From: Treponemataceae bacterium
GTDB lineage: Bacteria; Spirochaetota; Spirochaetia; Treponematales; Treponemataceae
Direction of reading: 5' to 3'
Length of the DNA stretch: 61,604 bases
Assembly (NCBI GenBank): GCA_024685655.1
Contig: JAIKVO010000055.1
Coordinates: 1 to 61,604, forward strand
Within the stretch, counting starts at the first letter, position 1; each line of letters starts with the position of its first letter. The position numbers and the translations under genes were made by a program. The notes under the pieces were generated by a model. The model saw only the letters and a program-made list of their open reading frames with translations. It was not told the origin of the DNA and ran no database searches. Below are positions 1-61,604 of this stretch, piece after piece.

Positions 1-293
1 ATACGACTTCAGTAATAAAAAATGCGAGTTATAAACAAAAGTATGATATTATGAATGGGAAAAAATCAATACATGGTGTATATAAAGAACTACATCCCAA
101 AAAGACAAAAAAGGCACAAATTGATAATAGCAATTTTGAAAACTGTACTACACATGCTGTTGTCGTTGTACTAGATGTTGTTGCTATAAATGTTGTGAAA
201 TAAAATTATATAGACTAATGCACGGTAATAAAGGGAATGAAACAGATAACGGAAAACCTTCTAATTGATTTTGATCAGCTAAAAAACAGTTCC

Positions 294-322
294 TTGACGA
301 AGGGAATTCGGGGTGATAAAAT
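294..322 (+). promoter_or_regulatory. sigma70-type promoter for the small DUF4177-like gene
   Basis: TTGACG (294-299), 17-nt spacer, then TGaTAAAAT (extended -10, hexamer 317-322). A leader of about 60 nt follows, then the SD GGGAGGAG and ATG at 387. Confidence 0.5.
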
Positions 323-351
323 TTGATTATAAGTTATTCGTTGCGGCTTCA

Positions 352-369
352 TGTCGCAACGTTGCGACA
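352..369. promoter_or_regulatory. perfect 18-nt palindrome TGTCGCAACGTTGCGACA in the 5' UTR (possible operator or RNA hairpin)
   Basis: The sequence is its own reverse complement. A third GTTGCG copy at 340-345 could pair alternatively with CGCAAC at 355-360. Confidence 0.35.
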
Positions 370-386
370 AAACAGGGAGGAGATTT

Positions 387-593
387 ATGAAGAAATTTGA
401 GTATATGGGCAGTGCAACGATTAATAAAAAAATAGAAGCAACATATGGTAAATATAATCAACCGAACATTGACGAATTCCTTAATAGATTAGGTGCAGAA
501 GGTTGGGAAATAATGCCTGATCCAAAGTGTGCTGGATATTTTGCAAAACGAGAAATAACTGAGGAGTCTTCTGCAGCACGAAAGCTTCAGTAA
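387..593 (+). CDS. small DUF4177-like protein (68 aa)
   Basis: The ORF track gives 351-593, but the ATG at 387 follows a strong SD (GGGAGGAG) while the ATG at 351 lies inside the palindrome. The motif ...EFLNRLGAEGWEI... resembles the DUF4177 signature, from memory. Confidence 0.55.
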   Translation: MKKFEYMGSATINKKIEATYGKYNQPNIDEFLNRLGAEGWEIMPDPKCAGYFAKREITEESSAARKLQ

Positions 594-634
594 ATAAAAA
601 ATACCGTCAATAAATAACACGTTCGGTCATCCAT

Positions 635-1063
635 CTATCTGTTTATCAAATAGTCAATTCCTTCGATGTAGCCGTCAAAGCCGTGGCCGGTTATTGTTTT
701 ACATGCAAAATAAGAGACGTATGAAACTTGGCGGAACGGCTCGCGTTCAGGTACATTAGAAATATGAACTTCGACAGTGGGTATATTAACGGCTTTAAGA
801 GCGTCAAGAATCGCGACTGATGTATGTGTATATCCGCCCGGATTAAACACGATACCGTCGATTTTATCAAAATAAGCTTGCTGAATGATGTCGATAAGTC
901 CGCCCTCAGAATTGCTTTGCAGACATTTGACGCTGACAGATTTTTCAGTACAATGTTTTTCAATCATTTCAACTAAATCGTTATAAGTCTTTTTTCCGTA
1001 AATATCTGGCTCACGAATGCCAAGCATATTCAAATTCGGGCCGTTAAGGACAAGAAGTTTCAT
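635..1063 (-). CDS. aroQ: type II 3-dehydroquinate dehydratase
   Basis: MKLLVLNGPNLNMLGIREPDIYG and FNPGGYTHTSVAILDAL are the type II dehydroquinase signatures. Confidence 0.95.
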   Translation of the reverse strand: MKLLVLNGPNLNMLGIREPDIYGKKTYNDLVEMIEKHCTEKSVSVKCLQSNSEGGLIDIIQQAYFDKIDGIVFNPGGYTHTSVAILDALKAVNIPTVEVHISNVPEREPFRQVSYVSYFACKTITGHGFDGYIEGIDYLINR

Positions 1064-1066
1064 TTT

Positions 1067-2368
1067 CTAAGAATCTCCTGTTGTTTTGGCGGTTTTCTCT
1101 ATAAGAGAATCTACAAGCGGATCACCGGCTTCAAAGTCTGGTAAATCCCAAGTTTCATCACAAATAGCTTCGTACAAAGGCGACCGCTGTTCAAAAAGTT
1201 TTTCGATGCCGTTGCTTTTGCTTACAGGTCTGTTGCTGACATTTTGCTTTTTTAATGTTTCAAGCGGTCGTTTTATGTAGATAACTTTAGAGTTTGCACG
1301 AAGATAGAAACTGTTTTCTGGTCTTGTGACAATTCCGCCGCCAGTTGCGATGACAAAGCCGGAACGCGGAAGAACTTTCATTGCAAGCTCAGTCTCCATC
1401 GTTCTGAAAGCACCCTCGCCTTTTGTTTTTATGACTTCTGCCGGCGTAACTCCGTATTCTTCTGTGAACGCATCATCAAGGTCTATAAACTGGCGGTTCA
1501 ATGCGTCGGCGAGTTTTTTTCCGATTCGGCTTTTTCCTGAGCCAGGCATGCCAACAAGCGTTATATTCATCATTTCAGATTCAAGAGATTTCGTAACGCG
1601 TTCGATAAGCTCATCTTCTTCTTTTCCTGAAGATTCAAGAGAAAACTTGCCGCCTTTGAAAACGATGCTCGCTTTATATGCCTGCGCTACAAGCATATAA
1701 AGACCTCCGGCATGTTTTACACAAAGTTGTTCGGCTTGTTGCAAAAATCGCGTTCTGGATGGATTGTATACGATATCAGCTGCCGCATAAAGCTTTGGAA
1801 ATCGTGACAAATCGATTGAAGAATCATCGATGTTTGGGAACATTCCAACTGGTGTTGTGTTCACGATGATCTGAGCATCTGATTGCGCTGTGTAAACGTT
1901 TTCGTAATTAATCTCACCGGTTCGGGAGCAAAAATCGATACGAGCAGCACCAAGTTGTTTTAAGGCGTAGTTTATAGCTGCGCTTGCGCCGCCTGTACCT
2001 AAAACAAGACAATTTTTATCATTTACATCGATTTTTGCCTGTCTTAGCATGTATACAAATCCGTACACATCAGTGTTGTAGCCCTTAAAACCGCCGTCTG
2101 GAAGCGCAACGACTGTATTAACCGCCCCTATCGCTTGGGCTTCGTCTGAAAGCTTCTCGCACAAGCTACAGGCAAGTTTTTTATATGGAATCGTTACGTT
2201 AAAACCTTCAAGTTTTTCTTTGCCTTCAAATATCGCACGGACTTCATCTTCAGTTCGCTCTAAAATTGTATATTCATAATTAGCGAATGATTTATGAATT
2301 CGCGGAGAATATGTATGCGGAAGTGATTTTCCTAAAACACCAAACATTATATTTCCTTTGTTTAACAC
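1067..2368 (-). CDS. aroE: bifunctional shikimate dehydrogenase / shikimate kinase (AroE-AroK fusion)
   Basis: The N-terminal half has NVTIPYKK, GAVNTV, GYNTD and the Rossmann motif LGTGGASAAI. The C-terminal ~165 aa has Walker A GMPGSGKS, DLD and TGGGIV, typical of shikimate kinase. The start could instead be the internal Met at 2347. Confidence 0.9.
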   Translation of the reverse strand: MLNKGNIMFGVLGKSLPHTYSPRIHKSFANYEYTILERTEDEVRAIFEGKEKLEGFNVTIPYKKLACSLCEKLSDEAQAIGAVNTVVALPDGGFKGYNTDVYGFVYMLRQAKIDVNDKNCLVLGTGGASAAINYALKQLGAARIDFCSRTGEINYENVYTAQSDAQIIVNTTPVGMFPNIDDSSIDLSRFPKLYAAADIVYNPSRTRFLQQAEQLCVKHAGGLYMLVAQAYKASIVFKGGKFSLESSGKEEDELIERVTKSLESEMMNITLVGMPGSGKSRIGKKLADALNRQFIDLDDAFTEEYGVTPAEVIKTKGEGAFRTMETELAMKVLPRSGFVIATGGGIVTRPENSFYLRANSKVIYIKRPLETLKKQNVSNRPVSKSNGIEKLFEQRSPLYEAICDETWDLPDFEAGDPLVDSLIEKTAKTTGDS

Positions 2369-2371
2369 GAA

Positions 2372-3523
2372 TTAGACAACTTCGTTGTATGAGCCGAGAT
2401 ATCGGAACTCTTTTGTCATTGAATGAAGATCTTCAATCATCTCTGCAAAGCCTTCGTTGTAAATTGATGTTTCCAAATCAAAGTAGAACATGAATTCAAA
2501 CATTCTTCCTGGCAAAGGCCGTGATTCGAGCTTCACGAGGTTTATTCCGCGCGAGTAGAAAAACGCGAGGATTCTGTAAAGAGAACCTGGCTCATGATTA
2601 AGAATCATCATCATTGAGGATCTGTTCGCTCCTGGATAAATCTCCAAATCTTTTGAAATTACGATGAATCTTGTGTAGTTGTTGTCAGAATCTTGTACAG
2701 AGGTTTTCATAATCTCAAGATTATAAAGATCACTGCATCGTTTTGAAGAAAGACAGCATATATCATTTCTTCCTGATGTCGAGACGATTTTAGCGGCTTC
2801 TGCAGTGTTTTGGCAGGCTGTTACTTTGACATCGGGACCAAGACTTTTGATGAATTCGCGGCACTGATTCAAAGCTTGCTCATGCGAAATAACTTCTTTT
2901 ATGTCGCTCATTTTGCTTCCTGGGAGCATAAGGCAGTTGTGATCAACTTTAACCCTGATGGCTCTTACGATTTTGAAATGATGCTGAATCATCTGGTCAT
3001 AAACGGCAGAAACTGTGCCTGCGTTTGAGTTTTCAACAGGAAGAACGCCATATTTACAAAGCCCCGATTCGATCGCAGAGAAAACTTGCGAGAAGTTTTT
3101 CATAAACATGATACTCGGAATCTGGAAGAGTTTTTCGCATGCTTCCTGAGAGAATGCGCCTTCGATTCCCTGACAAGCGACTACAGCTCTTACTGGAAAG
3201 GCTTTTGATGACATTTCTTCAATTACTTTTTCCACTTGTAATGATTCTTCGCTTTTTTCTTGAATCAGTTTGCTTTGAATACTGCGGGATATTTCAAATA
3301 AAAGGGAATAAATAGGAGGAACAAAAGGCTGCGTAAGTTCATCTGCTTTATCGTAAATATCAGAAAGTTTTTCCCGTTCGCGAAGACCGTCATAAATTGG
3401 TTTTCCGCTTGATTTTTTGAAGTTTCCAATTTTTTCAGCGACTCTCATACGCTGTTCCAACGCTTTTAAAAGCGCGTCATCCGCTTTATCCATTTCTTCT
3501 CTTAACTGTGATAAATCTTCCAT
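2372..3523 (-). CDS. pheA: bifunctional chorismate mutase / prephenate dehydratase (P-protein)
   Basis: N-terminal chorismate-mutase helix (LREEMDKADDALLKALEQRMRVAEKIG), a central prephenate dehydratase domain, and a C-terminal ACT domain with LVKLESRPLPG. Confidence 0.9.
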   Translation of the reverse strand: MEDLSQLREEMDKADDALLKALEQRMRVAEKIGNFKKSSGKPIYDGLREREKLSDIYDKADELTQPFVPPIYSLLFEISRSIQSKLIQEKSEESLQVEKVIEEMSSKAFPVRAVVACQGIEGAFSQEACEKLFQIPSIMFMKNFSQVFSAIESGLCKYGVLPVENSNAGTVSAVYDQMIQHHFKIVRAIRVKVDHNCLMLPGSKMSDIKEVISHEQALNQCREFIKSLGPDVKVTACQNTAEAAKIVSTSGRNDICCLSSKRCSDLYNLEIMKTSVQDSDNNYTRFIVISKDLEIYPGANRSSMMMILNHEPGSLYRILAFFYSRGINLVKLESRPLPGRMFEFMFYFDLETSIYNEGFAEMIEDLHSMTKEFRYLGSYNEVV

Positions 3524-3554
3524 AATATCTCCTATTTATTTGCAATAGCAAACT

Positions 3555-4742
3555 TTATATTAAATCAGCAAGTGCGAGTGCGGCGGCGGCTTCATAAACA
3601 GGAACAGCTCGCGGCACAATGCATGGGTCGTGTCTACCATGCACTTTTATTGTTGTGTTTTGTTTGGCGGCCAAGTCAACTGTTTGCTGTTCCATTGCGA
3701 TTGTTGGCGTCGGTTTTACGGCAACGTCAAAAACGATTGGAGCAACAGAGCCGCCAACGCTTATTCCGCCGAGGATTCCGCCGCATCTGTTTGTTTTAAG
3801 ACGGAGCGAAGCATTGTCGCTTGATGAGGCGCGAGCGGTGTCTTCAGTGTTGTGCGAATTGTTGGCAGTGTCAGAAGCATTGTCGGCGAAAACAAGGCTG
3901 TCGTTATTTTGGGAGCCTCTTAAAGCCGCCGCCGCAAAACCGTTACCAAATTCCACGCCTTTACATGCCGGTACTGCAAAACAAATTGAGGCTATTTTAG
4001 CTTCTATGCCTTCAAAAATCGGACCACCGATACCACCCGGTACGCCTTCAATTATAACTTCGATAATGCCGCCAACAGAGTCGTCAGCTGCCCTAGCCTC
4101 CGCGATTTTTTGTTTCATCAAGTTGCCTTTCTCGTCATCAATAACTGGAAAATCTTTTTCTGCAACTTTATGAAGCTTGGAAAAAAATGAGTGGCCAGCG
4201 GGAGAATCTGCCAAATCTGATTGTGCTACGAAACTGTCATAGTACGAAACATCGTTGATTCCAGCAATCGATTTTATATGCGCGCTAATGCGAATCCCTT
4301 TTTCAGCGAGATATGAGAGCGCAAGAAAACCAGCCACACAAAGCGGAGCTGTCAATCTGCCAGAAAAAGATCCTCCGCCTGATGACTTAAAACTTTCGCC
4401 ATATTTGAGCCGAGCTGTAAAATCAGCGTGTCCCGGACGCGGTGTTATCAAAAGATTCGAGTAATCGTGGGGTTTTGTGTTTGTGTTAAGTATATGAGCT
4501 TCGAACAAGCCATTTTTTAGAGTATCAACGATAACGTCGTCGGCTTCTTTTCGCGGAGTTGACCAAGCATTCTGTCCGGGTGCACGCCGTTTCATGAAGT
4601 TTTTTAATGCATCTGTATCAAGCTTTTCGTATTCCAAGCCTTCAAGACGAACGCCAATGCTTTCGCTGTGAGATTCTCCGTATATCCCGATTTTGAGCTT
4701 GTCGCCTTTGAACCAATTATATGTATTATTAGTATTTGTCAT
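3555..4742 (-). CDS. aroC: chorismate synthase, with a low-complexity insertion
   Basis: GESHSESIGVRLEG, RPGHADFTARLKYG and GRHDPCIVPRAVPV. An extra segment ADNASDTANNSHNTEDTARASSSDNAS is absent from canonical enzymes as I recall them. Confidence 0.95.
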   Translation of the reverse strand: MTNTNNTYNWFKGDKLKIGIYGESHSESIGVRLEGLEYEKLDTDALKNFMKRRAPGQNAWSTPRKEADDVIVDTLKNGLFEAHILNTNTKPHDYSNLLITPRPGHADFTARLKYGESFKSSGGGSFSGRLTAPLCVAGFLALSYLAEKGIRISAHIKSIAGINDVSYYDSFVAQSDLADSPAGHSFFSKLHKVAEKDFPVIDDEKGNLMKQKIAEARAADDSVGGIIEVIIEGVPGGIGGPIFEGIEAKIASICFAVPACKGVEFGNGFAAAALRGSQNNDSLVFADNASDTANNSHNTEDTARASSSDNASLRLKTNRCGGILGGISVGGSVAPIVFDVAVKPTPTIAMEQQTVDLAAKQNTTIKVHGRHDPCIVPRAVPVYEAAAALALADLI

Positions 4743-4744
4743 TT

Positions 4745-6244
4745 CTATTCCTTTGTTTCCGCATCCGTAGTTTTTGTCGATTTTTCTATAAGCTCAAAAA
4801 GTCCTGGAAACGATTTGTTGACGCAATCTTTGTTGTCTATGTAAACAGTTTTTCCTGTCCATGCAGCTATAAGACACGCAGTCATCGCCATTCGGTGATC
4901 ACCGAAGGTCTCTATGGAAATATCTGAATCTGTGGGAGTTGTCGCCGCCGCACCACGCATAGAAGCTGAATCGCGCTCAACAGCCGCACTTTGCTTACAA
5001 GCCGCATCGCACATGCAAGGCGAACTGTGCGCAGAAGCGTCGCGTACAGTTGCTATGTCACTCTTACAAAAGCGTCCGCCGTGAATGACAAGCGTTCCGT
5101 CGTGCTCGGCTGCATTTACGCCAACCGCTGCCAAAGCTTTTATTGTAGCTTCTACTCTGTCGCATTCTTTGAATCTGAGCCGCTCAACATTCTTTATTTT
5201 TGTTAGTTTCGTGCGGGCGGCGGCGACAACCGCGATATACGGCACAATATCAGGGTAATCAGAAGCGTCAAGATCCAACTCGTCAACCTGAACCGCAACA
5301 ACCGCAATACTTTCTGCCATGTTTTCAGACGACATCATATCAAGCAAGACACTGTTTCTGCTCCATTCCGTTTTGATTCCGAGTTTTGAAAGAATTTCAA
5401 CAATCACTTTATCTTTTTGAATTGAGTTTTTATTAAGTCCATTAAGCACAATTCGAGACTTTTTTGCGAGAGCACCAAGACAAAGCAAGAACGCTGCACT
5501 AGACCAGTCACATTCTGCAAAGTTTTTATTTTTGCTACGTGCTGTCATATTGTTTATCGTATAAAGGTCGTTTTCTTCATCAAGTTTGATTCCAAATGAT
5601 TCAAGCGTAGAAACGGTAAGTTCAAAATATCCTTTTGATTCGAGCGCGCCAAGAAGTTTAACAGAAGAGTTTGGCAGCAACACAAGTGCCATAAGAAGCC
5701 CAGAAATATACTGTGATGAGATGTTTCCCTGGATTTCGAAAACGCCTTCAGTAAGCTTACCGCTTTCTGTTATTGTTCCAGCCTGTTTGTCTATAACAAC
5801 GCTAACGCCATGAGAATCAAGACATTCAATTAGCTGGTCAAGCGGTCGGTCAATAAGCTTTCCTTTCGGCTGAAAAACAAGACGTTTATTTCCCGAAAGG
5901 CCCTTGTACGAAAGAAATGCTGCTCCGACGCTCATCATGAAGCGAAGCGTGGAACCGCTTTCATTACAAGGCATTATAATATCAGTTTGATTTTGCGCCA
6001 TATCTGCTTCGGATTTTGCCGTGACCGAAGCTTCGTATAATGCTTTTAAGCAACCTCGTGTGGCACGAATATCATCATTATCAGTTGGAAGCGGCTCAAT
6101 AATTTCGCGGATTGCCGCCGTATCTGGTTCAGAAGCAAGCGTTTGCAGTAAAAAACTGATTATAAGCTGCCTGTGAACGACAGATTTTGACGGAGGAACT
6201 GTGAAATCTAGGTTAAGGTTCGGGATATTGACCGCATATTTCAT
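4745..6244 (-). CDS. aroA: 3-phosphoshikimate 1-carboxyvinyltransferase (EPSP synthase), 499 aa with a C-terminal insertion
   Basis: PPSKSVVHRQLI (PGSKS-type N-terminus), FGDHRMAMT near the C-terminus, and its position in the operon. About 45 extra residues (RDASAHSSPCMCDAACKQSAAVERDSASMRGAAATTPTDSD) precede the GDHR motif. Confidence 0.9.
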   Translation of the reverse strand: MKYAVNIPNLNLDFTVPPSKSVVHRQLIISFLLQTLASEPDTAAIREIIEPLPTDNDDIRATRGCLKALYEASVTAKSEADMAQNQTDIIMPCNESGSTLRFMMSVGAAFLSYKGLSGNKRLVFQPKGKLIDRPLDQLIECLDSHGVSVVIDKQAGTITESGKLTEGVFEIQGNISSQYISGLLMALVLLPNSSVKLLGALESKGYFELTVSTLESFGIKLDEENDLYTINNMTARSKNKNFAECDWSSAAFLLCLGALAKKSRIVLNGLNKNSIQKDKVIVEILSKLGIKTEWSRNSVLLDMMSSENMAESIAVVAVQVDELDLDASDYPDIVPYIAVVAAARTKLTKIKNVERLRFKECDRVEATIKALAAVGVNAAEHDGTLVIHGGRFCKSDIATVRDASAHSSPCMCDAACKQSAAVERDSASMRGAAATTPTDSDISIETFGDHRMAMTACLIAAWTGKTVYIDNKDCVNKSFPGLFELIEKSTKTTDAETKE

Positions 6245-7266
6245 AAATATTGACCTAGTTCCTCTATCAGAATTGTTTTAAGCTCACCGTGCCCGATTTT
6301 ATTTATAAGCGCGATTGTAATTTTGCCGCCGCGCTTTTTTTTGTCGTTCATTACGCCTTTCATAATTTGTTCGCTTGTTATCGGGTCGTCAAAAGGAAGC
6401 CCGTATAATTGAAGCATTTCTACAAGTTCGCCGTGTATGGGGCTTGTACGCGTGATGCGCTCCATGCCTTTGGCGACGGCAAAACCATGCGGAACAGTGT
6501 AATTGCTTCGGCTTTCAATAGCATGTCCGATTGTGTGACCAAAGTTCAAAAGCTGACGCAAGCCGTTGTCGTGCTCATCTTGTGCGACAACTTCTGCTTT
6601 TATCCTGATGTTTTGCGCAACAATCTGCTCCAGTTCTGGGGATGATTTCGTTACTTTTTGCCGCAGGGTTTTGTAAAGGCTTTCGTCACGGATGAAAGCA
6701 TGTTTTATGACTTCTGCCATTCCTTCTGTGAAAACGTCATCATCAAGTGAAGATAAAAGGCTTGTATCTGCAATAACGAGCGATGGCTGGTAAAATGAGC
6801 CGACAAGGTTTTTTCCCTGCGGCAAGTCAACACCTGTCTTTCCACCGACGGAAGCATCAACTTGCGCCAAAAGCGATGTCGGTATTTGGAAAACTTTTAT
6901 GCCGCGCAAAAAGATTGATGCGGCGAAACCCGCCATATCAGTAGTAACACCACCACCAAGTGCTACAACGGCATCTGTACGTGTAAAAGCATTTACGGCC
7001 ATCGTTCCAAGAATCTTTGCTATTGTATCAAGATTTTTGCTTTGTTCGCCAGCAGCAAACACAAACTCAAATACCTGAAAACCTGCGTCTGTCAAAGACT
7101 TTTTGAGTTTACTCAAATATAGTTTTTCAACGTTAGAGTCTGTTACAACAAGAAGCTTCTGTATCCCGCTGCATGTGCCTGTTATAAGCTCGCCGCTTTT
7201 TTCAAGCAAGCTGCTGCCAACAAGAACCTCGTATTCTTTTCCTGCTTTTACATGTATCTTTTCCAT
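6241..7266 (-). CDS. aroB: 3-dehydroquinate synthase
   Basis: LGGGVTTDMAGFAAS, GGKTGVD and FGHTIGHAIE. There is a 4-nt overlap with aroA. Confidence 0.95.
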   Translation of the reverse strand: MEKIHVKAGKEYEVLVGSSLLEKSGELITGTCSGIQKLLVVTDSNVEKLYLSKLKKSLTDAGFQVFEFVFAAGEQSKNLDTIAKILGTMAVNAFTRTDAVVALGGGVTTDMAGFAASIFLRGIKVFQIPTSLLAQVDASVGGKTGVDLPQGKNLVGSFYQPSLVIADTSLLSSLDDDVFTEGMAEVIKHAFIRDESLYKTLRQKVTKSSPELEQIVAQNIRIKAEVVAQDEHDNGLRQLLNFGHTIGHAIESRSNYTVPHGFAVAKGMERITRTSPIHGELVEMLQLYGLPFDDPITSEQIMKGVMNDKKKRGGKITIALINKIGHGELKTILIEELGQYL

Positions 7267-7268
7267 TT

Positions 7269-8099
7269 TTAACCGTCCAGCTCAGCCTTTCGCTGGCTTC
7301 CATCTTCCAAAAGCTGCTTAAGTTCGTCTTTGTTGTTGCTTGTCATTGCATCTTTGTATTTAGAAAGTTCAGTTATAAGGCTGTCTATTTCTTTTACAAG
7401 ATTGTCTTTGTTTTCCATAAAAAGCTCTGACCACATCGTAGCATTAAGCCAAGCTACGCGCGTAAGGTCTTTGTAGCTGCCTGCTGAAAACCCGTGATGT
7501 TCCGCTGCAGTCGGGCTTTTTACATAAGCGTTTGAAACTACGTGCGCCAACTGCGAAGTAAAAGCAATCATTTCGTCATGCTTGTCGGCGTGCGAAAGAC
7601 AGAAACTTCCGAATTCAGCTGGAGCCACAGCTTCTTTTACGCGGTCAATAAGCTTCATGTCGTCAAAAGTTTCCGGTACAAGAACAAGCGGTGCGCCTTT
7701 GAACAGCGTGGCTCGAGAGTGCTTCAAACCGGAGTATTTGTTTCCAGCCATAGGATGTGCGCCGACAAAAACAAAGCTATGTTTTTTTGCAATCTTAAAG
7801 CATTCATCGCACACTACCCGCTTTATTCCGCCAGAATCCATTACAAGCCCGCCTTTGCGGAAATTATTCGCATTTTCTTTTACATAGTCGATAGTTGCCT
7901 GCGGGTAAACGCAAATCAGTACTAAATCGCAGTCTTTAAGTTTATCGCTTGTAAGCGTGTCATCAACGAATCCTGCAATTTTTCCCATAAGAATGGCAGA
8001 ATTGTCTATATCATGGACAAGGACAGTCCATCCAGCTTCTTTGTAAGCCTTCGCAAACGACGCGCCTATAAGACCAAGCCCAACAATGCCGACAGTCAC
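7269..8099 (-). CDS. tyrA: prephenate dehydrogenase (GTG start)
   Basis: N-terminal Rossmann motif VGIVGLGLIGASFA and FVGAHPMAG. It abuts the aroF stop codon. Confidence 0.85.
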   Translation of the reverse strand: MTVGIVGLGLIGASFAKAYKEAGWTVLVHDIDNSAILMGKIAGFVDDTLTSDKLKDCDLVLICVYPQATIDYVKENANNFRKGGLVMDSGGIKRVVCDECFKIAKKHSFVFVGAHPMAGNKYSGLKHSRATLFKGAPLVLVPETFDDMKLIDRVKEAVAPAEFGSFCLSHADKHDEMIAFTSQLAHVVSNAYVKSPTAAEHHGFSAGSYKDLTRVAWLNATMWSELFMENKDNLVKEIDSLITELSKYKDAMTSNNKDELKQLLEDGSQRKAELDG

Positions 8100-9098
8100 T
8101 TAAATCACCTCGCGGATTTTCATAACACGTTTTGCTACATCATCAAACTGTGCCGGAGTAAGAGACTGGGCACCGTCACACAACGCTTTTTGAGGATTAT
8201 TGTGAACCTCAATCATAATTCCGTCAGAACCGCAAGCCGCGGCGGCCATTGCCATCGGTTTAACCATGCGGGCAATTCCAGTTGCGTGTGACGGGTCTAC
8301 AATGATTGGAAGATGCGTAAGTTCATGGAGCATTGGAACAGCTGATAAATCAAGAGTATTGCGTGTGTATGTCTCGTAAGTACGGATTCCGCGCTCGCAA
8401 AGAATGACGTTTTCGTTTCCGTTCGCCATAATGTATTCTGCGCTCATAAGAAATTCTTTCATCGTGTTAGCAAGACCGCGTTTAAGAAGAATTGGCTTTT
8501 TTAGCTTCCCTAAATCCTTGAGAAGCTCAAAGTTCTGCATATTGCGAGCGCCCACCTGAATTAAATCTACGTCAGAAAAAAGTGGAAGATGATCGGAACT
8601 CATTATCTCTGTGACAATCGGCATTCCTGTAACTCTTTTTGCCTCAAGTAAAAGCTCAAGTCCTTCTGCCTGAAGTCCCTGGAAATCATACGGAGATGTT
8701 CTTGGCTTAAATGCACCGCCTCGAAGAAGTTTCGCACCGGATGCTTTTACTGCTTTTGCAATATCAATAATCTGATCACGGTTTTCAACAGAACACGGGC
8801 CGGCAATTAGAGCAAAATTTCCGCCTCCAATTTTTACTCCGCTAACGTCAACGATTGTGTCGTCTGGATGGAATTTTCTGTTTGCCTTTTTATATGGTTC
8901 TGATATACGAGTTACAGACTCAATGATATCAAGACCTTTAAGAAGATCGATATCGACTTTTGTTGTATCGCCGACAAGTCCAAGAACAGTCTTGAACTCA
9001 CCTTCTGATATGTGGACTTTTAATCCCTGTGATTTGAACCAGTCGATTAAATTGTTAATCTGCTCTTGGCTAACACCTGATTTTACTACTGCTATCAT
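8100..9098 (-). CDS. aroF: 3-deoxy-7-phosphoheptulonate (DAHP) synthase, type I-beta, with an N-terminal ferredoxin-like regulatory domain
   Basis: LIAGPCSVEN, KPRTSPYDFQGL and VDPSHATG. About 75 aa of extra N-terminal domain resemble the Thermotoga-type DAHPS. The SD AAAGAGGTG precedes the ATG. Confidence 0.9.
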   Translation of the reverse strand: MIAVVKSGVSQEQINNLIDWFKSQGLKVHISEGEFKTVLGLVGDTTKVDIDLLKGLDIIESVTRISEPYKKANRKFHPDDTIVDVSGVKIGGGNFALIAGPCSVENRDQIIDIAKAVKASGAKLLRGGAFKPRTSPYDFQGLQAEGLELLLEAKRVTGMPIVTEIMSSDHLPLFSDVDLIQVGARNMQNFELLKDLGKLKKPILLKRGLANTMKEFLMSAEYIMANGNENVILCERGIRTYETYTRNTLDLSAVPMLHELTHLPIIVDPSHATGIARMVKPMAMAAAACGSDGIMIEVHNNPQKALCDGAQSLTPAQFDDVAKRVMKIREVI

Positions 9099-9129
9099 AA
9101 AAACACCTCTTTATTTACCAATTGAAACC

Positions 9130-9160
9130 AAAAAAAAACCGCCCGGAAGTGACCGTGCGG
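9130..9160 (-). terminator. intrinsic terminator (attenuator) inside the aro operon leader
   Basis: Minus strand reads CCGCACGG-TCACTT-CCGGGCGG (7 G:C pairs, one A/G mismatch) followed by T9 (9138-9130). The aroF ATG lies 31 nt further downstream. Confidence 0.75.
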
Positions 9161-9209
9161 TTTTCTTTACAGTTTACTATTTAGTAACTTATATACCACA
9201 AATCACTTC
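9146..9209 (-). promoter_or_regulatory. candidate antiterminator helix competing with the attenuator
   Basis: GAAGTGA (9209-9203, starting in the leader stop codon) pairs with TCACTTC (9152-9146). TGTGGT (9200-9195) pairs with ACCGCA (9161-9156). That is 13 bp with one wobble and a small internal loop, and it overlaps both arms of the terminator. Confidence 0.45.
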
Positions 9210-9279
9210 AACCCCTACTGTTCGTAAAGTAATAAAATGAGTAAAAGTAAAATGTGTTATAATAAGCGGTAAATGTCAT
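9208..9279 (-). CDS. Phe/Tyr-rich leader peptide MTFTAYYNTFYFYSFYYFTNSRG (23 aa)
   Basis: Read by hand; it is below the ORF-track size cutoff. It has 5 TTT, 3 TAT and 3 TAC codons out of 23. It lies between a good promoter and the attenuator terminator, upstream of the pheA/tyrA-containing operon. Confidence 0.65.
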   Translation of the reverse strand: MTFTAYYNTFYFYSFYYFTNSRG

Positions 9280-9285
9280 GAGCCA

Positions 9286-9314
9286 ATTAAAGCACTATTG
9301 TTTTTTTGTGTCAA
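9286..9314 (-). promoter_or_regulatory. sigma70-type promoter of the aro operon leader
   Basis: TTGACA (9314-9309), 17 nt, then TGcTTTAAT (hexamer 9291-9286). The leader ATG begins 7 nt after the hexamer, at the expected +1 position. Confidence 0.6.
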
Positions 9315-9334
9315 TGGGAAAATGGCACAAAATG

Positions 9335-9360
9335 AAAAAATGTTCTGATATATAAGAACA
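9335..9360 (-). terminator. weak intrinsic terminator after the radical SAM gene
   Basis: Minus strand has TGTTCT-tatatatc-AGAACA followed by T6. The stem is AT-rich, so this is weak. Confidence 0.35.
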
Positions 9361-9381
9361 TATAAGAATGAACACACAGTG

Positions 9382-11967
9382 TTATTTGTCGAAAACCGCC
9401 AGCTCTTGCCGGGCCTTTTTAAGAAAATGTTCATGAAGCGATGCAAGATAAGAGAATCTTTCAAAATAATCCAAAGGTTTTCCATTTTCGTCTCTTGCGA
9501 CCGTTTTTGTCTTAACGATATGAATAATCTTGTGGATTTTCTCTCCAAAAAACTCTGATATCGCGTCGCGCAAAGGTCTGTCGCCTTCAAAACAAACCTT
9601 TACAGAGTATTCGCCATCTTTTATTTTTTGTGCGTAAATCTGATATTTTGCTTTAAGTTCCGAATAAGATGAACAGTTGAAAAAGTCATCTGCATTTTTA
9701 CTATATTGATCTTTGAAGAGATAAATATATTCTGAGCCGTACAATTGAGTTGCAAGAGAAACTCGTTTTTTCTTTCGTGTCACAGGATAGATAATGCATT
9801 TTGTTATTTTGAATTGAGGTGGAAGACAATCATTTAACTTGTTCATAAATATTTCTGGAGTTGTTTCATATCTTAAAAGACATGAACCGATTTCATCAAA
9901 ACTTTCTGTTCCAAGCGAAATACATGTAGCCAGTTCCATACGCGGAACAGGATTGAAGCCGTCCGTGAAGATGATTGGAAGTTCCGTACGTAAGAAAGCT
10001 TTGTGAATCATTTCCTGCATTGCAAGGTGCGGAATAAACTGAGCACCGTTGTTCTTTGTAAAAGAAAAAAGAACCCTGTAAAGAAGCGGGATGTTGTTTT
10101 CTCTTATAGGCGCTGTTGTTATGCAGCTGTTTTTCAAATCTTCAGGCAGTTCGTCAAACTGGTTTTCTACAGAATCTTTATGAACATGTATATTTTTCTG
10201 TACATTGCAGACTCCGCAAGGTGTTTTGCAATGCTCTGAACAGCGGTCTGTAAGCTCTTGGTTCACGGATTTTTCGAATTCTCGTTTAAAAAATACAGGG
10301 CTTGCTCCAAGGCTTATATCGTTCCATGGTAAGATTTCGTCATCAGAACGCTCGCGGGTTACTTCGTGCTCAACATCCCAACCAGCTTCAGAAATCGCTT
10401 CCTGCCACAAATCTTTTCGCATGTGGTCTTCCCAAGCATCCAAGCGGCAACCCTTTTTGAAAGCAGAATAAAACAGATGGCCCGCCCTGCTGTCACCGCG
10501 CGAAATAATACCTTCCACAAACGAAACAAACTCGTCGTGTGTACTGACCTTAAATTTACCGCGCGGAAGCGATTTATGAATAAAAGCCATCTTCTCTTTT
10601 GATTCTTCCATCGTCAGCTGCCGTATGCGCTCATATGGAGTATGCGGTTTTGGAATAAATGTTCCAACGTTCACAGAACACTGAATATGCGTTTTTTCTT
10701 GTATTTCAAGAAGAAAATCGACAATTTCCTGCTCTTCTGTTTTAGGGTTATCCTGCTTTTTTATGTGACGTTCGTCATTAGCAGGAGGAAGTCCGACCAT
10801 AAAGTAAAACTTAGCCTTGCTCCAACCCCTCTTTTTTGCTTCCTCAATAATTTCAATGAGTTTATTCGTGTAAACTTCTTTGTTTACAGAAAGCTGCCAG
10901 GCTTCGGACGGGGTTTCTATGGCAAAAGTAAGTCCGCTTTTTCGGACTTCCGACAGCTTTTCAAGAAGCGGCAGCGTAAAAGTATTTACTTTTAGAGACG
11001 GCAGCTGGAATGAAACATTCGCTTTGGAAAACTTCTTTGTAAGGATATCAAGTAATTTGTCTATACAAGGATAATCGCCTGAAGACAGCGATGTAAGGCT
11101 TATTTCCCTAAAACCGCCTTCTCTGACTAAAGCTTCTGCTTCCTGCAAAATAAATTTCGGGTCTTTTGTCCGCTGTGGCCTGTAGTAAATACCGGCATGA
11201 CAAAAGCGGCATCCGTTCGGGCAGCCGCGCATAATTTCAATTACACCATGATTTTGGACTGGTTTTATCGTAGGTACAGGATAAAAGTTTTTTAATGACG
11301 CATACTGGCCGAACTGCTTGTCAAAAGCTTTCTCTGCTTTTTTACCCGGTATCCAAACATATTTGTTTTGGGCAAGAAGCTCAAGCAACTCTGCTTTTGA
11401 CGCGCCTTCTTTCTTTTTAAGAGCGAGTGTCTCGAAAAGCTTAAAGAATTCGTCTTCTGCTTCCCCTATAAAAACAGCGTCTAAAAAGTCTGTGAAAGGT
11501 GCCGGATTCGTTACGCCACAGCCGCCAGCAATCAGTATTGGGTGAGTTTCATCTCTGTCTTTTTTCAAAGCCGGTATATGAGCTGCTTCAAGTATTGTAA
11601 ACATTCCTGTAATGCCAAGCTCATAACCGATAGAAAAACCTATACAGTCGGCTTCGTAAAGAGGGATTCCTGTTTCAAGTGAAAAAAGCGGTATGTTCCG
11701 CTCTTTAAGAAGCTCTTCAAAATCTGTATCGGGTGCAAAAACGCGCTCACAACGTACGTATGGACTTTTATTCAATCCGTTATAAAGAATATGAACAGCC
11801 TGATTGCTCATTCCTATTTCATATAAATCCGGAAAAGCCATTACAAAAGTAAAAGGAACTGAATCATCTTTTACGGTCTGGCCGTATTCTCCGCCTAAAT
11901 AACGAGAAGGAGCCTGAACATCAAGAAGCGCGTCACCGAATATTTCCAAGGGATTTATATGAGTCAT
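9382..11967 (-). CDS. B12-binding-domain radical SAM protein fused to a DUF2344-type radical-SAM-linked domain (TIGR03960 + TIGR03936 architecture, from memory)
   Basis: The CxxxCxxC motif occurs in MRGCPNGCRFCHAG. At 861 aa it is about the length of the two families combined. The gene follows rodA after 43 nt. Confidence 0.8.
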   Translation of the reverse strand: MTHINPLEIFGDALLDVQAPSRYLGGEYGQTVKDDSVPFTFVMAFPDLYEIGMSNQAVHILYNGLNKSPYVRCERVFAPDTDFEELLKERNIPLFSLETGIPLYEADCIGFSIGYELGITGMFTILEAAHIPALKKDRDETHPILIAGGCGVTNPAPFTDFLDAVFIGEAEDEFFKLFETLALKKKEGASKAELLELLAQNKYVWIPGKKAEKAFDKQFGQYASLKNFYPVPTIKPVQNHGVIEIMRGCPNGCRFCHAGIYYRPQRTKDPKFILQEAEALVREGGFREISLTSLSSGDYPCIDKLLDILTKKFSKANVSFQLPSLKVNTFTLPLLEKLSEVRKSGLTFAIETPSEAWQLSVNKEVYTNKLIEIIEEAKKRGWSKAKFYFMVGLPPANDERHIKKQDNPKTEEQEIVDFLLEIQEKTHIQCSVNVGTFIPKPHTPYERIRQLTMEESKEKMAFIHKSLPRGKFKVSTHDEFVSFVEGIISRGDSRAGHLFYSAFKKGCRLDAWEDHMRKDLWQEAISEAGWDVEHEVTRERSDDEILPWNDISLGASPVFFKREFEKSVNQELTDRCSEHCKTPCGVCNVQKNIHVHKDSVENQFDELPEDLKNSCITTAPIRENNIPLLYRVLFSFTKNNGAQFIPHLAMQEMIHKAFLRTELPIIFTDGFNPVPRMELATCISLGTESFDEIGSCLLRYETTPEIFMNKLNDCLPPQFKITKCIIYPVTRKKKRVSLATQLYGSEYIYLFKDQYSKNADDFFNCSSYSELKAKYQIYAQKIKDGEYSVKVCFEGDRPLRDAISEFFGEKIHKIIHIVKTKTVARDENGKPLDYFERFSYLASLHEHFLKKARQELAVFDK

Positions 11968-12010
11968 ATTATCTCCAAAGCTTGCAGATAGTTAGAATTA
12001 TCGTACGAAA

Positions 12011-13330
12011 TCAGAAAGCAGTGTTAAAATCGAGCCTTCTATAATTGATACTCATAAGAATACCAATGGAAATCATCGATGTCCACAAATGAGAACCACC
12101 GTACGAAAGAAACAGTAAAGGAATACCTGTAATCGGCATTATTCCCATGACCATTCCTACATTGACGATAAAATGATAAAAGAACATGAACATTATACCA
12201 GCTGCGATATAATATCCGTAAACGTTCGTGGTATTCTTTATTATAAAAGCAATTCTAAGCAATATTATAAGATACATGGCGAATACTGCGAAACCGCCGA
12301 CAAAACCCCATTCTTCAGAAAGAATACTGAATATAAAATCGGTGCTTTGCTGCGGTAGATATCTCAAATGGCTTTGGGTTCCTTTAAGGAATCCTTGCCC
12401 AAAAAGGTTTCCGGAACCGATAGCAATTTTGGAGTGGATAATATTCCAGCCGGTATCCAAAGGATCTATATCAGGATTTATGAAAATGATAAGACGACGC
12501 ATCTGATATGTTTTCAGGACTTTTCCTGCAGCAATAGAAAGAAGAAGCGACAGAACAATTATTCCAGAAACATATGCTATCCAGTAAAAATATCGTTTAT
12601 TAAAAAAGATATTTCCAAGCAGACTTAACAGACAAATCAAGCTAACAGAGGCTATGACAATAAGGCGTAGCTTCATCTCTCGAAGAACAGCAAGAATAGG
12701 GATATTCCTTTGCAGAATAAGCTTTTCCCAAGATGGTAATACTGTAAAAAATATTGTCAGAAGGGCTGTCGCAAGAAGTATCACAAGATATCTGACCGGA
12801 ACTCCTGCGACAAAACACATCGCAATAAAAATTGGAACATAAACGCTGGCAGTTCCTAGATCTGGTTGAAGTAGAATTAACCCCATCGGGCAAGCCAGTA
12901 TAATACAAAGGAAAATAAAGCGTTTCAGAGGATTCATCTGTTCTGTTTTTTCCAACATTGATGCGAAAAACAGTATAAAAACTACTTTTCCAAGCTCAGA
13001 AGGCTGTAATCCTGCACTTCCAAATCCAATCCAAGAACGCGCACCATTTACTTTACGTCCTAAAAAAAGTGTGTATACAAGAACAGCCAGCATGGCGAAG
13101 AATATGTATTTCGAGCTTCTTTCAAAACGTCTGTAATCAAACAAAGAAAAAGCGAAAATAAGAACAAGTCCGGTAGAACCAAAAATAATCTGTTTTATAT
13201 ATTCATCAGAAACTAATACACCAGTTGAATCTATTCGGGATGAATATATAAAGAAAACACCAATGGTTATAAGAATTATAGCTGGAATCAGCAAAAGCAA
13301 ATCAAAATGTTCGAAAAAACGAAATTTCAT
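12011..13330 (-). CDS. rodA: rod shape-determining SEDS peptidoglycan polymerase RodA
   Basis: Polytopic FtsW/RodA/SpoVE protein with PSELGK, LQPDLGT, QQSTDFIFS and GIPLLFLSYGGS. Confidence 0.9.
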   Translation of the reverse strand: MKFRFFEHFDLLLLIPAIILITIGVFFIYSSRIDSTGVLVSDEYIKQIIFGSTGLVLIFAFSLFDYRRFERSSKYIFFAMLAVLVYTLFLGRKVNGARSWIGFGSAGLQPSELGKVVFILFFASMLEKTEQMNPLKRFIFLCIILACPMGLILLQPDLGTASVYVPIFIAMCFVAGVPVRYLVILLATALLTIFFTVLPSWEKLILQRNIPILAVLREMKLRLIVIASVSLICLLSLLGNIFFNKRYFYWIAYVSGIIVLSLLLSIAAGKVLKTYQMRRLIIFINPDIDPLDTGWNIIHSKIAIGSGNLFGQGFLKGTQSHLRYLPQQSTDFIFSILSEEWGFVGGFAVFAMYLIILLRIAFIIKNTTNVYGYYIAAGIMFMFFYHFIVNVGMVMGIMPITGIPLLFLSYGGSHLWTSMISIGILMSINYRRLDFNTAF

Positions 13331-13331
13331 A

Positions 13332-15227
13332 TTACTCCTGGCGTCCTACCGGTTTTGCTATATTAGTAAAGTGAAGAGCCTTTACAGCCTCATCATAAGT
13401 TTGATTCGCAAAAATACCCTGAAATATGATGTTTGAAGCATATGGAGCCCACCATTCCCATGTATTGGCAGCTTCTACAAGTACGACGACAACAACAGCA
13501 TCTTCAGGATCTCCGTCAAATGGACCATATCCTACGAACCACGAATGCCAGCTTTCGTCGTATCCGCTCACTTCCGCCGTTCCTGTTTTTCCTGCAATCT
13601 GAACTACTTTATTTGCAAGAGGATACGTTGCAGAACCATCTGTAACCATATAACGTAGGTTCGTTTTCATTTCTTTCCAGATATTCTCATCAATATCCAT
13701 TGTATACATTGGTTCAGGTTCTATAGATTGTATAATCTCGTTCGTGACAGGATCTCGTATTTCTTTTAAAAGATGTGGTTTATAAATTACACCTTCATTA
13801 ACGATCATCGACATCATGTCTGCGACATGAAGTGGTGTTACGAGCGTATCGCTTTGTCCAATTGACATATTCATCGTATCTCCGTCCATCCACTTCTGAT
13901 GATATCTTCGCTCTTTCCATTGTGCTGTAGGAACGAAACCATCTGTAGATGTAGGAAGATCTATTCCAAGAGGAAGCCCGTAACCGAAATTATTTGCATA
14001 TTCAGATATACGGTCTACTCCAAGATAGTCACGGCCAATTGTCCAGAAATAAATGTTGCATGATTGTGCAAGTGCATTTTTCAAATCCAAAAAACCATGC
14101 GTACCTTTTTTATAAATATGGCATCGCCAAGGTCGTCCACCGTAGTCCATTATTCCGGTACACTCGATTTTTTGATCAGCAGGAAAAGTTTTTTCGGTAA
14201 GCAATGCGGTAGACATAATAACTTTGAAAGTTGATGCAGGCGGATATGCTGCATTTACCGCTCTGTTAATAAAAGGTTTGTTAGGATTTTCCTTTAATTT
14301 TTGAAGTTCTGCTGCGGATTGACGTGTACTGAAAAGGTTTGCATCGAAATATGGATATGAAACCATAGCAAGTACTTCACCGGTACTTGGTTTCAATACA
14401 ACAGCTGCTCCTATTCGTTCTCCAAGCGCATCTTCTGCCAAGTGTTGTATTCCCGTATCAATAGTAAGAACAAGATTTTTCCCCAACTCTGGCGGCTGTT
14501 TTGTTACAGGTGTACTGGAAAGATTTCTTCCTTTAACGTCTACGGTACGATATTCAATACCAGTTTTTCCTTGTAAAAGCTCGTCATATTGGCTTTCAAT
14601 ACCAGTCTTTCCAACAATACTTGTGCTTGTATATCCCTTATTGTAAAGAACTTTAAGTTCATCTTTTGTTATATCACCTACATATCCAATTACATGAGAA
14701 AGTGACGTGTTTTCAATATAGTTTCTAAGCGGCTTTGATCGCCATGAAACACCAGGAAGGTCTGTTATGTTTTCGGCAATATTGTTTATTTCATCAAAAG
14801 ATACGCTTGACTTTATCTCATAAGTCGCGTATTGCTTTCGCTCACTGGCCGGTATTTTATTATCAATATCAAATTTGCTCATTCCAAGATATTGGGCAAG
14901 CCGTGATGCCACGCTGTCATATTTACTTCCCGCTTCACCAGGAATAAAGTCTACAGCGAAAGAATCAATGTTGTTTACGATAGGATAATCTGCTTTCCGG
15001 TCATAAATCTCACCGCGCTGGGCTGGAAGAATTTTTGTACGCTGCGCAACAAGAGTTGATTGGATTCTGTATCCATCTCCTTCAACTACTTGCATTTTAA
15101 AAAGTACCACAAGATATAAAATAAAAGTAACGACAACAATTATTGAAAGTAAAAGGATTTTTTCATTCTTTTTTCCTGTACTTCCTGCTTGGTTTTGTAA
15201 ATCTGTAGCATGTATTACTTTTACCAT
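13332..15227 (-). CDS. mrdA: penicillin-binding protein 2 (elongasome transpeptidase)
   Basis: N-terminal TM anchor, then SxxK (ASTFK), SxN (SCN) and KTG (GKTGTA). Confidence 0.9.
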   Translation of the reverse strand: MVKVIHATDLQNQAGSTGKKNEKILLLSIIVVVTFILYLVVLFKMQVVEGDGYRIQSTLVAQRTKILPAQRGEIYDRKADYPIVNNIDSFAVDFIPGEAGSKYDSVASRLAQYLGMSKFDIDNKIPASERKQYATYEIKSSVSFDEINNIAENITDLPGVSWRSKPLRNYIENTSLSHVIGYVGDITKDELKVLYNKGYTSTSIVGKTGIESQYDELLQGKTGIEYRTVDVKGRNLSSTPVTKQPPELGKNLVLTIDTGIQHLAEDALGERIGAAVVLKPSTGEVLAMVSYPYFDANLFSTRQSAAELQKLKENPNKPFINRAVNAAYPPASTFKVIMSTALLTEKTFPADQKIECTGIMDYGGRPWRCHIYKKGTHGFLDLKNALAQSCNIYFWTIGRDYLGVDRISEYANNFGYGLPLGIDLPTSTDGFVPTAQWKERRYHQKWMDGDTMNMSIGQSDTLVTPLHVADMMSMIVNEGVIYKPHLLKEIRDPVTNEIIQSIEPEPMYTMDIDENIWKEMKTNLRYMVTDGSATYPLANKVVQIAGKTGTAEVSGYDESWHSWFVGYGPFDGDPEDAVVVVVLVEAANTWEWWAPYASNIIFQGIFANQTYDEAVKALHFTNIAKPVGRQE

Positions 15228-15246
15228 TTTTCTTCGCTACCCTTTA

Positions 15247-15771
15247 TTACATTTTTCTAGAAGACTGATTTATTGCTTCTGTCGGATCTTCTGACAGAGA
15301 TCGGAATTTAGAAAAAACAAAAAATAAAACAGGTGCTAGAAGCCCATTTACAAGACATTCAAGCCATATATTGATATTCAAGAAATCGTATGTATAAACA
15401 ATATTCGGGAAAAAGAACGAAACAAGTTGTTGTAGCAATGCTTTTAGCAGAGTTGCGCTTACACCAAGAAAAACAGGAACAATGAAACCATTTGTATTCA
15501 GCGTCAAAAAGAAAAGGCCTGCTATAAAACCGATTATTGTTCGTAGAAATGCATTCAATCCAAGCGGTGATGCGCTCAAAACATCAAGGAACAGTCCGGA
15601 AAAAAAGCCGTTCGTCTCCCCGACTAGCGAACCTCTATGAATTGCAACATAAACTGTGAAAAGAAGAATTAAATCTGGTATTATAGGAAATACAACAATA
15701 TTAGTTAGAATTGCTGTCTCAAAAAAGAGAAATGAGAAAATAAAAAGAAAGCATGTAAGAAAAGTTTTCAT
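15247..15771 (-). CDS. mreD: rod shape-determining protein MreD
   Basis: 174-aa polytopic membrane protein lying between mreC and mrdA. Confidence 0.8.
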   Translation of the reverse strand: MKTFLTCFLFIFSFLFFETAILTNIVVFPIIPDLILLFTVYVAIHRGSLVGETNGFFSGLFLDVLSASPLGLNAFLRTIIGFIAGLFFLTLNTNGFIVPVFLGVSATLLKALLQQLVSFFFPNIVYTYDFLNINIWLECLVNGLLAPVLFFVFSKFRSLSEDPTEAINQSSRKM

Positions 15772-15777
15772 ACCGCA

Positions 15778-16638
15778 TCAATCCGTAATAGCAAGATTTT
15801 TAAAATCTGCGACAATAACATTCTCTAATCTATTAAAATCGATTACAGGGATAATCTGTAGTTCAAGAGATGTATCGTAATCGAGTGCCGTAATAGATGA
15901 AATTGTTCCAATTGGTATATCCTTCATGTAATTATCATTTTCACCGGATGTGAGTATCACATCTCCGTATTGGATTTCATCCATAACACGCTTTTTAATA
16001 TAGCTCATTGTAAGATAATCACATGTATATCCGTTTCCACTTACAATTCCAATATCGCGGGTAGTTTCAATTTTTGCGGATATATTGCACTGGTAATCAT
16101 AGATGGGGAGAATCATGCTTGTGTAAGGACCAACTGATATTACTTTACCTACAAGACCTACGTTTCCGTTCTGTATGGCGATTACAGGCATACCTTTGCC
16201 AATTCCGTTACGGCTGCCTTTGTTAATCGTTATTCCTGAATAATTTGCATTAGGGTCTCTTGCAATGATTTGTGCTGTACAATAATCATAAGGCAATGTT
16301 TCGGTGTAGTCTAAAAGTTCTTTTAAACGCTCGTTCTCTTTTCTTATTTCTACATTGTTTCTTTGAAGATATTTATAGTCTTCAAGTTTTTCTGTAAGAA
16401 GCTCATAATCTTTCTTAAGCTGGGAAAGCTCCGCAACAGAAGAGAAGAAAGTCGTCACTCCTGAATAAACAGCGTGAACTCCTCTTTGAACCGTAGAAAC
16501 AATAGCAAATCCGACATCTTTAAAACTTATGACAAAACCACCTGTGGACATAGCGAGAAAAAAACCGCTGACAATTAAATATATCAGGAAGAAAAAGAGA
16601 GGAATCTTAATTGTCTTTCTGCGTTGTTTTTCTGCCAT
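15778..16638 (-). CDS. mreC: rod shape-determining protein MreC
   Basis: N-terminal TM segment, a coiled coil (LKKDYELLTEKLEDYKYLQRNNVEIRKENERLKELL) and a beta-barrel C-terminus (GLVGKV). It follows mreB. Confidence 0.9.
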   Translation of the reverse strand: MAEKQRRKTIKIPLFFFLIYLIVSGFFLAMSTGGFVISFKDVGFAIVSTVQRGVHAVYSGVTTFFSSVAELSQLKKDYELLTEKLEDYKYLQRNNVEIRKENERLKELLDYTETLPYDYCTAQIIARDPNANYSGITINKGSRNGIGKGMPVIAIQNGNVGLVGKVISVGPYTSMILPIYDYQCNISAKIETTRDIGIVSGNGYTCDYLTMSYIKKRVMDEIQYGDVILTSGENDNYMKDIPIGTISSITALDYDTSLELQIIPVIDFNRLENVIVADFKNLAITD

Positions 16639-16646
16639 ACTGCACG

Positions 16647-17693
16647 TCAGTCATTTAAATTATCATAAATACTTCGGTCAGATGACATATCACGGAATAA
16701 TTCGAACGCTTGTCCTGCACCAATTGCAACACTTTCAAGCGGTTTTTCAGCAAGGAATACTGGAACTCCTGTTTCTTTCTGAATAAGCGCCGGAAGTCCT
16801 TTCAAAAGAGAACCTCCACCAGTCATTACAATACCGCGTTCTACAATATCAGCAGCGAGTTCTGGCGGTGTTTTTGCCAGTGTACGCTTAATTTCTTCAA
16901 CGATTTGTGTTACAGGATCTTTCAACGCTTCACGTACTTCAACAGAATCAATCTCAAGACGGCGAGGAAGACCAGTAATAGCGTCTCCGCCTTTTATTTC
17001 CATTTTTTCTGTTTTTATATCCTGAGTTGGCGGGCAAGCATTACCAATCTCAATCTTAAGACGTTCTGCTGTCTGTTGCCCGATTATAAGATTATGCACA
17101 CTTCTTACGTGTTTTATGATTGATTCGTCGAATTCATCACCGCCTAGTCTTATTGCGCTCGTTACTACCATACCACCAAGCGAAATAACTGAAACTTCAG
17201 TCGTACCACCGCCAATATCGCATACCATATGACCGGCAGGCTCGTGTATAGGAATTTGTGCACCAATTGCCGCAGCAAGGGATTCCTCTATAACCTGAAC
17301 TTCTTTCGCACCTGACTTAAGGGCTGCTTCCTGAACGGCTCTTTTTTCTACATCTGTTATACAGCTAGGAATTCCAATTTTCATTCTCATAGATTTGATA
17401 AGTTTATGCTTAGGCATAATTTTGGATATGAAATAGCGTATCATCTTTTCGGTGCTGTCAAGATCGGCAATAACACCGTCTGCCATCGGACGTATCGCAA
17501 GAATATCACCAGGAGTTTTCCAAAGCATACGCTTTGCTTCAGCACCTACAGCAACGACATTCTTTGTACCTCTTTCAACGGCAACTACAGATGGTTCATT
17601 AATAAGAATACCTTTACCACGCACATAGATAAGTGTATTACACGTACCTAAATCTATACCGATATCTGTTGAAAATCTGTCAAGAAACCCCAC
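16647..17693 (-). CDS. mreB: actin-like rod shape protein MreB (GTG start)
   Basis: [30 protein letters not shown] and [13 protein letters not shown] is AAAGGGGA. Confidence 0.95.
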
Positions 17694-17713
17694 TTTAATC
17701 CCCTTTCTTTTTT

Positions 17714-17743
17714 ATTATATACGCAATGCAACAAAATTATCAA
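17714..17743 (-). promoter_or_regulatory. candidate promoter of the mreB operon
   Basis: TTGATA (17743-17738), 18 nt, then TATAAT (17719-17714). A leader with SD lies ahead of the GTG at 17693. Confidence 0.45.
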
Positions 17744-17798
17744 CCAAGTTTTTCTAATCAAAACAGCTTTTATTCAAGTTTTGCTTAGCAAAAATAAA

Positions 17799-18749
17799 TC
17801 AACCTAATTTTTCTAAGGCCCCTTTGTGATTTCCTTGAATCTTTAAGGCTTTTCTCCATTCAGCCCTTGCTTTAGCCATTTCTCCTTGTTTCTCGTATAT
17901 TATACCAATTCCGTAGTATGCGTCAGCATTATTTGGATTTTTTCCCAAAATAAATTGGTATTCATTGTAAGCATCTGTATATGATTCTTCGGATACATAG
18001 ATTTCAGCGAGTAATATTGCGGCCTTTATTTGCAAAGTTTCGTCTGCTGCTCCTGTTTTTATCCGAAACAAATACTGTTTTGCTGTATCTGACTGGTCGT
18101 TTTTTATATATTGCTCGGCAATTGCGAATCTTAATTCATCTGTGTCATGTATGAACAACGCTTCAGAAAAAGCTGCAATACTCTCTTCTGGCATAGAAAG
18201 CTGTGCGTAGCATAACCCAAGATACTCCGGAATATCATCGGCTTTAATCCCATTTTTTTCAGCTTCAGTCAAATAATACACGGCAAGATCGGAATAATAG
18301 TGATAAGCTGACAGAAAATTTCTATGAAAATATGCTTTTCCAAGTACATATTGAACTTGTGGCAAAAGCGAAGGTGGCGCGCTTCTTAACGACATTCTAA
18401 GAGCTATAATAGAACTTTCAAGATATGAACGTGCTGATGAAGTATCGCTTTCAGCAAGAGAAAGATAGAAAAGTGCATATCCCCTATATGCCCAGGCTGT
18501 TCCATCGGAAGGTGTGGCTGAAATTATTCTTTCAGTTATATCTGCAACAAGTATATAATTCTGATCGTCCCATGCTTCATAAACTTTTGAAAGCGTTGGA
18601 TAATCAGAATATTTTGTAAGAAGAAAACGAATTGCAAAGAAAAGCACAAACAGAGTCGCGGCTATTATCAAGATTGATATTATAAGCCGTCGTAGTGAGA
18701 AATTTTTTCTTTTTACGACAGATGTCTGAAACAACGCTCTGTTTTTCAT
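17799..18749 (-). CDS. membrane-anchored TPR-repeat protein
   Basis: The ORF track extends to 18839, but the first 30 codons overlap the 3' part of rnpB. Met31 (MKNRALF..., 18749) follows the SD GGGTGGGG. TPR-like repeats run through the C-terminal half (AYYGIGIIYEKQGEMAKARAEWRKAL). Confidence 0.75.
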   Translation of the reverse strand: MKNRALFQTSVVKRKNFSLRRLIISILIIAATLFVLFFAIRFLLTKYSDYPTLSKVYEAWDDQNYILVADITERIISATPSDGTAWAYRGYALFYLSLAESDTSSARSYLESSIIALRMSLRSAPPSLLPQVQYVLGKAYFHRNFLSAYHYYSDLAVYYLTEAEKNGIKADDIPEYLGLCYAQLSMPEESIAAFSEALFIHDTDELRFAIAEQYIKNDQSDTAKQYLFRIKTGAADETLQIKAAILLAEIYVSEESYTDAYNEYQFILGKNPNNADAYYGIGIIYEKQGEMAKARAEWRKALKIQGNHKGALEKLG

Positions 18750-18771
18750 TTTCCCCACCCATATAAAAACA

Positions 18772-19153
18772 GAAGCAAAAATAAGCCGGGTTCTGTCACA
18801 AGATATCTGCGCAATCGGCAAAAAACTTGCTAAAACCATCTATCCTGTATGCAACTTTCGCTGCATATCCAGCGGACTACCCGTAACGGTGCATCATACA
18901 ATGCTTTTCGGCGTTCCGTTACTGCTTGTCCTTGCTCCAGATGAGGTTTGCCTTGCAGCTTTTGTTACCAAAAGCCCGGTGAGCTCTTACCTCACCTTTT
19001 CACCCTTACCGTTTAAGGCGGTCTATTTTCTGTGGCACTGTCTGTCAGGATTTTCACCTGCCCGGTAATTACCCGGCATCTTTTCCGAAGGAGCCCGGAC
19101 TTTCCTCATCCATGCAATGAAAACTCAAAGCATGGATACGGTTTTTTTGCCCC
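18772..19153 (-). ncRNA. rnpB: RNase P RNA, bacterial type A
   Basis: Minus strand carries GAGGAAAGTCCGGGCTCC (P4/CR-I), AGGGTGAAAAGGTGAGGTAAGAGCTCACC (P10-P12) and ACAGAACCCGGCTTA (CR-V). The terminal pairing is GGGGCAAAAA / TTTTTGCTTC. Ends are approximate, within a few nt. Confidence 0.9.
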
Positions 19154-19157
19154 TGAA

Positions 19158-20030
19158 TTAATCAAAATCATCAAGATTCTTGATATCATCGCCATCATCA
19201 CGCTCTGACATTTCAGAATCTTCATCATACTCTCCGTCTTCCTCATCCGCAAAGTCATCGTCAAGATCAGAAAGACTACCTGTATCCTCAAGATGGAAGT
19301 ATTCTGTCTCACCTTCTTCAACATCCTGGTAAAAAAGGATACGGCTACAGTATGGGCAGAAAACAATCTTTTCGCCATTATGAACTTCATTAGCGAACTG
19401 AGCAGGCAGGATCATATGGCAACCGTCGCAAACATTTCCTTTTACTGCTACTATACCCTTGCCCTGTTTACTCTTAATGATTCTTTCGAATTTGAATATG
19501 ATATCAGGATCAATATCCTTGTTAAGCTCTGCTTCTTGCTTTTTAAGGTTTTCAAGCTGGTTCTTGTGTTCTTCAATTTCCTGCTCAAGAGAGGCTCTTC
19601 CAGAATTAAGCTCGGCTTCCTGACTGTCGATAAGCTGCTCATCCTGCTTGAGACCTTCGTCAAGACCCGTCAGATTCTTTTCTTCTTTTTGAAGTTCCTT
19701 ACGAATCTGCTGTTCAAGCTGTGTAGCATCATCTATCTCTTTTTGGAGTGCCTCGTATTCGCGGTGCGTTGTAATAGAATCCATACCTTTTTCGCCACGT
19801 TCTCTTGCAGCTTCTGCTTCTGCAAGGTCTGTGCGAAGTTTTGCAACTGTCGATTTCACATTTTCATAGATGGCATGCTTTTCGATATATTCTCTTTTGA
19901 GTTTAGCAAGAAGCTCTTCCTGAACAGAAAGCTTCTTTGGTGATTCATCTATCTTTTTCTCTAAAGAATACTTTTCAGAAAGAACATCTTGCAATGATTT
20001 CAATCTGTCAAATACTTCTGTCATTTCCAT
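19158..20030 (-). CDS. C4 zinc-ribbon coiled-coil protein (COG1579/DUF164-like) with an acidic C-terminal tail
   Basis: A long coiled coil, then CDGCHMILP...CPYCSRIL. The last ~55 aa are Asp/Glu-rich. Confidence 0.7.
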   Translation of the reverse strand: MEMTEVFDRLKSLQDVLSEKYSLEKKIDESPKKLSVQEELLAKLKREYIEKHAIYENVKSTVAKLRTDLAEAEAARERGEKGMDSITTHREYEALQKEIDDATQLEQQIRKELQKEEKNLTGLDEGLKQDEQLIDSQEAELNSGRASLEQEIEEHKNQLENLKKQEAELNKDIDPDIIFKFERIIKSKQGKGIVAVKGNVCDGCHMILPAQFANEVHNGEKIVFCPYCSRILFYQDVEEGETEYFHLEDTGSLSDLDDDFADEEDGEYDEDSEMSERDDGDDIKNLDDFD

Positions 20031-20118
20031 GTATACATACCTCTTAAATTATAATAATTCAACGACAAGGAAGAGATGCCAAAACCACCCCTTCCTTTTT
20101 TTTATATAACATAATCGA

Positions 20119-21885
20119 CTAAATGTCTATATAATCACGTAATCCGCTCGATCGCCGTGGATGTCGGAGTCTGCGCAGGGCTTTCGCCTCAATCTGACGT
20201 ATTCGTTCCCTTGTTACATTGAAATACAAACCAACTTCTTCCAATGTAAGGGAATACCCATCCTCAAGACCGAAACGCATTTTAAGGACTTCCTGTTCAC
20301 GCGGAGGAAGCGTAGAAAGAACCGTCTTAAGTTGCTCCTGTAAAAGCCTATAAGATGTCTGCACTGCAGGATTCTCCACTTCCTTATCCTCGATGAAGTC
20401 ACCGAGTAAAGAATCTTCTTCCTCGCCGATTGGCGTTTCAAGAGAAATTGGTTCACGCGCTACATTTTTTACTTGCTTTACGCGTGATACTGGCCAACCA
20501 AGCTGCTCTGCGACTTCCTCGTCTGTTGGCTCGCGGCCAAGCCTTTGTACAAGCTGGCGAGACTCGCGGACAACCTTGTTAATCTGTTCAATCATGTGTA
20601 CAGGAACACGGATTGTCCTTGCCTGATCGGAGATACTTCTCGTTATTGCTTGTCTTATCCACCACGTAGCGTATGTAGAAAACTTATATCCTTTACGGTA
20701 CTCAAACTTCTCTACAGCTTTTATAAGACCAATGTTTCCTTCCTGAATTAAGTCAAAAAGTTGAAGACCACGGTTTGTGTATTTCTTTGCAATAGAGACG
20801 ACAAGTCGAAGATTTGCGTTTATGAGTTTATTCTTGGCATCTTCCATCATCCTTCTTCCGCGTTGTATTTCACGCGCCATAGAAAGAATTTCGGTGATAT
20901 CATTCTCGAACTCATATTCCAAACGTCGTAGTTTTCTATCAATTTTTTGAATCTGTGTGTAAATCTCACGAATCTCATCGGCAGGCATACCAAGCTCATT
21001 TTCAAGCTTAGTTCTTTCAGACTTAATCGCCATTCGTTTACCTAAACTTCTGAGCGCACTGAAATCTGAGATTCTAAGCTCCTTAGCCTTTCTGTCCTGC
21101 TTATGACGATATTCACTGATACGTTTTGTCGCATCGATAAAACGGTCGGAAAAACGCTCAATTTCCTCAGACTGAATATCGATCGTCTGAAGCGTAGGAA
21201 GAATTTTTCCGCGTAGTTCAAGAAGAGATTTATCTTCAAAGATGTTCTGTGTCTGATCAGCTTCGTAAAGTTGTTTTTTCAGCTGAATATATTGTTTCAT
21301 ATCGGGCAGTACTTGTTTGAGGACATCGCTGTAACAAGTGCGTAATCTTCTTTTTTCTGCCATCTCTTCGTTTATTTCTTTACGCGGCTTACCAGCCTCA
21401 TGAGGATCGATTCTGGAAAAAGCCTTTTGTGCGACAGCAAAAAACTCAGGAATCATCATACCCGAATTCTTTATAACATTTTTGATGATATTCTCGCCAT
21501 TCTCCATTCTTTTTGAAAGGATTACTTCCTGTTCAGCCGTAAGAAGATGTTCTTTTCCTATCTCGCGGAGATAAAGGCGAATAGGATCATCGCCATTAGA
21601 GTCTTTTTCGTTGTATACGAGCTGCTTCCGTGAACGTTCGTCCTGTTGCTCATTTGTCTCTTCCTGCTGGATAACATTGTCGTCATCCATTTCCTCTAGC
21701 TGCGGATCTTCCTCAATCAACTGGATGTTGTTTTTCTCAAGGAGAATAAGGACCCCATCCATTTTCTCGGAATTGAGGATTTCATCGGGAAGAAGCGAGT
21801 TGAGCTCATCCCAAGACAAGATTTTCTTTTCTTTTGCGTATTCAAGCAGTTTAACTATTACTGGATCCAGTTCTTGATCCGTCAT
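20119..21885 (-). CDS. rpoD: primary RNA polymerase sigma factor RpoD
   Basis: [41 protein letters not shown] (region 2) and [30 protein letters not shown] (region 4.2). Confidence 0.97.
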
Positions 21886-23684
21886 TCGTTTGCGTCCTTT
21901 AATTGTTTCAATTCGTTGTCGATATTCATTTTCTCTGAAACGAGCGCATCCAGTAAATTCTTATTTTCCAATGTATCAGAAGATGTAGCAGCCTGTCTTA
22001 TACGGTTTGTAATCCGCTCTCTTTTTCTGCAAAGACTATTGTATTTTATCAGCCGTATGCTGTCTTTTACGAACTGCTCGGTATTAACAGAATATTCGCC
22101 AGATACAACTGCACTTGCAATCAAACTTTTCAAAGTATCATTACTGCAACGTTCCATAATACTTATGGATTCGGATGAATCGTCCCTAAAGCACTCTTCA
22201 AGAGAAATAAACAAATCACGAGCTGTGGCATCATCAAAGTCATCAGCTGTAAGGGAATTCCGCATAAGGTTGAAATAACCGGTGTTTGAAATGACAGCCA
22301 GGACTGCTCTGACTTCTGCGTTGAGTTTTGAACTTTTCTTAGCAACGCCTTGATCTGGTTGTCTATTTGTTGTCTCGATTTTTTTCAGAACCGAACTGCG
22401 GTTTTCAAAATCTGCTTTCACTGCCTCCGGTTTTAACTGATATGTCTGACATAACTGCTCAAGACATGACTCTTTTTGTATATCAGATGGGAGTACGTCT
22501 ATGTATTCAAAAAACTCCAGAGAAGCTTTTGCTTTGCCTTCTGGTGTACCGATATTATATTCTTCCGACAGCACTGATAACAAAAAATCGCTATCTAATA
22601 TAGCGTTTTCTATGTATTTCGTCAAGGTTTCTTTACCAAATTCATTAAGAATTTCTGAAGGGTCCTTACCGCCGGAGAGCTTGACAATCCTGACGCTAAA
22701 ATCAAGCCGGCGGGTCATCAGTATCGCTTTCCTAGTTGCCTTTATACCAGCTGCGTCATTATCGAAAGAAAGATAAACCGTATCCGCGAATGGTTTTAGT
22801 ATTTTTAGCTGTTCTTCCGTAAGTGCAGTTCCTAATGGGGCAACGGCCCATGTAAGGTCTGCCTGATGATATGCGATTACGTCCATGTTACCTTCACATA
22901 TTATAACGGCTTTGTTTTTACGGATTGACTGTTTTGCCAAATGAAAAGCGAAAAGAGTCTCGCCTTTTTTGTATTGAATCAAATCACCGGAGTTAATATA
23001 TTTCGGGCCGTCGCCCTCCAATATGCGCCCGCTGAACGCTACTACCTTGCCGTTCTTGTCGCAAATCGGGAACATAAGTCTGTTTGAAAAAAACGAAATA
23101 TCCCTGTATTTTTTTGAGAACAACCCAGATTCGTCAAGGAACTCATCGCTGTAACTTTTTGATTTAAGGAATTTTCTTAGCCACTTTCTGTCAGCGGGCG
23201 CATAGCCAAGCATGAATTTCTCTGCAATATCGTCCGTAACTCCCCTGTTTTTTAAATAGCTAAGAGCTCTTTCTCCTTCTTTTGTTGAAGTCAAACAATA
23301 ATGGAAACTACCGGCAACACGAGTATACAAATCTTTGAATAATTCTTTTTTGTTAATGTCAGTATCTTGCGGAACGACAGAACCTTCTTCATACTCAACC
23401 TGAACTCCGTACTTTTTAGCTAAAGTAAGGACTGCCTCTGAAAAAGACATTTTCTCCATTTCCATGAGAAAAGAAATTCCAGATCCGCCAGCACCGCAAC
23501 CAAAACAGTGATACATTTTCCTGTCAGGCACTACATGAAAAGAAGGAGTTTTTTCATTATGAAACGGGCAACATCCCCAGTATTCCGAACCTCGTTTTTC
23601 CAGCCGGACATACTCACCGACAAGACTGGCTATATCACATTTTGAGTTGACTTCATCTATTGTAGAACGCAGGAAACGTGCCAT
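21882..23684 (-). CDS. dnaG: DNA primase
   Basis: Zinc finger [13 protein letters not shown]...[16 protein letters not shown] motif ICEGNMDVI. There is a 4-nt overlap with rpoD. Confidence 0.95.
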
Positions 23685-23688
23685 CTAT

Positions 23689-24726
23689 CTATTTTTTTAC
23701 GGAATATGTTCCTACTGTATTATGTTCTTCCAGATTCTCTGAAAAGGCATGTCTACCGGCTTGTTCATCAATCACCCTGAAATATTTATATTTTGTTTTA
23801 GCAGGGTTGATAGCGGCATTTAGCGCAATAAGTCCAGGATTCGAGATTGCTCCAGGCGGAAGTCCTTCGTATTTATATGTGTTGTAAGGATTATCTATTT
23901 GAGTATCTGCTATTGTCACCACACTTGGATGTGGCTTTCCCAGAATATCTGTAATTATATATACAACTGTCGCACAGGAATAAAGACCCATTGTGTGTCC
24001 GTTCTGTTTAGTATTCAGGCGGTTCGTAAATACGCTGGAGATAAGCGGTGCTTCATCTGCGACTCTGTATTCACGTTCAATGATAGAAGCCAACCTTACA
24101 TAATAAAAGATGTCATTTGCTGATTTTTCCGCATATTCAGGAATCGTAGAAAGCTTCGCAAAGAAATTATCTGCCATCATGCAAATGACATTCTCTGGTG
24201 CTGATTCTGGGTCAAAATAATATGTATCCGGGAAAAGATATCCCTCAAAACTATTTCCAGGTATTTTATATTTATCAAGAAGTTCTTGATTATAACACAT
24301 AGATATAAAATCATCAGACGAATCAATTACATCATTTTCTTCCAACATAACAGCCATTTGTCGTAAAGTATAGCCTTCAGGAATACTCAGTGAAATGAAT
24401 TCCTGCATACCAGATTCGAGGACAGCCATTATTTCAGATATGCTCATTCCACTGTTTATTTTGTAAATACCAGATTTAATGTTTGATTTCTTGAATTTGG
24501 CATAATAATAAAATGCGTCCGAAGAAAGTATGAGTCCGTTGTTTTCAAGCTGTCTTCCTATATAGGCTGCCGTACTTCCGGATGGTATTTTTATGTTCAT
24601 TGAAATAACTTCTGATGCCTCTTTTTGCGCGGGCCCCAGCAATTTATTCACGATGAGCAAACTTGATGCAACTGCGATTATAATCACAGCGATAACAACA
24701 ATAAGGATTTTATGAAAGACTTTCAT
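23689..24726 (-). CDS. mltG: endolytic murein transglycosylase MltG (YceG-like)
   Basis: N-terminal TM helix, ASIIEREYRVADEAPLISSVFTNRL, and a YNTY...GLPPGAISNPG C-terminal region. Confidence 0.9.
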   Translation of the reverse strand: MKVFHKILIVVIAVIIIAVASSLLIVNKLLGPAQKEASEVISMNIKIPSGSTAAYIGRQLENNGLILSSDAFYYYAKFKKSNIKSGIYKINSGMSISEIMAVLESGMQEFISLSIPEGYTLRQMAVMLEENDVIDSSDDFISMCYNQELLDKYKIPGNSFEGYLFPDTYYFDPESAPENVICMMADNFFAKLSTIPEYAEKSANDIFYYVRLASIIEREYRVADEAPLISSVFTNRLNTKQNGHTMGLYSCATVVYIITDILGKPHPSVVTIADTQIDNPYNTYKYEGLPPGAISNPGLIALNAAINPAKTKYKYFRVIDEQAGRHAFSENLEEHNTVGTYSVKK

Positions 24727-24898
24727 TAAAAAAATTCTCCGCTTCGTCTATTGTCATAGCGTCATAAACGCAATTTTGTAAGTTCAGCATAAGATTCTGC
24801 AGGCAGCCCGGCAAATCTGCTTCGTTATTCCGCAGAAGAAGCACCAAGGCTCTTAGTTCATCTTCTGTAAAGTCATAGCTGAATATGCTTTCATTCAT
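24710..24898 (-). CDS. small acidic hypothetical protein (62 aa)
   Basis: The ORF bridges the MBL hydrolase stop (4-nt overlap) and the mltG start (17-nt overlap). I recognised no family. Confidence 0.45.
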   Translation of the reverse strand: MNESIFSYDFTEDELRALVLLLRNNEADLPGCLQNLMLNLQNCVYDAMTIDEAENFFNESLS

Positions 24899-25836
24899 AT
24901 CTCGATAGTTTTTCCTTCAGATGCGATATATACGTTCATTTTTGATGTTTTTCCAATATAGTCAAGATACCATTTTGCAGATGACAATATTGAATCTATC
25001 TTTTTGTCGCTATATGTCGGATCATGATGGAATAAATACAGATTCTTTACATCTCTATTGACAGCAAATTCTACAGTACGGTTAAAAGAAGAATGTCCCC
25101 AGTTTTCTTTTTCAAATGCTTCTTCAACTGTATACTGCGCATCAAGAACAAGAACATCAGCACCGCGGAAGAATGGAATGTTAGGACTGGAGATAGAAAG
25201 GTCTTCTTGTCTTAATTCAGCATCTGTCGCATAAATAAATTTGCAGTTTGGTTCTGTAAATGAATATGCGTATGATGCTCCGGGATGATTCATTTTCTGC
25301 CATGATATTTCAGTTCCATCTATAATAAATGTTTTTGTTTTTGAGATATCATGGAAATACATTTTTTTTGTACAACTATCCAATGTGACTGGGAAAAACG
25401 GAGACTGCATCTGTGCAGCAAGATGCTCTTTTATAGTATCTCCTGGATAATAAAAATGAATTTCTACAGAAGGATTATATATAGGATCAAAAAAAGGAAT
25501 GCCCTGTATATGATCCCAATGGAAATGAGAAAAAAATATATGTATCGTTTTCGTTTGTGATTTCGCAAGTTTTTTTCCAAGAAGGCGAATTCCAGATCCA
25601 GCGTCAAGAATAAACTCTGAACCAGAGGAATTTACAGCTTCAACACATGCTGTATTTCCTCCAACAGTCGAAACCAAGAACTCAGGGAGTCTTTGGACAA
25701 AACGTTCTCTTGTGTCAGCATCTTCAAGGTCGGAGGGTGAAAGTCTTTGAACAATGGCATTAATTTTTGATTTAAGTTGTTCTGAATTCAACGGAGTCGG
25801 CAAAGAACCTCTTACACCCCAAAATTGTATATACAT
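24895..25836 (-). CDS. MBL-fold metallo-hydrolase
   Basis: HFHWDHIQG metal-binding motif. SD is AGGAG. Confidence 0.8.
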   Translation of the reverse strand: MYIQFWGVRGSLPTPLNSEQLKSKINAIVQRLSPSDLEDADTRERFVQRLPEFLVSTVGGNTACVEAVNSSGSEFILDAGSGIRLLGKKLAKSQTKTIHIFFSHFHWDHIQGIPFFDPIYNPSVEIHFYYPGDTIKEHLAAQMQSPFFPVTLDSCTKKMYFHDISKTKTFIIDGTEISWQKMNHPGASYAYSFTEPNCKFIYATDAELRQEDLSISSPNIPFFRGADVLVLDAQYTVEEAFEKENWGHSSFNRTVEFAVNRDVKNLYLFHHDPTYSDKKIDSILSSAKWYLDYIGKTSKMNVYIASEGKTIEI

Positions 25837-25981
25837 TTTTGACTCCTACACACCCTACTTTAGCGACATTTTTAATATCCTGATGAAGTTTTCAACATAA
25901 CACGATATTAAATGACATTTGTGAATTGCAGATTTTTTATTACGACTAAAACTGCATTCTATATATATTATACAACCTTAT

Positions 25982-26449
25982 TTAAAAAAAATCATTCTTT
26001 AAATCTGACTTTCTTACAGGTATGTTTTTTTCATAAAGAAAATTTGATTCTTCTATTTCTTGTTTCGTATGGATTCTGCCTTTTCCTATCCCTGGGCATT
26101 CAGTTGCTTCGCTTTCCCAAGTTTCTTTGTTTTTAATTATGAATGACCAGAATGGGTATGTAGAACATTGAACAGGACGTGCTTTATATACAAGACAACC
26201 ATTGGGTTTCTGCTGAAAAATGCAATCGTAGTTTTCTTTTTCTTTCAAGCACAGGACTTCACTTCCGTCATAAAAAGGAACAAAACGGCAGTATTTTTCA
26301 ATGAATTCATCTTTTGAAAGATTTGTCAAATATAATAATCTTTCAAGATCATTCCATGAAAGATAAACGAAACCAGGTTCGTCACAACAACAGTGCGAGC
26401 ATTGCTGACACTCAAAGCGCAGTCCTTTTTCATAGAATTTTTCTGACAT
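25982..26449 (-). CDS. YkgJ-family (CxxCxxCC) cysteine-cluster protein
   Basis: ECQQCSHCCC near the N-terminus, plus further conserved Cys residues. Confidence 0.7.
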   Translation of the reverse strand: MSEKFYEKGLRFECQQCSHCCCDEPGFVYLSWNDLERLLYLTNLSKDEFIEKYCRFVPFYDGSEVLCLKEKENYDCIFQQKPNGCLVYKARPVQCSTYPFWSFIIKNKETWESEATECPGIGKGRIHTKQEIEESNFLYEKNIPVRKSDLKNDFF

Positions 26450-26458
26450 ATTTTATCC

Positions 26459-26494
26459 AAAAAAAAAGGTGTTGATAAAGAATATCAACACCTT
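26459..26494 (-). terminator. strong intrinsic terminator after the tRNA pair
   Basis: GGTGTTGATA (26468-26477) pairs with TATCAACACC (26483-26492), loop AAGAA. On the minus strand a T9 run follows (26467-26459). Confidence 0.85.
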
Positions 26495-26576
26495 TGGGCA
26501 GAGAAGGATTCGAACCTTCGAAGGCGGAACCAACAGATTTACAGTCTGCCCCCTTTGACCACTCGGGAACCTGCCC
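26495..26576 (-). tRNA. tRNA-Tyr (GUA), long variable arm
   Basis: Minus strand reads GGGCAGGTTCCCGAGTGGTCAAAGGGGGCAGACTGTAAATCTGT...GGTTCGAATCCTTCTCTGCCCA. The anticodon loop is CTGTAAA. No CCA is encoded. Confidence 0.88.
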
Positions 26577-26592
26577 ATGTATTCATTACTAA

Positions 26593-26666
26593 AGCCAACT
26601 TAGGGATTCGAACCCTAGACCCCGAGATTACAAATCACGTGCTCTGGCCAGCTGAGCTAAGTTGGC
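26593..26666 (-). tRNA. tRNA-Thr (UGU)
   Basis: Minus strand reads GCCAACTTAGCTCAGCTGGCCAGAGCACGTGATTTGTAATCTCGGGGTCTAGGGTTCGAATCCCTAAGTTGGCT. The anticodon loop is TTTGTAA. There is one U-U mismatch in the anticodon stem. Confidence 0.85.
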
Positions 26667-26682
26667 GTAACGAACGAATAGA

Positions 26683-26711
26683 AATATATACTCATATTAC
26701 GTTTTAGTCAA
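26683..26711 (-). promoter_or_regulatory. candidate promoter for the tRNA-Thr/tRNA-Tyr unit
   Basis: TTGACT (26711-26706), 17 nt, then TATATT (26688-26683). The tRNA-Thr 5' end lies 16 nt downstream. Confidence 0.5.
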
Positions 26712-26744
26712 TAGCCTTTTATTGATTTTCATGCATTTTTTCAT

Positions 26745-28355
26745 TTATTTTTCTGTCGGCTCAATAAGATTTTCGTAAAGCGGGATATATTCGTTCTGAA
26801 CGACTTGTTTCCATGAATATATAGTATGTACATACTGAGCGGCGGCAGACATCATTTCATCAAAAGCAGAGCTGTTCTCATGTTTTTTTTGCGCAATAGA
26901 CACGATAAGCTCAGAAAGAGTTTCCGAGTCGTTCGGACTAAAAAGGAACCCTGTTTCTCCGTTTTTTATCTTTTTGAGTCCGCCAGTACCATGTGCAATC
27001 GGTATTGTGCCATAAATAGACGCTATGAAATCCTCCAAACCGCACGGCTCAAAAAAACTTGGCAGCACAATAAAATCAGATGCAGCTACGCAAAGCCGCG
27101 CAAGCGTTTTTTCATAACCGCGCAAAAAAAGAACTTTACCAGGAAATTGTTCTGTCAACGCAATCTGTTTGTTCTCTAATTCCTGTGCTCCTTGCCCTGT
27201 GATAATAAACCTTGAGTATGGACATTGCTTTAAAACCTTTGGAATAGCACCTGCCCATATATCTATACCCTTTTGGTGGACTATTCTGCCATGATACGAA
27301 AAATAAACACAATCCGGCTTAGCGTCAATAAAACCGAACTGATCTACACCAGAAGTTATTGAGTGTATACTTTTTTTCATCCTGGAGCCGTGGTCATTTC
27401 TTGAGTAATAATCCATAAAAAGATCACGAGATTTATATTTTCCGGTGAAAATGTGTTTTTCGGGAGAGAATGGGAACGGAAGCATCGATATGGCTGTGTT
27501 TTCTGGATTGTATTTTTCGTAGTCGATTCCGTTTGTTATTCCTGTGATTTTTATTTTTTTATTGTAAAAAAGCTTTGAAAGCCCATCCGTATTTGCATTC
27601 TCCGGGTCCATAAGCTCATCGGCGTACCACGGAGAAACTGTCGTCAAGTATGAATAGAAGCCTGCAAGCAAGTACGGCTCAATAAAATCTCCACGCCTGC
27701 CTTTTTCAAGAACTTTAACAGGAAGATCCGTATAATTCACGGCTTCTTTCAACGAAGGAAATTCGTGATGGTAAGCGGGACCTGCATTGTGAATTGTTAC
27801 TACGAAACGGGTGTTTCCTGCCAGCTCCTCGTATTGCGGAAGTTCTGATGCAAATACTGGAATAAGCGCAGTTGTGGCATCGTGACAGTGAATTATATCA
27901 GGGAATTCCGAAAAATGGACGGCGTAATCAAGCACCGCTTTTTGAAAAAGAGTCTCCAGAAGAGGTGCGTCAATGTGGCCTTGTCCGCGTATATGCGACG
28001 GTGTTATCCGTTCCTCAAGTTCCGTATACGTATAGATATTCATCTTCTCAATAAAATGCGATGAAATGATGAATATCACTTTGATTTTGTCACAATACGC
28101 ACGACCGTAGGAAACTTTATATTCGGATCCGGCTACTGTTATGTATGACGTATAATCAGAAACTATGTCAAAATCTTTAATTGAGGCTAAGTTCGTGCAT
28201 CCGTATAGTGGAATAAAAAGCGTAACTTCATTCTCATCTTCAACAAGTTGTTCTGAAAGCGAACATACAACATTCTTAACACCGCCGGCTTCGGCAATTC
28301 CGGCATACTCTCTGCTTATCTGCCATACATTAAGTTTTCGCAATTTGACTGACAT
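26745..28355 (-). CDS. divergent GT5 glycogen/starch synthase-like glycosyltransferase
   Basis: The C-terminal half has FFEPCGLEDF...GTIPIAHGTGGL...GETGFLF, typical of GlgA. The N-terminal motif is EAGGVKNV rather than KTGGLADV. Confidence 0.7.
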   Translation of the reverse strand: MSVKLRKLNVWQISREYAGIAEAGGVKNVVCSLSEQLVEDENEVTLFIPLYGCTNLASIKDFDIVSDYTSYITVAGSEYKVSYGRAYCDKIKVIFIISSHFIEKMNIYTYTELEERITPSHIRGQGHIDAPLLETLFQKAVLDYAVHFSEFPDIIHCHDATTALIPVFASELPQYEELAGNTRFVVTIHNAGPAYHHEFPSLKEAVNYTDLPVKVLEKGRRGDFIEPYLLAGFYSYLTTVSPWYADELMDPENANTDGLSKLFYNKKIKITGITNGIDYEKYNPENTAISMLPFPFSPEKHIFTGKYKSRDLFMDYYSRNDHGSRMKKSIHSITSGVDQFGFIDAKPDCVYFSYHGRIVHQKGIDIWAGAIPKVLKQCPYSRFIITGQGAQELENKQIALTEQFPGKVLFLRGYEKTLARLCVAASDFIVLPSFFEPCGLEDFIASIYGTIPIAHGTGGLKKIKNGETGFLFSPNDSETLSELIVSIAQKKHENSSAFDEMMSAAAQYVHTIYSWKQVVQNEYIPLYENLIEPTEK

Positions 28356-28527
28356 TCCCTAAATAAAGATTTAGTAATTTATTTTCATTTAATTACGAGC
28401 GATTTATCTATACCAAGGATTGTATATCCCGACATTTTGTGCCAGGTAATGATATTTTCACTCTTTCTAATCATAAGGCTGTTTTATTTATTATGTCAAA
28501 TGAAAATTGCACTGAGTTATTCTTATT

Positions 28528-28869
28528 TTAGATGGGAAACTGTAAGAATTGTATGGATGCTGCCCCCGTAAGAAATATGACAGAAATAGTTGCAGAAAGA
28601 ATATAAAAGAAAATATAAAGAAAAAGCTTTATCTTCCTTGTTTTAATTACTGCATAAAACATAAGGAAGAATGAATATACGATAAAAATTAAACAACCTA
28701 TAGCTGTACATTCAATACTTAAAGAAATAAACCCCAGAGTATTGTCCTGATATCCTTTCAGATTTCCGATAAAAAAGAAAATACCGAGGAATACCATCAT
28801 CAGCGTAAGAAAAAGGATAATGCGGTTCGACATTCCGAACATAAAAACTCCTACTCGGCCAAAAAGCAT
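28528..28869 (-). CDS. small polytopic membrane protein, unknown function
   Basis: 113 aa with about four hydrophobic segments. I recognised no family. Confidence 0.45.
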   Translation of the reverse strand: MLFGRVGVFMFGMSNRIILFLTLMMVFLGIFFFIGNLKGYQDNTLGFISLSIECTAIGCLIFIVYSFFLMFYAVIKTRKIKLFLYIFFYILSATISVIFLTGAASIQFLQFPI

Positions 28870-28960
28870 TTTAGAGCCAAGTGAAAAAAACTATTTAAAA
28901 TACAAGAAAATAAGTAAAATGTTCAGAAACTAACAAAGTTTGCCTGACACATATACTATA

Positions 28961-29980
28961 TCACATAAACGATTGTGGTAAAAGATTTTTGTAAGTCCAA
29001 CCGCTTATCTCAATAAAATAGTCTGGATATGAAGTTTCTTTATCTGTTTTGAATTGTGTATAAAAACGAGTATCGGGCTCGGAAACTTCTCCGGTGGAGA
29101 ACACAGCGACGGAAGCACTTTGCATTTTTTGATTTGTCATCTGAATGCTAAGTATTTGATTGATTCCAAGGGACACTACATCATCCAAAGAGACTATGGA
29201 AGATCCTTTAACTGAAAGCAATGTATGAATATATTCTGAATATTCGCTGGAGCCGTTCTCATAAAGTTTGACAGTTCGTGATTTATTATTCCTATCAAAT
29301 TGAGTTACAGAAACGCTCATGGCATCACTTTCTTTTTCAATTTTCCAATTTAATAATTCAGTTGGTAATACGGATAAATCAGCCCACAAATCGATATTTT
29401 GAGAAAGATATGGTGAAAAAACATTATCAATCCGGTAAACAGATGCATTTTTGCCGTTTCTGACATAAACACCAGAATAATCAGCCGTACTTTTACCGAA
29501 AAAAAGATCCGAACGAAGCGTATCGTTTCCGCCAGAGCTTTCATAAAACGAAATTTGCACAGCTTCCTGATCAGTAAGCTCAAATTGTTTCCATGATGAT
29601 ATATCATCTGAAAGAAGAATAAAATCTTGGGTTTTGCAAGATGAAACTAAGAATTTTTGCAAAACTGAAGTGTCAGCTTTAAAAAGAACTCCGTTTACGT
29701 TCCCCTGCCAATATTCATTTCCATCTGTATTTTTTTTCGTGAAAACGAGCGTCGGTATCACGTAGCCTTGATATTCATTCTCAGCATGATTGTCTTTTTC
29801 GTTCAGCGGGAACTTAATCATTATTTTGTTAATGGTATTTTTATATTTTTGATTTAAAAGTGCGCTTTGTATCGTCTTACCTGAATAATTCGTATTGTTT
29901 TTAGCAGAGCCTATAATCAAAATAACTAATAATACTATACAATATGATAAAATACCAACATACAACCATTTTCGTCTCAT
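28961..29980 (-). CDS. DUF4340-like protein (N-terminal anchor), partner of GldG-type ABC systems
   Basis: It has an N-terminal TM segment and a 4-nt overlap with the upstream GldF/GldG fusion. The family call rests on position and size, from memory. Confidence 0.5.
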   Translation of the reverse strand: MRRKWLYVGILSYCIVLLVILIIGSAKNNTNYSGKTIQSALLNQKYKNTINKIMIKFPLNEKDNHAENEYQGYVIPTLVFTKKNTDGNEYWQGNVNGVLFKADTSVLQKFLVSSCKTQDFILLSDDISSWKQFELTDQEAVQISFYESSGGNDTLRSDLFFGKSTADYSGVYVRNGKNASVYRIDNVFSPYLSQNIDLWADLSVLPTELLNWKIEKESDAMSVSVTQFDRNNKSRTVKLYENGSSEYSEYIHTLLSVKGSSIVSLDDVVSLGINQILSIQMTNQKMQSASVAVFSTGEVSEPDTRFYTQFKTDKETSYPDYFIEISGWTYKNLLPQSFM

Positions 29981-32265
29981 GATTTTTTATTCCCGCTTTT
30001 ATAAATTTTGATTTTTCTTATCACTGATTTCCTTCTGATTAAGTCTACAAAAACATACATGCTCAGAATTAAAACCGGAATGATGATAAAACACAGAGCC
30101 TTGATAAGATTAGTTTTATGAGCGAAATCTGATTCCGTCGTAATTTTATACGGGGCTGTATTAATGTTACCTTTGTTTTTTATTGGAATTAGCTCTTCAT
30201 TGTTGTTCAACCATAAAACTGATGATAAAAGAAAATCCAGGTTTTGATACAGGCTGTTAGAATTTTCAATCATTGTTGAAATGAAATACTGATCACCGGC
30301 AACGACAAGCCGCACTTGAGGGCTTTCGCGCATATCATAACAACCGTTGACCTCTCCCTCTATTGAAGCTGCGAGGACATATTTACCTTTTGATTTTTTG
30401 TCGGGTTCTAAATATGAAACAAGAAATGGATCTGTAATATATTCTCCGTCTGTATCATCTGGATAAGAAAGCCAAGCGTCTTCCGAGGTTTCTAAAAGCG
30501 GAGTTACTTTGAGTTCTTTATGCTGGGCAAAATAAAGCGAACTTGCCCAATAAAAAACCGGCATTTTTAATTGATCAAGAATTTCATTAGAAGTTACTGT
30601 AGTATTTATCCAATACGGATAATCTATGTATTTTGCGTCTCCGCCGGAAGAACTGTACATTCGTATTCTGTAACATGAATTGTTATCGACGCAGATGCCG
30701 CTGTCTATGCCTATTCCCCAATAGTCAAGCATTTCGATTATAGAGTCAGCTCCAGCATGGTGAGACTCCCATGATCCCTGTATATCCGTAACGTTAGGAG
30801 AAACTGCAAAAAAAACGTTTCCACCCTTCATAACCCAGTTTTCTATTGCAGCGGCATCTGAAGGTTTTGCCTCCACGGATCCTGTCACGAGCAGCACGGT
30901 ATTATCTATGCTTTTCTTCTCATAAAGCTCGTCTGTAGTTATTTCATTGCAAATAAAACCGGATGATTGAAGCCATGGTTTCAAATATGGATAGTATTCA
31001 TCTGAAGAAAGATTGTTTCCTGTATATAATAACACCGTGTTTACGATTCCAGTGGTCAGTGCGCGGATTCTTATAAGCAAATCGTATTCTAATGAAGCTG
31101 TTGAAAGAAGAAATGGTATTGTGGCGGCATTTGAGCCATACTCTATCAATACTGAAGAATATACGCTTACGTAAGATGTTTTGTTTTCTTCTGATGTTTG
31201 TAACTGTTGGCTTATTATTCCAAGTTCCTCTAGTCTGTCTTTTGATTCAAGCTCGGCAGGGTTTACTGTCAGTACAGAAATATTCTTGTTCTCTGCTGAA
31301 AGTGTGTTAAGATAATCCTTAACATCGCGTACTTGTGGATATAACGTTTCTAGTTCCGGTGAAAGATAATATGTTATCGTAAGTGGTGCTATTGCTGATT
31401 TTACAGTTTCTTTTCCTGTTTCAGAAAGTGAAAATTGTTTTTCTTTTGTTGTATCTATTCTTATATAAAACAGCGAAGAAACAGCTAGAGTAAGGATTCC
31501 CGCGCATAGTACCAAAAAGTTGTAAAATACAAGTCTTTTTTTCTTTGTTGATTCAGTTTTTATTAATGAAAGCCATGTAAAAACTATAGTCAGGGTTATA
31601 AAGAAAAAAATATCTTTTGTATCGATAATTCCTTTCACAGCGGCATCTGTGTGCCATGCAACGGAAAGAACCGTTAGTATCGATGAAATAAAGCCTGGAA
31701 GCTTTACATACTGCGGAAGAAGATGACATACGGAAATGAGAAATAGCACAAAAACCGAAACAAAAAAAGAAACTATACTGTTTTTGAAATTGGCTGCAAT
31801 GAAACAACAAAAGCTACAAATCGAAGCTCCGAAAAGCATCATGCACAAATAGCCAGTCAATACTTTAGAAATATCAACATCACCGAATTCATTTAGAATA
31901 ATTACTGACGGTATAGTAAGTCCAAGAAAAACAGTATAAACAATGAAAGACGCAATTATGCGCGAACAAACAGCGCATAAAAACGAAACGGGCAAACAAT
32001 CATTGTCAATTAGTTTTCTATTCTGAACTACCATTGCAATAGCTGGAATTATTAGTACTGAAACATATGGGATTATATTGAAAAAATGACGTATCTCCAC
32101 AGAACTGGTATCAATATTGAAAAATCCTCTGAGCTGGAAAAAAGCGAAATTTATACTCAGGACAAATATTGCTCCAGATATGTATGTTATGGGTTGGATG
32201 AAAAGTTTGAAAAGGTTTGCTTTTATAGCGGAATATAAAACTGAACCTAAAAATCGTTTCTTCAT
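29977..32265 (-). CDS. ABC-2 permease fused to a GldG-like auxiliary domain
   Basis: About 240 aa of polytopic N-terminus, then a large extracytoplasmic domain and a C-terminal TM anchor. It lies directly downstream of the ABC ATPase. Confidence 0.7.
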   Translation of the reverse strand: MKKRFLGSVLYSAIKANLFKLFIQPITYISGAIFVLSINFAFFQLRGFFNIDTSSVEIRHFFNIIPYVSVLIIPAIAMVVQNRKLIDNDCLPVSFLCAVCSRIIASFIVYTVFLGLTIPSVIILNEFGDVDISKVLTGYLCMMLFGASICSFCCFIAANFKNSIVSFFVSVFVLFLISVCHLLPQYVKLPGFISSILTVLSVAWHTDAAVKGIIDTKDIFFFITLTIVFTWLSLIKTESTKKKRLVFYNFLVLCAGILTLAVSSLFYIRIDTTKEKQFSLSETGKETVKSAIAPLTITYYLSPELETLYPQVRDVKDYLNTLSAENKNISVLTVNPAELESKDRLEELGIISQQLQTSEENKTSYVSVYSSVLIEYGSNAATIPFLLSTASLEYDLLIRIRALTTGIVNTVLLYTGNNLSSDEYYPYLKPWLQSSGFICNEITTDELYEKKSIDNTVLLVTGSVEAKPSDAAAIENWVMKGGNVFFAVSPNVTDIQGSWESHHAGADSIIEMLDYWGIGIDSGICVDNNSCYRIRMYSSSGGDAKYIDYPYWINTTVTSNEILDQLKMPVFYWASSLYFAQHKELKVTPLLETSEDAWLSYPDDTDGEYITDPFLVSYLEPDKKSKGKYVLAASIEGEVNGCYDMRESPQVRLVVAGDQYFISTMIENSNSLYQNLDFLLSSVLWLNNNEELIPIKNKGNINTAPYKITTESDFAHKTNLIKALCFIIIPVLILSMYVFVDLIRRKSVIRKIKIYKSGNKKS

Positions 32266-32276
32266 TTACTATAATC

Positions 32277-33026
32277 CTATTTTTGCACTTTTTTCGCGGA
32301 CGTAAGGTTTATAAACGCTTCTTCTAAACTGTTCGATCCTGATTTTTTGCAAATGTTTTCGGAAGTTCCGTCAGCGATTTTTTCACCATTATGCAAAAAT
32401 ATAATTTTATCACAAATTGTCTCGGCTTCAGGCATAAAATGTGTTGAAAGCAGTATAGTCTTTGTTTTTCTTGCTTCCCGGATAATGTTCCTTGTTTCAG
32501 CCATTTGAAGCGGATCCAGACCCGAAATTGGTTCGTCAAGAACCAGAACGGAAGGGTCATGTACGAAAGCTTGTGCAAATGAGAGCCGCTGCCTGTACCC
32601 TTTTGAAAGAGCAGATATTTTTTTGTTCAGTACAGTTTCAAGTGAGAACAATTCAATAACTTTGGAAAGTTGTTCAGATTTCGCCTTTTTTCCTTTAAAA
32701 ACCGCTGCACCTGACATTTCTCGAATATCTGCGCATTCATTCAAGAATTCCATTACATAATAGTTTTCCGGGAACACCGCATTCTCACTTACATATCCGA
32801 TGTTTTCCTGGATTTCTACATGTTTTTCTTCAACAGAAAGACCGTTGACATAAACAGTTCCTTCTGTCGGATAATGAAGTCCGCATATCGCCTTAAGAAT
32901 CGTTGTTTTGCCAGCCCCATTCTCTCCAATTAAGCCGGTAATCATTTTATCGGAACAGACAAAGCTTACATCGTTTACAGCCGTATTGTTCCCATATTTT
33001 TTCGTGAACGATTTTAGCTCTATCAT
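32277..33026 (-). CDS. ABC transporter ATP-binding protein (GldA-like)
   Basis: Walker A GENGAGKTT, signature LSKGYRQRL, Walker B LVLDEP. Confidence 0.92.
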   Translation of the reverse strand: MIELKSFTKKYGNNTAVNDVSFVCSDKMITGLIGENGAGKTTILKAICGLHYPTEGTVYVNGLSVEEKHVEIQENIGYVSENAVFPENYYVMEFLNECADIREMSGAAVFKGKKAKSEQLSKVIELFSLETVLNKKISALSKGYRQRLSFAQAFVHDPSVLVLDEPISGLDPLQMAETRNIIREARKTKTILLSTHFMPEAETICDKIIFLHNGEKIADGTSENICKKSGSNSLEEAFINLTSAKKVQK

Positions 33027-33032
33027 AGTATA

Positions 33033-33959
33033 TTAATCCAAATACGGTATATCGAAACTCATCCTGTCACGCGAAAGAACTGTTTCCGGAAAAATCTCTT
33101 TTGCTTCCGAAAGAATACCATTAAGCTCAAAATCAGAATAGCGTGGACTGTAGTGAATCAATGCCATTTTCCCAACTCCGGCATCTTTTGCAATTCTTGC
33201 AGCTTGTTTCGCGGTCATGTGCTTTTTTTCTGCTGCCTGATCCGCATATTCTTCCGTAAACATTCCTTCGCAGAACAGAAGATCAGAACCTTTCACCTCA
33301 TCTGCGATTGAAGGCAAATATAAAGTATCGGTCACATAGCTCACTTTCCTGCCAGAGCGATTTTTTCCCATGACTTCTTCCGGTTTAACAAGTTTACCTT
33401 CATTTGTCATAACAGATTCGCCATGTTGAAGTTTTGACCAAAGCGGGCCACACGGAACACCTAATTCTTTAGCTTTTTCAGGGTTGAACTCGCCCGGACG
33501 CTCTAATTCTTCTAATGTATAGCCGACACACGTTTTTGTGTGTTTTAAAGGGAATGCCCTGACATAAAAATCTTCACCAGAATATACAACCCCTGGCTCT
33601 GTAATTTCTTTTACTACAATCGGATAATTAATATACATGTCTAGAACTTTACGGCTCGTTTCAATATATTCTGCAATCTTTGGTGGACCTATTATGTACA
33701 GTGGTTCTGTTCTGTCTACTTGTGAAGAAAGCATAAGTATTCCAGGAAGGCCTGTAACATGGTCTGCATGTGTATGACTTACGAATATAGCGTTAATTTT
33801 TTTCCATTTTAAATTCAAACGACGCAATGAAACTTGGGTACCTTCTCCACCGTCAAAAAGAAAAAGATCTCCTTCGCGCCTTAGTAGAACTGACGTAAGA
33901 TGTCTGTATGGCAGAGGCATCATTCCTCCGCATCCTAACACAAAAGCTTCTAGATTCAT
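33033..33959 (-). CDS. rnz: ribonuclease Z
   Basis: GCGGMMP N-terminus, HTHADHVTGLPGIL, and about 308 aa like short-form RNase Z. Confidence 0.88.
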   Translation of the reverse strand: MNLEAFVLGCGGMMPLPYRHLTSVLLRREGDLFLFDGGEGTQVSLRRLNLKWKKINAIFVSHTHADHVTGLPGILMLSSQVDRTEPLYIIGPPKIAEYIETSRKVLDMYINYPIVVKEITEPGVVYSGEDFYVRAFPLKHTKTCVGYTLEELERPGEFNPEKAKELGVPCGPLWSKLQHGESVMTNEGKLVKPEEVMGKNRSGRKVSYVTDTLYLPSIADEVKGSDLLFCEGMFTEEYADQAAEKKHMTAKQAARIAKDAGVGKMALIHYSPRYSDFELNGILSEAKEIFPETVLSRDRMSFDIPYLD

Positions 33960-33967
33960 AATGAGTC

Positions 33968-33976
33968 ACTATATCA
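33968..33976 (-). promoter_or_regulatory. extended -10 element 8 nt upstream of the rnz ATG
   Basis: Minus strand reads TGaTATAGT, then gactcatt, then ATG at 33959. No SD is present. Confidence 0.4.
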
Positions 33977-34019
33977 TTAATTGTTTTGTTTAGGAATACC
34001 TATAAGTAACAGACAATTC

Positions 34020-34048
34020 TTGACAATGAGGGTTATTATTTGTAGTAT
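34020..34048 (+). promoter_or_regulatory. promoter placing +1 on the ATG of the isochorismatase-family gene
   Basis: TTGACA (34020-34025), 17 nt, TAGTAT (34043-34048), 6 nt, then ATG at 34055. No SD is present. Confidence 0.55.
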
Positions 34049-34054
34049 CGAATT

Positions 34055-34849
34055 ATGAGTTATTCTTTGTTAATAATCGACCCTCAGAACGATTTTTGTT
34101 CACCGGATGGTACACTTTACGTTCCCGGTGCAGAAGATGATTGTTCCCATCTTGCATCATTTATTGATGTAAATTCAGAGAAGATAGAAACAATTCATAT
34201 CACACTTGATTGCCATCCAAATTATCATATAGCACATCCGTATTTTTGGGTTGACAATAGTACAGGCAAAAATCCTGTGCCTTTTACAATTATTACTTAC
34301 AAAGATTTTCTCGAAAAAAAATTCTCTCCTGTAGATACCTCTCTTCGTAGACAAGTTGAGAATTATCTTCTTTCGCTTGAAAACAGAGGAAAATATAATC
34401 TCACTGTATGGCCGCCTCACTGTCTTACGGCGACATGGGGATTCTGTGTCGAGGATAATATCTTGAATGCTGTTCATAAATGGGAACTTAAGCATGTAGG
34501 CAAGAACATCGACTTTATAAAAAAAGCAGCCAATCCGCTTACAGAACATTACAGCGCTATTCAAGCCGAGGTTCCAGACCCTTCAGATCCTTCTACTCGC
34601 ACAAATTTCGTGCTCATCGACAAACTTAAGGAAGCTGATAAAATAATTGTTGCCGGAGAAGCTTTATCTCATTGTGTTGCAAATACTTTACGTGATTTAA
34701 CAGTATACATACCTGCATATAAGATTACTGTTCTTGTTGATTGTACTTCATGCGTATCTGGATTTGAAGATGAGGGAAAACACTTCATGGAAGAATTCCA
34801 GTCAAAAGGAATGCAGTTCGAAAAATCACTTAATTTCAACTGGATATAA
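34055..34849 (+). CDS. isochorismatase-family cysteine hydrolase (nicotinamidase-like)
   Basis: LLIIDPQNDFCSPDGTLYVPGA and the catalytic-Cys context GEALSHCVANT. Confidence 0.8.
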   Translation: MSYSLLIIDPQNDFCSPDGTLYVPGAEDDCSHLASFIDVNSEKIETIHITLDCHPNYHIAHPYFWVDNSTGKNPVPFTIITYKDFLEKKFSPVDTSLRRQVENYLLSLENRGKYNLTVWPPHCLTATWGFCVEDNILNAVHKWELKHVGKNIDFIKKAANPLTEHYSAIQAEVPDPSDPSTRTNFVLIDKLKEADKIIVAGEALSHCVANTLRDLTVYIPAYKITVLVDCTSCVSGFEDEGKHFMEEFQSKGMQFEKSLNFNWI

Positions 34850-34871
34850 ACCATATTATATATTTTATACG

Positions 34872-34903
34872 AAAAAGGCGCACTTCAATATGCGCCTTTT
34901 TTT
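34872..34903. terminator. bidirectional intrinsic terminator between convergent genes
   Basis: AAAAA-GGCGCA-cttcaata-TGCGCC-TTTTTTT. Confidence 0.85.
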
Positions 34904-34910
34904 GTGTATT

Positions 34911-36062
34911 TTACCGATGTTTTAGCAGTTTTCTGATTTTCTTAAAGTAAAAAGCTCGAAGTTTTTCAAGCAATATGTAAAATGCGTAAAACGCTGGTTT
35001 TACAGGCATATCTAAACTTCCTGCCCTATGAACAACGGTGCCGCCGAATCCAGTTTTAAAACGATACAGTCCGTGCATAGGATGATTCTCGTCATCCGTC
35101 GGCGGTATTCCGTAAAAGTCGTAAACTTTTGAGCCGAACTTTTTAGCATCCTGAATTGCTGTCCACTGCAAAAGATATGCTGGCATAAGATTTCGCTTAT
35201 TATCAGATGAAGCACCGTAAAGGTACACCGCTTCTGTGTTTGTAAAAAGCGTTATAATGCCTGCTAGCGTTTCGCCTTCGTGCTCAGCAATATAAAGCGT
35301 TGTTTTTACGTGACTTCCATCCGCAGAAAGCTCCAAAAGGCTTTTGTAGTAGTCTTTGCCGTGCACGGCGATTCTGTCACGAGCGGCTGTTTCCATAAAA
35401 ACTTTGTAAAAACTGTCGATGCTTTCGGCACCCGCCGCCCTTACGTTAACGCCTTTTTTCTCGGCAAGCCGAATATTATAACGCCACTTAGGTTTCATTG
35501 CAGAAAGAAGTTCTTCTTCTGTTTTGTCGAGTTGTAAAAGAACTGTATCAGGCGGCTGGATATCTGTTGGTGATTTTTTTAAAAGAACTTTCTCATCAAT
35601 GTCTGTTTTTTTATACATCCTAAGATATTCTATTCTTTCTTCGTTTGTAAAAAACTCTATTGGCGGATCAAAACGGATACAAAAAACTGTCGGTGGAAGT
35701 AGTTTTTTCAGTTCTCGTGCCGTATCTTGGAGTAAAAACAGATATTCTTTTGAATTGTATGTAATATGATTACTATTTTTATCCGAAACTGCCGCGCAGT
35801 TTAAGTTTTGTTTATACTGTGCGGATTTTGGAAGCTCAATACCTAATGGTATATATGCTATAGAAATAAAGGTTTTTAGTTTTCTAACGAGAACTGTTAT
35901 ATTAAAGTTTATAATTGAATTATCAGCTTTGGTTGCCGTTCCCTCAAAAAAGTACGGTGTCCAGTCATGCATGGCTTTGAATGAAGCCCAGAACCTTGTC
36001 TGTAGAAAATGATAAGGTGTTTCGTTTTGTTTTGTTATTGGGGAAATTTTTATAGAGTACAT
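34911..36062 (-). CDS. FemAB-family peptidoglycan interpeptide-bridge aminoacyltransferase
   Basis: FLQTRFWASFK, KPKWRYNIRLAEKKGV and ...LYGASSD...; about 380 aa. Confidence 0.78.
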   Translation of the reverse strand: MYSIKISPITKQNETPYHFLQTRFWASFKAMHDWTPYFFEGTATKADNSIINFNITVLVRKLKTFISIAYIPLGIELPKSAQYKQNLNCAAVSDKNSNHITYNSKEYLFLLQDTARELKKLLPPTVFCIRFDPPIEFFTNEERIEYLRMYKKTDIDEKVLLKKSPTDIQPPDTVLLQLDKTEEELLSAMKPKWRYNIRLAEKKGVNVRAAGAESIDSFYKVFMETAARDRIAVHGKDYYKSLLELSADGSHVKTTLYIAEHEGETLAGIITLFTNTEAVYLYGASSDNKRNLMPAYLLQWTAIQDAKKFGSKVYDFYGIPPTDDENHPMHGLYRFKTGFGGTVVHRAGSLDMPVKPAFYAFYILLEKLRAFYFKKIRKLLKHR

Positions 36063-36087
36063 AATGCAGTCGCATCATTCCTTGTTG

Positions 36088-36267
36088 TTTTATACGATTG
36101 GTCAAGGCGCGCTCGCTTTGTTGCTCGCTTAAAGCCTTGACTCAATCGTTTTAACCGTTGATTAAAATAATCAACTCTTTATACGATTGGTCAAGGTACA
36201 CTCGCCTATGGCTCGTTCAAGACCTTGGCTCAATCGTTTTGACGGTTGAAATGCATTTTCAACCGTC
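36088..36267. repeat. two tandem copies of an ~89-nt structured intergenic element
   Basis: Copy 1 spans 36088-36177 and copy 2 spans 36178-36267. Both share TTTATACGATTGGTCAAGG ... CCTTG(A/G)CTCAATCGTTTT. That pair forms an interrupted 13-bp inverted repeat around a ~26-nt loop. Each copy then has a second short hairpin: GTTGATT/AATCAAC in copy 1 and GACGGTTGAAA/TTTCAACCGTC in copy 2. Confidence 0.85.
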
Positions 36268-38632
36268 AATGAACTTCGCCGTTTTCTGTGAAAGTCGTTG
36301 TTACTGTCTTTTCTGCAGCAACGAATGCTTTTCCGTGTACTCCGACTGTCTTATCTTTTACAGATATAACGCAATCAAAAAACGTATCAGCATCAATTTC
36401 CGCCGGTTTTACGAAAGCTGGATCAGCTCCTTCAAGCACAACCGGAGTACCCGGCTCTGCCCACGGACATTCAAGAACTTCGACTTTCTCTTTACCGTCG
36501 AGCATATAATCTGCTGCAAGAAGCATACCGCGGCTTTCAATGCCACGAAGTTTTCTTGCCTTAAGATTATCAGCTATGATGATATGCTTTCCAAGAAGCT
36601 CTACTTCTGTAAGATATGGAACAAGACCTGAGCAGATAACGCGTTCCTGTCCGGAACCGTCATCAACTTTCTCAACGTAGAGTTTCTCGGCATCGGGGTG
36701 TCTCTGAATCTCAACGATTTTCGCTACTTTTAGAGCGATTTTTTCATTGAAAACAGCAATCTGCTGCTCAGGAGAAAGCGGTTCTTTCTTAACTTCTTCC
36801 TTCTTCTCTTTTTTCTGAGGCTGCTGTTTCTGCTGGTTTTCGTTTTTTGTGTTTGATGCAGCAGCTTTATCAGCGTTTTTCTCTGAACGCTCTTTCTGGC
36901 TGCCTGAATACTGCTCTCGGTACGCTTTAATCCGTGCATCATCTATCGGCTTGAAAATAATTTCAGTCTTAAGAACTTTATCGAGTCCTTCTGTTTTTCC
37001 AAGATCGTTCCAGCCAAGCCAGCCATCTTCAGACGGTTTACCGATTCTTCCCGTACAGCCAGCCTTACCGAAGAATTCAAGAACTCTTTCTGCGTAATGC
37101 GGCATATACGGATGAACCATTATCATAAGATCTTTTATGATATAACAAAGGTCGCGTATAAGAGCTGCGGCTTTTTCCGGCTCTGTATTGCGTGTCTTCC
37201 AAGGTTCACCATCCTGGAATGCTTTGTTCGCAATTGAAGAGATGTTGAAAATCTCGTGGAAAGCGTCTTTAAGCTCAGACCAGTCCAAAAGATCCGTTAC
37301 TTTCTTCTCACCTTCAAGAATCTGTGCCCACAATTCTTTATTCGGTGTTCCTTCTGGAATAACACCGTCATAATAGCGGCTGACGAATGTCGTCGTCCTG
37401 TTTACGAGGTTGCAAAGGTTTCCAACAAGCTCAGAGTTTACTTTTTCCTGGAAATCTTTCCACATAAACTGGAAGTCCGATTTTTCAGGTCTGTTGTAGA
37501 ACATATAGAAACGCCATACATCAGACGGAATGCCAGATTCGCGTGCATCTGTTCCGAAAACACCGATTCCCTTTGACTTACTGAACTTTGTGTTCTCGTA
37601 ATTCATGTATTCCGTGCTTGACATGTGGTAAAGCTTTGTCCAGTCTTTACCGGAGCCAATCAATGTAGATGGGAAAATAACAGTGTGGAACGGAATGTTG
37701 TCTTTTCCGATGAACTGGAAAAGATCTACAGGAACTTTAGCCCTTTCTTCTGTTGATTCAGACGGCAGCCACCATGATTTCCAGTCGAATTTCTCTGGTG
37801 AATCAAGCTTTTCGAGCTTGTCTGCAAGAGCTTTTGTAATCGATATATATCCGATTGGAGCATCGAACCAAACGTAGAACACTTTGTCTTCGAAGCCTTC
37901 TTTTGGAACAGGAATACCCCATTTCAAATCACGCGTAATTGCTCGCTCGTGAAGTCCGTCGCGAATCCAAGCTTCTGTCATCTGAACAGCGTTCTTAGCC
38001 CACTGCCCCTTTTCTGAAGTCTCTTTCATCCACACGGCATATTCTTTCTGAATGCCTGGCAAATCAATGTAAAGATGCTTTGTCTGCTTCATAACAGGAG
38101 TAGCACCGCAAGTAGAACAGCGCGGATTTTTAAGCTCAACTGGCTCAAGAAGTTTTCCACAATGCTCGCACTGGTCTCCGCGTGCGTCTTCATAACCGCA
38201 ATGAGGGCATGTTCCGCGCACGTATCTGTCTGCAAGGAAACGCTCGCATTCAGGGCAGAAAAGCTGCTCTATCGTGTTTTCTTTTATAAATCCGCGCTCG
38301 TCAAGCATCTTAAAAAGCGACTGGACAATTTCTGTCTGTTGCGGAGTTGATGTTCTTCCGAAATAGTCAAAGTTTATTCCGAACCATTCATAAATATCCT
38401 TGTGGATGGCATGATAAAAATCACACAATTCTCTAGGTTTTTTATGCTCCTCAAGGGCTTTCGTTTCTGTGGCAGTTCCGTATTCGTCTGTACCGCAGAC
38501 ATAAAGCGTATCGTAACCACGGCTGCGGCAGAAACGGGCGAAAACATCAGCAGAAAGAACCTGAAGCAGGTTTCCTAAATGAGGAACGTTGTTTACATAA
38601 GGTAAAGCTGAGGTAATAAGTCTTCTATTCAT
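36266..38632 (-). CDS. metG: methionine--tRNA ligase with a C-terminal tRNA-binding domain
   Basis: VPHLGNLL (HIGH-type), KFSKSKG (KMSKS), and zinc knuckles CPECERF / CPHCGY / CEHCG / CSTCG. A Lys/Glu/Gln-rich linker precedes the C-terminal Trbp111-like domain. Confidence 0.97.
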   Translation of the reverse strand: MNRRLITSALPYVNNVPHLGNLLQVLSADVFARFCRSRGYDTLYVCGTDEYGTATETKALEEHKKPRELCDFYHAIHKDIYEWFGINFDYFGRTSTPQQTEIVQSLFKMLDERGFIKENTIEQLFCPECERFLADRYVRGTCPHCGYEDARGDQCEHCGKLLEPVELKNPRCSTCGATPVMKQTKHLYIDLPGIQKEYAVWMKETSEKGQWAKNAVQMTEAWIRDGLHERAITRDLKWGIPVPKEGFEDKVFYVWFDAPIGYISITKALADKLEKLDSPEKFDWKSWWLPSESTEERAKVPVDLFQFIGKDNIPFHTVIFPSTLIGSGKDWTKLYHMSSTEYMNYENTKFSKSKGIGVFGTDARESGIPSDVWRFYMFYNRPEKSDFQFMWKDFQEKVNSELVGNLCNLVNRTTTFVSRYYDGVIPEGTPNKELWAQILEGEKKVTDLLDWSELKDAFHEIFNISSIANKAFQDGEPWKTRNTEPEKAAALIRDLCYIIKDLMIMVHPYMPHYAERVLEFFGKAGCTGRIGKPSEDGWLGWNDLGKTEGLDKVLKTEIIFKPIDDARIKAYREQYSGSQKERSEKNADKAAASNTKNENQQKQQPQKKEKKEEVKKEPLSPEQQIAVFNEKIALKVAKIVEIQRHPDAEKLYVEKVDDGSGQERVICSGLVPYLTEVELLGKHIIIADNLKARKLRGIESRGMLLAADYMLDGKEKVEVLECPWAEPGTPVVLEGADPAFVKPAEIDADTFFDCVISVKDKTVGVHGKAFVAAEKTVTTTFTENGEVH

Positions 38633-38640
38633 AATAGAAT

Positions 38641-38669
38641 ATGATAATTACTTATTGCTTTCTGCGCAA
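38641..38669 (-). promoter_or_regulatory. candidate metG promoter close to the start codon
   Basis: TTGCGC (38669-38664), 17 nt, TATCAT (38646-38641), 8 nt (attctatt, no SD), then ATG at 38632. Confidence 0.4.
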
Positions 38670-38724
38670 GAGGTTGTTTAGCAATATATTGAGTCGATTA
38701 ATCTTGAAAATTCATTTTTCCAGT

Positions 38725-40593
38725 TTAGTTTCTTTTTTTTGAAGCCAGTGCTTTTTTTGAGGACTGCTTTATATTCAGAAAAAGAGTTTTCTCAGTTTCA
38801 TATCCGGCAGGAATTTCTAGCTTCCAAAAGAAAGTGAAACAAGTTGCATAGGGCGTTTTTTCATTTAAAACTGGTTGGATACAAATTCCGGCATTTTCAT
38901 TAGGCTCAAACGTAAACACTGTTGAAGTTTTTAAATCTGTAATCTGGCAACAGGATACATCGTGCTGATGTATAAAAATCTGATCAGCGCAAGAGGCAAT
39001 ATTCGTCTCTGAAGAAATTACTTCTATACATCGGTTTTTTATATCATAATCAATTAGAGCAAGGTTAGATTCAACTGCAAAAAGACATTTCAAATATTCA
39101 GAGCTCTTATTTCGGATTATATACTGTACTTGAATTGAATTGTCGGTAAAGATATATTTTTTTCTTAATTTAATAATCTGATGTTTTTTGCCGTAAGTCC
39201 CTTCGGCTTCAAGAACGAGTTCCTGCCTGATTCTTGAAAAAGACACTTCTTTATACGCAATTTCTGGGAACACAGTATTCACCAATTGTTTTCCGTTTTG
39301 ATACTGTTCGGAGAAAGAATTCTTATCAATAAGAAAATCTGTGAAAACTTTTTTAGGATAAAAGCCTTTATCACGTTCACAAATGATAGAATAATTTCTG
39401 TTATACGATTTAACATCAAGCTCGAAAACAGCACCACCCTCTGATGTCAGAAATGAATTATAGACTGGAGTCCGACAGATATACTCCATATTTCCGTCCA
39501 TATCAAGATCGAACGAAGTTAAAAGTGTTTCTTGTTTTGAGCCAGCTTCTTTTATCAGTTTTTCTGCAATAAGCAGGTGGTTATATGCCTGCTGTCTGAT
39601 TTTCTGCTGCTCTATAGAAGAAAGATTTTCGTTCCAATATGCGGAGCGTTCTTGTGCTTTCCAAAGTTCTTCCCTTGCTGCTTTTTTCCTGGCTTTGTCA
39701 CCACGGCACTGATTCACTTCATTTGAAATCTGGATCATCCTTGAATACAATCTGAAAGCTTCTGGATTCCGCGCTATAATTTCCTTTGCGGGACGCCCAT
39801 TCTTGCTGGAGCCAGATGGTATGAACGCTCTTGTATATATATTACAATTCTTGAAATACTGTGAAGTCGTACATAATGTAATATTACCTTTCGCAGATTC
39901 AACGAAACGTTCAAGCCATCCGTTTTTTATTATGAACGAAAGCTGGTCAGGCATGAACAAAGTACTAATTGTGGTAGCAGTTTTGTTTCCAGCAAGTTTA
40001 GAAAACACCGATATGTATTCTTCACATGAATCAGAAGCAGAAGGAACAATATTCTTGCATAGAGGAAGAATTTTTATAGTCTTTCCATATTCCTCAACGA
40101 TTATTGGCTTAGATGAAAACGCCTGACTCTGATATTCCTGGGACAATAGTGACACATCAAGCAAAGCATAATCCATACCACATGTGTACAAGCTTGTTAT
40201 AAGCGATGAATCCCATGCACTGCTCGTGAGCCAAGCCCCTCTAGGTTTTTTACCGAATAATTTGCGTATAGCAGTAGTAAGCATCTCAATCTGGCCAACT
40301 TTGTCCACAGGAAGAAGAAGCGGCAATATCGGATCGTAAAATCCACCACCAGTAATTTCGATTTGTTTGCGAGAAGATAGTTCGGATATCAGCTCTATCG
40401 CTTCTGGATGTTTTTTTTCAAGCCATTCCGCTTTTCTTCCAGAAATAGCGACCGTTAGATAGCAATCAGGGTGAGAATACAAAAATGACAGTATGTGCTT
40501 TAAATGATCTTGATATTGAGATTCCTCATCAGAATCATTTATGATTCCATCAGAATCTATTCTAAGGACGAAACAGACATTTATACTATCCAT
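38725..40593 (-). CDS. GH57-family (alpha-amylase / 4-alpha-glucanotransferase-like) protein with substituted catalytic motifs
   Basis: RKQIEIT resembles GH57 region II (GQLEIV). GAWLTSSAW resembles region III (WLTERV). ERSAYWNE resembles region V (CNDAYWH). The start is taken at MDSINV (40593); the ORF track allows 40614. Confidence 0.6.
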   Translation of the reverse strand: MDSINVCFVLRIDSDGIINDSDEESQYQDHLKHILSFLYSHPDCYLTVAISGRKAEWLEKKHPEAIELISELSSRKQIEITGGGFYDPILPLLLPVDKVGQIEMLTTAIRKLFGKKPRGAWLTSSAWDSSLITSLYTCGMDYALLDVSLLSQEYQSQAFSSKPIIVEEYGKTIKILPLCKNIVPSASDSCEEYISVFSKLAGNKTATTISTLFMPDQLSFIIKNGWLERFVESAKGNITLCTTSQYFKNCNIYTRAFIPSGSSKNGRPAKEIIARNPEAFRLYSRMIQISNEVNQCRGDKARKKAAREELWKAQERSAYWNENLSSIEQQKIRQQAYNHLLIAEKLIKEAGSKQETLLTSFDLDMDGNMEYICRTPVYNSFLTSEGGAVFELDVKSYNRNYSIICERDKGFYPKKVFTDFLIDKNSFSEQYQNGKQLVNTVFPEIAYKEVSFSRIRQELVLEAEGTYGKKHQIIKLRKKYIFTDNSIQVQYIIRNKSSEYLKCLFAVESNLALIDYDIKNRCIEVISSETNIASCADQIFIHQHDVSCCQITDLKTSTVFTFEPNENAGICIQPVLNEKTPYATCFTFFWKLEIPAGYETEKTLFLNIKQSSKKALASKKRN

Positions 40594-40698
40594 CAAGAAC
40601 CTTCCATAGTGCAACTTTGTAAAATTTCAAACTGAAAAATACTAAAACCCGTGAGATAATATAGGTTTCCGAACAGGTCTAATGATAAATCAGAATAT

Positions 40699-41325
40699 CT
40701 ATAATTTAAAGCCTTTGGCAAAAGGATTTGTGATTTTTTTAATACATTTTCTCGGACACTTTTTCGCCATCTCAAGAGTCAATGCATCATCTTTGTTGCA
40801 CATATCGCATGAAGTACATCCTACAGAACAATTATCACAGTTTTCACCTTTCGGCAAAGAACATTGTATAAAGTATTCTTTTTCCCGTGGAATTAGCTCT
40901 ATTATATTCTGCGGACAATGAGGGATGCATTCGCCACATCCGTTACATGACTCCATGACAACTGCCGTTCCGTTTTTTATAATTATCGCATGTTGCGGAC
41001 AAAATGTTACACATGTACCGTATCCTATACAACCCCATTTGCAAAATCTTTCTTTGCCATAAATCTCTGAGAAAAGACGGCAATCTGTCATTTCGCGATG
41101 TTCCAAAAGCTTCTCATTGTTGTTTCTGTCCGGAGAGCATTTTACGACCGCGCAAAAATCTGTCTCATTGTTATTTGTTACAGGTTCGATCAAATCATTA
41201 AGGAAGTCTTTTTCATCTTTTGAGAAAACCATTTCTGGATTGAAACGAAAATAAATAAATAAAAGGAAGCTAAGGCCACAAACAGCAAGTATAATCAATA
41301 TGCAGAATAAAAAAGCCAAAAACAT
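40699..41325 (-). CDS. rnfB: RnfB-like membrane-anchored polyferredoxin
   Basis: N-terminal TM helix, CKWGCIGYGTCVTFCP, CNGCGECIPHCP and an extra CDNCSVGCTSCDMC cluster. It is the last gene of the CDGEAB order. Confidence 0.65.
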   Translation of the reverse strand: MFLAFLFCILIILAVCGLSFLLFIYFRFNPEMVFSKDEKDFLNDLIEPVTNNNETDFCAVVKCSPDRNNNEKLLEHREMTDCRLFSEIYGKERFCKWGCIGYGTCVTFCPQHAIIIKNGTAVVMESCNGCGECIPHCPQNIIELIPREKEYFIQCSLPKGENCDNCSVGCTSCDMCNKDDALTLEMAKKCPRKCIKKITNPFAKGFKL

Positions 41326-41879
41326 CAGAACACCTCGACATTAAGCCACGAAACATTGACCGCCAATAATATGAATAGAATCGCGGCAATACAAATGAAA
41401 AGAATTGCGCCATCTTTGAAACTTGGATAAACCATTGAGTTTTTCATCTTCCATCTGATTGCGTATATAATAGGAAGCATACAGAAAAATGAAAGAATGC
41501 ATGCAAGTGAAATCAACAATGCATTACCGAACGTTATTCCTTCATTCATGGATAAAAGCAAGACACAATACGAAAAGTAAAAACCCGTGACATTCTTTTT
41601 AAGAAATCTTGCAGAAAACTCTGTAATTACTATCGATATAAGATAAATGATGAAAAAACAAAAGAAAGGATATAGCTCTGTCAGCTCGTTTGGTACAAGG
41701 ATATACGAAGTTATTGGCCAACATATACAAAGAGAGATTACTATTGTGATTATTTCTTTTGATAGGAAAAAAAGCGCATCCTGAGGCTTTTTTGAGAAAA
41801 CAAATATTTTGTTAAGACCGATTCCATACACGAATACAGCAGAGGATATAAAAAGATAGAAAAAAATTACGTTAAACAT
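41325..41879 (-). CDS. rnfA: RnfA-like membrane subunit (divergent)
   Basis: FSKKPQDA resembles VSKKLETA, ITEFSARFLKK resembles QFTEMVVRK, and FKDGAILFICIAA resembles FRGNAIALITAG. There is a 1-nt overlap with rnfB. Confidence 0.6.
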   Translation of the reverse strand: MFNVIFFYLFISSAVFVYGIGLNKIFVFSKKPQDALFFLSKEIITIVISLCICWPITSYILVPNELTELYPFFCFFIIYLISIVITEFSARFLKKNVTGFYFSYCVLLLSMNEGITFGNALLISLACILSFFCMLPIIYAIRWKMKNSMVYPSFKDGAILFICIAAILFILLAVNVSWLNVEVF

Positions 41880-41882
41880 ACG

Positions 41883-42485
41883 CTAATCCTTTCTCCTTGC
41901 AATCTCAATCTTTCTGTTAATAAAAAAGAACAAAGCGACGAACAATCCAGTAAGTATTAAGGCACCTGATATAGTCGAGAAAAAGAATGATAGAGTGTCG
42001 GCTTTTACGAACGGATATTTATATATATGTATTCCATCTCTAAAAGGTAGAGAAAAAGAACCATACGCAAGAAATTCTCTTATTATGGCTATAACACCAG
42101 CTATTCCAGAAATAATCCCCGAATTCCGCATATTGACAGCAAAAAGATTCGAATTGTAGTTTTCTTTTGGCTCAAGAATATGACCTGTAAGGAAAGAAGA
42201 AACTGGCGCGAGATAAATGACAAAACCTATTGTAAAAGCGATTATAGGTGAATAAAGAATTATAAACTGTTTAAACAGGATTGTCATAGAAATCATAAAA
42301 ACGACAAGCAGCATTGGCTCTAAATTCTGAAGGTCAAGTTTCCCTATGAACATTTTAAGTGCCGTTCCAGAAAGCATGACAAAATTCACAGTCAACAAAA
42401 TGATTAATGTATATGCAAACCTTGATGGCAACGGCACGATAAAAGTAAGAATTGCAGTCGTGAACATAAAAATCGATTTTTTCAT
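41883..42485 (-). CDS. rnfE: RnfE-like membrane subunit (divergent, contains no cysteine)
   Basis: Assigned by size, position and AIIREFLAYGSF, which resembles SLREIIGNGTL. The start is taken at MKKSIF (42485), after the SD AAGGAA; the ORF track allows 42530. Confidence 0.55.
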   Translation of the reverse strand: MKKSIFMFTTAILTFIVPLPSRFAYTLIILLTVNFVMLSGTALKMFIGKLDLQNLEPMLLVVFMISMTILFKQFIILYSPIIAFTIGFVIYLAPVSSFLTGHILEPKENYNSNLFAVNMRNSGIISGIAGVIAIIREFLAYGSFSLPFRDGIHIYKYPFVKADTLSFFFSTISGALILTGLFVALFFFINRKIEIARRKD

Positions 42486-42489
42486 TTTC

Positions 42490-42960
42490 TTAATTTCCTT
42501 TGGAAATAAGTAACGGTATTTGTTTTGCACAATAATTCAGCTGAGTTTCGGATGCATTGTAATCCAAACCGCCATCTTCTGATAAAAAGTGTGTATTTGC
42601 AGCATATCCTGCAAAAGAACCAACCTCATCACCATCAAAATACGTAAACACAGCCACTGTAGGACCAGATATTCCTGTAAGCCTTATGAGGACAGCATTT
42701 CCGTTTACGCCAGTTTCAGAATTTACGATTGAAAAAATAGCCGCAGAAACTGTAGCCGGTGTTTTTATCGGAACATAATCCCCTACTTCATACAATGTGT
42801 CATATTTTGACGTTAATACAGTAACCACGCTTTCACGTAATTTTGTTTTCCATGTATTTCTTGAAATAATTGTGAATATCGCAAGAAGGAAAAAAATGGT
42901 AAGTACAATTACTGTAAATGCGCCATATCTATGTATTAGAAGCTTTGTTTCTGCATTCAT
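42490..42960 (-). CDS. rnfG: RnfG-like subunit (short, divergent)
   Basis: N-terminal TM anchor. GISGPTVAVFTY resembles the GYSG...V stretch of FMN_bind domains. It occupies the position between the D and E subunits. Confidence 0.45.
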   Translation of the reverse strand: MNAETKLLIHRYGAFTVIVLTIFFLLAIFTIISRNTWKTKLRESVVTVLTSKYDTLYEVGDYVPIKTPATVSAAIFSIVNSETGVNGNAVLIRLTGISGPTVAVFTYFDGDEVGSFAGYAANTHFLSEDGGLDYNASETQLNYCAKQIPLLISKGN

Positions 42961-44000
42961 TTTTGTAACTCCTGTTTTTTAACGAAGAAAGTCATGTAAA
43001 ACCAATCTTCGATAAGCTGGATAAGTGGCGAAATTACATTCACAACTAAAACTACAAACATGGAACCGATATGTCCTGTTCCGCATCCGTTAATAAAAAA
43101 TGATATTATTCCAGCACCTGCAGCATACACAATCTTGCCGGGAATACTTGTTGGAACAGTACCAGCCCATGGCAGCATAAAAAATGCGCATATCAATGTA
43201 CCGCTTGTACATAATGCAAGCAGAATATCTCCGGCATTGAATATGTGTCCGAACGGAACAAGACCGAAAAGCCTGACACAAATCGCATAAACTGCAAGAA
43301 AGACCGTAGGAATAATCCAGTCTATCATATCAAATGAGATAAGTATAATTGTCGCAAAGAGAGTGAGCAAATTGAACCGGAATCCGGCAATTACACTTCC
43401 ATTATCCCAGATCAGCGATATATATCCTTCTGGCAATACAAGCCCTGTAAATTTGAAGACGTATTTATTCAAAAACAAAGTTATTGCTTTATCTGCAGGA
43501 AGAACAGAAAATGTTCCGTCACTTACAAGATTAGAGAAAGCATTCTCAGCTTTAAGATAATCGCGGGAAACAAGAAACCCCGGAAAAGAACTACTGTTAA
43601 GCAAGAAAAGGACTATAACTGAAAGCATTGCCGGATTAATCCATGAGAATGCGAATCCGCCAGAAATATACTTAGAAAGCAAAAGAACAACAGGAACTAC
43701 AAAAAACACAGCAACAGGCGGATAATCCTGAGGAATAAACATACCGATGAACAAACCTTGAAGAAGAACGATAAAATCAAGCTTGAATTTTGTATGCTTA
43801 AGGCATGTGTTAATTAAATCAGCAACTACTGAAGCAAGAATAGAAACAAGAATTATTACGAGCGAGTTGTAGCTTTTCGTCAAAAAAAGCATGACAATCT
43901 GCGGAATAAAAAGCAACAGTGACATTTTCGCGCCATCTTTTACTGATGGTTTAGTATTATAGAATGGTGTAAGCGTCAAAAACTGATATTTTTTTTTCAT
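42957..44000 (-). CDS. rnfD: RnfD-like polytopic membrane subunit (divergent)
   Basis: NqrB/RnfD-like polytopic profile with SGGFAFSWINPAM. The start is taken at MKKKYQF (44000), giving an ATGA overlap with the rnfC stop; the ORF track allows 44087. Confidence 0.6.
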   Translation of the reverse strand: MKKKYQFLTLTPFYNTKPSVKDGAKMSLLLFIPQIVMLFLTKSYNSLVIILVSILASVVADLINTCLKHTKFKLDFIVLLQGLFIGMFIPQDYPPVAVFFVVPVVLLLSKYISGGFAFSWINPAMLSVIVLFLLNSSSFPGFLVSRDYLKAENAFSNLVSDGTFSVLPADKAITLFLNKYVFKFTGLVLPEGYISLIWDNGSVIAGFRFNLLTLFATIILISFDMIDWIIPTVFLAVYAICVRLFGLVPFGHIFNAGDILLALCTSGTLICAFFMLPWAGTVPTSIPGKIVYAAGAGIISFFINGCGTGHIGSMFVVLVVNVISPLIQLIEDWFYMTFFVKKQELQK

Positions 44001-45259
44001 TTCAAGTTTCCTCTGACTATAGCAATTGACTGAAAAAGCGGAAGCCTGGCTGGACAACTTGTGTTGCATAGACCGCATTGTGTGCATAAAAGCGATGTTT
44101 TCAAGAACGGTTCAGGAAGTTCCGTATGATAATAGTAATAATCAAAAAAAGCGTCTGGATGCAGTTTTACAGGACAAGCCCTATGACAATTTCCGCAATG
44201 AATACAATGAGTCTGCTCTTGGTCTGGAACAGATTTTTTTGAAAGTATCGTTATAGATTTGACAATACTTGTGACAGGAGTGTCGGGGTCGCGTATTGCA
44301 GTTCCCTTAATCAGACCGTTAATTATTATTTTATAAGGTTTTTTCTTGAAACCATCGCACTGCTCAACAAGTTTCCTTATAGGTGTTCCGATACGTACTT
44401 TGAACATTATATTCTTTTTTAATGATGTTCCCGAAACTTGAACGAAACGCTCCAGGAGGGGTTTTTGCAAAACTACGGCTTCGTACGCAGCAAAGGCAGT
44501 GGAACTGTCTATAGCTATAGAAGTCTTGTATTCATATTTATTATTTTCGAGCAGAATATCTATCTCGCGCTTTCCGCACATTAGTTGTTTTGATTCAGGA
44601 ACTACGATGAATACCATTTTATCATGCGGAATCTGCGCTGGGATTTTTATGGATTTATCATGAAATATAAAAATCTTCTCTGCGGACATTGCTTTAGCAA
44701 TAACTTCCACACCTTCAAGAATTTCCTGAGTTTTTTTAACAGTTATAAAACTGTCTGTACATATGCTTGGATCTGCATCAAAAAGACGTACCGAAAGAGC
44801 TGGCCTGGAATTGTAATCATTATTAAGTTCCAGTATTTCTCTTGCTAACGATTGCGGTGTATCAAATGTGTTTATTACGCCATTTTCTGCCAAAATCGAG
44901 CATAAATCAACGGAAGACAAACTATCCCAACTACGGCTTCTGAGTTTTTTCCCTTTGAAGGTGAACTCGCCTTCAAGTTTTATTACTGCCACTTCAGAAA
45001 GCTTGCCATCTGGCATTGGAAGCGTCTTATACTCTGTTAATACTCCAGGTACTGGTGCATGAACAGAGGCACTGTATGCATCGAACTTTCCCAGAACTTG
45101 TCCTTCTGTTACTCGTGAATTCACAGCCGTTTTTTGAACGCTCAAATTTCCTTCCGCATCTTTCAGAGGCACAAAATCATACAATGGCATGTATGCATCA
45201 ACGGCTTCTGAAAATGATGTATCTGGAATTATTATTTTTTTCTTTATTGTTATACTCAT
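43997..45259 (-). CDS. rnfC: RnfC-like subunit with two 4Fe-4S motifs but no glycine-rich nucleotide motif
   Basis: N-terminal barrel with VHAPVPGVL, and C-terminal CIHCGNCHRACP and CTQCGLCNTSCP. It is the first gene of the CDGEAB order. Confidence 0.65.
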   Translation of the reverse strand: MSITIKKKIIIPDTSFSEAVDAYMPLYDFVPLKDAEGNLSVQKTAVNSRVTEGQVLGKFDAYSASVHAPVPGVLTEYKTLPMPDGKLSEVAVIKLEGEFTFKGKKLRSRSWDSLSSVDLCSILAENGVINTFDTPQSLAREILELNNDYNSRPALSVRLFDADPSICTDSFITVKKTQEILEGVEVIAKAMSAEKIFIFHDKSIKIPAQIPHDKMVFIVVPESKQLMCGKREIDILLENNKYEYKTSIAIDSSTAFAAYEAVVLQKPLLERFVQVSGTSLKKNIMFKVRIGTPIRKLVEQCDGFKKKPYKIIINGLIKGTAIRDPDTPVTSIVKSITILSKKSVPDQEQTHCIHCGNCHRACPVKLHPDAFFDYYYYHTELPEPFLKTSLLCTQCGLCNTSCPARLPLFQSIAIVRGNLK

Positions 45260-46713
45260 TTTTTGCAGCCTTTTATCAATTTAAGTATCAATAATATCAC
45301 AAACAGCACGAAAAGTGAAATTATCGCCAGGACAGATGTGATATCATGCGATGTATCACCCGCTTTGATATATTTTGTAGTAAAAAGCTTTCCATGCGAT
45401 GACAGGAAACGTTCCGCCCCACCATTCTGATAGAATGCTTCCGATATCCTATCCAAAAAATCATCGTCGAAAGTCTCGATAATTTTCTGTGAAGCATGAA
45501 TGCCTTCAGCATCTTCCGTAAACATAGGAATCGAAATAGTATCTCCAGGTTCTATTTCATAATACGAAGACTCATCCGTAAGACGTACATACGGAGAGCG
45601 GGTATTAAGCCAATATTCGTCAATGAAATCCCCCATATCAGGTGAATTTGACACATCAGAATCCGTATTAATATCCTGCTCTATTGTCCGAAGCTTCTTC
45701 AATTCTGAATACGAGGAAACATTTATTCCCTGAGTCTCAGTATACTCCGAAGGAGCTGGCAGATACAAGCCGTTTTTTTCCACACTCTTAATTACACCTG
45801 ATGAAATAAAAAAGAATACGGTCATTACAACTGCAGCGACAGCGAGCGATGAAACAGCGAAAATCGTAACTCGTCTATAAGGCTGAATGTTTCTTGACGT
45901 TAATATCGGCACATATCTGAAATGACAGTTGGAAATAGAAAGCAATTCTATATTTTTTATTGAAACCCACAATGAAATACAAGAAGCGACAGATAGCAAG
46001 AAAAGAATTGTAAGATGCATTCCGTTCGTCGTAATTGAAAACATTGAGACTACAAAGCAAATTATTATTGCAGGGTTCAGCAATGCCTTTGAAATACCAT
46101 GTTTCCTACCAGAATATTGTTCTGCGGTATATAATGCGAATAAAACACAAATGGCCCCAGTCGCAGAGCTATAGAGCGGACACCATAAAGAAAACAGCAC
46201 AAGAGGAACGGCACAGACTGTATGAATAAAAGGAATCCGCCCAAAAATCATCAAAAGAACCAAAACAGAAAAACAAAGTATCGGATACAGATATGGGTAT
46301 TGTGCAACAGAATCTGTGCCAAACGACAAAGAATTCTTTTTAAGCCGATTTATAACATCCGTTGCAATATCATCTGGAACGTATATTATTTTGTACTCGC
46401 CAGATTTGTCATAAAAGAAAAAATCACGTATTTCCTTCATAGAGAAGTTTCTTTTCTCAATTGGCTCGCTTCCTGAATTGATCAAGCTCTTCCATACATG
46501 ATGATAATCAGCATTTCCGAACACTATAAGATCCAGAAGGTCCTCATCATTGATTGATGAGCGAATCTCGTCATCAGAGCATTGCGACGGAAAGTAGATT
46601 ACTTTGTACTGTTCCCATATACGCATTGACGGCTGAACTCGGAAAAGGAAAACTATCATCATAAGGATTGAGGCGATTAACAGGAAAAGCAAACCTTTAA
46701 GGACGAATTTCAT
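45256..46713 (-). CDS. polytopic membrane protein of unknown function, translationally coupled to rnfC
   Basis: 485 aa. It has an N-terminal TM segment, a soluble segment, about 6 TM helices, a second soluble segment and a C-terminal TM segment. There is a 4-nt overlap with the rnfC start. Confidence 0.6.
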   Translation of the reverse strand: MKFVLKGLLFLLIASILMMIVFLFRVQPSMRIWEQYKVIYFPSQCSDDEIRSSINDEDLLDLIVFGNADYHHVWKSLINSGSEPIEKRNFSMKEIRDFFFYDKSGEYKIIYVPDDIATDVINRLKKNSLSFGTDSVAQYPYLYPILCFSVLVLLMIFGRIPFIHTVCAVPLVLFSLWCPLYSSATGAICVLFALYTAEQYSGRKHGISKALLNPAIIICFVVSMFSITTNGMHLTILFLLSVASCISLWVSIKNIELLSISNCHFRYVPILTSRNIQPYRRVTIFAVSSLAVAAVVMTVFFFISSGVIKSVEKNGLYLPAPSEYTETQGINVSSYSELKKLRTIEQDINTDSDVSNSPDMGDFIDEYWLNTRSPYVRLTDESSYYEIEPGDTISIPMFTEDAEGIHASQKIIETFDDDFLDRISEAFYQNGGAERFLSSHGKLFTTKYIKAGDTSHDITSVLAIISLFVLFVILLILKLIKGCKK

Positions 46714-46720
46714 TTTTTAC

Positions 46721-47179
46721 TTACAAGACAGAAAAAGCTATTCCAACAAATACACCTAAAAAACAGCCCATGATAACTTCTGTTGGTTTATGTCCATGAA
46801 CCTCTTTGAGCGGCGTAAAATCTTCTATCAAACCTTTTTTTTTCAATTGCATTCCAAGTTCATTCAAAGATCTTGTCTGCAAGCCGCTTGAGCGTCTTAC
46901 TCCCATTGCATCTCTTACAACAACTAATGCGAAAGCTGTGGAAAGAATAAATATATCAGATGTGATTCCGTTCCTGAACCCAATTGAAACACAAAGAGAC
47001 ATAACAAGCGCAGTATGACTGGAAGGCATTCCTCCTGTCTTCCAGAACATAAGTTCTATTAACTCTTTTAACGAATGGACTTTGCCAGAAAGTAACTTTA
47101 TTATCGTCTTTATGAATTGTGCAGAAAACCAACTGAATACCAATGACAAAAACACAGGATTCGTTAGCAATAACTGCAT
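46721..47179 (-). CDS. divergent PAP2 / DUF212 (YuiD-like) membrane protein
   Basis: MQLLLTNPVF..AQFIK, GGMPSSHTALV, VRDAMGVRR and GHKPTEV match B. subtilis YuiD as I recall it. The longer ORF-track start (47257) would overlap the divergent rlu gene. Confidence 0.75.
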   Translation of the reverse strand: MQLLLTNPVFLSLVFSWFSAQFIKTIIKLLSGKVHSLKELIELMFWKTGGMPSSHTALVMSLCVSIGFRNGITSDIFILSTAFALVVVRDAMGVRRSSGLQTRSLNELGMQLKKKGLIEDFTPLKEVHGHKPTEVIMGCFLGVFVGIAFSVL

Positions 47180-47191
47180 CTGAAACTTTGC

Positions 47192-47220
47192 TTGACCTAG
47201 CATAATTACGTAAATATTAT
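47192..47220 (+). promoter_or_regulatory. promoter immediately upstream of the rluA-family ATG
   Basis: TTGACC (47192-47197), 17 nt, TATTAT (47215-47220), 7 nt (no SD), then ATG at 47228. Confidence 0.5.
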
Positions 47221-47227
47221 ATGTTAT

Positions 47228-48223
47228 ATGGATTTTTTGCAATACACAGCCGGTCATGATGATGACGGAAGACGGCTTGACAGAGTAATAAGAATAGTCC
47301 TCAAAGAATTGCCTATGACTGAAATATACAAATACATACGGAAAGGTCTTGTTCGTGTCAACGGCAAAAAATCAGAGTGCAGTTACAGAATAAAAAAAGA
47401 CGATCTGATAAAGATCCCAAAGATATCAGATTGCCAGACGAATACGAACAGCCAACATCTATCAGGGACTCAGAAAATTCAAAGTGTCTTTAAAAACTCT
47501 TATGTGTTATTCGTAAACAAACCTTACGGCATGGCTGTTCATGGCGGAGGTTCTTCAGGCACGTTCAATTTAGAGCAACTTGTTAAAGAACAATTCAAAA
47601 TTGAAAATTCATCTATTTCGTTCAGGACCGGTCCGCTACACAGAATTGACAGGCATACTACAGGACTCGTTGTTTTTTCACAAAATTCAGAAGGTGCGAA
47701 TATATTCTCGAATATGCTTCAAAATCATCTGGTTAAAAAGGAATATCTCACCGTACTTTGCGGTCATCTTCCTATGAAAGAAACATGGATCGATATAATA
47801 ACCGATTCTCCATATGAAGAATCTTCCAAAACACAAGGCTTTCATACAATGAGTATAATTAACTGCATATCATCAGAGGATAATAAAAAAATAGGAAAAA
47901 AAGCTCAAACCACTGCAAATCCAATTGCATACGGAAATTACGAAGGAATACCTATCACGCTTGCTTTAGTTGAAATTCAAACTGGCAGAAAACACCAAAT
48001 TCGTTGCCAATGCGCCCAGCATGGGTATCCGCTTTTAGGAGACACTGCATACAAAGGCACAAACCCGCAATCGATTAGCGGTCATTTTTTTCTTCATTCG
48101 TGGAGAATGTCATTTCCATCGGATAATAAAATAGAACTTCCAACCACAATTACTGCACCACTTCCTGAAAAATTCCGCTTTTTCATAAGAAATCACTTGT
48201 CGCAGTGTGAGTTCTCAATATAA
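47228..48223 (+). CDS. RluA-family 23S rRNA pseudouridine synthase with an S4 domain
   Basis: N-terminal S4-like RLDRVI...GLVRVNGK, and the catalytic motif HRIDRHTTGLVVF. Confidence 0.88.
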   Translation: MDFLQYTAGHDDDGRRLDRVIRIVLKELPMTEIYKYIRKGLVRVNGKKSECSYRIKKDDLIKIPKISDCQTNTNSQHLSGTQKIQSVFKNSYVLFVNKPYGMAVHGGGSSGTFNLEQLVKEQFKIENSSISFRTGPLHRIDRHTTGLVVFSQNSEGANIFSNMLQNHLVKKEYLTVLCGHLPMKETWIDIITDSPYEESSKTQGFHTMSIINCISSEDNKKIGKKAQTTANPIAYGNYEGIPITLALVEIQTGRKHQIRCQCAQHGYPLLGDTAYKGTNPQSISGHFFLHSWRMSFPSDNKIELPTTITAPLPEKFRFFIRNHLSQCEFSI

Positions 48224-48235
48224 TATATTTTGCGT

Positions 48236-49090
48236 ATGAACCTGTTGAATGATATTGTCTGGTGGGTAAAAGGTGTTACAGTTTTTGCACTTGTCGGTGA
48301 GAGCGGAACAGGCAAAAGTTTCCGTGCAAAGCTCCTGGCTCAAAAATACGGTATTGATATCATCATCGATGATGGACTTCTTATCCAGGATGATAAAATA
48401 ATTGCCGGACGTTCGGCAAAAAAAGAAAAAACTTTCCTTGCAGCCGTAAAAATCGCACTTTTTGATGATAAGTCACACCGCGATGATATTGCAAAAGCAT
48501 TACAAAAAATGAAAAACATAAAAAAAATACTTATACTCGGAACTTCCGAAAAGATGGTCAACAAAATAGCATTACGCCTTCAACTTCCAGCACCGTCCAA
48601 AATCATACATATCGAGGAGATTGCTACACAGGAAGAAATTGACAAAGCCATACGCACGAGACGTATTGAGGGGAAACATGTAATACCAGTTCCAGCTATT
48701 GAGATAAAACGAAATTATCCGCAAATTTTCTATAATACTGTTAAAGTATTTTTGAAGCGAAAAAACAAAAACAGCAGCAAGATTTTTGAAAAATCAGTTG
48801 TAAGACCGGAATTTTCAAAAAAAGGACGAATCAGTATATCTGAAGCGGCACTGTCTCAAATGGTAATGCACTGTGTGAATGAATTTGACAAGCAAATTCG
48901 CGTAAAAAAGCTTACAATAAAAACAGACACGCAAGGTTACAGATTTATAATTACAATAGATGTTCCGTTCGGAACTCAGCTAACAGGAAAAATTCATAGC
49001 ATGCAGCAATATATAATTGACAACATAGAAAAATTCACAGGTATTTTGATTGAAGAAGTGAGCATTATTATCGATAAAATAACACAATAA
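48236..49090 (+). CDS. HPr-kinase-like P-loop domain fused to an Asp23/Gls24-like domain
   Basis: GESGTGKSFRAKLLAQKYGIDIIIDDGLLI closely resembles the HprK/P C-terminal P-loop (GESG.GKSE.AL.L...GH.L.ADD). The C-terminal ~100 aa (ISISEAALSQMVMHCVNEF...IEEVSIIID) resemble Asp23. ATG 48236 is preferred over TTG 48230. Confidence 0.55.
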   Translation: MNLLNDIVWWVKGVTVFALVGESGTGKSFRAKLLAQKYGIDIIIDDGLLIQDDKIIAGRSAKKEKTFLAAVKIALFDDKSHRDDIAKALQKMKNIKKILILGTSEKMVNKIALRLQLPAPSKIIHIEEIATQEEIDKAIRTRRIEGKHVIPVPAIEIKRNYPQIFYNTVKVFLKRKNKNSSKIFEKSVVRPEFSKKGRISISEAALSQMVMHCVNEFDKQIRVKKLTIKTDTQGYRFIITIDVPFGTQLTGKIHSMQQYIIDNIEKFTGILIEEVSIIIDKITQ

Positions 49091-49095
49091 GCATA

Positions 49096-50283
49096 TTACA
49101 TCGATACAGCTACTTTCATTTCTTTTGAGTTTTCCAATACTTCTTCAGCAAGCTGAAGCTTTTCTTCTGTCTGTGTATCGATTCCCTTTCTTGACATTCT
49201 TTTCTTGGAAAAAGCATCTTTCGGTATTCTGATTGAGATACCAAGCTTTTTAAGGACAGTTCGTATTGCATACTCAAGTTCGGTCCGCTGTGGATTCATA
49301 GGCAGAACAAAATTGCGGCATTGTGTCCAAGTACGTGAATAAAGTTCTCCAGCTGCAGATGACGCGCATTCTTTTTTCCAATCTGTCAAACCTTCAATAA
49401 AGTCGTAGATTAGATATACAAGCTTCTGTCCTGTCCTGCAATCTGGATTTGCCACATGGAGCGCATCGAGTTCTTTTAGATGTGCAAGATAGTTTTTTTC
49501 AAAATCTGGTTTTGCGTACATCATAGCTGTTGCAGCAGGCTGAAGATACATATATACATCAGTTTCAAGCGCAAGCTGCACTATTTCGTATGAATGACCG
49601 GAGTTTATTATCTTTAACAGCTCTTCTGTCAGACGCGATGGAGAAACAGGAGAAAGCAAGCTAGCGGATTTACAAATTTTTCGTTTAAGCTGAAACGGCA
49701 TTTTGAAACCCGTTGTCGTAGCATATTTTACGGCACGAAGCATCCGTACAGGATCTTCCACAAATATACTGTCCAGCGGAATAACAGGTCGTATTACACG
49801 TTTTTTAATATCTCTGAACCCACCGACATAATCTATGCATTGCTCTTTTATCGGATCATAGTATAGTGCATTAAGCGTAAAATCACGCCGGCGGACATCT
49901 TCGTCCATAGTTCCAAAACTGTTTCCGACAGTACCTTCTGCAAGAGACCGAAATGTACTAACTTCAAAAATCTTAGATCCGAAAAAAATATGTACAAGAC
50001 GGAATCGTTTTCCAATTATCCTAGAATTTCTGAAAAGTTTCTTTATTTTTGACGGGGTTGCATTTGTTACTATATCAAAATCTTTGGGAGTATTTCCTAT
50101 GATAAGGTCCCGAACAGCTCCTCCTACTAAATATGCAGAAAATCCATAAATTCTAAGCTGTTCTATAATACGTATAGCATCTGTATCTATTTTGCTCTTA
50201 TCAATATGATGTTCATCTTTCGTGTAAACTACGGCTGTTTTTATTGGTCTGCCGTTTTTGTCATTGGAATATCGTGTAAGCAT
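49096..50283 (-). CDS. pcnB: poly(A) polymerase / tRNA nucleotidyltransferase family protein
   Basis: LVGGAVRDLIIGNTPKDFDIVT and RRRDFTLNALYYD. Confidence 0.82.
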   Translation of the reverse strand: MLTRYSNDKNGRPIKTAVVYTKDEHHIDKSKIDTDAIRIIEQLRIYGFSAYLVGGAVRDLIIGNTPKDFDIVTNATPSKIKKLFRNSRIIGKRFRLVHIFFGSKIFEVSTFRSLAEGTVGNSFGTMDEDVRRRDFTLNALYYDPIKEQCIDYVGGFRDIKKRVIRPVIPLDSIFVEDPVRMLRAVKYATTTGFKMPFQLKRKICKSASLLSPVSPSRLTEELLKIINSGHSYEIVQLALETDVYMYLQPAATAMMYAKPDFEKNYLAHLKELDALHVANPDCRTGQKLVYLIYDFIEGLTDWKKECASSAAGELYSRTWTQCRNFVLPMNPQRTELEYAIRTVLKKLGISIRIPKDAFSKKRMSRKGIDTQTEEKLQLAEEVLENSKEMKVAVSM

Positions 50284-50290
50284 TTAAGGT

Positions 50291-50319
50291 ACAATACAAA
50301 ATTTCATTATATTTTTCAA
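50291..50319 (-). promoter_or_regulatory. promoter immediately upstream of the pcnB ATG
   Basis: TTGAAA (50319-50314), 17 nt, TATTGT (50296-50291), 7 nt (accttaa, no SD), then ATG at 50283. Confidence 0.45.
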
Positions 50320-50539
50320 TATGTTATTTTTTTGAATTAATTGTATCGATATAACTAACTACCGTCATTTAACATTATATTTTGTGAAATTTGAAATACG
50401 ATTAGTCTATTCGCAACGTGGTTTCAAATGTGTTTAATGCAACTTGCTCGAAACTACGCTGTGAAACGCTAGTATTATGCAACGTACAAAACACGCAGTT
50501 TCTAGCAATCTATGCTTCAAATATCTTTGCGGATGTTGA

Positions 50540-51463
50540 TCACGTCCGCTTTGTTATCCAGTCCATAAGGTCTTTTTCGACTTCCTCATGGTTAAGTTCA
50601 TTTAAAAGCTCATGACGTGCATCTGGATAAAGCTTGAACGAAAGGTCTTGCATCCCGATTTTTTTATAGATGTTATTGAGTTTTGAAACAGATTTTCCAT
50701 ACTCACCAACAGGGTCTTCTGAACCTGAGAATATGAAAACAGGTAGATTTCTCGGGATTTTGTTTATGTTTTTCATCTTACCGATATTTGTAAGTCCTGC
50801 AAAAAAATCTGCAAAAAACTCAACTGTACAAAGGAAACCGCAATATGGATTGCCCTCATATTTTGAAAGCTCGGCGTAATCGCGCGAAATCCATGCGAAC
50901 GGTGATTTAGTGTCTGTTATCCGCTTCGTGTAAGAGCCGAATGCCATACCATTTATGAAAGTTGAACGGTGATGTCCTCCTTTGAAGAACCTTATTATTC
51001 CGGCTATACATGCTCCAGCGGATGTAAGCGGAATACGCGGACCTGCTGAACCGCAGAGCATACAGCCGTCTATTTCGTTGCCGAATTGTTCTATAAAGCT
51101 TTGAGAAACGAAAGAACCGAAAGAATGACCGAAAAGAAAAACTTTTTTTCCTGGAAAATCGGCACGGCATTTTTTTATCATCGCACGAAGGTCTAGCACT
51201 ACCCTTTGGAATCCGTCCTTGTCTGCAAGATAGCCTAAATCATCTTTTGTTTTAGCAGTCTCTCCATGTCCCCGATGGTCATGAGCATATAGAACATATC
51301 CGTTTTCAGCGAGTATTGTTCCAAATCGGTCGTATCGCATTGCGAATTCTGCCATGCCGTGACTAAGCTGGACAACGCCTTTTATTTCGCCGTCAGGAAC
51401 CCATGTGTGAAGAGCGATATCAACTCCATCATCCATTTTGACGAATACAGTTTCCTTTTTCAT
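50540..51463 (-). CDS. alpha/beta hydrolase (lysophospholipase / monoacylglycerol lipase-like)
   Basis: HGMAEF, DHRGHGET, the nucleophile elbow GHSFGS, and a C-terminal ARHEL. Confidence 0.85.
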   Translation of the reverse strand: MKKETVFVKMDDGVDIALHTWVPDGEIKGVVQLSHGMAEFAMRYDRFGTILAENGYVLYAHDHRGHGETAKTKDDLGYLADKDGFQRVVLDLRAMIKKCRADFPGKKVFLFGHSFGSFVSQSFIEQFGNEIDGCMLCGSAGPRIPLTSAGACIAGIIRFFKGGHHRSTFINGMAFGSYTKRITDTKSPFAWISRDYAELSKYEGNPYCGFLCTVEFFADFFAGLTNIGKMKNINKIPRNLPVFIFSGSEDPVGEYGKSVSKLNNIYKKIGMQDLSFKLYPDARHELLNELNHEEVEKDLMDWITKRT

Positions 51464-51500
51464 GTAGAACCCCCATGTTTTTTATGTTATACTATATGAC

Positions 51501-52859
51501 GTGATTATTATAGCAGAAAAAATCGTTTCTGGCGGAGATTCTTTGGCCAAAATTAACGGAAAAGCCGTTTTTGTGCCGCAGCTTCTGCCCGGCGAGAAAG
51601 CCGAGATAGAAATTGTTGAAAGCCATAAAGACTATGACCGCGGAAAAATTATAAAAATACTTGAAAAATCGCCTGTTCGGAGAGAACCGCCGTGTCCGTA
51701 TTATGGGATTTGCGGTGGTTGTAACTTGCAGATAGCCGATGACGAGGCTCAAAAGCAAATTCGGTTGCAGATTTTGCAGGATTGTTTCAGGCGAGCGATG
51801 CGTCTTAATGAAGATTCGCCCGAAGCCGAAGTCGTTTATAACGCGAAGATCATAAGCGGAGAAAGCTGGGGATACAGGAACAGGTTTCAGTTTCATTCGG
51901 GAGGCTTGAAACGGCGGGCTCAGGAAAGCATTGTCGCTCTTGATGACTGCCCGATTGCTGTACCGGAGGTACGCGAGCTTTTGAAAGGGAAAAAGCTTCC
52001 TGAACGATACGGACGGCTCCATGTTTTTAACGGAAATATAGCTGAGGAAAGCGACTTTTCGACGCACAGGTGTGTTTCTGAGCGAGATTTTCATAGACAC
52101 GAAGAAAACGATGATATTCAGGAAACATCTGCCATAATATGCGGCAAAACAATTCATTTTGATGTGCGCGGCTTTTTCCAGTCTAATATTGGTACGTTCA
52201 AAAAAGCTATTGAGGCTATAAAACCGATTGTCGCAAGCTATACAATCGGCGTGAAACGCTCACAAAATCGGTCCAGTGCGGATTCAGCGAATTGTACTCA
52301 ACACGAGACCAGCACGAGCGGTGCACAAAACTTGTCTGTCGCAAATGGCGAACTTCTCGACATGTATTCCGGTGTTGGCACGTTTTCCGCGCTGCTTGGC
52401 GACTTGTTCACAAAAACAACCCTTGTAGAACATAACCGCAAAGCACTTCGTTTCGCAGACAAAAACCTTACAGGCATTCCACATGACGTTTTTGCCATGA
52501 CAGGCGAAAAATGGGTTCACACACAAGCGGCGCATAAAAACTACGATGCTGTTATTATAGATCCTCCACGTTCGGGCATTGAGAAGCCTGTCATGAACTG
52601 GCTTTGTGGGAACGCCGCCAGCCCCAACAGTGCGAACACATCCAGCTCAGCCAGCGGTAAAACAAGTGCTCACGCCAAGCAGCGCGGAAACTCTCCAAAT
52701 GTAATTTTTTCAGTTTCATGCGATCCTGTTACACATGCAAGAGACGCCGCATTACTGACAGCGGCAGGCTTCAAGATAAAAACGCTTATGATGCTCGACT
52801 TTTATCCGCAGACGAGCCATATAGAAAGCTTTGCAGTGTTTGAATCAATCAGGAGCTGA
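51501..52859 (+). CDS. RumA/TrmA-family 23S rRNA (uracil-C5)-methyltransferase (GTG start) with low-complexity insertions
   Basis: N-terminal TRAM-like domain, Fe-S Cys motif CPYYGICGGCNLQ, SAM motif DMYSGVGTFS, then DPPRSG and VSCDPVT. Confidence 0.85.
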   Translation: MIIIAEKIVSGGDSLAKINGKAVFVPQLLPGEKAEIEIVESHKDYDRGKIIKILEKSPVRREPPCPYYGICGGCNLQIADDEAQKQIRLQILQDCFRRAMRLNEDSPEAEVVYNAKIISGESWGYRNRFQFHSGGLKRRAQESIVALDDCPIAVPEVRELLKGKKLPERYGRLHVFNGNIAEESDFSTHRCVSERDFHRHEENDDIQETSAIICGKTIHFDVRGFFQSNIGTFKKAIEAIKPIVASYTIGVKRSQNRSSADSANCTQHETSTSGAQNLSVANGELLDMYSGVGTFSALLGDLFTKTTLVEHNRKALRFADKNLTGIPHDVFAMTGEKWVHTQAAHKNYDAVIIDPPRSGIEKPVMNWLCGNAASPNSANTSSSASGKTSAHAKQRGNSPNVIFSVSCDPVTHARDAALLTAAGFKIKTLMMLDFYPQTSHIESFAVFESIRS

Positions 52860-52863
52860 CCGC

Positions 52864-54555
52864 ATGAGAAAGCTGCGAATATCGTTTAATAAGCTTTTTT
52901 TCTTTTTTTTGACGCTTTTATTTATCATATTTGCGCCAAATCTTTTTGCAGAAAACGATATTTTCAGACAGCTTGCATTAAGCGGCAAAGTTATATCAAC
53001 TCCTTTTGAAGTCAACTCCAGGATTGTCGCAATTACTGACGGTGGATTCATATCAACTTTCTCTACCGATGGTTACAGAAAATACGAACGGCCACTAAAA
53101 AACAGACCATCACGGGACTATACAGTCACTAAAAACGGTATAATATTTTCTGTCTCCAGCAATCGTAAGACAATTTCGTTTTTCAATCCTGACGGGTACT
53201 ATGTCTGGGGGTACACGTTCGAAGAAGATATCTCTAATTATCCTGTAATGGGATATGATGGCAGAATTTTCGTCTGCACAAATAAATCACTTTATTGTTT
53301 CGGAATTACGGGAAATTTACGCTGGCAAAATAGTATTCCTGCCGAAATAACAGAACCAATAAAAACTTTGAATGATGGTTCTCTGCTTTGTATAAGCACA
53401 CTACTAGGAAAAGACAGCATAGGATACAGATATACGCCATACGGAGATTTTTTGGAAGAAATTACATTCAACCGAAAAGCGATTCTCACCGCAGAACATG
53501 AACAAGGCGTTTTGATGCTTTTTTCGGATGGAACTTTCGGATGTTGTTCGGTCAAAGACAATAAAGCCATAAGTTGTTGGGCATCAATACCCATACAGAA
53601 CTTAGATATTACTTCAGAAACAACCTCTTCGGCTTATATTTTACGATTAAGCAGTAAGTTAGTTTCTGTCCTTTATCCAAACGGTATTATAATTACATTC
53701 AATACAGATGACGGAACAGAAATATACAGAACGGCAGTTTCAAGCGGCTTTACAAAAGGTTCTCTTTTCTATGGCGCAGGAAAACTTTTGGTAATCGCAG
53801 AGTTCTCCCAAGAAACATATTTCTACGTGATGAATCCTGAAAACGGAGAATTGATTTGGACCGGGGTGCGAAAAAAAACAGGCGAAACAATATACTTTTA
53901 TACAAGTGACGGATATCTTCTTGAATTCACTGAAAACTGGGTACTTTCTGTCTCAAAGCCTCCTCAGGGGGATTTGGAAAACGCAAGGATGGAAACAGTT
54001 CAACCCATCGAAAGGCCTCATTTTTACAAAAGCTATACTAAAAATTCTGATGAAATCTATACTCAAAACATATTGGAAGGATTTGATGAGCTTATGATGT
54101 CCCTGCTTCCAGTATCAAATCCAACCGCATATACAGGAATAGACCCTTCTCTATTTGAGAAAGACCTTATTACATCGCTTCAATGCATACAAAATGCATC
54201 AATTACCGGTTACGATTTTTCATCGCAAATCGGTGATATTATCATCTATTCGAACAGCGAGCTTTTGGTAAACACGGCATTGGATTACGGATTAAAGAAT
54301 GGCTATGACCCGGACTCCCACATGTTGAAAGCCATATACACTTTTATAAACTCTCCTCACACATTTACATGTTCTGATACTCTGTACAAAAAAATGTGCG
54401 ATGTTGTCTCCTCAATTTGTCAGTTTACAGGTGCAGAAGTATTTCAGAACTATGGCAGCAGAATACTTGTAAAATTTATGTCATCTGGATACAGTACAAG
54501 CGTAAAAGAATACGCTGTCAATGTTATGAAATCGCTTATGACTCTTCAGATATAA
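52864..54555 (+). CDS. secreted protein with a PQQ/BamB-like beta-propeller N-terminal half
   Basis: Signal peptide MRKLRISFNKLFFFFLTLLFIIFAPNLFA after the SD AGGAG. Repeated DG.I...... motifs occur (DGRIFVCTNKSLYCFGITGNLRWQ). I recognised nothing in the C-terminal ~190 aa. Confidence 0.55.
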   Translation: MRKLRISFNKLFFFFLTLLFIIFAPNLFAENDIFRQLALSGKVISTPFEVNSRIVAITDGGFISTFSTDGYRKYERPLKNRPSRDYTVTKNGIIFSVSSNRKTISFFNPDGYYVWGYTFEEDISNYPVMGYDGRIFVCTNKSLYCFGITGNLRWQNSIPAEITEPIKTLNDGSLLCISTLLGKDSIGYRYTPYGDFLEEITFNRKAILTAEHEQGVLMLFSDGTFGCCSVKDNKAISCWASIPIQNLDITSETTSSAYILRLSSKLVSVLYPNGIIITFNTDDGTEIYRTAVSSGFTKGSLFYGAGKLLVIAEFSQETYFYVMNPENGELIWTGVRKKTGETIYFYTSDGYLLEFTENWVLSVSKPPQGDLENARMETVQPIERPHFYKSYTKNSDEIYTQNILEGFDELMMSLLPVSNPTAYTGIDPSLFEKDLITSLQCIQNASITGYDFSSQIGDIIIYSNSELLVNTALDYGLKNGYDPDSHMLKAIYTFINSPHTFTCSDTLYKKMCDVVSSICQFTGAEVFQNYGSRILVKFMSSGYSTSVKEYAVNVMKSLMTLQI

Positions 54556-54676
54556 AGCTTGCCCCGAAATACTGAAGTTGCTGGAGATTGCCATAGATAC
54601 AAGACATGAACAAATGTCCGAAACCGATTCAATAATTGCATTTACCAATATTTTTTATTTCTTATACAAAAGAAGG

Positions 54677-54705
54677 CTTTAAAAGTTTTCTGATTGTGGT
54701 ATAAT
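54677..54705 (+). promoter_or_regulatory. extended -10 promoter for the P83/100-like gene
   Basis: TGgTATAAT (hexamer 54700-54705) with a weak -35 (CTTTAA). A ~70-nt leader precedes the SD AGGAG and ATG at 54782. Confidence 0.5.
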
Positions 54706-54781
54706 GTTTTTATTCGAAAAGATTTTTGTCAGTAAACTTGCTACGGAATTATTTCGATATGGAAGTACACAGGAGAAAAAT

Positions 54782-56521
54782 ATGAAAAAATATGTATTTG
54801 CATTTTTGATTTTGAGTATATTTATTTTCGGAGCAGCGGCTTCTGTAAATGTTGACAGGCAGGAGCTTGAAAATACAGTCACAAATCCTGATATAATTGA
54901 ATTCATCAACTATTCTGGACCCCATTCCAGAATTGATACAAAAGAGCAGATCCTTAATATAGGAAGAAACCTTGGAAAAGAAGTTGCGGAGAATAGAGAC
55001 CATCGAATAGAAACAGGCAATGCCCCTAAGTATTACCTTATTCATTCTGTATATCCTGATGTTGATCAGGGACTGGATGCAGATATCCTTATTCTAGGCG
55101 ACAAAGCAGAAGTTGACCATATTAAAAACCTTCGCCTTATTATTACAGGTTTTCTTACAGCTGCATATGGCTATAGCGACACTGATGCATCTACGATTGC
55201 GACATTTATCACTGTTTACAATGCTGTTTATCGTGGAAAAATTGCTACTTTGCTCACTAAGTATAAATCTGAAGTTCTTTCAGAGCTTTCAGCAGAAAAA
55301 GTTGGCCTTTCTGTGAACTATGCTGATTGGGCTGGTAGAACTCAAATAATAATTCCACTTCTTGATCCTGATAAAGGTGGATTAAGTACGATCGATACAA
55401 CAATCATTTCAGACTCTTCGGTTATTCAGTCTATGCGCGAGGAAGACGAACGCATGGTAGATGAAAGAAAGAACATGGTTGACTTGAAAGAACGTGAAGC
55501 TGATGCTGCTGAAGAAGATGCTCGCGAAGCACAGAGAGAGGCTGTAGCCGCCAGAAAAGCAGCCGAACAAGCAGCACAGGAAGCGGTAGCAGCGCAGCAG
55601 GTTGCGGAACAGGCTGCTCAGCAAGCTCAGGAAGCTAAAAAAGAAGCTCAACAGGCTGCTGTAGAAGCAGAACAGAAAAAGAAAGAAGCTCAGGAAGCTG
55701 TAAAAGAAGCTCAGAAAAATCCACAGGATCAGAAGAAACAGGAACAGGCTGAACAGAAGAAACAAGAAGCACAACAAGCTGAGCAGAAGAAAGAAGAAAA
55801 ACAACAAGAAGCTGAACAAAAACAGCAAGAAGCTGAGAAAACTACAATTATAGCTGAACAAAAGCAGGAAGAAGCAGAACAGAAGCAGGAAGAAGCGGAA
55901 CAGAAGGAGGAAGAAGCTGCTGAAAGCCAAGCTTTCGCTGACAAAAAGCGGACTGAGGCCGTTATTGAGCGTACAGCTATAGCTAATGACAAACAGAAAA
56001 ACATATCTGATGCAATCAAGGCTGCTAAAATAGTCACAACATATGGACTTAAGCTCTCTGATGTTGAGAATATGTACTCCTCTATCGTTCTCATTGACGT
56101 AGCGAACGGAAATGTTGTCAAAGAATCTCCTGTATCAGTAATTCTTAACAGAACGATGTTGCCAGTTGATAACGGATTTATAGCCATTGCCGGAAAAAAT
56201 CCGGATGCTGATTATCAAACTTCTGCTATTAAATTAGTGTTGCTTGACAATGTAGATATGGAGATTATCAAGCAGAGCGAAGAGGATGTCTCTTCTAAAT
56301 CGATTCTTCTTGAAAATAACGATACAATTTATGTTATCGTCAGAGATTCAAACGGCTGGGTTCTTGCCAGCTACGATAAAGAGCTTACACTTAAGGCAAA
56401 GTCAGAAGTTAAAGTCATTGAATCAACGCCTGCAATTATCTCTGATACAGGTATTGCCGTTACTTCATCCGAGGGAACTGTTGTTCTTCTTGACCCTATT
56501 ACATTAGAGAAGAAATGGTAA
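54782..56521 (+). CDS. P83/100-family spirochaetal antigen homologue
   Basis: Signal peptide, then VDRQELENTV..IIEFINYSGP. Also NLRLIITGFLTAAYGYSDTDASTIATFITVYNAVYRG and NYADWAGRTQIIIPL. These closely parallel Borrelia P83/100 as I recall it (VDREKLKDFV..LEFVNYKGP, NLRRILTGYL...ITIYNAVYRG, YSQWAGKTQIFIPL). The centre is an Ala/Glu/Gln/Lys-rich coiled coil. Confidence 0.8.
   Translation: MKKYVFAFLILSIFIFGAAASVNVDRQELENTVTNPDIIEFINYSGPHSRIDTKEQILNIGRNLGKEVAENRDHRIETGNAPKYYLIHSVYPDVDQGLDADILILGDKAEVDHIKNLRLIITGFLTAAYGYSDTDASTIATFITVYNAVYRGKIATLLTKYKSEVLSELSAEKVGLSVNYADWAGRTQIIIPLLDPDKGGLSTIDTTIISDSSVIQSMREEDERMVDERKNMVDLKEREADAAEEDAREAQREAVAARKAAEQAAQEAVAAQQVAEQAAQQAQEAKKEAQQAAVEAEQKKKEAQEAVKEAQKNPQDQKKQEQAEQKKQEAQQAEQKKEEKQQEAEQKQQEAEKTTIIAEQKQEEAEQKQEEAEQKEEEAAESQAFADKKRTEAVIERTAIANDKQKNISDAIKAAKIVTTYGLKLSDVENMYSSIVLIDVANGNVVKESPVSVILNRTMLPVDNGFIAIAGKNPDADYQTSAIKLVLLDNVDMEIIKQSEEDVSSKSILLENNDTIYVIVRDSNGWVLASYDKELTLKAKSEVKVIESTPAIISDTGIAVTSSEGTVVLLDPITLEKKW
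55853..55915 (+). repeat. 3 x 21-nt in-frame tandem repeat (AEQKQEE)n inside the P83/100-like gene
   Basis: gctgaacaaaagcaggaagaa / gcagaacagaagcaggaagaa / gcggaacagaaggaggaagaa. The repeat is embedded in a ~450-nt low-complexity E/Q/K/A region (about 55490-55960). Confidence 0.85.
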
Positions 56522-56541
56522 TATCCGACTGAAAAGAAGAA

Positions 56542-56577
56542 AGCCGCCCAAGCTAAATGCTAAGGCGGCTTTTTTTG
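56542..56577. terminator. intrinsic terminator between the convergent P83/100-like gene and glgA
   Basis: AGCCGCC ... GGCGGCT stem with an inner AGC/GCT pairing, followed by T7 on the plus strand. The upstream flank is A-rich. Confidence 0.75.
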
Positions 56578-56622
56578 GGCACACGGACCATTGCCCTAAT
56601 ACTATTGTCACAATACTAGTGG

Positions 56623-58098
56623 CTATTTGATGATTTTTGCCTGTGCACGTTTGTATACATCTTCATACTTCTGGGCTGAGACATCCCAGCCGAATTTTTG
56701 CTTCATTCCCCGTATACGCATAGCTTTTATATGCGCAGGCTTATTATACCAAGCGTATACAGCCCATCCGGCAGTGTCGAATATACTGTTCGGCGTAAGA
56801 TCATCAAATACGAAGCCAGTTCCTTTGCCGGTTGCTTCATCGTAATTGGAGACAGTATCGGCGAGCCCGCCAGTACGTCGTACAATAGGAAGCGTACCGT
56901 AAATAAGTGAATACATCTGATTCAAACCGCACGGCTCATAACGAGAAGGCATCATGAAAAAGTCACTTCCTGCCTCAATAAGGTGACTTAAAGAATCGTT
57001 GTAACCTATAAAAGCACGGAAATTCGGAAGTTTTGATTGCAGAATGTTTATTTCATTCTCACACCATGATTCACCAGAGCCTAGCACTACAAACTGAATG
57101 TTCATCTGTGTGCACATACGATACGCGCATCCGTATGTAGGAGCAAAAAGCTCCGCCACTCCTTTCTGATCAGCAAGACGAGTTATTATGCCGAACAGAG
57201 GAACGGACGGATTTACTTCCAGCCCCATTTTCTCTTGTAACGCAAGTTTGTTCTGTAGCTTTTTTTCTATAGAGGACGCACTGTACTGTACGGGAATCTT
57301 CTTATCTTTTAATGGATTCCAGACATTTGTATCTACACCGTTCAAGATACCTTCCAAATCATCATTGCGATTTCGAAGTATTCCATCCATTCTGAAACCG
57401 TACTCGCTACGTTGTATCTCTTTTGCATACGTTGGCGAGACAGTCGTTAGCATATCAGAAGAAACAAGACCCGCTTTAAGGAAATTCACATTATCGTAAT
57501 CTTCAAAACCAGCTGAATAAAAATGGCACCAATCAAGACCGAAAAATGGATAATTTTGTTTGCCATAAATTCCCTGGTATCCAAGATTATGTATAGTTAA
57601 TACGCTTGCTGTATGAGAAAACTCTTCATGATATCGTTCATTGAATTTTAACAGAACAGGCGCAAGTGATGCAGACCAGTCATGAGCATGAATAATATCA
57701 GGATACCATCCTAACTTACGGCAAAGCTGGAAAACTGAATGACACAGAATTGAAAAACGTCGCGGATTATCTGAAAAATCGGGCTCTTGATGTGTACCGT
57801 AAATACCGTCCCTACCAAAACTTTGCTCATGATCAATAAAATATACCGGAATATTCTTTGCTCCTGGTAAATTTGATGTATAAACAGCTGTCCAAACTTC
57901 GTCATTACCACAGTGAACGCACATAGGACCATCGAGAAGCCGCAGGTTATCCCTAGAAATTCTATAATATCTTGGCATAATGATACGTACATCGTGACCT
58001 AGTTTCTCAAGCTCTATGGACAATGCAGATACGGCATCTGCAAGTCCGCCTGTTTTTGCGAAAGGAACAGCTTCCGAAGTAACCATCAGTATTCTCAT
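56623..58098 (-). CDS. glgA: glycogen synthase (ADP-glucose type)
   Basis: MRILMVTSEAVPFAKTGGLADAV and PSRYEPCGLNQMYSLIYGTLPIVRRTGGLADTV. Confidence 0.95.
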   Translation of the reverse strand: MRILMVTSEAVPFAKTGGLADAVSALSIELEKLGHDVRIIMPRYYRISRDNLRLLDGPMCVHCGNDEVWTAVYTSNLPGAKNIPVYFIDHEQSFGRDGIYGTHQEPDFSDNPRRFSILCHSVFQLCRKLGWYPDIIHAHDWSASLAPVLLKFNERYHEEFSHTASVLTIHNLGYQGIYGKQNYPFFGLDWCHFYSAGFEDYDNVNFLKAGLVSSDMLTTVSPTYAKEIQRSEYGFRMDGILRNRNDDLEGILNGVDTNVWNPLKDKKIPVQYSASSIEKKLQNKLALQEKMGLEVNPSVPLFGIITRLADQKGVAELFAPTYGCAYRMCTQMNIQFVVLGSGESWCENEINILQSKLPNFRAFIGYNDSLSHLIEAGSDFFMMPSRYEPCGLNQMYSLIYGTLPIVRRTGGLADTVSNYDEATGKGTGFVFDDLTPNSIFDTAGWAVYAWYNKPAHIKAMRIRGMKQKFGWDVSAQKYEDVYKRAQAKIIK

Positions 58099-58137
58099 AT
58101 CAATCTCCTTTTCACGATTTACATCATTCTATTGGAT

Positions 58138-59346
58138 TTACCATTCCTGAACTGCTTTTATGAAAGCAGTACGGCTTCCTTCTATAGTCTGCACTGAAGT
58201 ACAGTATGCAAGACGGATATAACCAGAACGGCCGAATCCTGTGCCAGGAACTCCGAGTATGTTATATTTTTTAAGATGATCACAGAATACGCCGTCAGAA
58301 GTTTTTCCATCAGGGATTTTTACTGTCTTATTCTCCGGAACTTTGCAGAAAAGATAGAACGCGCCTTCTGGAACTGCATATTCAATACCGGCTTCGTCCA
58401 TAATGGATGTAAGAATCTTTTTCCTGTTCTCGTAAGATGAATAGTCTGCTTTTGCGTTCCAGCAGCTAACGATTACGCGCTGGAAAAAAGCAGGCGCGTT
58501 CACATAACCAAGCACCCTTGTAGAATAGATGCAAGCAGCAACAACTTCCTCAGCGTTAGAGCAAGCCGGATTTACCGCTACATAACCAAGACGTTCGCCA
58601 GGCAAACTTAAATCTTTTGCAAACGAAGAAACAACTATTGAATCGGTGTAAAATTGGAATACTGGCGAAACTTTTCTTCCATCGTAGATTATGTTCCTAT
58701 AAGGTTCATCCGCTATAAGATACGGCTTGCGGCCAGTTCTGCCAGCATGCTCCTCCAATGTGGCGGAAAGCTGCTTAATATCATCATCTGTGTAAACTTT
58801 TCCTGTAGGATTGTTCGGAGAGTTTATAAGAACAGCCGCAGTATGCTCATTAAGAGCCGCTTTTATAGCTTCAATATCAAGCGAAAAATCTGCTTTTGTA
58901 GTAACAGGAACAAGCTTTCCGCCATGATTTGACGCATAAGAACGATACTCCACAAAAAAAGGAGCAGGCACAATAACTTCGTCTCCATATGACAGAATCG
59001 ATTTGAAGACTGTGTTTATTGCGCCTGCGGCACCTACTGACATCACGATATTCTCGCCTTTTACAACCACTCCCTGCTCCTGCGAGATTTTTTCTGCAAT
59101 CGCACAGCGTGTTTCCATATATCCGGCGTTAGGCATATAACCGTGTCTTGCTTTGACTGTAGATAAGGCTTCTTTCTTCACAGCCTCAAGAACTTCTTCC
59201 GGTGGCTCCAAATCTGGGTTTCCGATACTGAAATCGTATACATTATTTTCACCGTATTTCTTTTTCAGTGCGATACCTTCTTCGAACATTTTTCTTATGA
59301 AGGAAGATCCTTCCATAGCCTTTTTTATATCTGGTGAAATTGCCAT
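58138..59346 (-). CDS. class I/II pyridoxal-phosphate-dependent aminotransferase
   Basis: NSPNNPTGKVY and the PLP-lysine context SSFAKDLSLPGERLGY. About 400 aa. Confidence 0.88.
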   Translation of the reverse strand: MAISPDIKKAMEGSSFIRKMFEEGIALKKKYGENNVYDFSIGNPDLEPPEEVLEAVKKEALSTVKARHGYMPNAGYMETRCAIAEKISQEQGVVVKGENIVMSVGAAGAINTVFKSILSYGDEVIVPAPFFVEYRSYASNHGGKLVPVTTKADFSLDIEAIKAALNEHTAAVLINSPNNPTGKVYTDDDIKQLSATLEEHAGRTGRKPYLIADEPYRNIIYDGRKVSPVFQFYTDSIVVSSFAKDLSLPGERLGYVAVNPACSNAEEVVAACIYSTRVLGYVNAPAFFQRVIVSCWNAKADYSSYENRKKILTSIMDEAGIEYAVPEGAFYLFCKVPENKTVKIPDGKTSDGVFCDHLKKYNILGVPGTGFGRSGYIRLAYCTSVQTIEGSRTAFIKAVQEW

Positions 59347-59431
59347 AATTAACTCCTAAAATACTTTATAAAACTTAGATATCTAAATATTACCAACGCT
59401 TCACTCAAAAGTCCAGATGAAATGTGAATAT

Positions 59432-59460
59432 TTGAAAAATACTTTTTTTTGTGTTACAAT
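59432..59460 (+). promoter_or_regulatory. promoter of the first tandem paralogue
   Basis: TTGAAA (59432-59437), 17 nt, then TGtTACAAT (hexamer 59455-59460). A leader of about 80 nt precedes the SD GAGGGAG. Confidence 0.55.
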
Positions 59461-59548
59461 CAGTATGAATTTCTGTTTTAATGAGTAACATCTTGAAAAC
59501 TCTTTTCTGGTGGTTTTCTGTGATTGACTTTTCCTTTCAGAGGGAGAT

Positions 59549-60331
59549 ATGAAAAAACACATCCAAGGAAAATATCCTTTCTTTCTTGCAATGCTGCTAT
59601 TGACACTTGCCGCCATGCCCTTGTCAGCAGAAAGCATATCGGTTCCTGCATACATAATCGACACCGTTTTCAACAGCAAGCTCAAAAAAGATGAAGCCGC
59701 ATCCCTTTCAAAAGGAGAATTCATAATTCGGAACATCGGCAATTACAGAAAGATTTGCCTAAAGGAAGACCTGTCCGACAAGGCAGCCTTAATCAACTCT
59801 GATTTTAAGAGGATAAAACCATCATATCTTGCGGAGACTATACAAATACGTCCGCTCACAGAAAGTGCCGCCGGAGACATTCGCAAACTGCACGGAATTC
59901 TGACAGATGTTTCAAATTATACAGGTATACCTTATTATTCAACATATAATAAAGTTACCATCAATCTTTATGCTTCCGTAGAGTTAAAAAAACATTACAG
60001 GATCGGTGATAACGACTTTCTAAACGTGAATTTTGAAATGAAACCTTTCAATATAATCAACACAGACATAACTGCTGAAAGCACATCAAGGTATCTTTTC
60101 TACAGGAATGTGAACACTACTTCAATAAAATACAAAGGCTTTATTACATGCGTTGATCCAGGCGAGTTTGTGGCATACATTTATATTTTTAACTGCGGAA
60201 ACTGGCAGATAATATATGGAATTGGAGGAGCTGATGCCCCATCGTTTTTTTTCTTCAAAAGCAGGCTGAACGCCGCATTTATCGACAGAATAACATCGTT
60301 ATGCAAGTATATGTGCAAGTTTTTGGATTAA
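59549..60331 (+). CDS. secreted protein of unknown function, tandem paralogue 1
   Basis: It has a signal peptide (..LTLAAMPLSAES). By eye it is about half identical to the next gene over its full length. Confidence 0.7.
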   Translation: MKKHIQGKYPFFLAMLLLTLAAMPLSAESISVPAYIIDTVFNSKLKKDEAASLSKGEFIIRNIGNYRKICLKEDLSDKAALINSDFKRIKPSYLAETIQIRPLTESAAGDIRKLHGILTDVSNYTGIPYYSTYNKVTINLYASVELKKHYRIGDNDFLNVNFEMKPFNIINTDITAESTSRYLFYRNVNTTSIKYKGFITCVDPGEFVAYIYIFNCGNWQIIYGIGGADAPSFFFFKSRLNAAFIDRITSLCKYMCKFLD

Positions 60332-60405
60332 TCGTTATGTAGCATTTCGTTTAATTTTGTGTTATACAATTATGTAATAGAATGCTTCTTTTTTGGGTGG
60401 TATTT

Positions 60406-61179
60406 ATGAAAATCAGTGCTAAAAAAAACATCCTGTTTTTTATGTGTGCATTATATCTTCTTACGTTTTCTGTATTGACGGCCGAAAACAATACGGTTCC
60501 AGACTATATATTAAAATCTCTTTTTAACGATAATTTAAAAACGGAAGAATCTGCATCTATTGCAAAAGGCGAAATAGTAGTAAGAAATATCGGGAACTAC
60601 AAAAAAATCTGCCTTAACGATGTTTCTGACAAAGCAGCAGAAATATTAGTATGCTATAAAAAGCTCAAGCCTGCGTATCTTGCAGAGACTATCCTTATCC
60701 GACCGGTAAAATCAAACACCTCGGATGAAATAAAAAAACTTGATGATGCCCTTGCAGATGTATCGAATTATGTCGGCATTCCTTATTATTCTGTCCGTAA
60801 TAAACAATGGTATGATTTGTATTCATCCGCAGAAGTTAAGAATCGTTTTTTTAAGGGCAATACAGAATGCATAAACGTAGATTTTGAAATGGAGCCTTTT
60901 GGCAGCATAAATACAGACATAACGATAGAAAACTCGGCACAAAGCCTGTTCTATACAAGCATCAACACATCAAAAATCAAATACAGCGGTTTCACATGCA
61001 TAGATTCAGGTGAACTGATATCTTACATCTATGTATTCCAATATGGTGAATGGCAGATAATATACGGAATAGGCGGGGCAGATGCTCCTTCTATTTTCTT
61101 TCTTCAGGACAGGATTGAAACATCATTTGTAAACAGGATAACTACTTTCTGTACTTTCATGTGCCAGTTCCTAAAATAA
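60406..61179 (+). CDS. secreted protein of unknown function, tandem paralogue 2
   Basis: The start is taken at MKISAKK after the SD GGGTGG; the ORF track allows 60382. Blocks shared with paralogue 1 are VRNIGNY.KICL, KP.YLAETI.IRP, DVSNY.GIPYYS, INTDIT and WQIIYGIGGADAPS. Confidence 0.7.
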   Translation: MKISAKKNILFFMCALYLLTFSVLTAENNTVPDYILKSLFNDNLKTEESASIAKGEIVVRNIGNYKKICLNDVSDKAAEILVCYKKLKPAYLAETILIRPVKSNTSDEIKKLDDALADVSNYVGIPYYSVRNKQWYDLYSSAEVKNRFFKGNTECINVDFEMEPFGSINTDITIENSAQSLFYTSINTSKIKYSGFTCIDSGELISYIYVFQYGEWQIIYGIGGADAPSIFFLQDRIETSFVNRITTFCTFMCQFLK

Positions 61180-61203
61180 TTTAGCGGAGGAAATCAATTC
61201 AGC

Positions 61204-61604
61204 ATGTTCACAGACGTTATAATACTTGCTGGTGGCTTTGGAGAAAGGCTTTGGCCCGCCTCCAGCGCAAAATTCCCAAAACAGTTCATGTCTCTTGAGG
61301 ACGGAGCTTCTTTTTTGCAGACAGCCATACAAAGGGCAGTCGCTATGGATGTGTCTGGCAGAATTATTGTAATTACACGCAAGGAAATATCAGATACTGT
61401 CATGAATCAGTGCGCATCGTTGATTGATTCATATAACGATCATCAAAAAGAAATCCTTTCAGAAAGGCTGTTTGTGCTGAATGAGCCAAAGCCTATTCAT
61501 ACAGCAGGTGCAGTCGCTTTTGGCTGCTGCTTTCTTAAAAGCATGTTTCCAGATAACGAGCATACAATCCTTGTTTTGACGAGCGATCATGTGATTGAGC
61601 CAAT
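61204..61604 (+). CDS. manC: mannose-1-phosphate guanylyltransferase, 5' fragment running off the window
   Basis: Hand translation from ATG 61204 gives MFTDVIILAGGFGERLWPASSAKFPKQFMSL...LVLTSDHVIEP. It is absent from the ORF track because there is no stop codon in the window. The GGxGxRLWP motif is diagnostic. Confidence 0.8.
   Translation, partial: MFTDVIILAGGFGERLWPASSAKFPKQFMSLEDGASFLQTAIQRAVAMDVSGRIIVITRKEISDTVMNQCASLIDSYNDHQKEILSERLFVLNEPKPIHTAGAVAFGCCFLKSMFPDNEHTILVLTSDHVIEP

Follow-up and report, generated by a model that had tools for sequence, protein, structure and literature searches.

A probable phenylalanine/tyrosine leader-peptide attenuator upstream of the aromatic amino-acid operon of a rumen spirochaete

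Leader-peptide attenuators with Phe or Tyr codons have been described upstream of aroF in several bacterial groups. The uORF-13 motif, found from Clostridium novyi, comprises 336 examples in Firmicutes and metagenomes (Stav 2019, BMC Microbiol 19:66, PMC6429828, Additional files 1 and 3). The motif precedes aroF in operons where tyrA is the next gene. Its short ORF, which has a conserved F-Y-F core, is accompanied by a P1 stem and a terminator stem, and the whole was interpreted as a trp-like attenuator (PMC6429828). Acholeplasma and environmental sequences together supply the 24 examples of the uORFC-13-1 motif (Brewer et al. 2021, RNA Biol 18:2417, PMC8632094). This motif occurs exclusively before aroF, and attenuation by ribosome speed was proposed for its combination of -35 and -10 elements, start codon, Phe codons and neighbouring terminator (PMC8632094). 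At the aroR-aroF locus of Corynebacterium glutamicum, a leader peptide with Phe-Tyr-Phe precedes the DAHP-synthase operon. As summarised in PMC11802643 from Neshat et al. 2014, read-through at this locus rises under Phe limitation, and Tyr supply is reportedly without effect. According to Stav et al. (PMC6429828), aroR differs from uORF-12 and uORF-13 both in structure and in phylogeny. In Deinococcus deserti, 14 leaderless leader peptides have been predicted (PMC4007540).

Here, the region preceding aroF was analysed in a 61.6-kb stretch of spirochaete DNA, the whole of which is called the window. This region is very likely a classical ribosome-mediated (leader-peptide) transcription attenuator of the operon aroF-tyrA-aroB-aroA-aroC-pheA-aroE/K-aroQ, the sensed signal being charged tRNA-Phe and tRNA-Tyr. 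The mechanism itself is textbook. What is new is the spirochaete host and a layout which looks leaderless. Leader-peptide attenuation of aromatic amino-acid genes is not known to have been described in spirochaetes, as the original prediction also had it, and no such report was found in the literature; the novelty does not extend to the F/Y leader type, however, since such attenuators before aroF were already described in Firmicutes, Acholeplasma and C. glutamicum.

The closest of the described systems is uORF-13. As in uORF-13, the window leader precedes aroF in an operon that also has tyrA and further shikimate genes, and its peptide carries FYFY and FYYF, followed by a terminator. P1 overlaps the last Y-F codons, as it does in Clostridial homologues. 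The Clostridial aroF leaders collected in this study fit the uORF-13 description, and the model built from them matches the window at 54 bits. The reported range of uORF-13 is Firmicutes and environmental sequences, whereas the host here, by the label of its closest loci, would lie outside Firmicutes. The pipeline of Stav et al. required a ribosome binding site (RBS), which the window copy does not have. In addition, the antiterminator pairing documented below was not described by them (PMC6429828). Judged by the published description, the window element would be identical with uORF-13, which has no model of its own in Rfam 15. Position before aroF, promoter elements, start codon, Phe codons and adjacent terminator are also common to uORFC-13-1. 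Compared by description (its alignment is absent from the Brewer 2021 supplement), uORFC-13-1 differs in having an RBS, in being U-rich with at least one Phe codon and in its narrow taxonomic range. The experimentally supported counterpart is aroR, although it is actinobacterial and has just 3 aromatic residues.

The four-segment logic is that of pheL-pheA (Rfam RF01859, Phe_leader) and trpL of Escherichia coli, with regulatory codons in segment 1, the stop codon beside segment 2 and either 2:3 or 3:4 pairing as the outcome. However, pheL has Phe codons only and controls pheA alone, whereas the window leader has both Phe and Tyr codons and precedes genes of the common pathway and of both branches. 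Membership in RF01859 was ruled out, as the window scored 24.8 bits (E = 0.09) against a gathering score of 55, mostly through the terminator and U-rich sequence. The leaders of D. deserti resemble the window leader in that the transcription start coincides with the leader start codon, no Shine-Dalgarno (SD) sequence is present and attenuation of amino-acid genes is predicted (PMC4007540). They differ in belonging to another phylum and in being unrelated in sequence, and in the window the transcription start is placed by promoter spacing.

All the elements listed in the original prediction, namely promoter, 23-codon F/Y ORF, hairpin with T9 and the aroF SD, are present on the minus strand (Table 1). 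The hairpin is as described, but its predicted coordinates were one base too high, the 5' arm starting at 9160. Eleven of the 23 leader codons specify Phe or Tyr (5 TTT, 3 TAT and 3 TAC).

Table 1. Coordinates of the attenuator elements and of the operon in the window
Feature	Position	Strand	Detail	Basis
Putative sigma-70 promoter	9286..9314	-	-35 TTGACA at 9314-9309; 17-nt spacer ending in TGc (extended -10); -10 TTTAAT at 9291-9286	read from sequence
Leader-peptide ORF	9208..9279	-	23 codons + TGA, MTFTAYYNTFYFYSFYYFTNSRG*; ATG 9279-9277, 6 nt past the -10 element; TGA 9210-9208	sequence; frame and F/Y content kept in relatives
Regulatory codon run	9226..9252	-	codons 10-18, F Y F Y S F Y Y F	sequence; 8/9 codons F or Y
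Hairpin P1	9215..9232	-	UUACU (9232-9228), inside codons Y17-F18, with AGUAG (9219-9215)	minimum-free-energy fold; RNAalifold
Segment 2	9196..9209	-	antiterminator 5' strand GAAGUGAUUUGUGG; begins at second base of leader stop codon	pairs with 9160-9146; covariation
Segment 3	9146..9160	-	CCGCACGGUCACUUC; terminator 5' arm, loop and first base of 3' arm	common to antiterminator and terminator
Intrinsic terminator	9130..9160	-	CCGCACGG-TCACTT-CCGGGCGG + T9, stem CCGCACGG / CCGGGCGG, 6-nt loop; 47 nt past leader stop; 5' arm 9160-9153, loop 9152-9147, 3' arm 9146-9139, T9 9138-9130	sequence, folding energy, conservation
aroF, DAHP synthase with N-terminal FXD domain	9098-8100	-	SD GAGGTG at 9109-9104; ATG at 9098, 31 nt past terminator T9	Pfam
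Regulated operon	635..9110	-	aroF-tyrA-aroB-aroA-aroC-pheA(CM-PDT)-aroE/aroK fusion-aroQ	Pfam

The terminator stem is paired at 7 of 8 positions, with an A-tract on its 5' side. Its single A.G mismatch is the reason why it was overlooked by a simple terminator scan. The stem alone folds at -10.5 kcal/mol, and with the A/U extension the value is -14.9 kcal/mol. Segments 2 and 3 can form a 14-bp antiterminator (9209-9196 with 9160-9146) with one bulged C, which has an energy of -14.1 kcal/mol as a duplex and -18.6 kcal/mol as a local fold. The antiterminator is thus at least as stable as the terminator when duplex is compared with stem (-14.1 vs -10.5 kcal/mol) or local fold with local fold (-18.6 vs -14.9 kcal/mol), and the concern that it might be far the weaker of the two is not borne out. 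The predicted pairings compete for segment 3 and are mutually exclusive, in agreement with the earlier claim that the segment starting in the leader stop pairs with the terminator to the exclusion of the latter. In the minimum-free-energy fold, P1 is extended by flanking pairs into a 1:2 hairpin (-21.1 kcal/mol), which sequesters segment 2 in the untranslated leader. For the 184-nt RNA as a whole the folding energy is -50.7 kcal/mol (z = -5.1), a value matched by 0 of 200 shuffled sequences.

The effect of ribosome position was addressed in silico by ribosome-masked folding of a transcript cut before the terminator 3' arm. In the absence of a ribosome, the probability of the antiterminator was 0.07. 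With a ribosome on any of codons 2-17 it was 0.94-0.98, and with the ribosome at codons 21 to the stop it fell from 0.12 to 0. The original claim, that a ribosome at the stop codon gives the terminator and one stalled on the F/Y codons the antiterminator, is reproduced by these values. When the full-length leader was folded at equilibrium, the terminator won under every ribosome mask (probability at least 0.76). The switch therefore has to be kinetic, as in the trp attenuator. Equilibrium folding of the full leader was rejected as a model, as the decision falls before the 3' arm exists.

From these elements we infer where transcription starts, that the ORF is translated and how the leader would respond to amino-acid supply. 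Transcription would begin at or beside the A of the leader AUG, and the ribosome would probably load on the leaderless 5' AUG. When Phe and Tyr are ample, the ribosome would reach the UGA and cover segment 2; segment 3 would then pair with segment 4 to form the terminator, and the transcript would end in T9 at about 9130-9138. When Phe or Tyr is scarce, the ribosome would stall on the F/Y codons, open the 1:2 hairpin and free segment 2. Segment 2 could then pair with segment 3 before synthesis of the 3' arm, allowing RNA polymerase to read into aroF. In a leader that is not translated, the 1:2 hairpin would hold segment 2, making termination the default. Pfam assignments agree with Phe/Tyr sensing as originally proposed, as the operon has both pheA and tyrA and no trp genes. 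The analysis offers a clear regulatory mechanism for the eight-gene aromatic amino-acid operon of an uncultured rumen spirochaete.

Rumen Treponema MAGs were the most similar to the window, the closest loci being L001, L002 and L012 (labelled Treponema sp. MAGs), with an AroF identity of 89-92%. The Treponema label is that of the MAG titles, as an exact-protein look-up gave no record for AroF and, for MreB, metagenome assemblies only. Conservation of the mini-ORF in relatives had been suggested as a check, and it was confirmed. In six Treponema-type relatives (these three and L081, L082 and L083), frame and F/Y content of the ORF are kept, F and Y being swapped for each other, and the stop codon keeps its place at the 5' edge of segment 2. 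Between the window and L083 there are few substitutions, none of which touches an F/Y codon; both also retain the reading frame, the place of the stop codon and each of the three helices intact. A compensatory change, AAGUGAU/AUCACUU to AAGUAAU/AUUACUU, is seen in the antiterminator among the relatives. The terminator is kept in all of them, and in L012 the stem has become a perfect 8 bp via C-to-U and G-to-U changes. The -35 element TTGACA is invariant across all Treponema-type relatives and is present in a further locus, L087; a -10-like hexamer is found at equal spacing in the same loci. In the window the -10 element is without the most conserved A (position 2), and for this reason the promoter was overlooked by a simple promoter scan. 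RpoD encoded in the window is normal.

An nhmmer search with the window leader alone gave significant matches only to Treponema-type loci, with L087 at no better than E = 0.32, and a covariance model was thus needed to establish homology to Clostridial leaders. The model R1 was trained only on 16 Clostridial aroF leaders. Searched over the whole window it gave a single significant match, at 9130-9279 on the minus strand (54.4 bits, E about 8e-11), and it also matched 38 further non-training loci. RNAalifold on the 16 Clostridial homologues recovered the same 5-bp P1 helix, conserved without covariation. Compensatory changes were found in 9 of 17 predicted pairs, all 9 within the 12-bp terminator helix.

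A wider set of 149 distinct aroF upstream regions, mostly from Clostridia, was also compared. ORFs in which at least 6 of 9 codons are F, Y or W were present on the sense strand in 84 of the 149 regions, versus 1 of 149 on the antisense strand. Such an ORF (at least 5 of 9 codons) together with a terminator was found in 102 loci. The stop-flanking segment of each locus paired better with its own terminator arm than did those of the others (-13.6 vs -9.7 kcal/mol), and 0 of 10,000 permutations reached the observed mean. Canonical pairing of the antiterminator amounts to 89% over 22 sequences aligned without gaps, compared with 38-44% in slid registers. On permutation of partners it was 79%, with 0 of 5000 permutations reaching the observed 89%, and several columns alternate between AU and GC. 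For this count segment 3 was left-justified from the CACAG anchor; MAFFT columns were not used for the antiterminator because the gaps in the terminator loop had been set inconsistently. Duplex cross-pairing and the anchored column count replaced an earlier measure, the paired fraction of the terminator 5' arm (mean of 102 loci 0.72 with a stalled ribosome, 0.60 with no ribosome and 0.54 with a ribosome at the stop), which is noisy and only moderately discriminating. The gene order aroF-tyrA-aroB-aroA stands behind the same leader in most related loci. The results extend a Firmicute attenuator family, absent from Rfam so far, to a second phylum. The comparative set of about 100 loci, together with the covariance model, which works, and the covarying antiterminator helix, would be enough to curate this family.

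No SD sequence precedes the leader ATG in the window. Taken together with the location of the ATG 6 nt past the -10 element, this indicates that the leader transcript is probably leaderless. An in-frame TAG is located 18 nt 5' of the ATG, so that no earlier start of the leader is possible. The original prediction was silent on the missing SD and on the ATG lying at the expected transcription start. With the start placed from promoter spacing, translation of the ORF would depend on a leaderless start, and a leaderless mRNA is its probable template. In L001, L002, L012, L081 and L082, a segment of about 19 nt bearing GGAG precedes a TTG start; the window and L083 are without this segment, and the window has ATG in place of TTG. 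A promoter directly abutting the ATG is also seen in L087, L031, L033, L037 and L095. The layout (-35, 17-18 nt, -10, 6-7 nt, ATG) thus recurs in at least five lineages of the family.

A broader proposal, which we put forward tentatively and with a little less than even confidence, is that the attenuator travelled with aroF-tyrA between Clostridia and rumen Treponema, and that the leader peptide here is leaderless, with RNA polymerase starting at the A of the AUG and the ribosome loading on this 5'-terminal codon without an SD. The conversion would have arisen or persisted in at least five lineages. If so, SD-independent loading would be a recurrent, selected design which couples the first ribosome to the polymerase. 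The recurrent promoter-against-AUG layout provides a natural system in which to ask whether ribosomes initiating on leaderless mRNA are able to couple transcription with translation in attenuation.

The same start region could instead be read as a decayed, untranslated relic, which came with the transferred aroF operon, lost its SD segment and is now a constitutive partial terminator or is bypassed. Absence of the GGAG segment from the window and L083, the imperfect -10 element and the ribosome-free fold, which predicts termination, are in its favour. Yet the F/Y codons, frame, stop position and three helices remain intact in both loci, with substitutions sparing the F/Y codons. The SD-bearing relatives start with TTG and the window leader with ATG, and AUG is what a 5'-terminal start would be expected to need. 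Recurrence of the promoter-against-ATG layout in L087 and the four other loci argues for a working design, and all eight genes of a biosynthetic operon would be switched off if the leader went untranslated. Decay is therefore considered unlikely. Chance is the least credible explanation, the F/Y ORF then being a random product of T-rich DNA beside an ordinary terminator or a small-RNA gene. The intergenic sequence is indeed T-rich (40% T), and for this reason 11 aromatic codons alone are not unusual: this total was reached in 1208 (6%) of 20,000 shuffles that preserved the dinucleotides of the 283-nt intergenic region. Several small-RNA models also match weakly, below threshold, driven by the terminator. 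However, a run of at least 8 of 9 F/Y/W codons in an ORF of 10-45 codons arose in only 9 of the 20,000 shuffles, and the element is always on the sense strand directly upstream of aroF. Together with the conservation, the covariation and the covariance-model match, these comparative data effectively refute a chance origin.

Aromatic amino-acid genes of Firmicutes are often under T-box or TRAP-type control. Such precedent, and the strong structure of the RNA, would suit a switch set by an RNA-binding protein, by uncharged tRNA in a T-box-like manner or by a small-molecule riboswitch, with the F/Y ORF incidental. This is very improbable in view of the Rfam scans and the homologues. No Rfam family, and hence no T-box, riboswitch or protein-binding leader family, reached threshold in scans of the window and of 16 related loci, and within 8900-9600 there was no T-box or known riboswitch match even at E up to 10. 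Distant homologues conserve the F/Y codons and the reading frame, as the strand counts given above reflect, and the antiterminator strand is consistently at or beside the ORF stop codon. Of conserved structure the Clostridial homologues show only the terminator and the 5-bp P1, nothing of aptamer size. Nascent chains rich in aromatic residues are able to contact the exit tunnel of the ribosome, and on this ground a TnaC-like arrest of the ribosome by the nascent peptide on free Phe or Tyr, instead of a shortage of charged tRNA, may be considered. It is even less probable, and no observation made here speaks for it specifically. Its logic would be inverted, as plentiful amino acid would lead to stalling and read-through, which is senseless for a biosynthetic operon. 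In addition, the peptides are conserved only in F/Y composition; length, flanking residues and the order of F and Y vary freely. Charged-tRNA sensing by the translating ribosome remains the preferred reading.

Transfer of the operon is the probable route by which the attenuator reached the spirochaete, the regulatory RNA probably moving along with the genes under its control. Base composition gives a weak hint in the same direction: G+C is 0.44 over the 6 kb from aroC to aroF, versus 0.39 at the distal end of the operon and 0.36-0.40 in the neighbours. The gene upstream of the leader encodes a radical SAM protein, and the terminator candidate of this gene, at 9361-9334, is weak (z = -1.4).

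On the minus strand of the window, the promoter, mini-ORF, hairpin with T9 and aroF Shine-Dalgarno of the original prediction are all present. Its codon counts (5 TTT, 3 TAT and 3 TAC, with eight of the nine codons at positions 10-18 aromatic) were correct; its terminator coordinates were one base too high, and the corrected ones are tabulated. A simple promoter scan did not list the leader promoter because its -10 has no A at position 2, and a simple terminator scan did not list the terminator because of one A.G mismatch in the stem.

Features of the aroF leader region, all on the minus strand
Feature	Sequence or extent	Position	Basis
Intergenic region	283 nt	radical SAM gene (9382-11967) to aroF (9098-8100)	sequence reading
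-35	TTGACA	9314-9309	sequence reading
Spacer -35/-10	17 nt, last bases TGc		sequence reading
-10	TTTAAT	9291-9286	sequence reading
Leader ATG	six nt past -10	9279	sequence reading
Leader ORF	23 codons, MTFTAYYNTFYFYSFYYFTNSRG	9279 to TGA 9210-9208	sequence reading
Segment 2 (antiterminator 5' strand)	GAAGUGAUUUGUGG; begins at base 2 of leader stop codon	9209-9196	
Segment 3 (terminator 5' arm, loop, first base of 3' arm)	CCGCACGGUCACUUC	9160-9146	
Terminator 5' arm	CCGCACGG; 47 nt past leader stop	9160-9153	sequence reading
Terminator loop	TCACTT	between 9160-9153 and 9146-9139 arms	sequence reading
Terminator 3' arm	CCGGGCGG	9146-9139	sequence reading
T9 run	directly after terminator 3' arm	9138-9130	sequence reading
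aroF ATG with Shine-Dalgarno	GAGGTG	31 nt past T9	sequence reading

Pfam matches gave the operon as aroF (with FXD domain)-tyrA-aroB-aroA-aroC-pheA(CM-PDT)-aroE/aroK-aroQ. The aroA ORF (4745-6244, -) has 499 aa, with the EPSP-synthase match confined to residues 10-402 and about 95 C-terminal residues without assignment. aroE-aroK is a single 433-aa ORF (1067-2368, -) joining a shikimate dehydrogenase N-terminal domain to shikimate kinase. Behind the radical SAM gene lies a candidate terminator (9334-9361, -; AUGUUCU, 8-nt loop, AGAACAU, U6), but a weak one: its 71-nt region folds at only -7.4 kcal/mol (z = -1.4), and read-through from this gene into the leader promoter region may occur.

When the intergenic region was shuffled 20,000 times with dinucleotides preserved, a codon run as aromatic as that of the leader (8/9 F/Y/W codons or more, in an ORF of 10-45 codons) arose 9 times. 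The total of 11 aromatic codons was reached by 1208 of the 20,000 and hence is not rare in T-rich DNA. For the 184-nt leader RNA the folding energy was -50.7 kcal/mol, whereas its shuffles averaged -32.1 +/- 3.6 (z = -5.1).

Segments 2 and 3 are predicted to form 14 base pairs with one bulged C. The antiterminator was not the far weaker helix: its duplex had -14.1 kcal/mol against -10.5 for the terminator stem alone, and its local fold -18.6 against -14.9 for the terminator with A/U extension. A hairpin of the leader codons with segment 2 (1:2 hairpin) had -21.1 kcal/mol. In masked folding of the full leader at equilibrium, the terminator dominated in every ribosome state; at the trp attenuator the terminator likewise wins at equilibrium, because the choice there is kinetic. 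Switch probabilities were obtained from the transcript as it stands just before the terminator 3' arm, with the ribosome masked. The antiterminator probability was 0.07 without a ribosome, 0.94-0.98 with the ribosomal A site at any of codons 2-17, 0.46 at codon 18, and 0 at codon 23 or the stop. These modelled values match the expected three-state attenuator logic (stalled, terminating and untranslated), and they reproduce the originally predicted behaviour of the stalled and terminating states.

Relatives were sought by an aroF-based scan with one genome per species. Among the best 80 loci three species were labelled Treponema in their record titles (rumen MAGs L001, L002 and L012; AroF identity 89-92%), the remaining 77 being nearly all Clostridia and other Firmicutes. 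A metagenome scan gave further L081 and L082 (92%) and L083 (99%). The leader alignment with the window spans all six loci, with an invariant -35 TTGACA. As the original prediction implied, the mini-ORF frame and F/Y content are kept in 6/6 (for example MKGNFYYSAYYYYSYYATGKGSK, MNKVYFSAYYSYSYYYCKCRG and MKGNFYYATFYYYSYWFASGKSEK); F and Y interchange freely, and indels inside the ORF are mostly multiples of three. In every relative the leader stop codon forms the 5' edge of segment 2. AAGUGAU/AUCACUU in the window, L083 and L012 is replaced by AAGUAAU/AUUACUU in L001, L002, L081 and L082, which reads as a compensatory double change in the putative antiterminator. In L012 the terminator mismatch is repaired to a perfect 8-bp stem. 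The L081 leader (1332-1477, MKGNFYYATFYYYSYWFASGKSEK) holds a Trp codon, although Trp is nearly absent elsewhere.

The aroF start was mapped in 158 loci, and one automatic procedure (mini-ORF with at least 5/9 F/Y/W codons; terminator of -8 kcal/mol or better), run on every one of these, found both elements in 102. ORFs with at least 6/9 F/Y/W codons occurred on the sense strand of 84 of 149 distinct upstream regions and on the antisense strand of one. In 78 distinct leaders Y and F (17% each) were the most frequent residues and W was rare (0.5%). A chance ORF is excluded by these comparative data.

The best upstream duplex of the terminator 5' arm and loop usually lay on or adjoining the leader stop codon. 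Terminator arms paired with their own segment at -13.6 kcal/mol versus -9.7 with those of other loci, a mean matched by 0/10,000 permutations, though G+C correlation could contribute. One subgroup has a sequence core in common with the window (UAUUACUUUAC ... AGUAAGGNUAAUUUGUG ... GCCGCACAGGUUA..CCUGUGCGG). Antiterminator columns were counted at 13 positions in 22 sequences, with segment 3 left-justified from a conserved CACAG anchor. Canonical pairs made up 89%, against 38-44% in slid registers and 79 +/- 1.5% with partners exchanged between sequences (observed value matched by 0/5000 permutations); several columns alternate among A-U, G-C, C-G and U-A. RNAalifold on 16 non-Treponema sequences gave a conserved 5-bp helix overlapping the last leader codons (P1, UUACU/AGUAA) and a 12-bp terminator. 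Compensatory changes were found in 9 of the 17 predicted pairs, all 9 within the terminator helix.

Single-sequence nhmmer was too weak to reveal homology of the window leader with Clostridial leaders. A covariance model trained on the 16 Clostridial leaders only had one significant match across the 61.6-kb window, full length at 9130-9279 (-), with 54.4 bits and E about 8e-11 (rough, from a shortened calibration). All six Treponema-type loci scored 47-55 bits, and 38 additional non-training loci were found, each match lying directly ahead of aroF in the sense orientation.

No Rfam 15 family matched the leader element at threshold; the best, Phe_leader, scored 24.8 bits, below its gathering score of 55. 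The 336 published examples of uORF-13, whose short ORF carries an F-Y-F core ahead of a terminator, come from Bacillales, Clostridiales, Thermoanaerobacterales, Negativicutes and metagenomes; roughly half of them precede aroF, with tyrA next, and uORF-12 is a related motif (Stav et al. 2019, PMC6429828). The window element agrees with uORF-13 feature by feature, a comparison by published description from which we infer its identity with that family. In Acholeplasma, aroF is preceded by the uORFC-13-1 motif (Brewer et al. 2021, PMC8632094), and in Corynebacterium glutamicum the aroF operon is under attenuation by aroR, a Phe-Tyr-Phe leader that responds to Phe (Neshat 2014, as related in PMC11802643). 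No literature report of such an aromatic leader-peptide attenuator was found for spirochaetes.

The window AroF shares 75-79% identity with proteins of Ruminococcus and Acutalibacteraceae, and aroF-tyrA-aroB-aroA after a matching leader is the rule in Clostridial loci. The gene upstream of the operon is not the same in all Treponema loci; only L083 has the radical SAM gene there, as the window does. G+C is 0.436-0.438 in 3001-9000 (6 kb, aroC to aroF) versus 0.36-0.40 in most neighbouring 3-kb bins, and 0.39 in the operon's distal 3 kb (1-3000); this composition is a weak hint that the operon was acquired. Taken together, AroF similarity, gene order, differing upstream neighbours and G+C suggest transfer of operon and attenuator between Clostridia and rumen Treponema.

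Five of the relatives (all except L083) have GGAG 6 nt ahead of a TTG start. This segment of about 19 nt is absent from the window and L083, which start instead with ATG, 6 nt past the -10 hexamer, where transcription should begin. An earlier start is excluded by an in-frame TAG 18 nt upstream. The layout TTGACA, 17-18 nt, -10, 6-7 nt, ATG without Shine-Dalgarno recurs in L087, L031, L033, L037 and L095, the last four being of other lineages with exactly 6 nt. Because the ATG stands at the -10 spacing of a transcription start and the layout recurs, the window leader mRNA is probably leaderless, and leaderless leader peptides seem recurrent in this attenuator family; they have been predicted in Deinococcus deserti (PMC4007540). 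In L087 (metagenome contig Ga0310694_10001782, 1260-1450) the promoter is that of the window (TTGACA, 17 nt, TGnTTTAAT), with the ATG 7 nt beyond. Its aroB, 59% identical, is the best non-Treponema match to the window aroB; L087 may represent a donor-like lineage, or else a distantly related spirochaete.

The missing Shine-Dalgarno would also fit an untranslated relic, in which the leader ORF is no longer translated. Though possible, such a relic is unlikely: codons and helices are intact, the start codon has changed from TTG to ATG, and the promoter-ATG layout recurs, none of which it readily accounts for. Control of the switch by a protein, tRNA or ligand is very unlikely, as it has no supporting match and leaves the conserved frame and codon content unexplained. 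An arrest peptide is extremely improbable, since the regulatory sign would be wrong and the peptide is not conserved. Anatomy, folding, conservation and the covariance-model match, all computational, bear out the attenuator reading: the window element is a real, well-built predicted Phe/Tyr leader-peptide attenuator of a class already described from Firmicutes. New here are the spirochaete host and, probably, the leaderless start.

The window also carries tRNA-Tyr(GTA) (26494-26577, -) and tRNA-Thr(TGT) (26593-26666, -); leader TAT and TAC would both be read by a single tRNA-Tyr species. A class A bacterial RNase P RNA (265 bits) lies at 18766-19155 (-). Of two glycogen-synthase-like ORFs, 56623-58098 (-) is a clear GlgA (526 bits), and 26745-28355 (-) is a divergent paralogue below the family cut-off (245 vs 328 bits).

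What the first reader, a model, noticed from the sequence alone, without database searches (positions are those of the whole stretch)
40699..47179. Rnf-like CDGEAB operon lacking its canonical flavin, NADH and intramembrane Fe-S motifs
Gene order, sizes, overlapping stop and start codons and scattered motifs identify an rnfC-D-G-E-A-B cluster. Every cofactor signature I can recall for Rnf/Nqr is absent, apart from ferredoxin-type CxxCxxCxxxCP motifs.

- RnfC-like: the region that should read GxGGAGFP...NGAECEP reads NTFDTPQS...LFDADPS. The whole protein contains no GG dipeptide.
- RnfD-like and RnfG-like: neither contains an [ST]GA[ST] covalent-FMN attachment motif. The G subunit is also short, at 156 aa.
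- RnfA-like: GLNK replaces GLCP, and SMNEG replaces TTNCA.
- RnfE-like: the protein contains no cysteine at all. The four-Cys intersubunit Fe-S centre shared by RnfA/RnfE (NqrD/NqrE) therefore cannot form.

Two more membrane genes are tightly coupled upstream. One is a YuiD-like divergent PAP2 protein, and 7 nt separate its stop from the next gene's start. That next gene is a 485-aa polytopic protein of unknown function, with a 4-nt overlap into rnfC.

The frames are intact and the genes are translationally coupled, which argues against pseudogenes. This may be an Rnf-derived membrane complex that no longer works as a ferredoxin:NAD+ oxidoreductase and has taken on another role.
Basis: partly seen in the sequence, partly recalled or inferred. 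Interest (0 to 1): 0.75.

Follow-up and report, generated by a model that had tools for sequence, protein, structure and literature searches.

The report
Cofactor-stripped Rnf complex of treponemes
This Treponema-family gene cluster descends directly from the Rnf respiratory ion pump but has lost nearly every site that holds its electron-carrying cofactors while staying under strong selection, so it probably cannot do the job still assigned to it in models of syphilis-spirochaete energy metabolism.

Summary
Window 40699-47257 (minus strand) holds eight coupled genes: DUF212, a 485-aa membrane protein, then RnfC-, D-, G-, E-, A- and B-like genes.

Lost sites:
- RnfC-like: the FMN/NAD(H) loops.
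- D- and G-like: no flavinylation motif.
- E- and A-like: no cysteine at the four [2Fe-2S] ligand columns.
- RnfB-like: the small [4Fe-4S] domain that normally feeds RnfA/E.

Retained: the two [4Fe-4S] motifs of RnfC and the distal polyferredoxin of RnfB.

New findings:
1. The losses are clade-wide, in 118/118 nearest RnfC relatives and 16/16 loci, all Treponemataceae or unclassified spirochaete MAGs. No intermediates were seen.
2. The cluster is the positional orthologue of a fully canonical spirochaetal rnf operon that already carries the same two upstream genes. Those genes are therefore ancestral.
3. One subclade has also lost rnfB.
4. Every gene is under purifying selection.

By gene order and description this is the "noncanonical Rnf" noted for T. 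pallidum in 2015, still drawn in 2025 as a flavodoxin:NAD+ sodium pump. The sequences argue against that activity. The real function is unknown. My best guess is a non-electron-conducting membrane module with a retained Fe-S redox element.

The parts
46721..47179 (-). DUF212 / YuiD-like divergent PAP2 membrane protein. The longest ORF runs to 47257 and overlaps the divergent rluA-like gene. The likely start is Met at 47179 (or 47203).
   Evidence: Pfam PF02681, E 4.7e-41. 42% identical to the DUF212 gene upstream of a canonical spirochaetal rnf operon. Present in the same position in every complete locus.
45256..46713 (-). 485-aa polytopic membrane protein of unknown family. It has N- and C-terminal TM helices, a central bundle of about 5-6 TM helices and two soluble regions. 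It is a spirochaete-type rnf-associated gene.
   Evidence: No Pfam, NCBIfam or PDB hit. The family HMM hits the 480-aa gene upstream of canonical rnfC in L014 (E 2e-16, nearly full length). 282 representatives at 50% identity in a 1.8-billion-protein library, all about 410-510 aa. The AF2 model is poor (pLDDT 45).
43997..45259 (-). RnfC-like subunit. It keeps the RnfC_N barrel, a degenerate Nuo51-like domain, the SLBB domain and two intact [4Fe-4S] motifs. The FMN/NAD(H) loops are deleted or replaced (INTF, RLFDADPS, INGLIKG).
   Evidence: TIGR01945 scores 170.7 bits against a cutoff of 246. 7zc6_C E 1.8e-35, with the alignment showing the lost loops. Family-wide motif state.
42957..44000 (-). 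RnfD-like subunit (347 aa from the ATGA-overlap start; the longest ORF extends to 44087). The flavinylation loop is replaced.
   Evidence: PF03116 scores 135 bits, above the cutoff. TIGR01946 scores 80 bits against a cutoff of 207. The family profile aligns to canonical RnfD in two blocks that skip the DAVTSASPLG loop. No [ST][GS]A[ST].
42490..42960 (-). Protein in the RnfG position (156 aa): one TM helix plus a small beta-sheet domain. It has no FMN_bind signature and no flavinylation motif.
   Evidence: No Pfam or NCBIfam hit. hhalign against canonical RnfG gives probability 0.7%. AF2 pLDDT 81: a TM helix, 5 strands and a C-terminal helix. Foldseek puts RnfG chains 8ahx_G and 8rb8_G at ranks 3-4, but only at E ~0.3.
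41883..42485 (-). RnfE-like subunit (200 aa from Met at 42485; the longest ORF has a GTG at 42530). It contains no cysteine.
   Evidence: The family HMM hits canonical RnfE of L014 (E 1.9e-4 among the locus ORFs). hhalign E 4.4e-4 over 138 columns, including the IRE..G.G motif. 8ahx_E full length, E 0.96. Cys columns shown.
41325..41879 (-). RnfA-like subunit (184 aa). Neither canonical Cys ligand is present.
   Evidence: The family profile against PDB gives RnfA 8ahx_A E 2.1e-6, 7zc6_A 1.7e-3, 9eri_A 6e-3 and NqrE 7xk3_E 0.013, all full length. Cys columns shown.
40699..41325 (-). Truncated RnfB-like polyferredoxin (208 aa, 21 Cys). It has an N-terminal TM helix plus the distal Fe-S domain, but lacks the small FeS (PF04060) domain.
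   Evidence: NF005503 (RnfB) scores 72 bits and matches model positions 94-230 only. The family profile aligns to residues 93-269 of canonical RnfB, E 7e-33. The gene is absent in 6 related loci.
38725..40614 (-). GH57 alpha-glucan enzyme. It is the conserved downstream neighbour of the operon and is not claimed as part of the complex.
   Evidence: Pfam PF03065, PF09094 and PF09095. It follows rnfB, or rnfA where rnfB is lost, in canonical and noncanonical loci.

Best explanation
**Shown.** This is the Treponemataceae orthologue of the spirochaetal rnf operon (DUF212, a ~480-aa membrane protein, then rnfC-D-G-E-A-B). In this lineage the following have been lost together:
- the FMN/NAD(H) pocket of RnfC;
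- the covalent-FMN sites of RnfD and RnfG;
- the four cysteines of the RnfA/RnfE [2Fe-2S] centre;
- the small [4Fe-4S] domain of RnfB that normally injects electrons into RnfA/E.

In one subclade rnfB itself is gone. All remaining genes are kept intact, translationally coupled and under purifying selection.

**Inferred.** The complex cannot run the known Rnf cycle: ferredoxin/flavodoxin to NAD+ electron transfer through the membrane, with Na+/H+ pumping gated by the [2Fe-2S] centre.

**Most likely mechanism (inference, about 35-40%).** The D/G'/E'/A' membrane core, probably with the 485-aa protein, survives as a membrane module that no longer conducts electrons. It may act as an ion or solute conduit, or as a scaffold. 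The RnfC-like subunit, with two invariant [4Fe-4S] clusters, and the RnfB-like polyferredoxin where present, stay attached on the cytoplasmic face. There they could act as a redox-responsive element that reads the ferredoxin/flavodoxin pool. The precedent is NqrA, the cofactor-less RnfC homologue in Nqr.
For: **Orthology**
- A canonical operon has the same neighbours: divergent rluA, DUF212, a ~480-aa TM gene upstream and GH57 downstream. It carries every canonical motif: GLGGATFP, NAVECEP, TSAS in RnfD, SGAS in RnfG, GLCP and xNC in RnfE and RnfA, and PF04060 in RnfB.
- A second canonical locus has the same two upstream genes.
- Family HMMs of the window's 485-aa, D-, E-, A- and B-like proteins hit their canonical counterparts specifically.

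**Losses**. All 16 noncanonical loci lack all motifs. No intermediates were seen.

**rnfB lost in 6 loci**, including Treponema sp. HNW and OMZ 840.

**Selection and retention**
- pN 0.10-0.27 against pS 0.65-0.86.
- 116/116 full-length RnfC-like representatives keep both CxxCxxCxxxC motifs, and 109/116 share the new motif R[LM][FY]DxDP.
- The G-like subunit is the least conserved, at 21-30% identity between subclades.

**Established knowledge**
- Membrane-subunit cofactors are described as 'strictly conserved' between RNF and NQR. The [2Fe-2S] centre is the gating site. The small RnfB domain feeds RnfA-E. NqrA has no cofactor (review PMC12174285).
Against: - No functional data exist for any member.
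- Sequence cannot exclude non-covalently bound flavins in the D- or G-like subunits, or unusual ligands.
- The strict conservation of eight Cys in RnfC-like, and of about 16 Cys in RnfB-like, argues that some electron transfer persists. That fits a rewired conduit as well as a sensor.
- No transport-type signature was identified in the membrane subunits.
- A canonical rnf or nqr copy elsewhere in the same genome could not be checked. The window itself has none.
- Homology of the G-position protein to RnfG is not demonstrable.
Confidence: 0.4

Rival explanations
1. Rewired electron conduit. Reduced flavodoxin, or ferredoxin via RnfB-like, still delivers electrons to the RnfC-like [4Fe-4S] pair. 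The electrons then pass to non-covalently bound flavin in the RnfD-like subunit and on to a separate periplasmic flavoprotein or acceptor. The complex would re-oxidise the low-potential carrier without NAD+ and without the RnfA/E loop.
For: - Both [4Fe-4S] motifs are conserved in 116/116 RnfC-like proteins.
- RnfD-like remains a clear PF03116 member, with many canonical structural motifs retained.
- T. pallidum has a periplasmic flavin-trafficking enzyme and a flavinylated lipoprotein, TP0171. Its authors proposed non-covalent or cryptic flavin binding for its Rnf (PMC4436053).
Against: - The two flavin sites that would form exactly this conduit, the FMN sites of RnfD and RnfG, are the ones lost. 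The G-like subunit is small and poorly conserved.
- No acceptor module has been added to the operon.
- No flavin-binding signature was detected.
Confidence: 0.27
2. It is still a genuine Na+/H+-translocating ferredoxin/flavodoxin:NAD+ oxidoreductase whose cofactor sites are cryptic, as currently drawn for T. pallidum.
For: - The Rnf gene order is retained, the Fe-S motifs in C and B are kept and selection is strong.
- The literature model says so (PMC7512555, PMC11717252).
- The same source cites an archaeal Rnf that lacks the RnfD flavinylation motif.
Against: - The glycine-rich FMN loop of RnfC is deleted, not merely substituted. NxxExEP and GGPMMG are also replaced in every member.
- No Cys, or other conserved metal ligand, sits at the four [2Fe-2S] columns.
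- The RnfB input domain or the whole gene is lost.
- Scores fall far below all curated Rnf cutoffs.
Confidence: 0.08
3. The cluster is a decaying relic with no function.
For: Many catalytic motifs are lost simultaneously. Annotation pipelines call the proteins hypothetical.
Against: - All frames are intact in 16 loci spanning 33-100% RnfC identity, and translational coupling is retained.
- pN is far below a saturated pS.
- New invariant motifs have arisen.
- The cluster is reportedly retained and co-transcribed in the reduced T. pallidum genome.
Confidence: 0.02
4. The proteins in the G, and perhaps E, positions are not diverged Rnf subunits. They would be unrelated small membrane proteins that replaced the originals.
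For: No sequence or profile similarity of the G-like family to RnfG. The E-like link to RnfE is weak.
Against: - Position, length class and topology are the same as for the canonical subunits.
- Among the locus ORFs the E-like HMM hits only canonical RnfE, and the hit includes the IRE..G.G motif.
- RnfG chains are among the top Foldseek hits for the G-like model, though not significantly.
- The A-like paralogue is clearly RnfA.
Confidence: 0.1

Closest known systems
Canonical Rnf complex (Na+/H+-translocating ferredoxin:NAD+ oxidoreductase; structures 7zc6, 8ahx, 9eri)
   Same: - Gene order is C-D-G-E-A-B.
- RnfC keeps its N-terminal barrel, SLBB domain and two [4Fe-4S] motifs.
- RnfD is a PF03116 member.
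- RnfA is homologous by profile.
- RnfB keeps its TM helix and distal polyferredoxin.
- The cluster is the positional orthologue of a canonical spirochaetal operon.
   Different: - No FMN/NAD(H) pocket in RnfC.
- No flavinylation site in D or G.
- No [2Fe-2S] cysteines in A/E.
- No small FeS domain in RnfB, and no rnfB gene at all in some lineages.
- All curated rnf HMM cutoffs are missed.
T. pallidum 'noncanonical Rnf' (tp0147/0148-tp0153; Deka et al. 2015, PMC4436053)
   Same: - Treponemal.
- RnfC and RnfD are recognisable, followed by three small TM proteins.
- An extra gene lies upstream of rnfC.
- No flavinylation motif.
- The description fits the rnfB-less loci found here, where rnfA is followed directly by the next gene.
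   Different: - The T. pallidum sequences could not be fetched, so membership is inferred from the published description.
- The papers read here do not report loss of the RnfC NAD(H)/FMN site or of the A/E cysteines. They still assign flavodoxin:NAD+ activity.
Na+-NQR, in particular NqrA
   Same: It is a precedent for an RnfC homologue that stays in the complex after losing redox cofactors. The membrane core is homologous.
   Different: - Nqr keeps all membrane-core cofactors and gained NqrF as an NADH input.
- Here the core cofactors are lost and no new input or output module was gained.
- RnfC-like keeps its Fe-S clusters, whereas NqrA lost them.
Methanosarcina acetivorans-type Rnf lacking the RnfD flavinylation motif (cited in PMC4436053)
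   Same: It shows that one covalent-flavin site can be dispensable in a working Rnf.
   Different: That complex keeps the other cofactor sites, according to the literature (not tested here). In this cluster every site is gone.

Membership tests
Rnf complex (ferredoxin:NAD+ oxidoreductase) | rnfC-D-G-E-A-B genes in one operon | tested here: met
   The order and the coupling are confirmed. The same order is found in 16 related loci and in the canonical L014.
Rnf complex (ferredoxin:NAD+ oxidoreductase) | RnfC FMN/NAD(H) site (GxGGAxFP, NxxExEP, GGPMMG) | tested here: not met
   The loop is deleted or replaced in the alignment to 7zc6_C and 8ahx_C. 0/118 relatives have GxGG or NxxExEP.
Rnf complex (ferredoxin:NAD+ oxidoreductase) | RnfC two [4Fe-4S] clusters (2 x CxxCxxCxxxCP) | tested here: met
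   Residues 352-363 and 392-403. 116/116 relatives keep both.
Rnf complex (ferredoxin:NAD+ oxidoreductase) | Covalent FMN on RnfD (Thr/Ser in [ST][GS]A[ST]) | tested here: not met
   There is no such motif. The aligned column is not conserved. The loop is skipped in the profile alignment to canonical RnfD.
Rnf complex (ferredoxin:NAD+ oxidoreductase) | RnfG FMN_bind domain with a flavinylated Thr/Ser | tested here: not met
   No PF04205 hit even at E<=1. No motif. hhalign probability 0.7%. The fold search is inconclusive.
Rnf complex (ferredoxin:NAD+ oxidoreductase) | Four Cys of RnfA/RnfE ligating the intramembrane [2Fe-2S] | tested here: not met
   The E-like protein has 0 Cys. The A-like protein has no Cys at either ligand column. 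This holds in all 16 loci.
Rnf complex (ferredoxin:NAD+ oxidoreductase) | RnfB: TM helix, small [4Fe-4S] ferredoxin-like domain (PF04060) and distal polyferredoxin | tested here: not met
   The TM helix and the distal domain are present. PF04060 is absent, and only model positions 94-230 are matched. The gene is missing in 6 loci.
Rnf complex (ferredoxin:NAD+ oxidoreductase) | Curated NCBIfam cutoffs (TIGR01945 rnfC, TIGR01946 rnfD, TIGR01943 rnfA, TIGR01944 rnfB) | tested here: not met
   Scores against cutoffs: 170.7/246, 80.4/207, 14.6/229 and 30.1/68.7 bits. There is no hit at all for E or G.
Rnf complex (ferredoxin:NAD+ oxidoreductase) | Ferredoxin:NAD+ oxidoreductase activity coupled to ion translocation | not testable with these tools
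   This needs biochemistry on the purified complex or on membranes.
Pfam NQR2_RnfD_RnfE (PF03116) | Score above the gathering threshold | tested here: met
   RnfD-like scores 135.3 bits against a threshold of 27.7.
Na+-NQR | NqrF (FAD/[2Fe-2S] NADH input) and a cofactor-less NqrA | tested here: not met
   There is no NqrF-like gene in or next to the cluster. RnfC-like keeps its Fe-S motifs, unlike NqrA.
T. pallidum-type noncanonical Rnf | Treponemal operon with RnfC and RnfD, three small TM proteins and an upstream extra gene, and without a flavinylation motif | tested here: met
   The architecture and the lack of motifs match the description in PMC4436053. The family includes T. maltophilum, T. 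brennaborense and T. bryantii.
T. pallidum-type noncanonical Rnf | Direct sequence similarity to TP0148-TP0153 | not testable with these tools
   The T. pallidum sequences were not retrievable. The single genome-contig scan returned 13 loci, none from T. pallidum.
DUF212 (divergent PAP2) | PF02681 above threshold | tested here: met
   140.3 bits against a threshold of 26.5.

The most novel reading that the evidence does not exclude
A whole bacterial family, very probably including the syphilis agent, keeps an Rnf-derived 'pseudo-respiratory' complex in which the transmembrane electron path has been dismantled. The membrane core would have been repurposed for a non-redox task, such as Fe-S-gated ion or solute conduction. 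In that case the Rnf-based chemiosmotic step in current models of T. pallidum energy conservation does not exist as drawn.
Probability: 0.35. Interest if true: 0.8.

Novelty: new variant of a known kind. Interest (0 to 1): 0.62.

Why it matters
- Rnf and Nqr are regarded as having strictly conserved membrane cofactors across well over a billion years (PMC12174285). An orthologue that has shed all of them, yet is kept under purifying selection across a family, would be a rare natural 'pseudo-enzyme' version of a respiratory complex. It would also be a handle on what the Rnf membrane core can do without redox chemistry.
- If the T. pallidum proteins share the state seen here, as the published description suggests, that step needs another acceptor or another explanation.
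- The question can be tested in cultivable relatives that carry the same cluster: T. denticola-group strains, T. maltophilum, T. brennaborense and T. bryantii.

Tried and rejected
The 9-sequence alignment worked but used one narrow peptide pattern. It returned only 13 loci and none from T. pallidum or T. denticola.
2. The AF2 model of the 485-aa protein, from an 11-sequence alignment, was too poor to search with (pLDDT 45). Pfam, NCBIfam and a PDB profile search gave nothing for it.
3. The AF2 model of the G-like protein was good (pLDDT 81). Foldseek against PDB gave no significant match, with RnfG chains only at E ~0.3. hhalign and HMM comparisons with canonical RnfG were negative.
4. dN/dS could not be quantified for five of the eight genes because synonymous sites are saturated against the only close DNA available, L001. 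Only pN << pS is claimed.
5. The promoter and terminator scan of the cluster was no better than shuffled controls.
6. Apparent GxGG and TSAT hits in L006, L008 and L012 lie in untranslated upstream extensions of stop-to-stop ORFs and were discarded.
7. I considered mapping the known Na+-path acidic residues of NqrB/D/E onto the family. I dropped it because I could not verify the residue correspondence with the tools.
8. Literature searches found no paper describing loss of the RnfC NAD(H) site or of the A/E cysteines in treponemes. Only the open-access library was searched.

Full report
**1. What is there**

Eight ORFs lie head to tail on the minus strand between 40699 and 47257.

| Gene | Coordinates | Size |
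|---|---|---|
| DUF212 / YuiD-like PAP2 protein | 46721-47179/47257 | - |
| Polytopic membrane protein | 45256-46713 | 485 aa |
| RnfC-like | 43997-45259 | 420 aa |
| RnfD-like | 42957-44000 | 347 aa |
| G-position protein | 42490-42960 | 156 aa |
| RnfE-like | 41883-42485 | 200 aa |
| RnfA-like | 41325-41879 | 184 aa |
| RnfB-like | 40699-41325 | 208 aa |

Pfam and NCBIfam recognise only part of the cluster.
- DUF212 scores 140 bits.
- RnfD-like scores 135 bits on PF03116, above threshold.
- RnfC-like scores 171 bits on TIGR01945, against a cutoff of 246.
- RnfB-like scores 72 bits on an RnfB model, matching only positions 94-230 of 292.
- RnfA-like reaches only E 0.01.
- The G- and E-position proteins and the 485-aa protein get no hit.

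The rest of the window is ordinary chromosomal housekeeping: shikimate pathway, mreBCD/PBP2/rodA, rpoD, dnaG, glycogen synthases and MetRS. It has no second rnf or nqr cluster.

**2. The cofactor losses are real**

- **RnfC-like.** A script confirms that the protein has no GG dipeptide. It has NTFDTPQS and LFDADPS where canonical RnfC has G-x-GGA-x-FP and N-x-x-E-x-EP, and it keeps two CxxCxxCxxxCP motifs. phmmer alignments to the solved RnfC chains (7zc6_C E 2e-35, 8ahx_C, 9eri_C) show the glycine-rich FMN loop as a deletion and NAAECEP replaced.
- **D- and G-like.** Neither protein has [ST]GA[ST], nor the looser [ST][GS]A[ST].
- **RnfA-like.** A profile of the family aligns full length to RnfA of 8ahx (E 2e-6), 7zc6 and 9eri, and to NqrE of 7xk3. 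It places Lys/Asn/Arg at the first ligand Cys (canonical GLCP) and Ile/Phe at the second (canonical TTNC).
- **RnfE-like.** The protein has no Cys at all. Its family aligns weakly but specifically to RnfE (hhalign E 4e-4, including the IRE..G.G motif). Leu/Ser/Thr/Ala sit at both Cys columns.
- **RnfB-like.** It keeps the TM helix and the Cys pattern of the distal polyferredoxin. It lacks the small PF04060 [4Fe-4S] domain. According to the 2025 RNF/NQR review, that domain is the flexible element that hands electrons to RnfA-E (PMC12174285).

**3. The losses define a family**

- The 118 nearest RnfC relatives (31-100% identity) all lack GxGG and NxxExEP. They come from Treponema, Treponemataceae and unclassified spirochaete MAGs. 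Only the two most distant hits (28-31%) are canonical.
- Of the 116 full-length members, all keep both Fe-S motifs and none has GGPxxG. 109 share the replacement motif R[LM][FY]DxDP.
- Named members include T. maltophilum ATCC 51939, T. brennaborense DSM 12168, T. bryantii and Candidatus T. scatequi. They are annotated merely as hypothetical, '4Fe-4S' or 'SLBB domain' proteins.
- I fetched 16 noncanonical loci, counting the window. Every complete one has the same order: DUF212, ~480-aa protein, C, D, G, E, A, (B). Every one lacks every motif. I saw no intermediate.
- Against the nearest locus (L001), non-synonymous differences are 0.10-0.27 per site, while synonymous sites are at or near saturation (0.65-0.86). 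All eight genes are therefore under purifying selection.

**4. It is the orthologue of a canonical Rnf, and the two upstream genes are ancestral**

- The contig encoding the canonical hit P0120, from a Spirochaetia MAG, has this layout: divergent rluA-type pseudouridine synthase | DUF212 | 480-aa membrane protein | rnfC D G E A B | GH57.
- The window has the same neighbours: rluA-like at 47228-48223 and GH57 at 38725-40614.
- That operon has all the canonical signatures:
  - GLGGATFP, NAVECEP and GGPMMG in RnfC.
  - DAVTSAS in RnfD.
  - DAISGAS and an FMN_bind domain in RnfG.
  - GLCP and xNC in both RnfE and RnfA.
  - A PF04060 domain in RnfB.
- The HMM of the window's 485-aa family hits the 480-aa protein over almost its whole length (E 2e-16). 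The DUF212 proteins are 42% identical.
- A second canonical locus (L019) also has DUF212 and a 517-aa protein upstream of rnfC.
- So the upstream pair belongs to spirochaetal rnf operons in general and does not mark the degenerate form. The 485-aa family is small, with 282 representatives at 50% identity among 1.8 billion proteins, and it is uncharacterised.

**5. Further erosion: rnfB is lost in a subclade**

In six loci the RnfA-like gene is followed directly by GH57 or another gene. These loci are Treponema sp. HNW, Treponema sp. OMZ 840, three MAGs and one metagenome (Logan) contig, L016. No RnfB-like ORF exists anywhere in them.

**6. The G-position protein**

- AlphaFold2 with 31 sequences gives a confident model (pLDDT 81). 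It shows a long TM helix, a five-stranded sheet and a C-terminal helix.
- Foldseek against PDB finds nothing significant. RnfG chains of 8ahx, 8rb8 and 8rb9 appear at ranks 3, 4 and 6, at E ~0.3.
- HMM and hhalign comparisons with canonical RnfG are negative.
- Homology to RnfG is therefore likely by position but unproven.
- It is also the least conserved subunit, at 21-30% identity between subclades.

**7. Relation to the literature**

- Deka et al. 2015 (PMC4436053) described a co-transcribed T. pallidum gene set, tp0147-tp0153. TP0152 is RnfC and TP0151 is RnfD. TP0148-TP0150 are small TM proteins, with TP0149 resembling RnfE.
- They stated that no component has a recognisable flavinylation motif and coined the term 'noncanonical Rnf'.
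- The gene order they describe fits the rnfB-less loci found here. I could not fetch the T. pallidum sequences, so this identification is an inference.
- Later papers from the same group, up to 2025, still draw the complex as a flavin-based, Na+-translocating flavodoxin:NAD+ oxidoreductase that energises ATP synthase (PMC7512555, PMC11717252).
- None of the papers I could search mentions loss of the RnfC NAD(H)/FMN site, of the RnfA/E cysteines or of the RnfB input domain.
- The 2025 RNF/NQR review does not mention spirochaetes. It calls the membrane cofactors 'strictly conserved'.

**8. How it most likely works**

*Shown.* The canonical electron path is:

RnfB clusters -> small RnfB domain -> [2Fe-2S] of A/E -> FMN of G -> FMN/riboflavin of D -> [4Fe-4S] of C -> FMN of C -> NAD+

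At the sequence level this path is interrupted at every step except the two cytoplasmic Fe-S stretches.

*Inferred.* The [2Fe-2S] centre is the element that couples electron transfer to the inward/outward switch and to ion pumping. The complex therefore cannot pump by the known mechanism, and it cannot use NAD(H) at the known site.

*Preferred reading (about 0.4 including its uncertain part).*
- The membrane core no longer conducts electrons and is kept for another membrane function, such as conduction or a scaffold role.
- RnfC-like, and RnfB-like where present, persist as a cytoplasmic Fe-S module, plausibly a redox-responsive one.
- The coordinated loss of precisely the conduit flavins, the loss of the RnfB docking domain or gene, and the weak constraint on the G-like protein all favour this reading. 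NqrA is a precedent for a cofactor-less RnfC homologue.

*Main rival (about 0.27).* A shortened conduit runs from flavodoxin/ferredoxin via the RnfC clusters to non-covalent flavin and a separate periplasmic flavoprotein. The invariant Fe-S motifs favour this.

*Other rivals.* A cryptic but genuine Fd/Fld:NAD+ pump (about 0.08), a relic (about 0.02), and non-homologous replacement of G (about 0.1, not exclusive of the others) are less likely.

**9. Verdict**

The Rnf derivation and the loss of canonical function are well founded. The upstream genes are ancestral, the variant was noticed before in T. pallidum, and a new role is unproven.
- Novelty: a new, or at least hitherto only superficially described, variant of a known kind.
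- Interest is moderate to high. It contradicts the assumed universality of the Rnf/Nqr core cofactors. It also bears directly on an open question in syphilis-spirochaete physiology that can be tested in cultivable relatives.

Noticed in passing
L006, L007 (Treponema sp. HNW), L008, L009 (Treponema sp. OMZ 840), L013, L016: downstream of the RnfA-like gene: The RnfB-like gene is completely absent in these six loci. The RnfA-like gene is followed directly by the GH57 gene, or in L016 by a TP_0126-family gene. One treponemal subclade has therefore lost the ferredoxin-input subunit as well.
   Followed up: partly
window 45256-46713; L014 4114-5556; L019 1164-2717: An uncharacterised ~460-520-aa polytopic membrane protein family sits immediately upstream of rnfC, often with a 4-nt overlap. 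It does so in both canonical and degenerate spirochaetal rnf operons. It has no Pfam or PDB match and 282 representatives at 50% identity. It is a candidate lineage-specific Rnf accessory subunit or assembly factor.
   Followed up: partly
window 46721-47257 vs 47228-48223: The longest DUF212 ORF overlaps the start of the divergently transcribed rluA-like pseudouridine synthase gene by 30 nt. Comparison with orthologues suggests the real DUF212 start is at 47179 or 47203. That leaves only about 25-50 bp between the two divergent genes.
   Followed up: partly
window 38725-40614, 26745-28355, 56623-58098: A GH57 alpha-glucan enzyme lies directly downstream of the rnf-like operon. In the canonical L014 it overlaps the end of rnfB by 14 nt. 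Two separate starch/glycogen-synthase-type genes lie elsewhere in the window. The rnf-GH57 linkage is conserved across spirochaetes and is unexplained.
   Followed up: no
window 59549-60331 and 60382-61179: Two tandem paralogues of the uncharacterised family DUF6675 (E 1e-53 and 1.5e-66).
   Followed up: no
window 54704-56521: A 605-aa homologue of the Borrelia P83/100 antigen family (PF05262, E 4e-107) in a Treponemataceae genome.
   Followed up: no
window 635-9098: A contiguous minus-strand block encodes almost the whole shikimate and aromatic amino-acid pathway. It comprises type II dehydroquinase, a shikimate dehydrogenase-kinase fusion, chorismate mutase-prephenate dehydratase, chorismate synthase, EPSP synthase, DHQ synthase, prephenate dehydrogenase and DAHP synthase.
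   Followed up: no
window 48230-49090: A 286-aa ORF with no Pfam match lies next to the rluA-like gene. A gene of similar size and position in L014 has only a faint Asp23 hit, and the equivalent gene in L017 has no Pfam hit. It looks like a conserved syntenic unknown.
   Followed up: no
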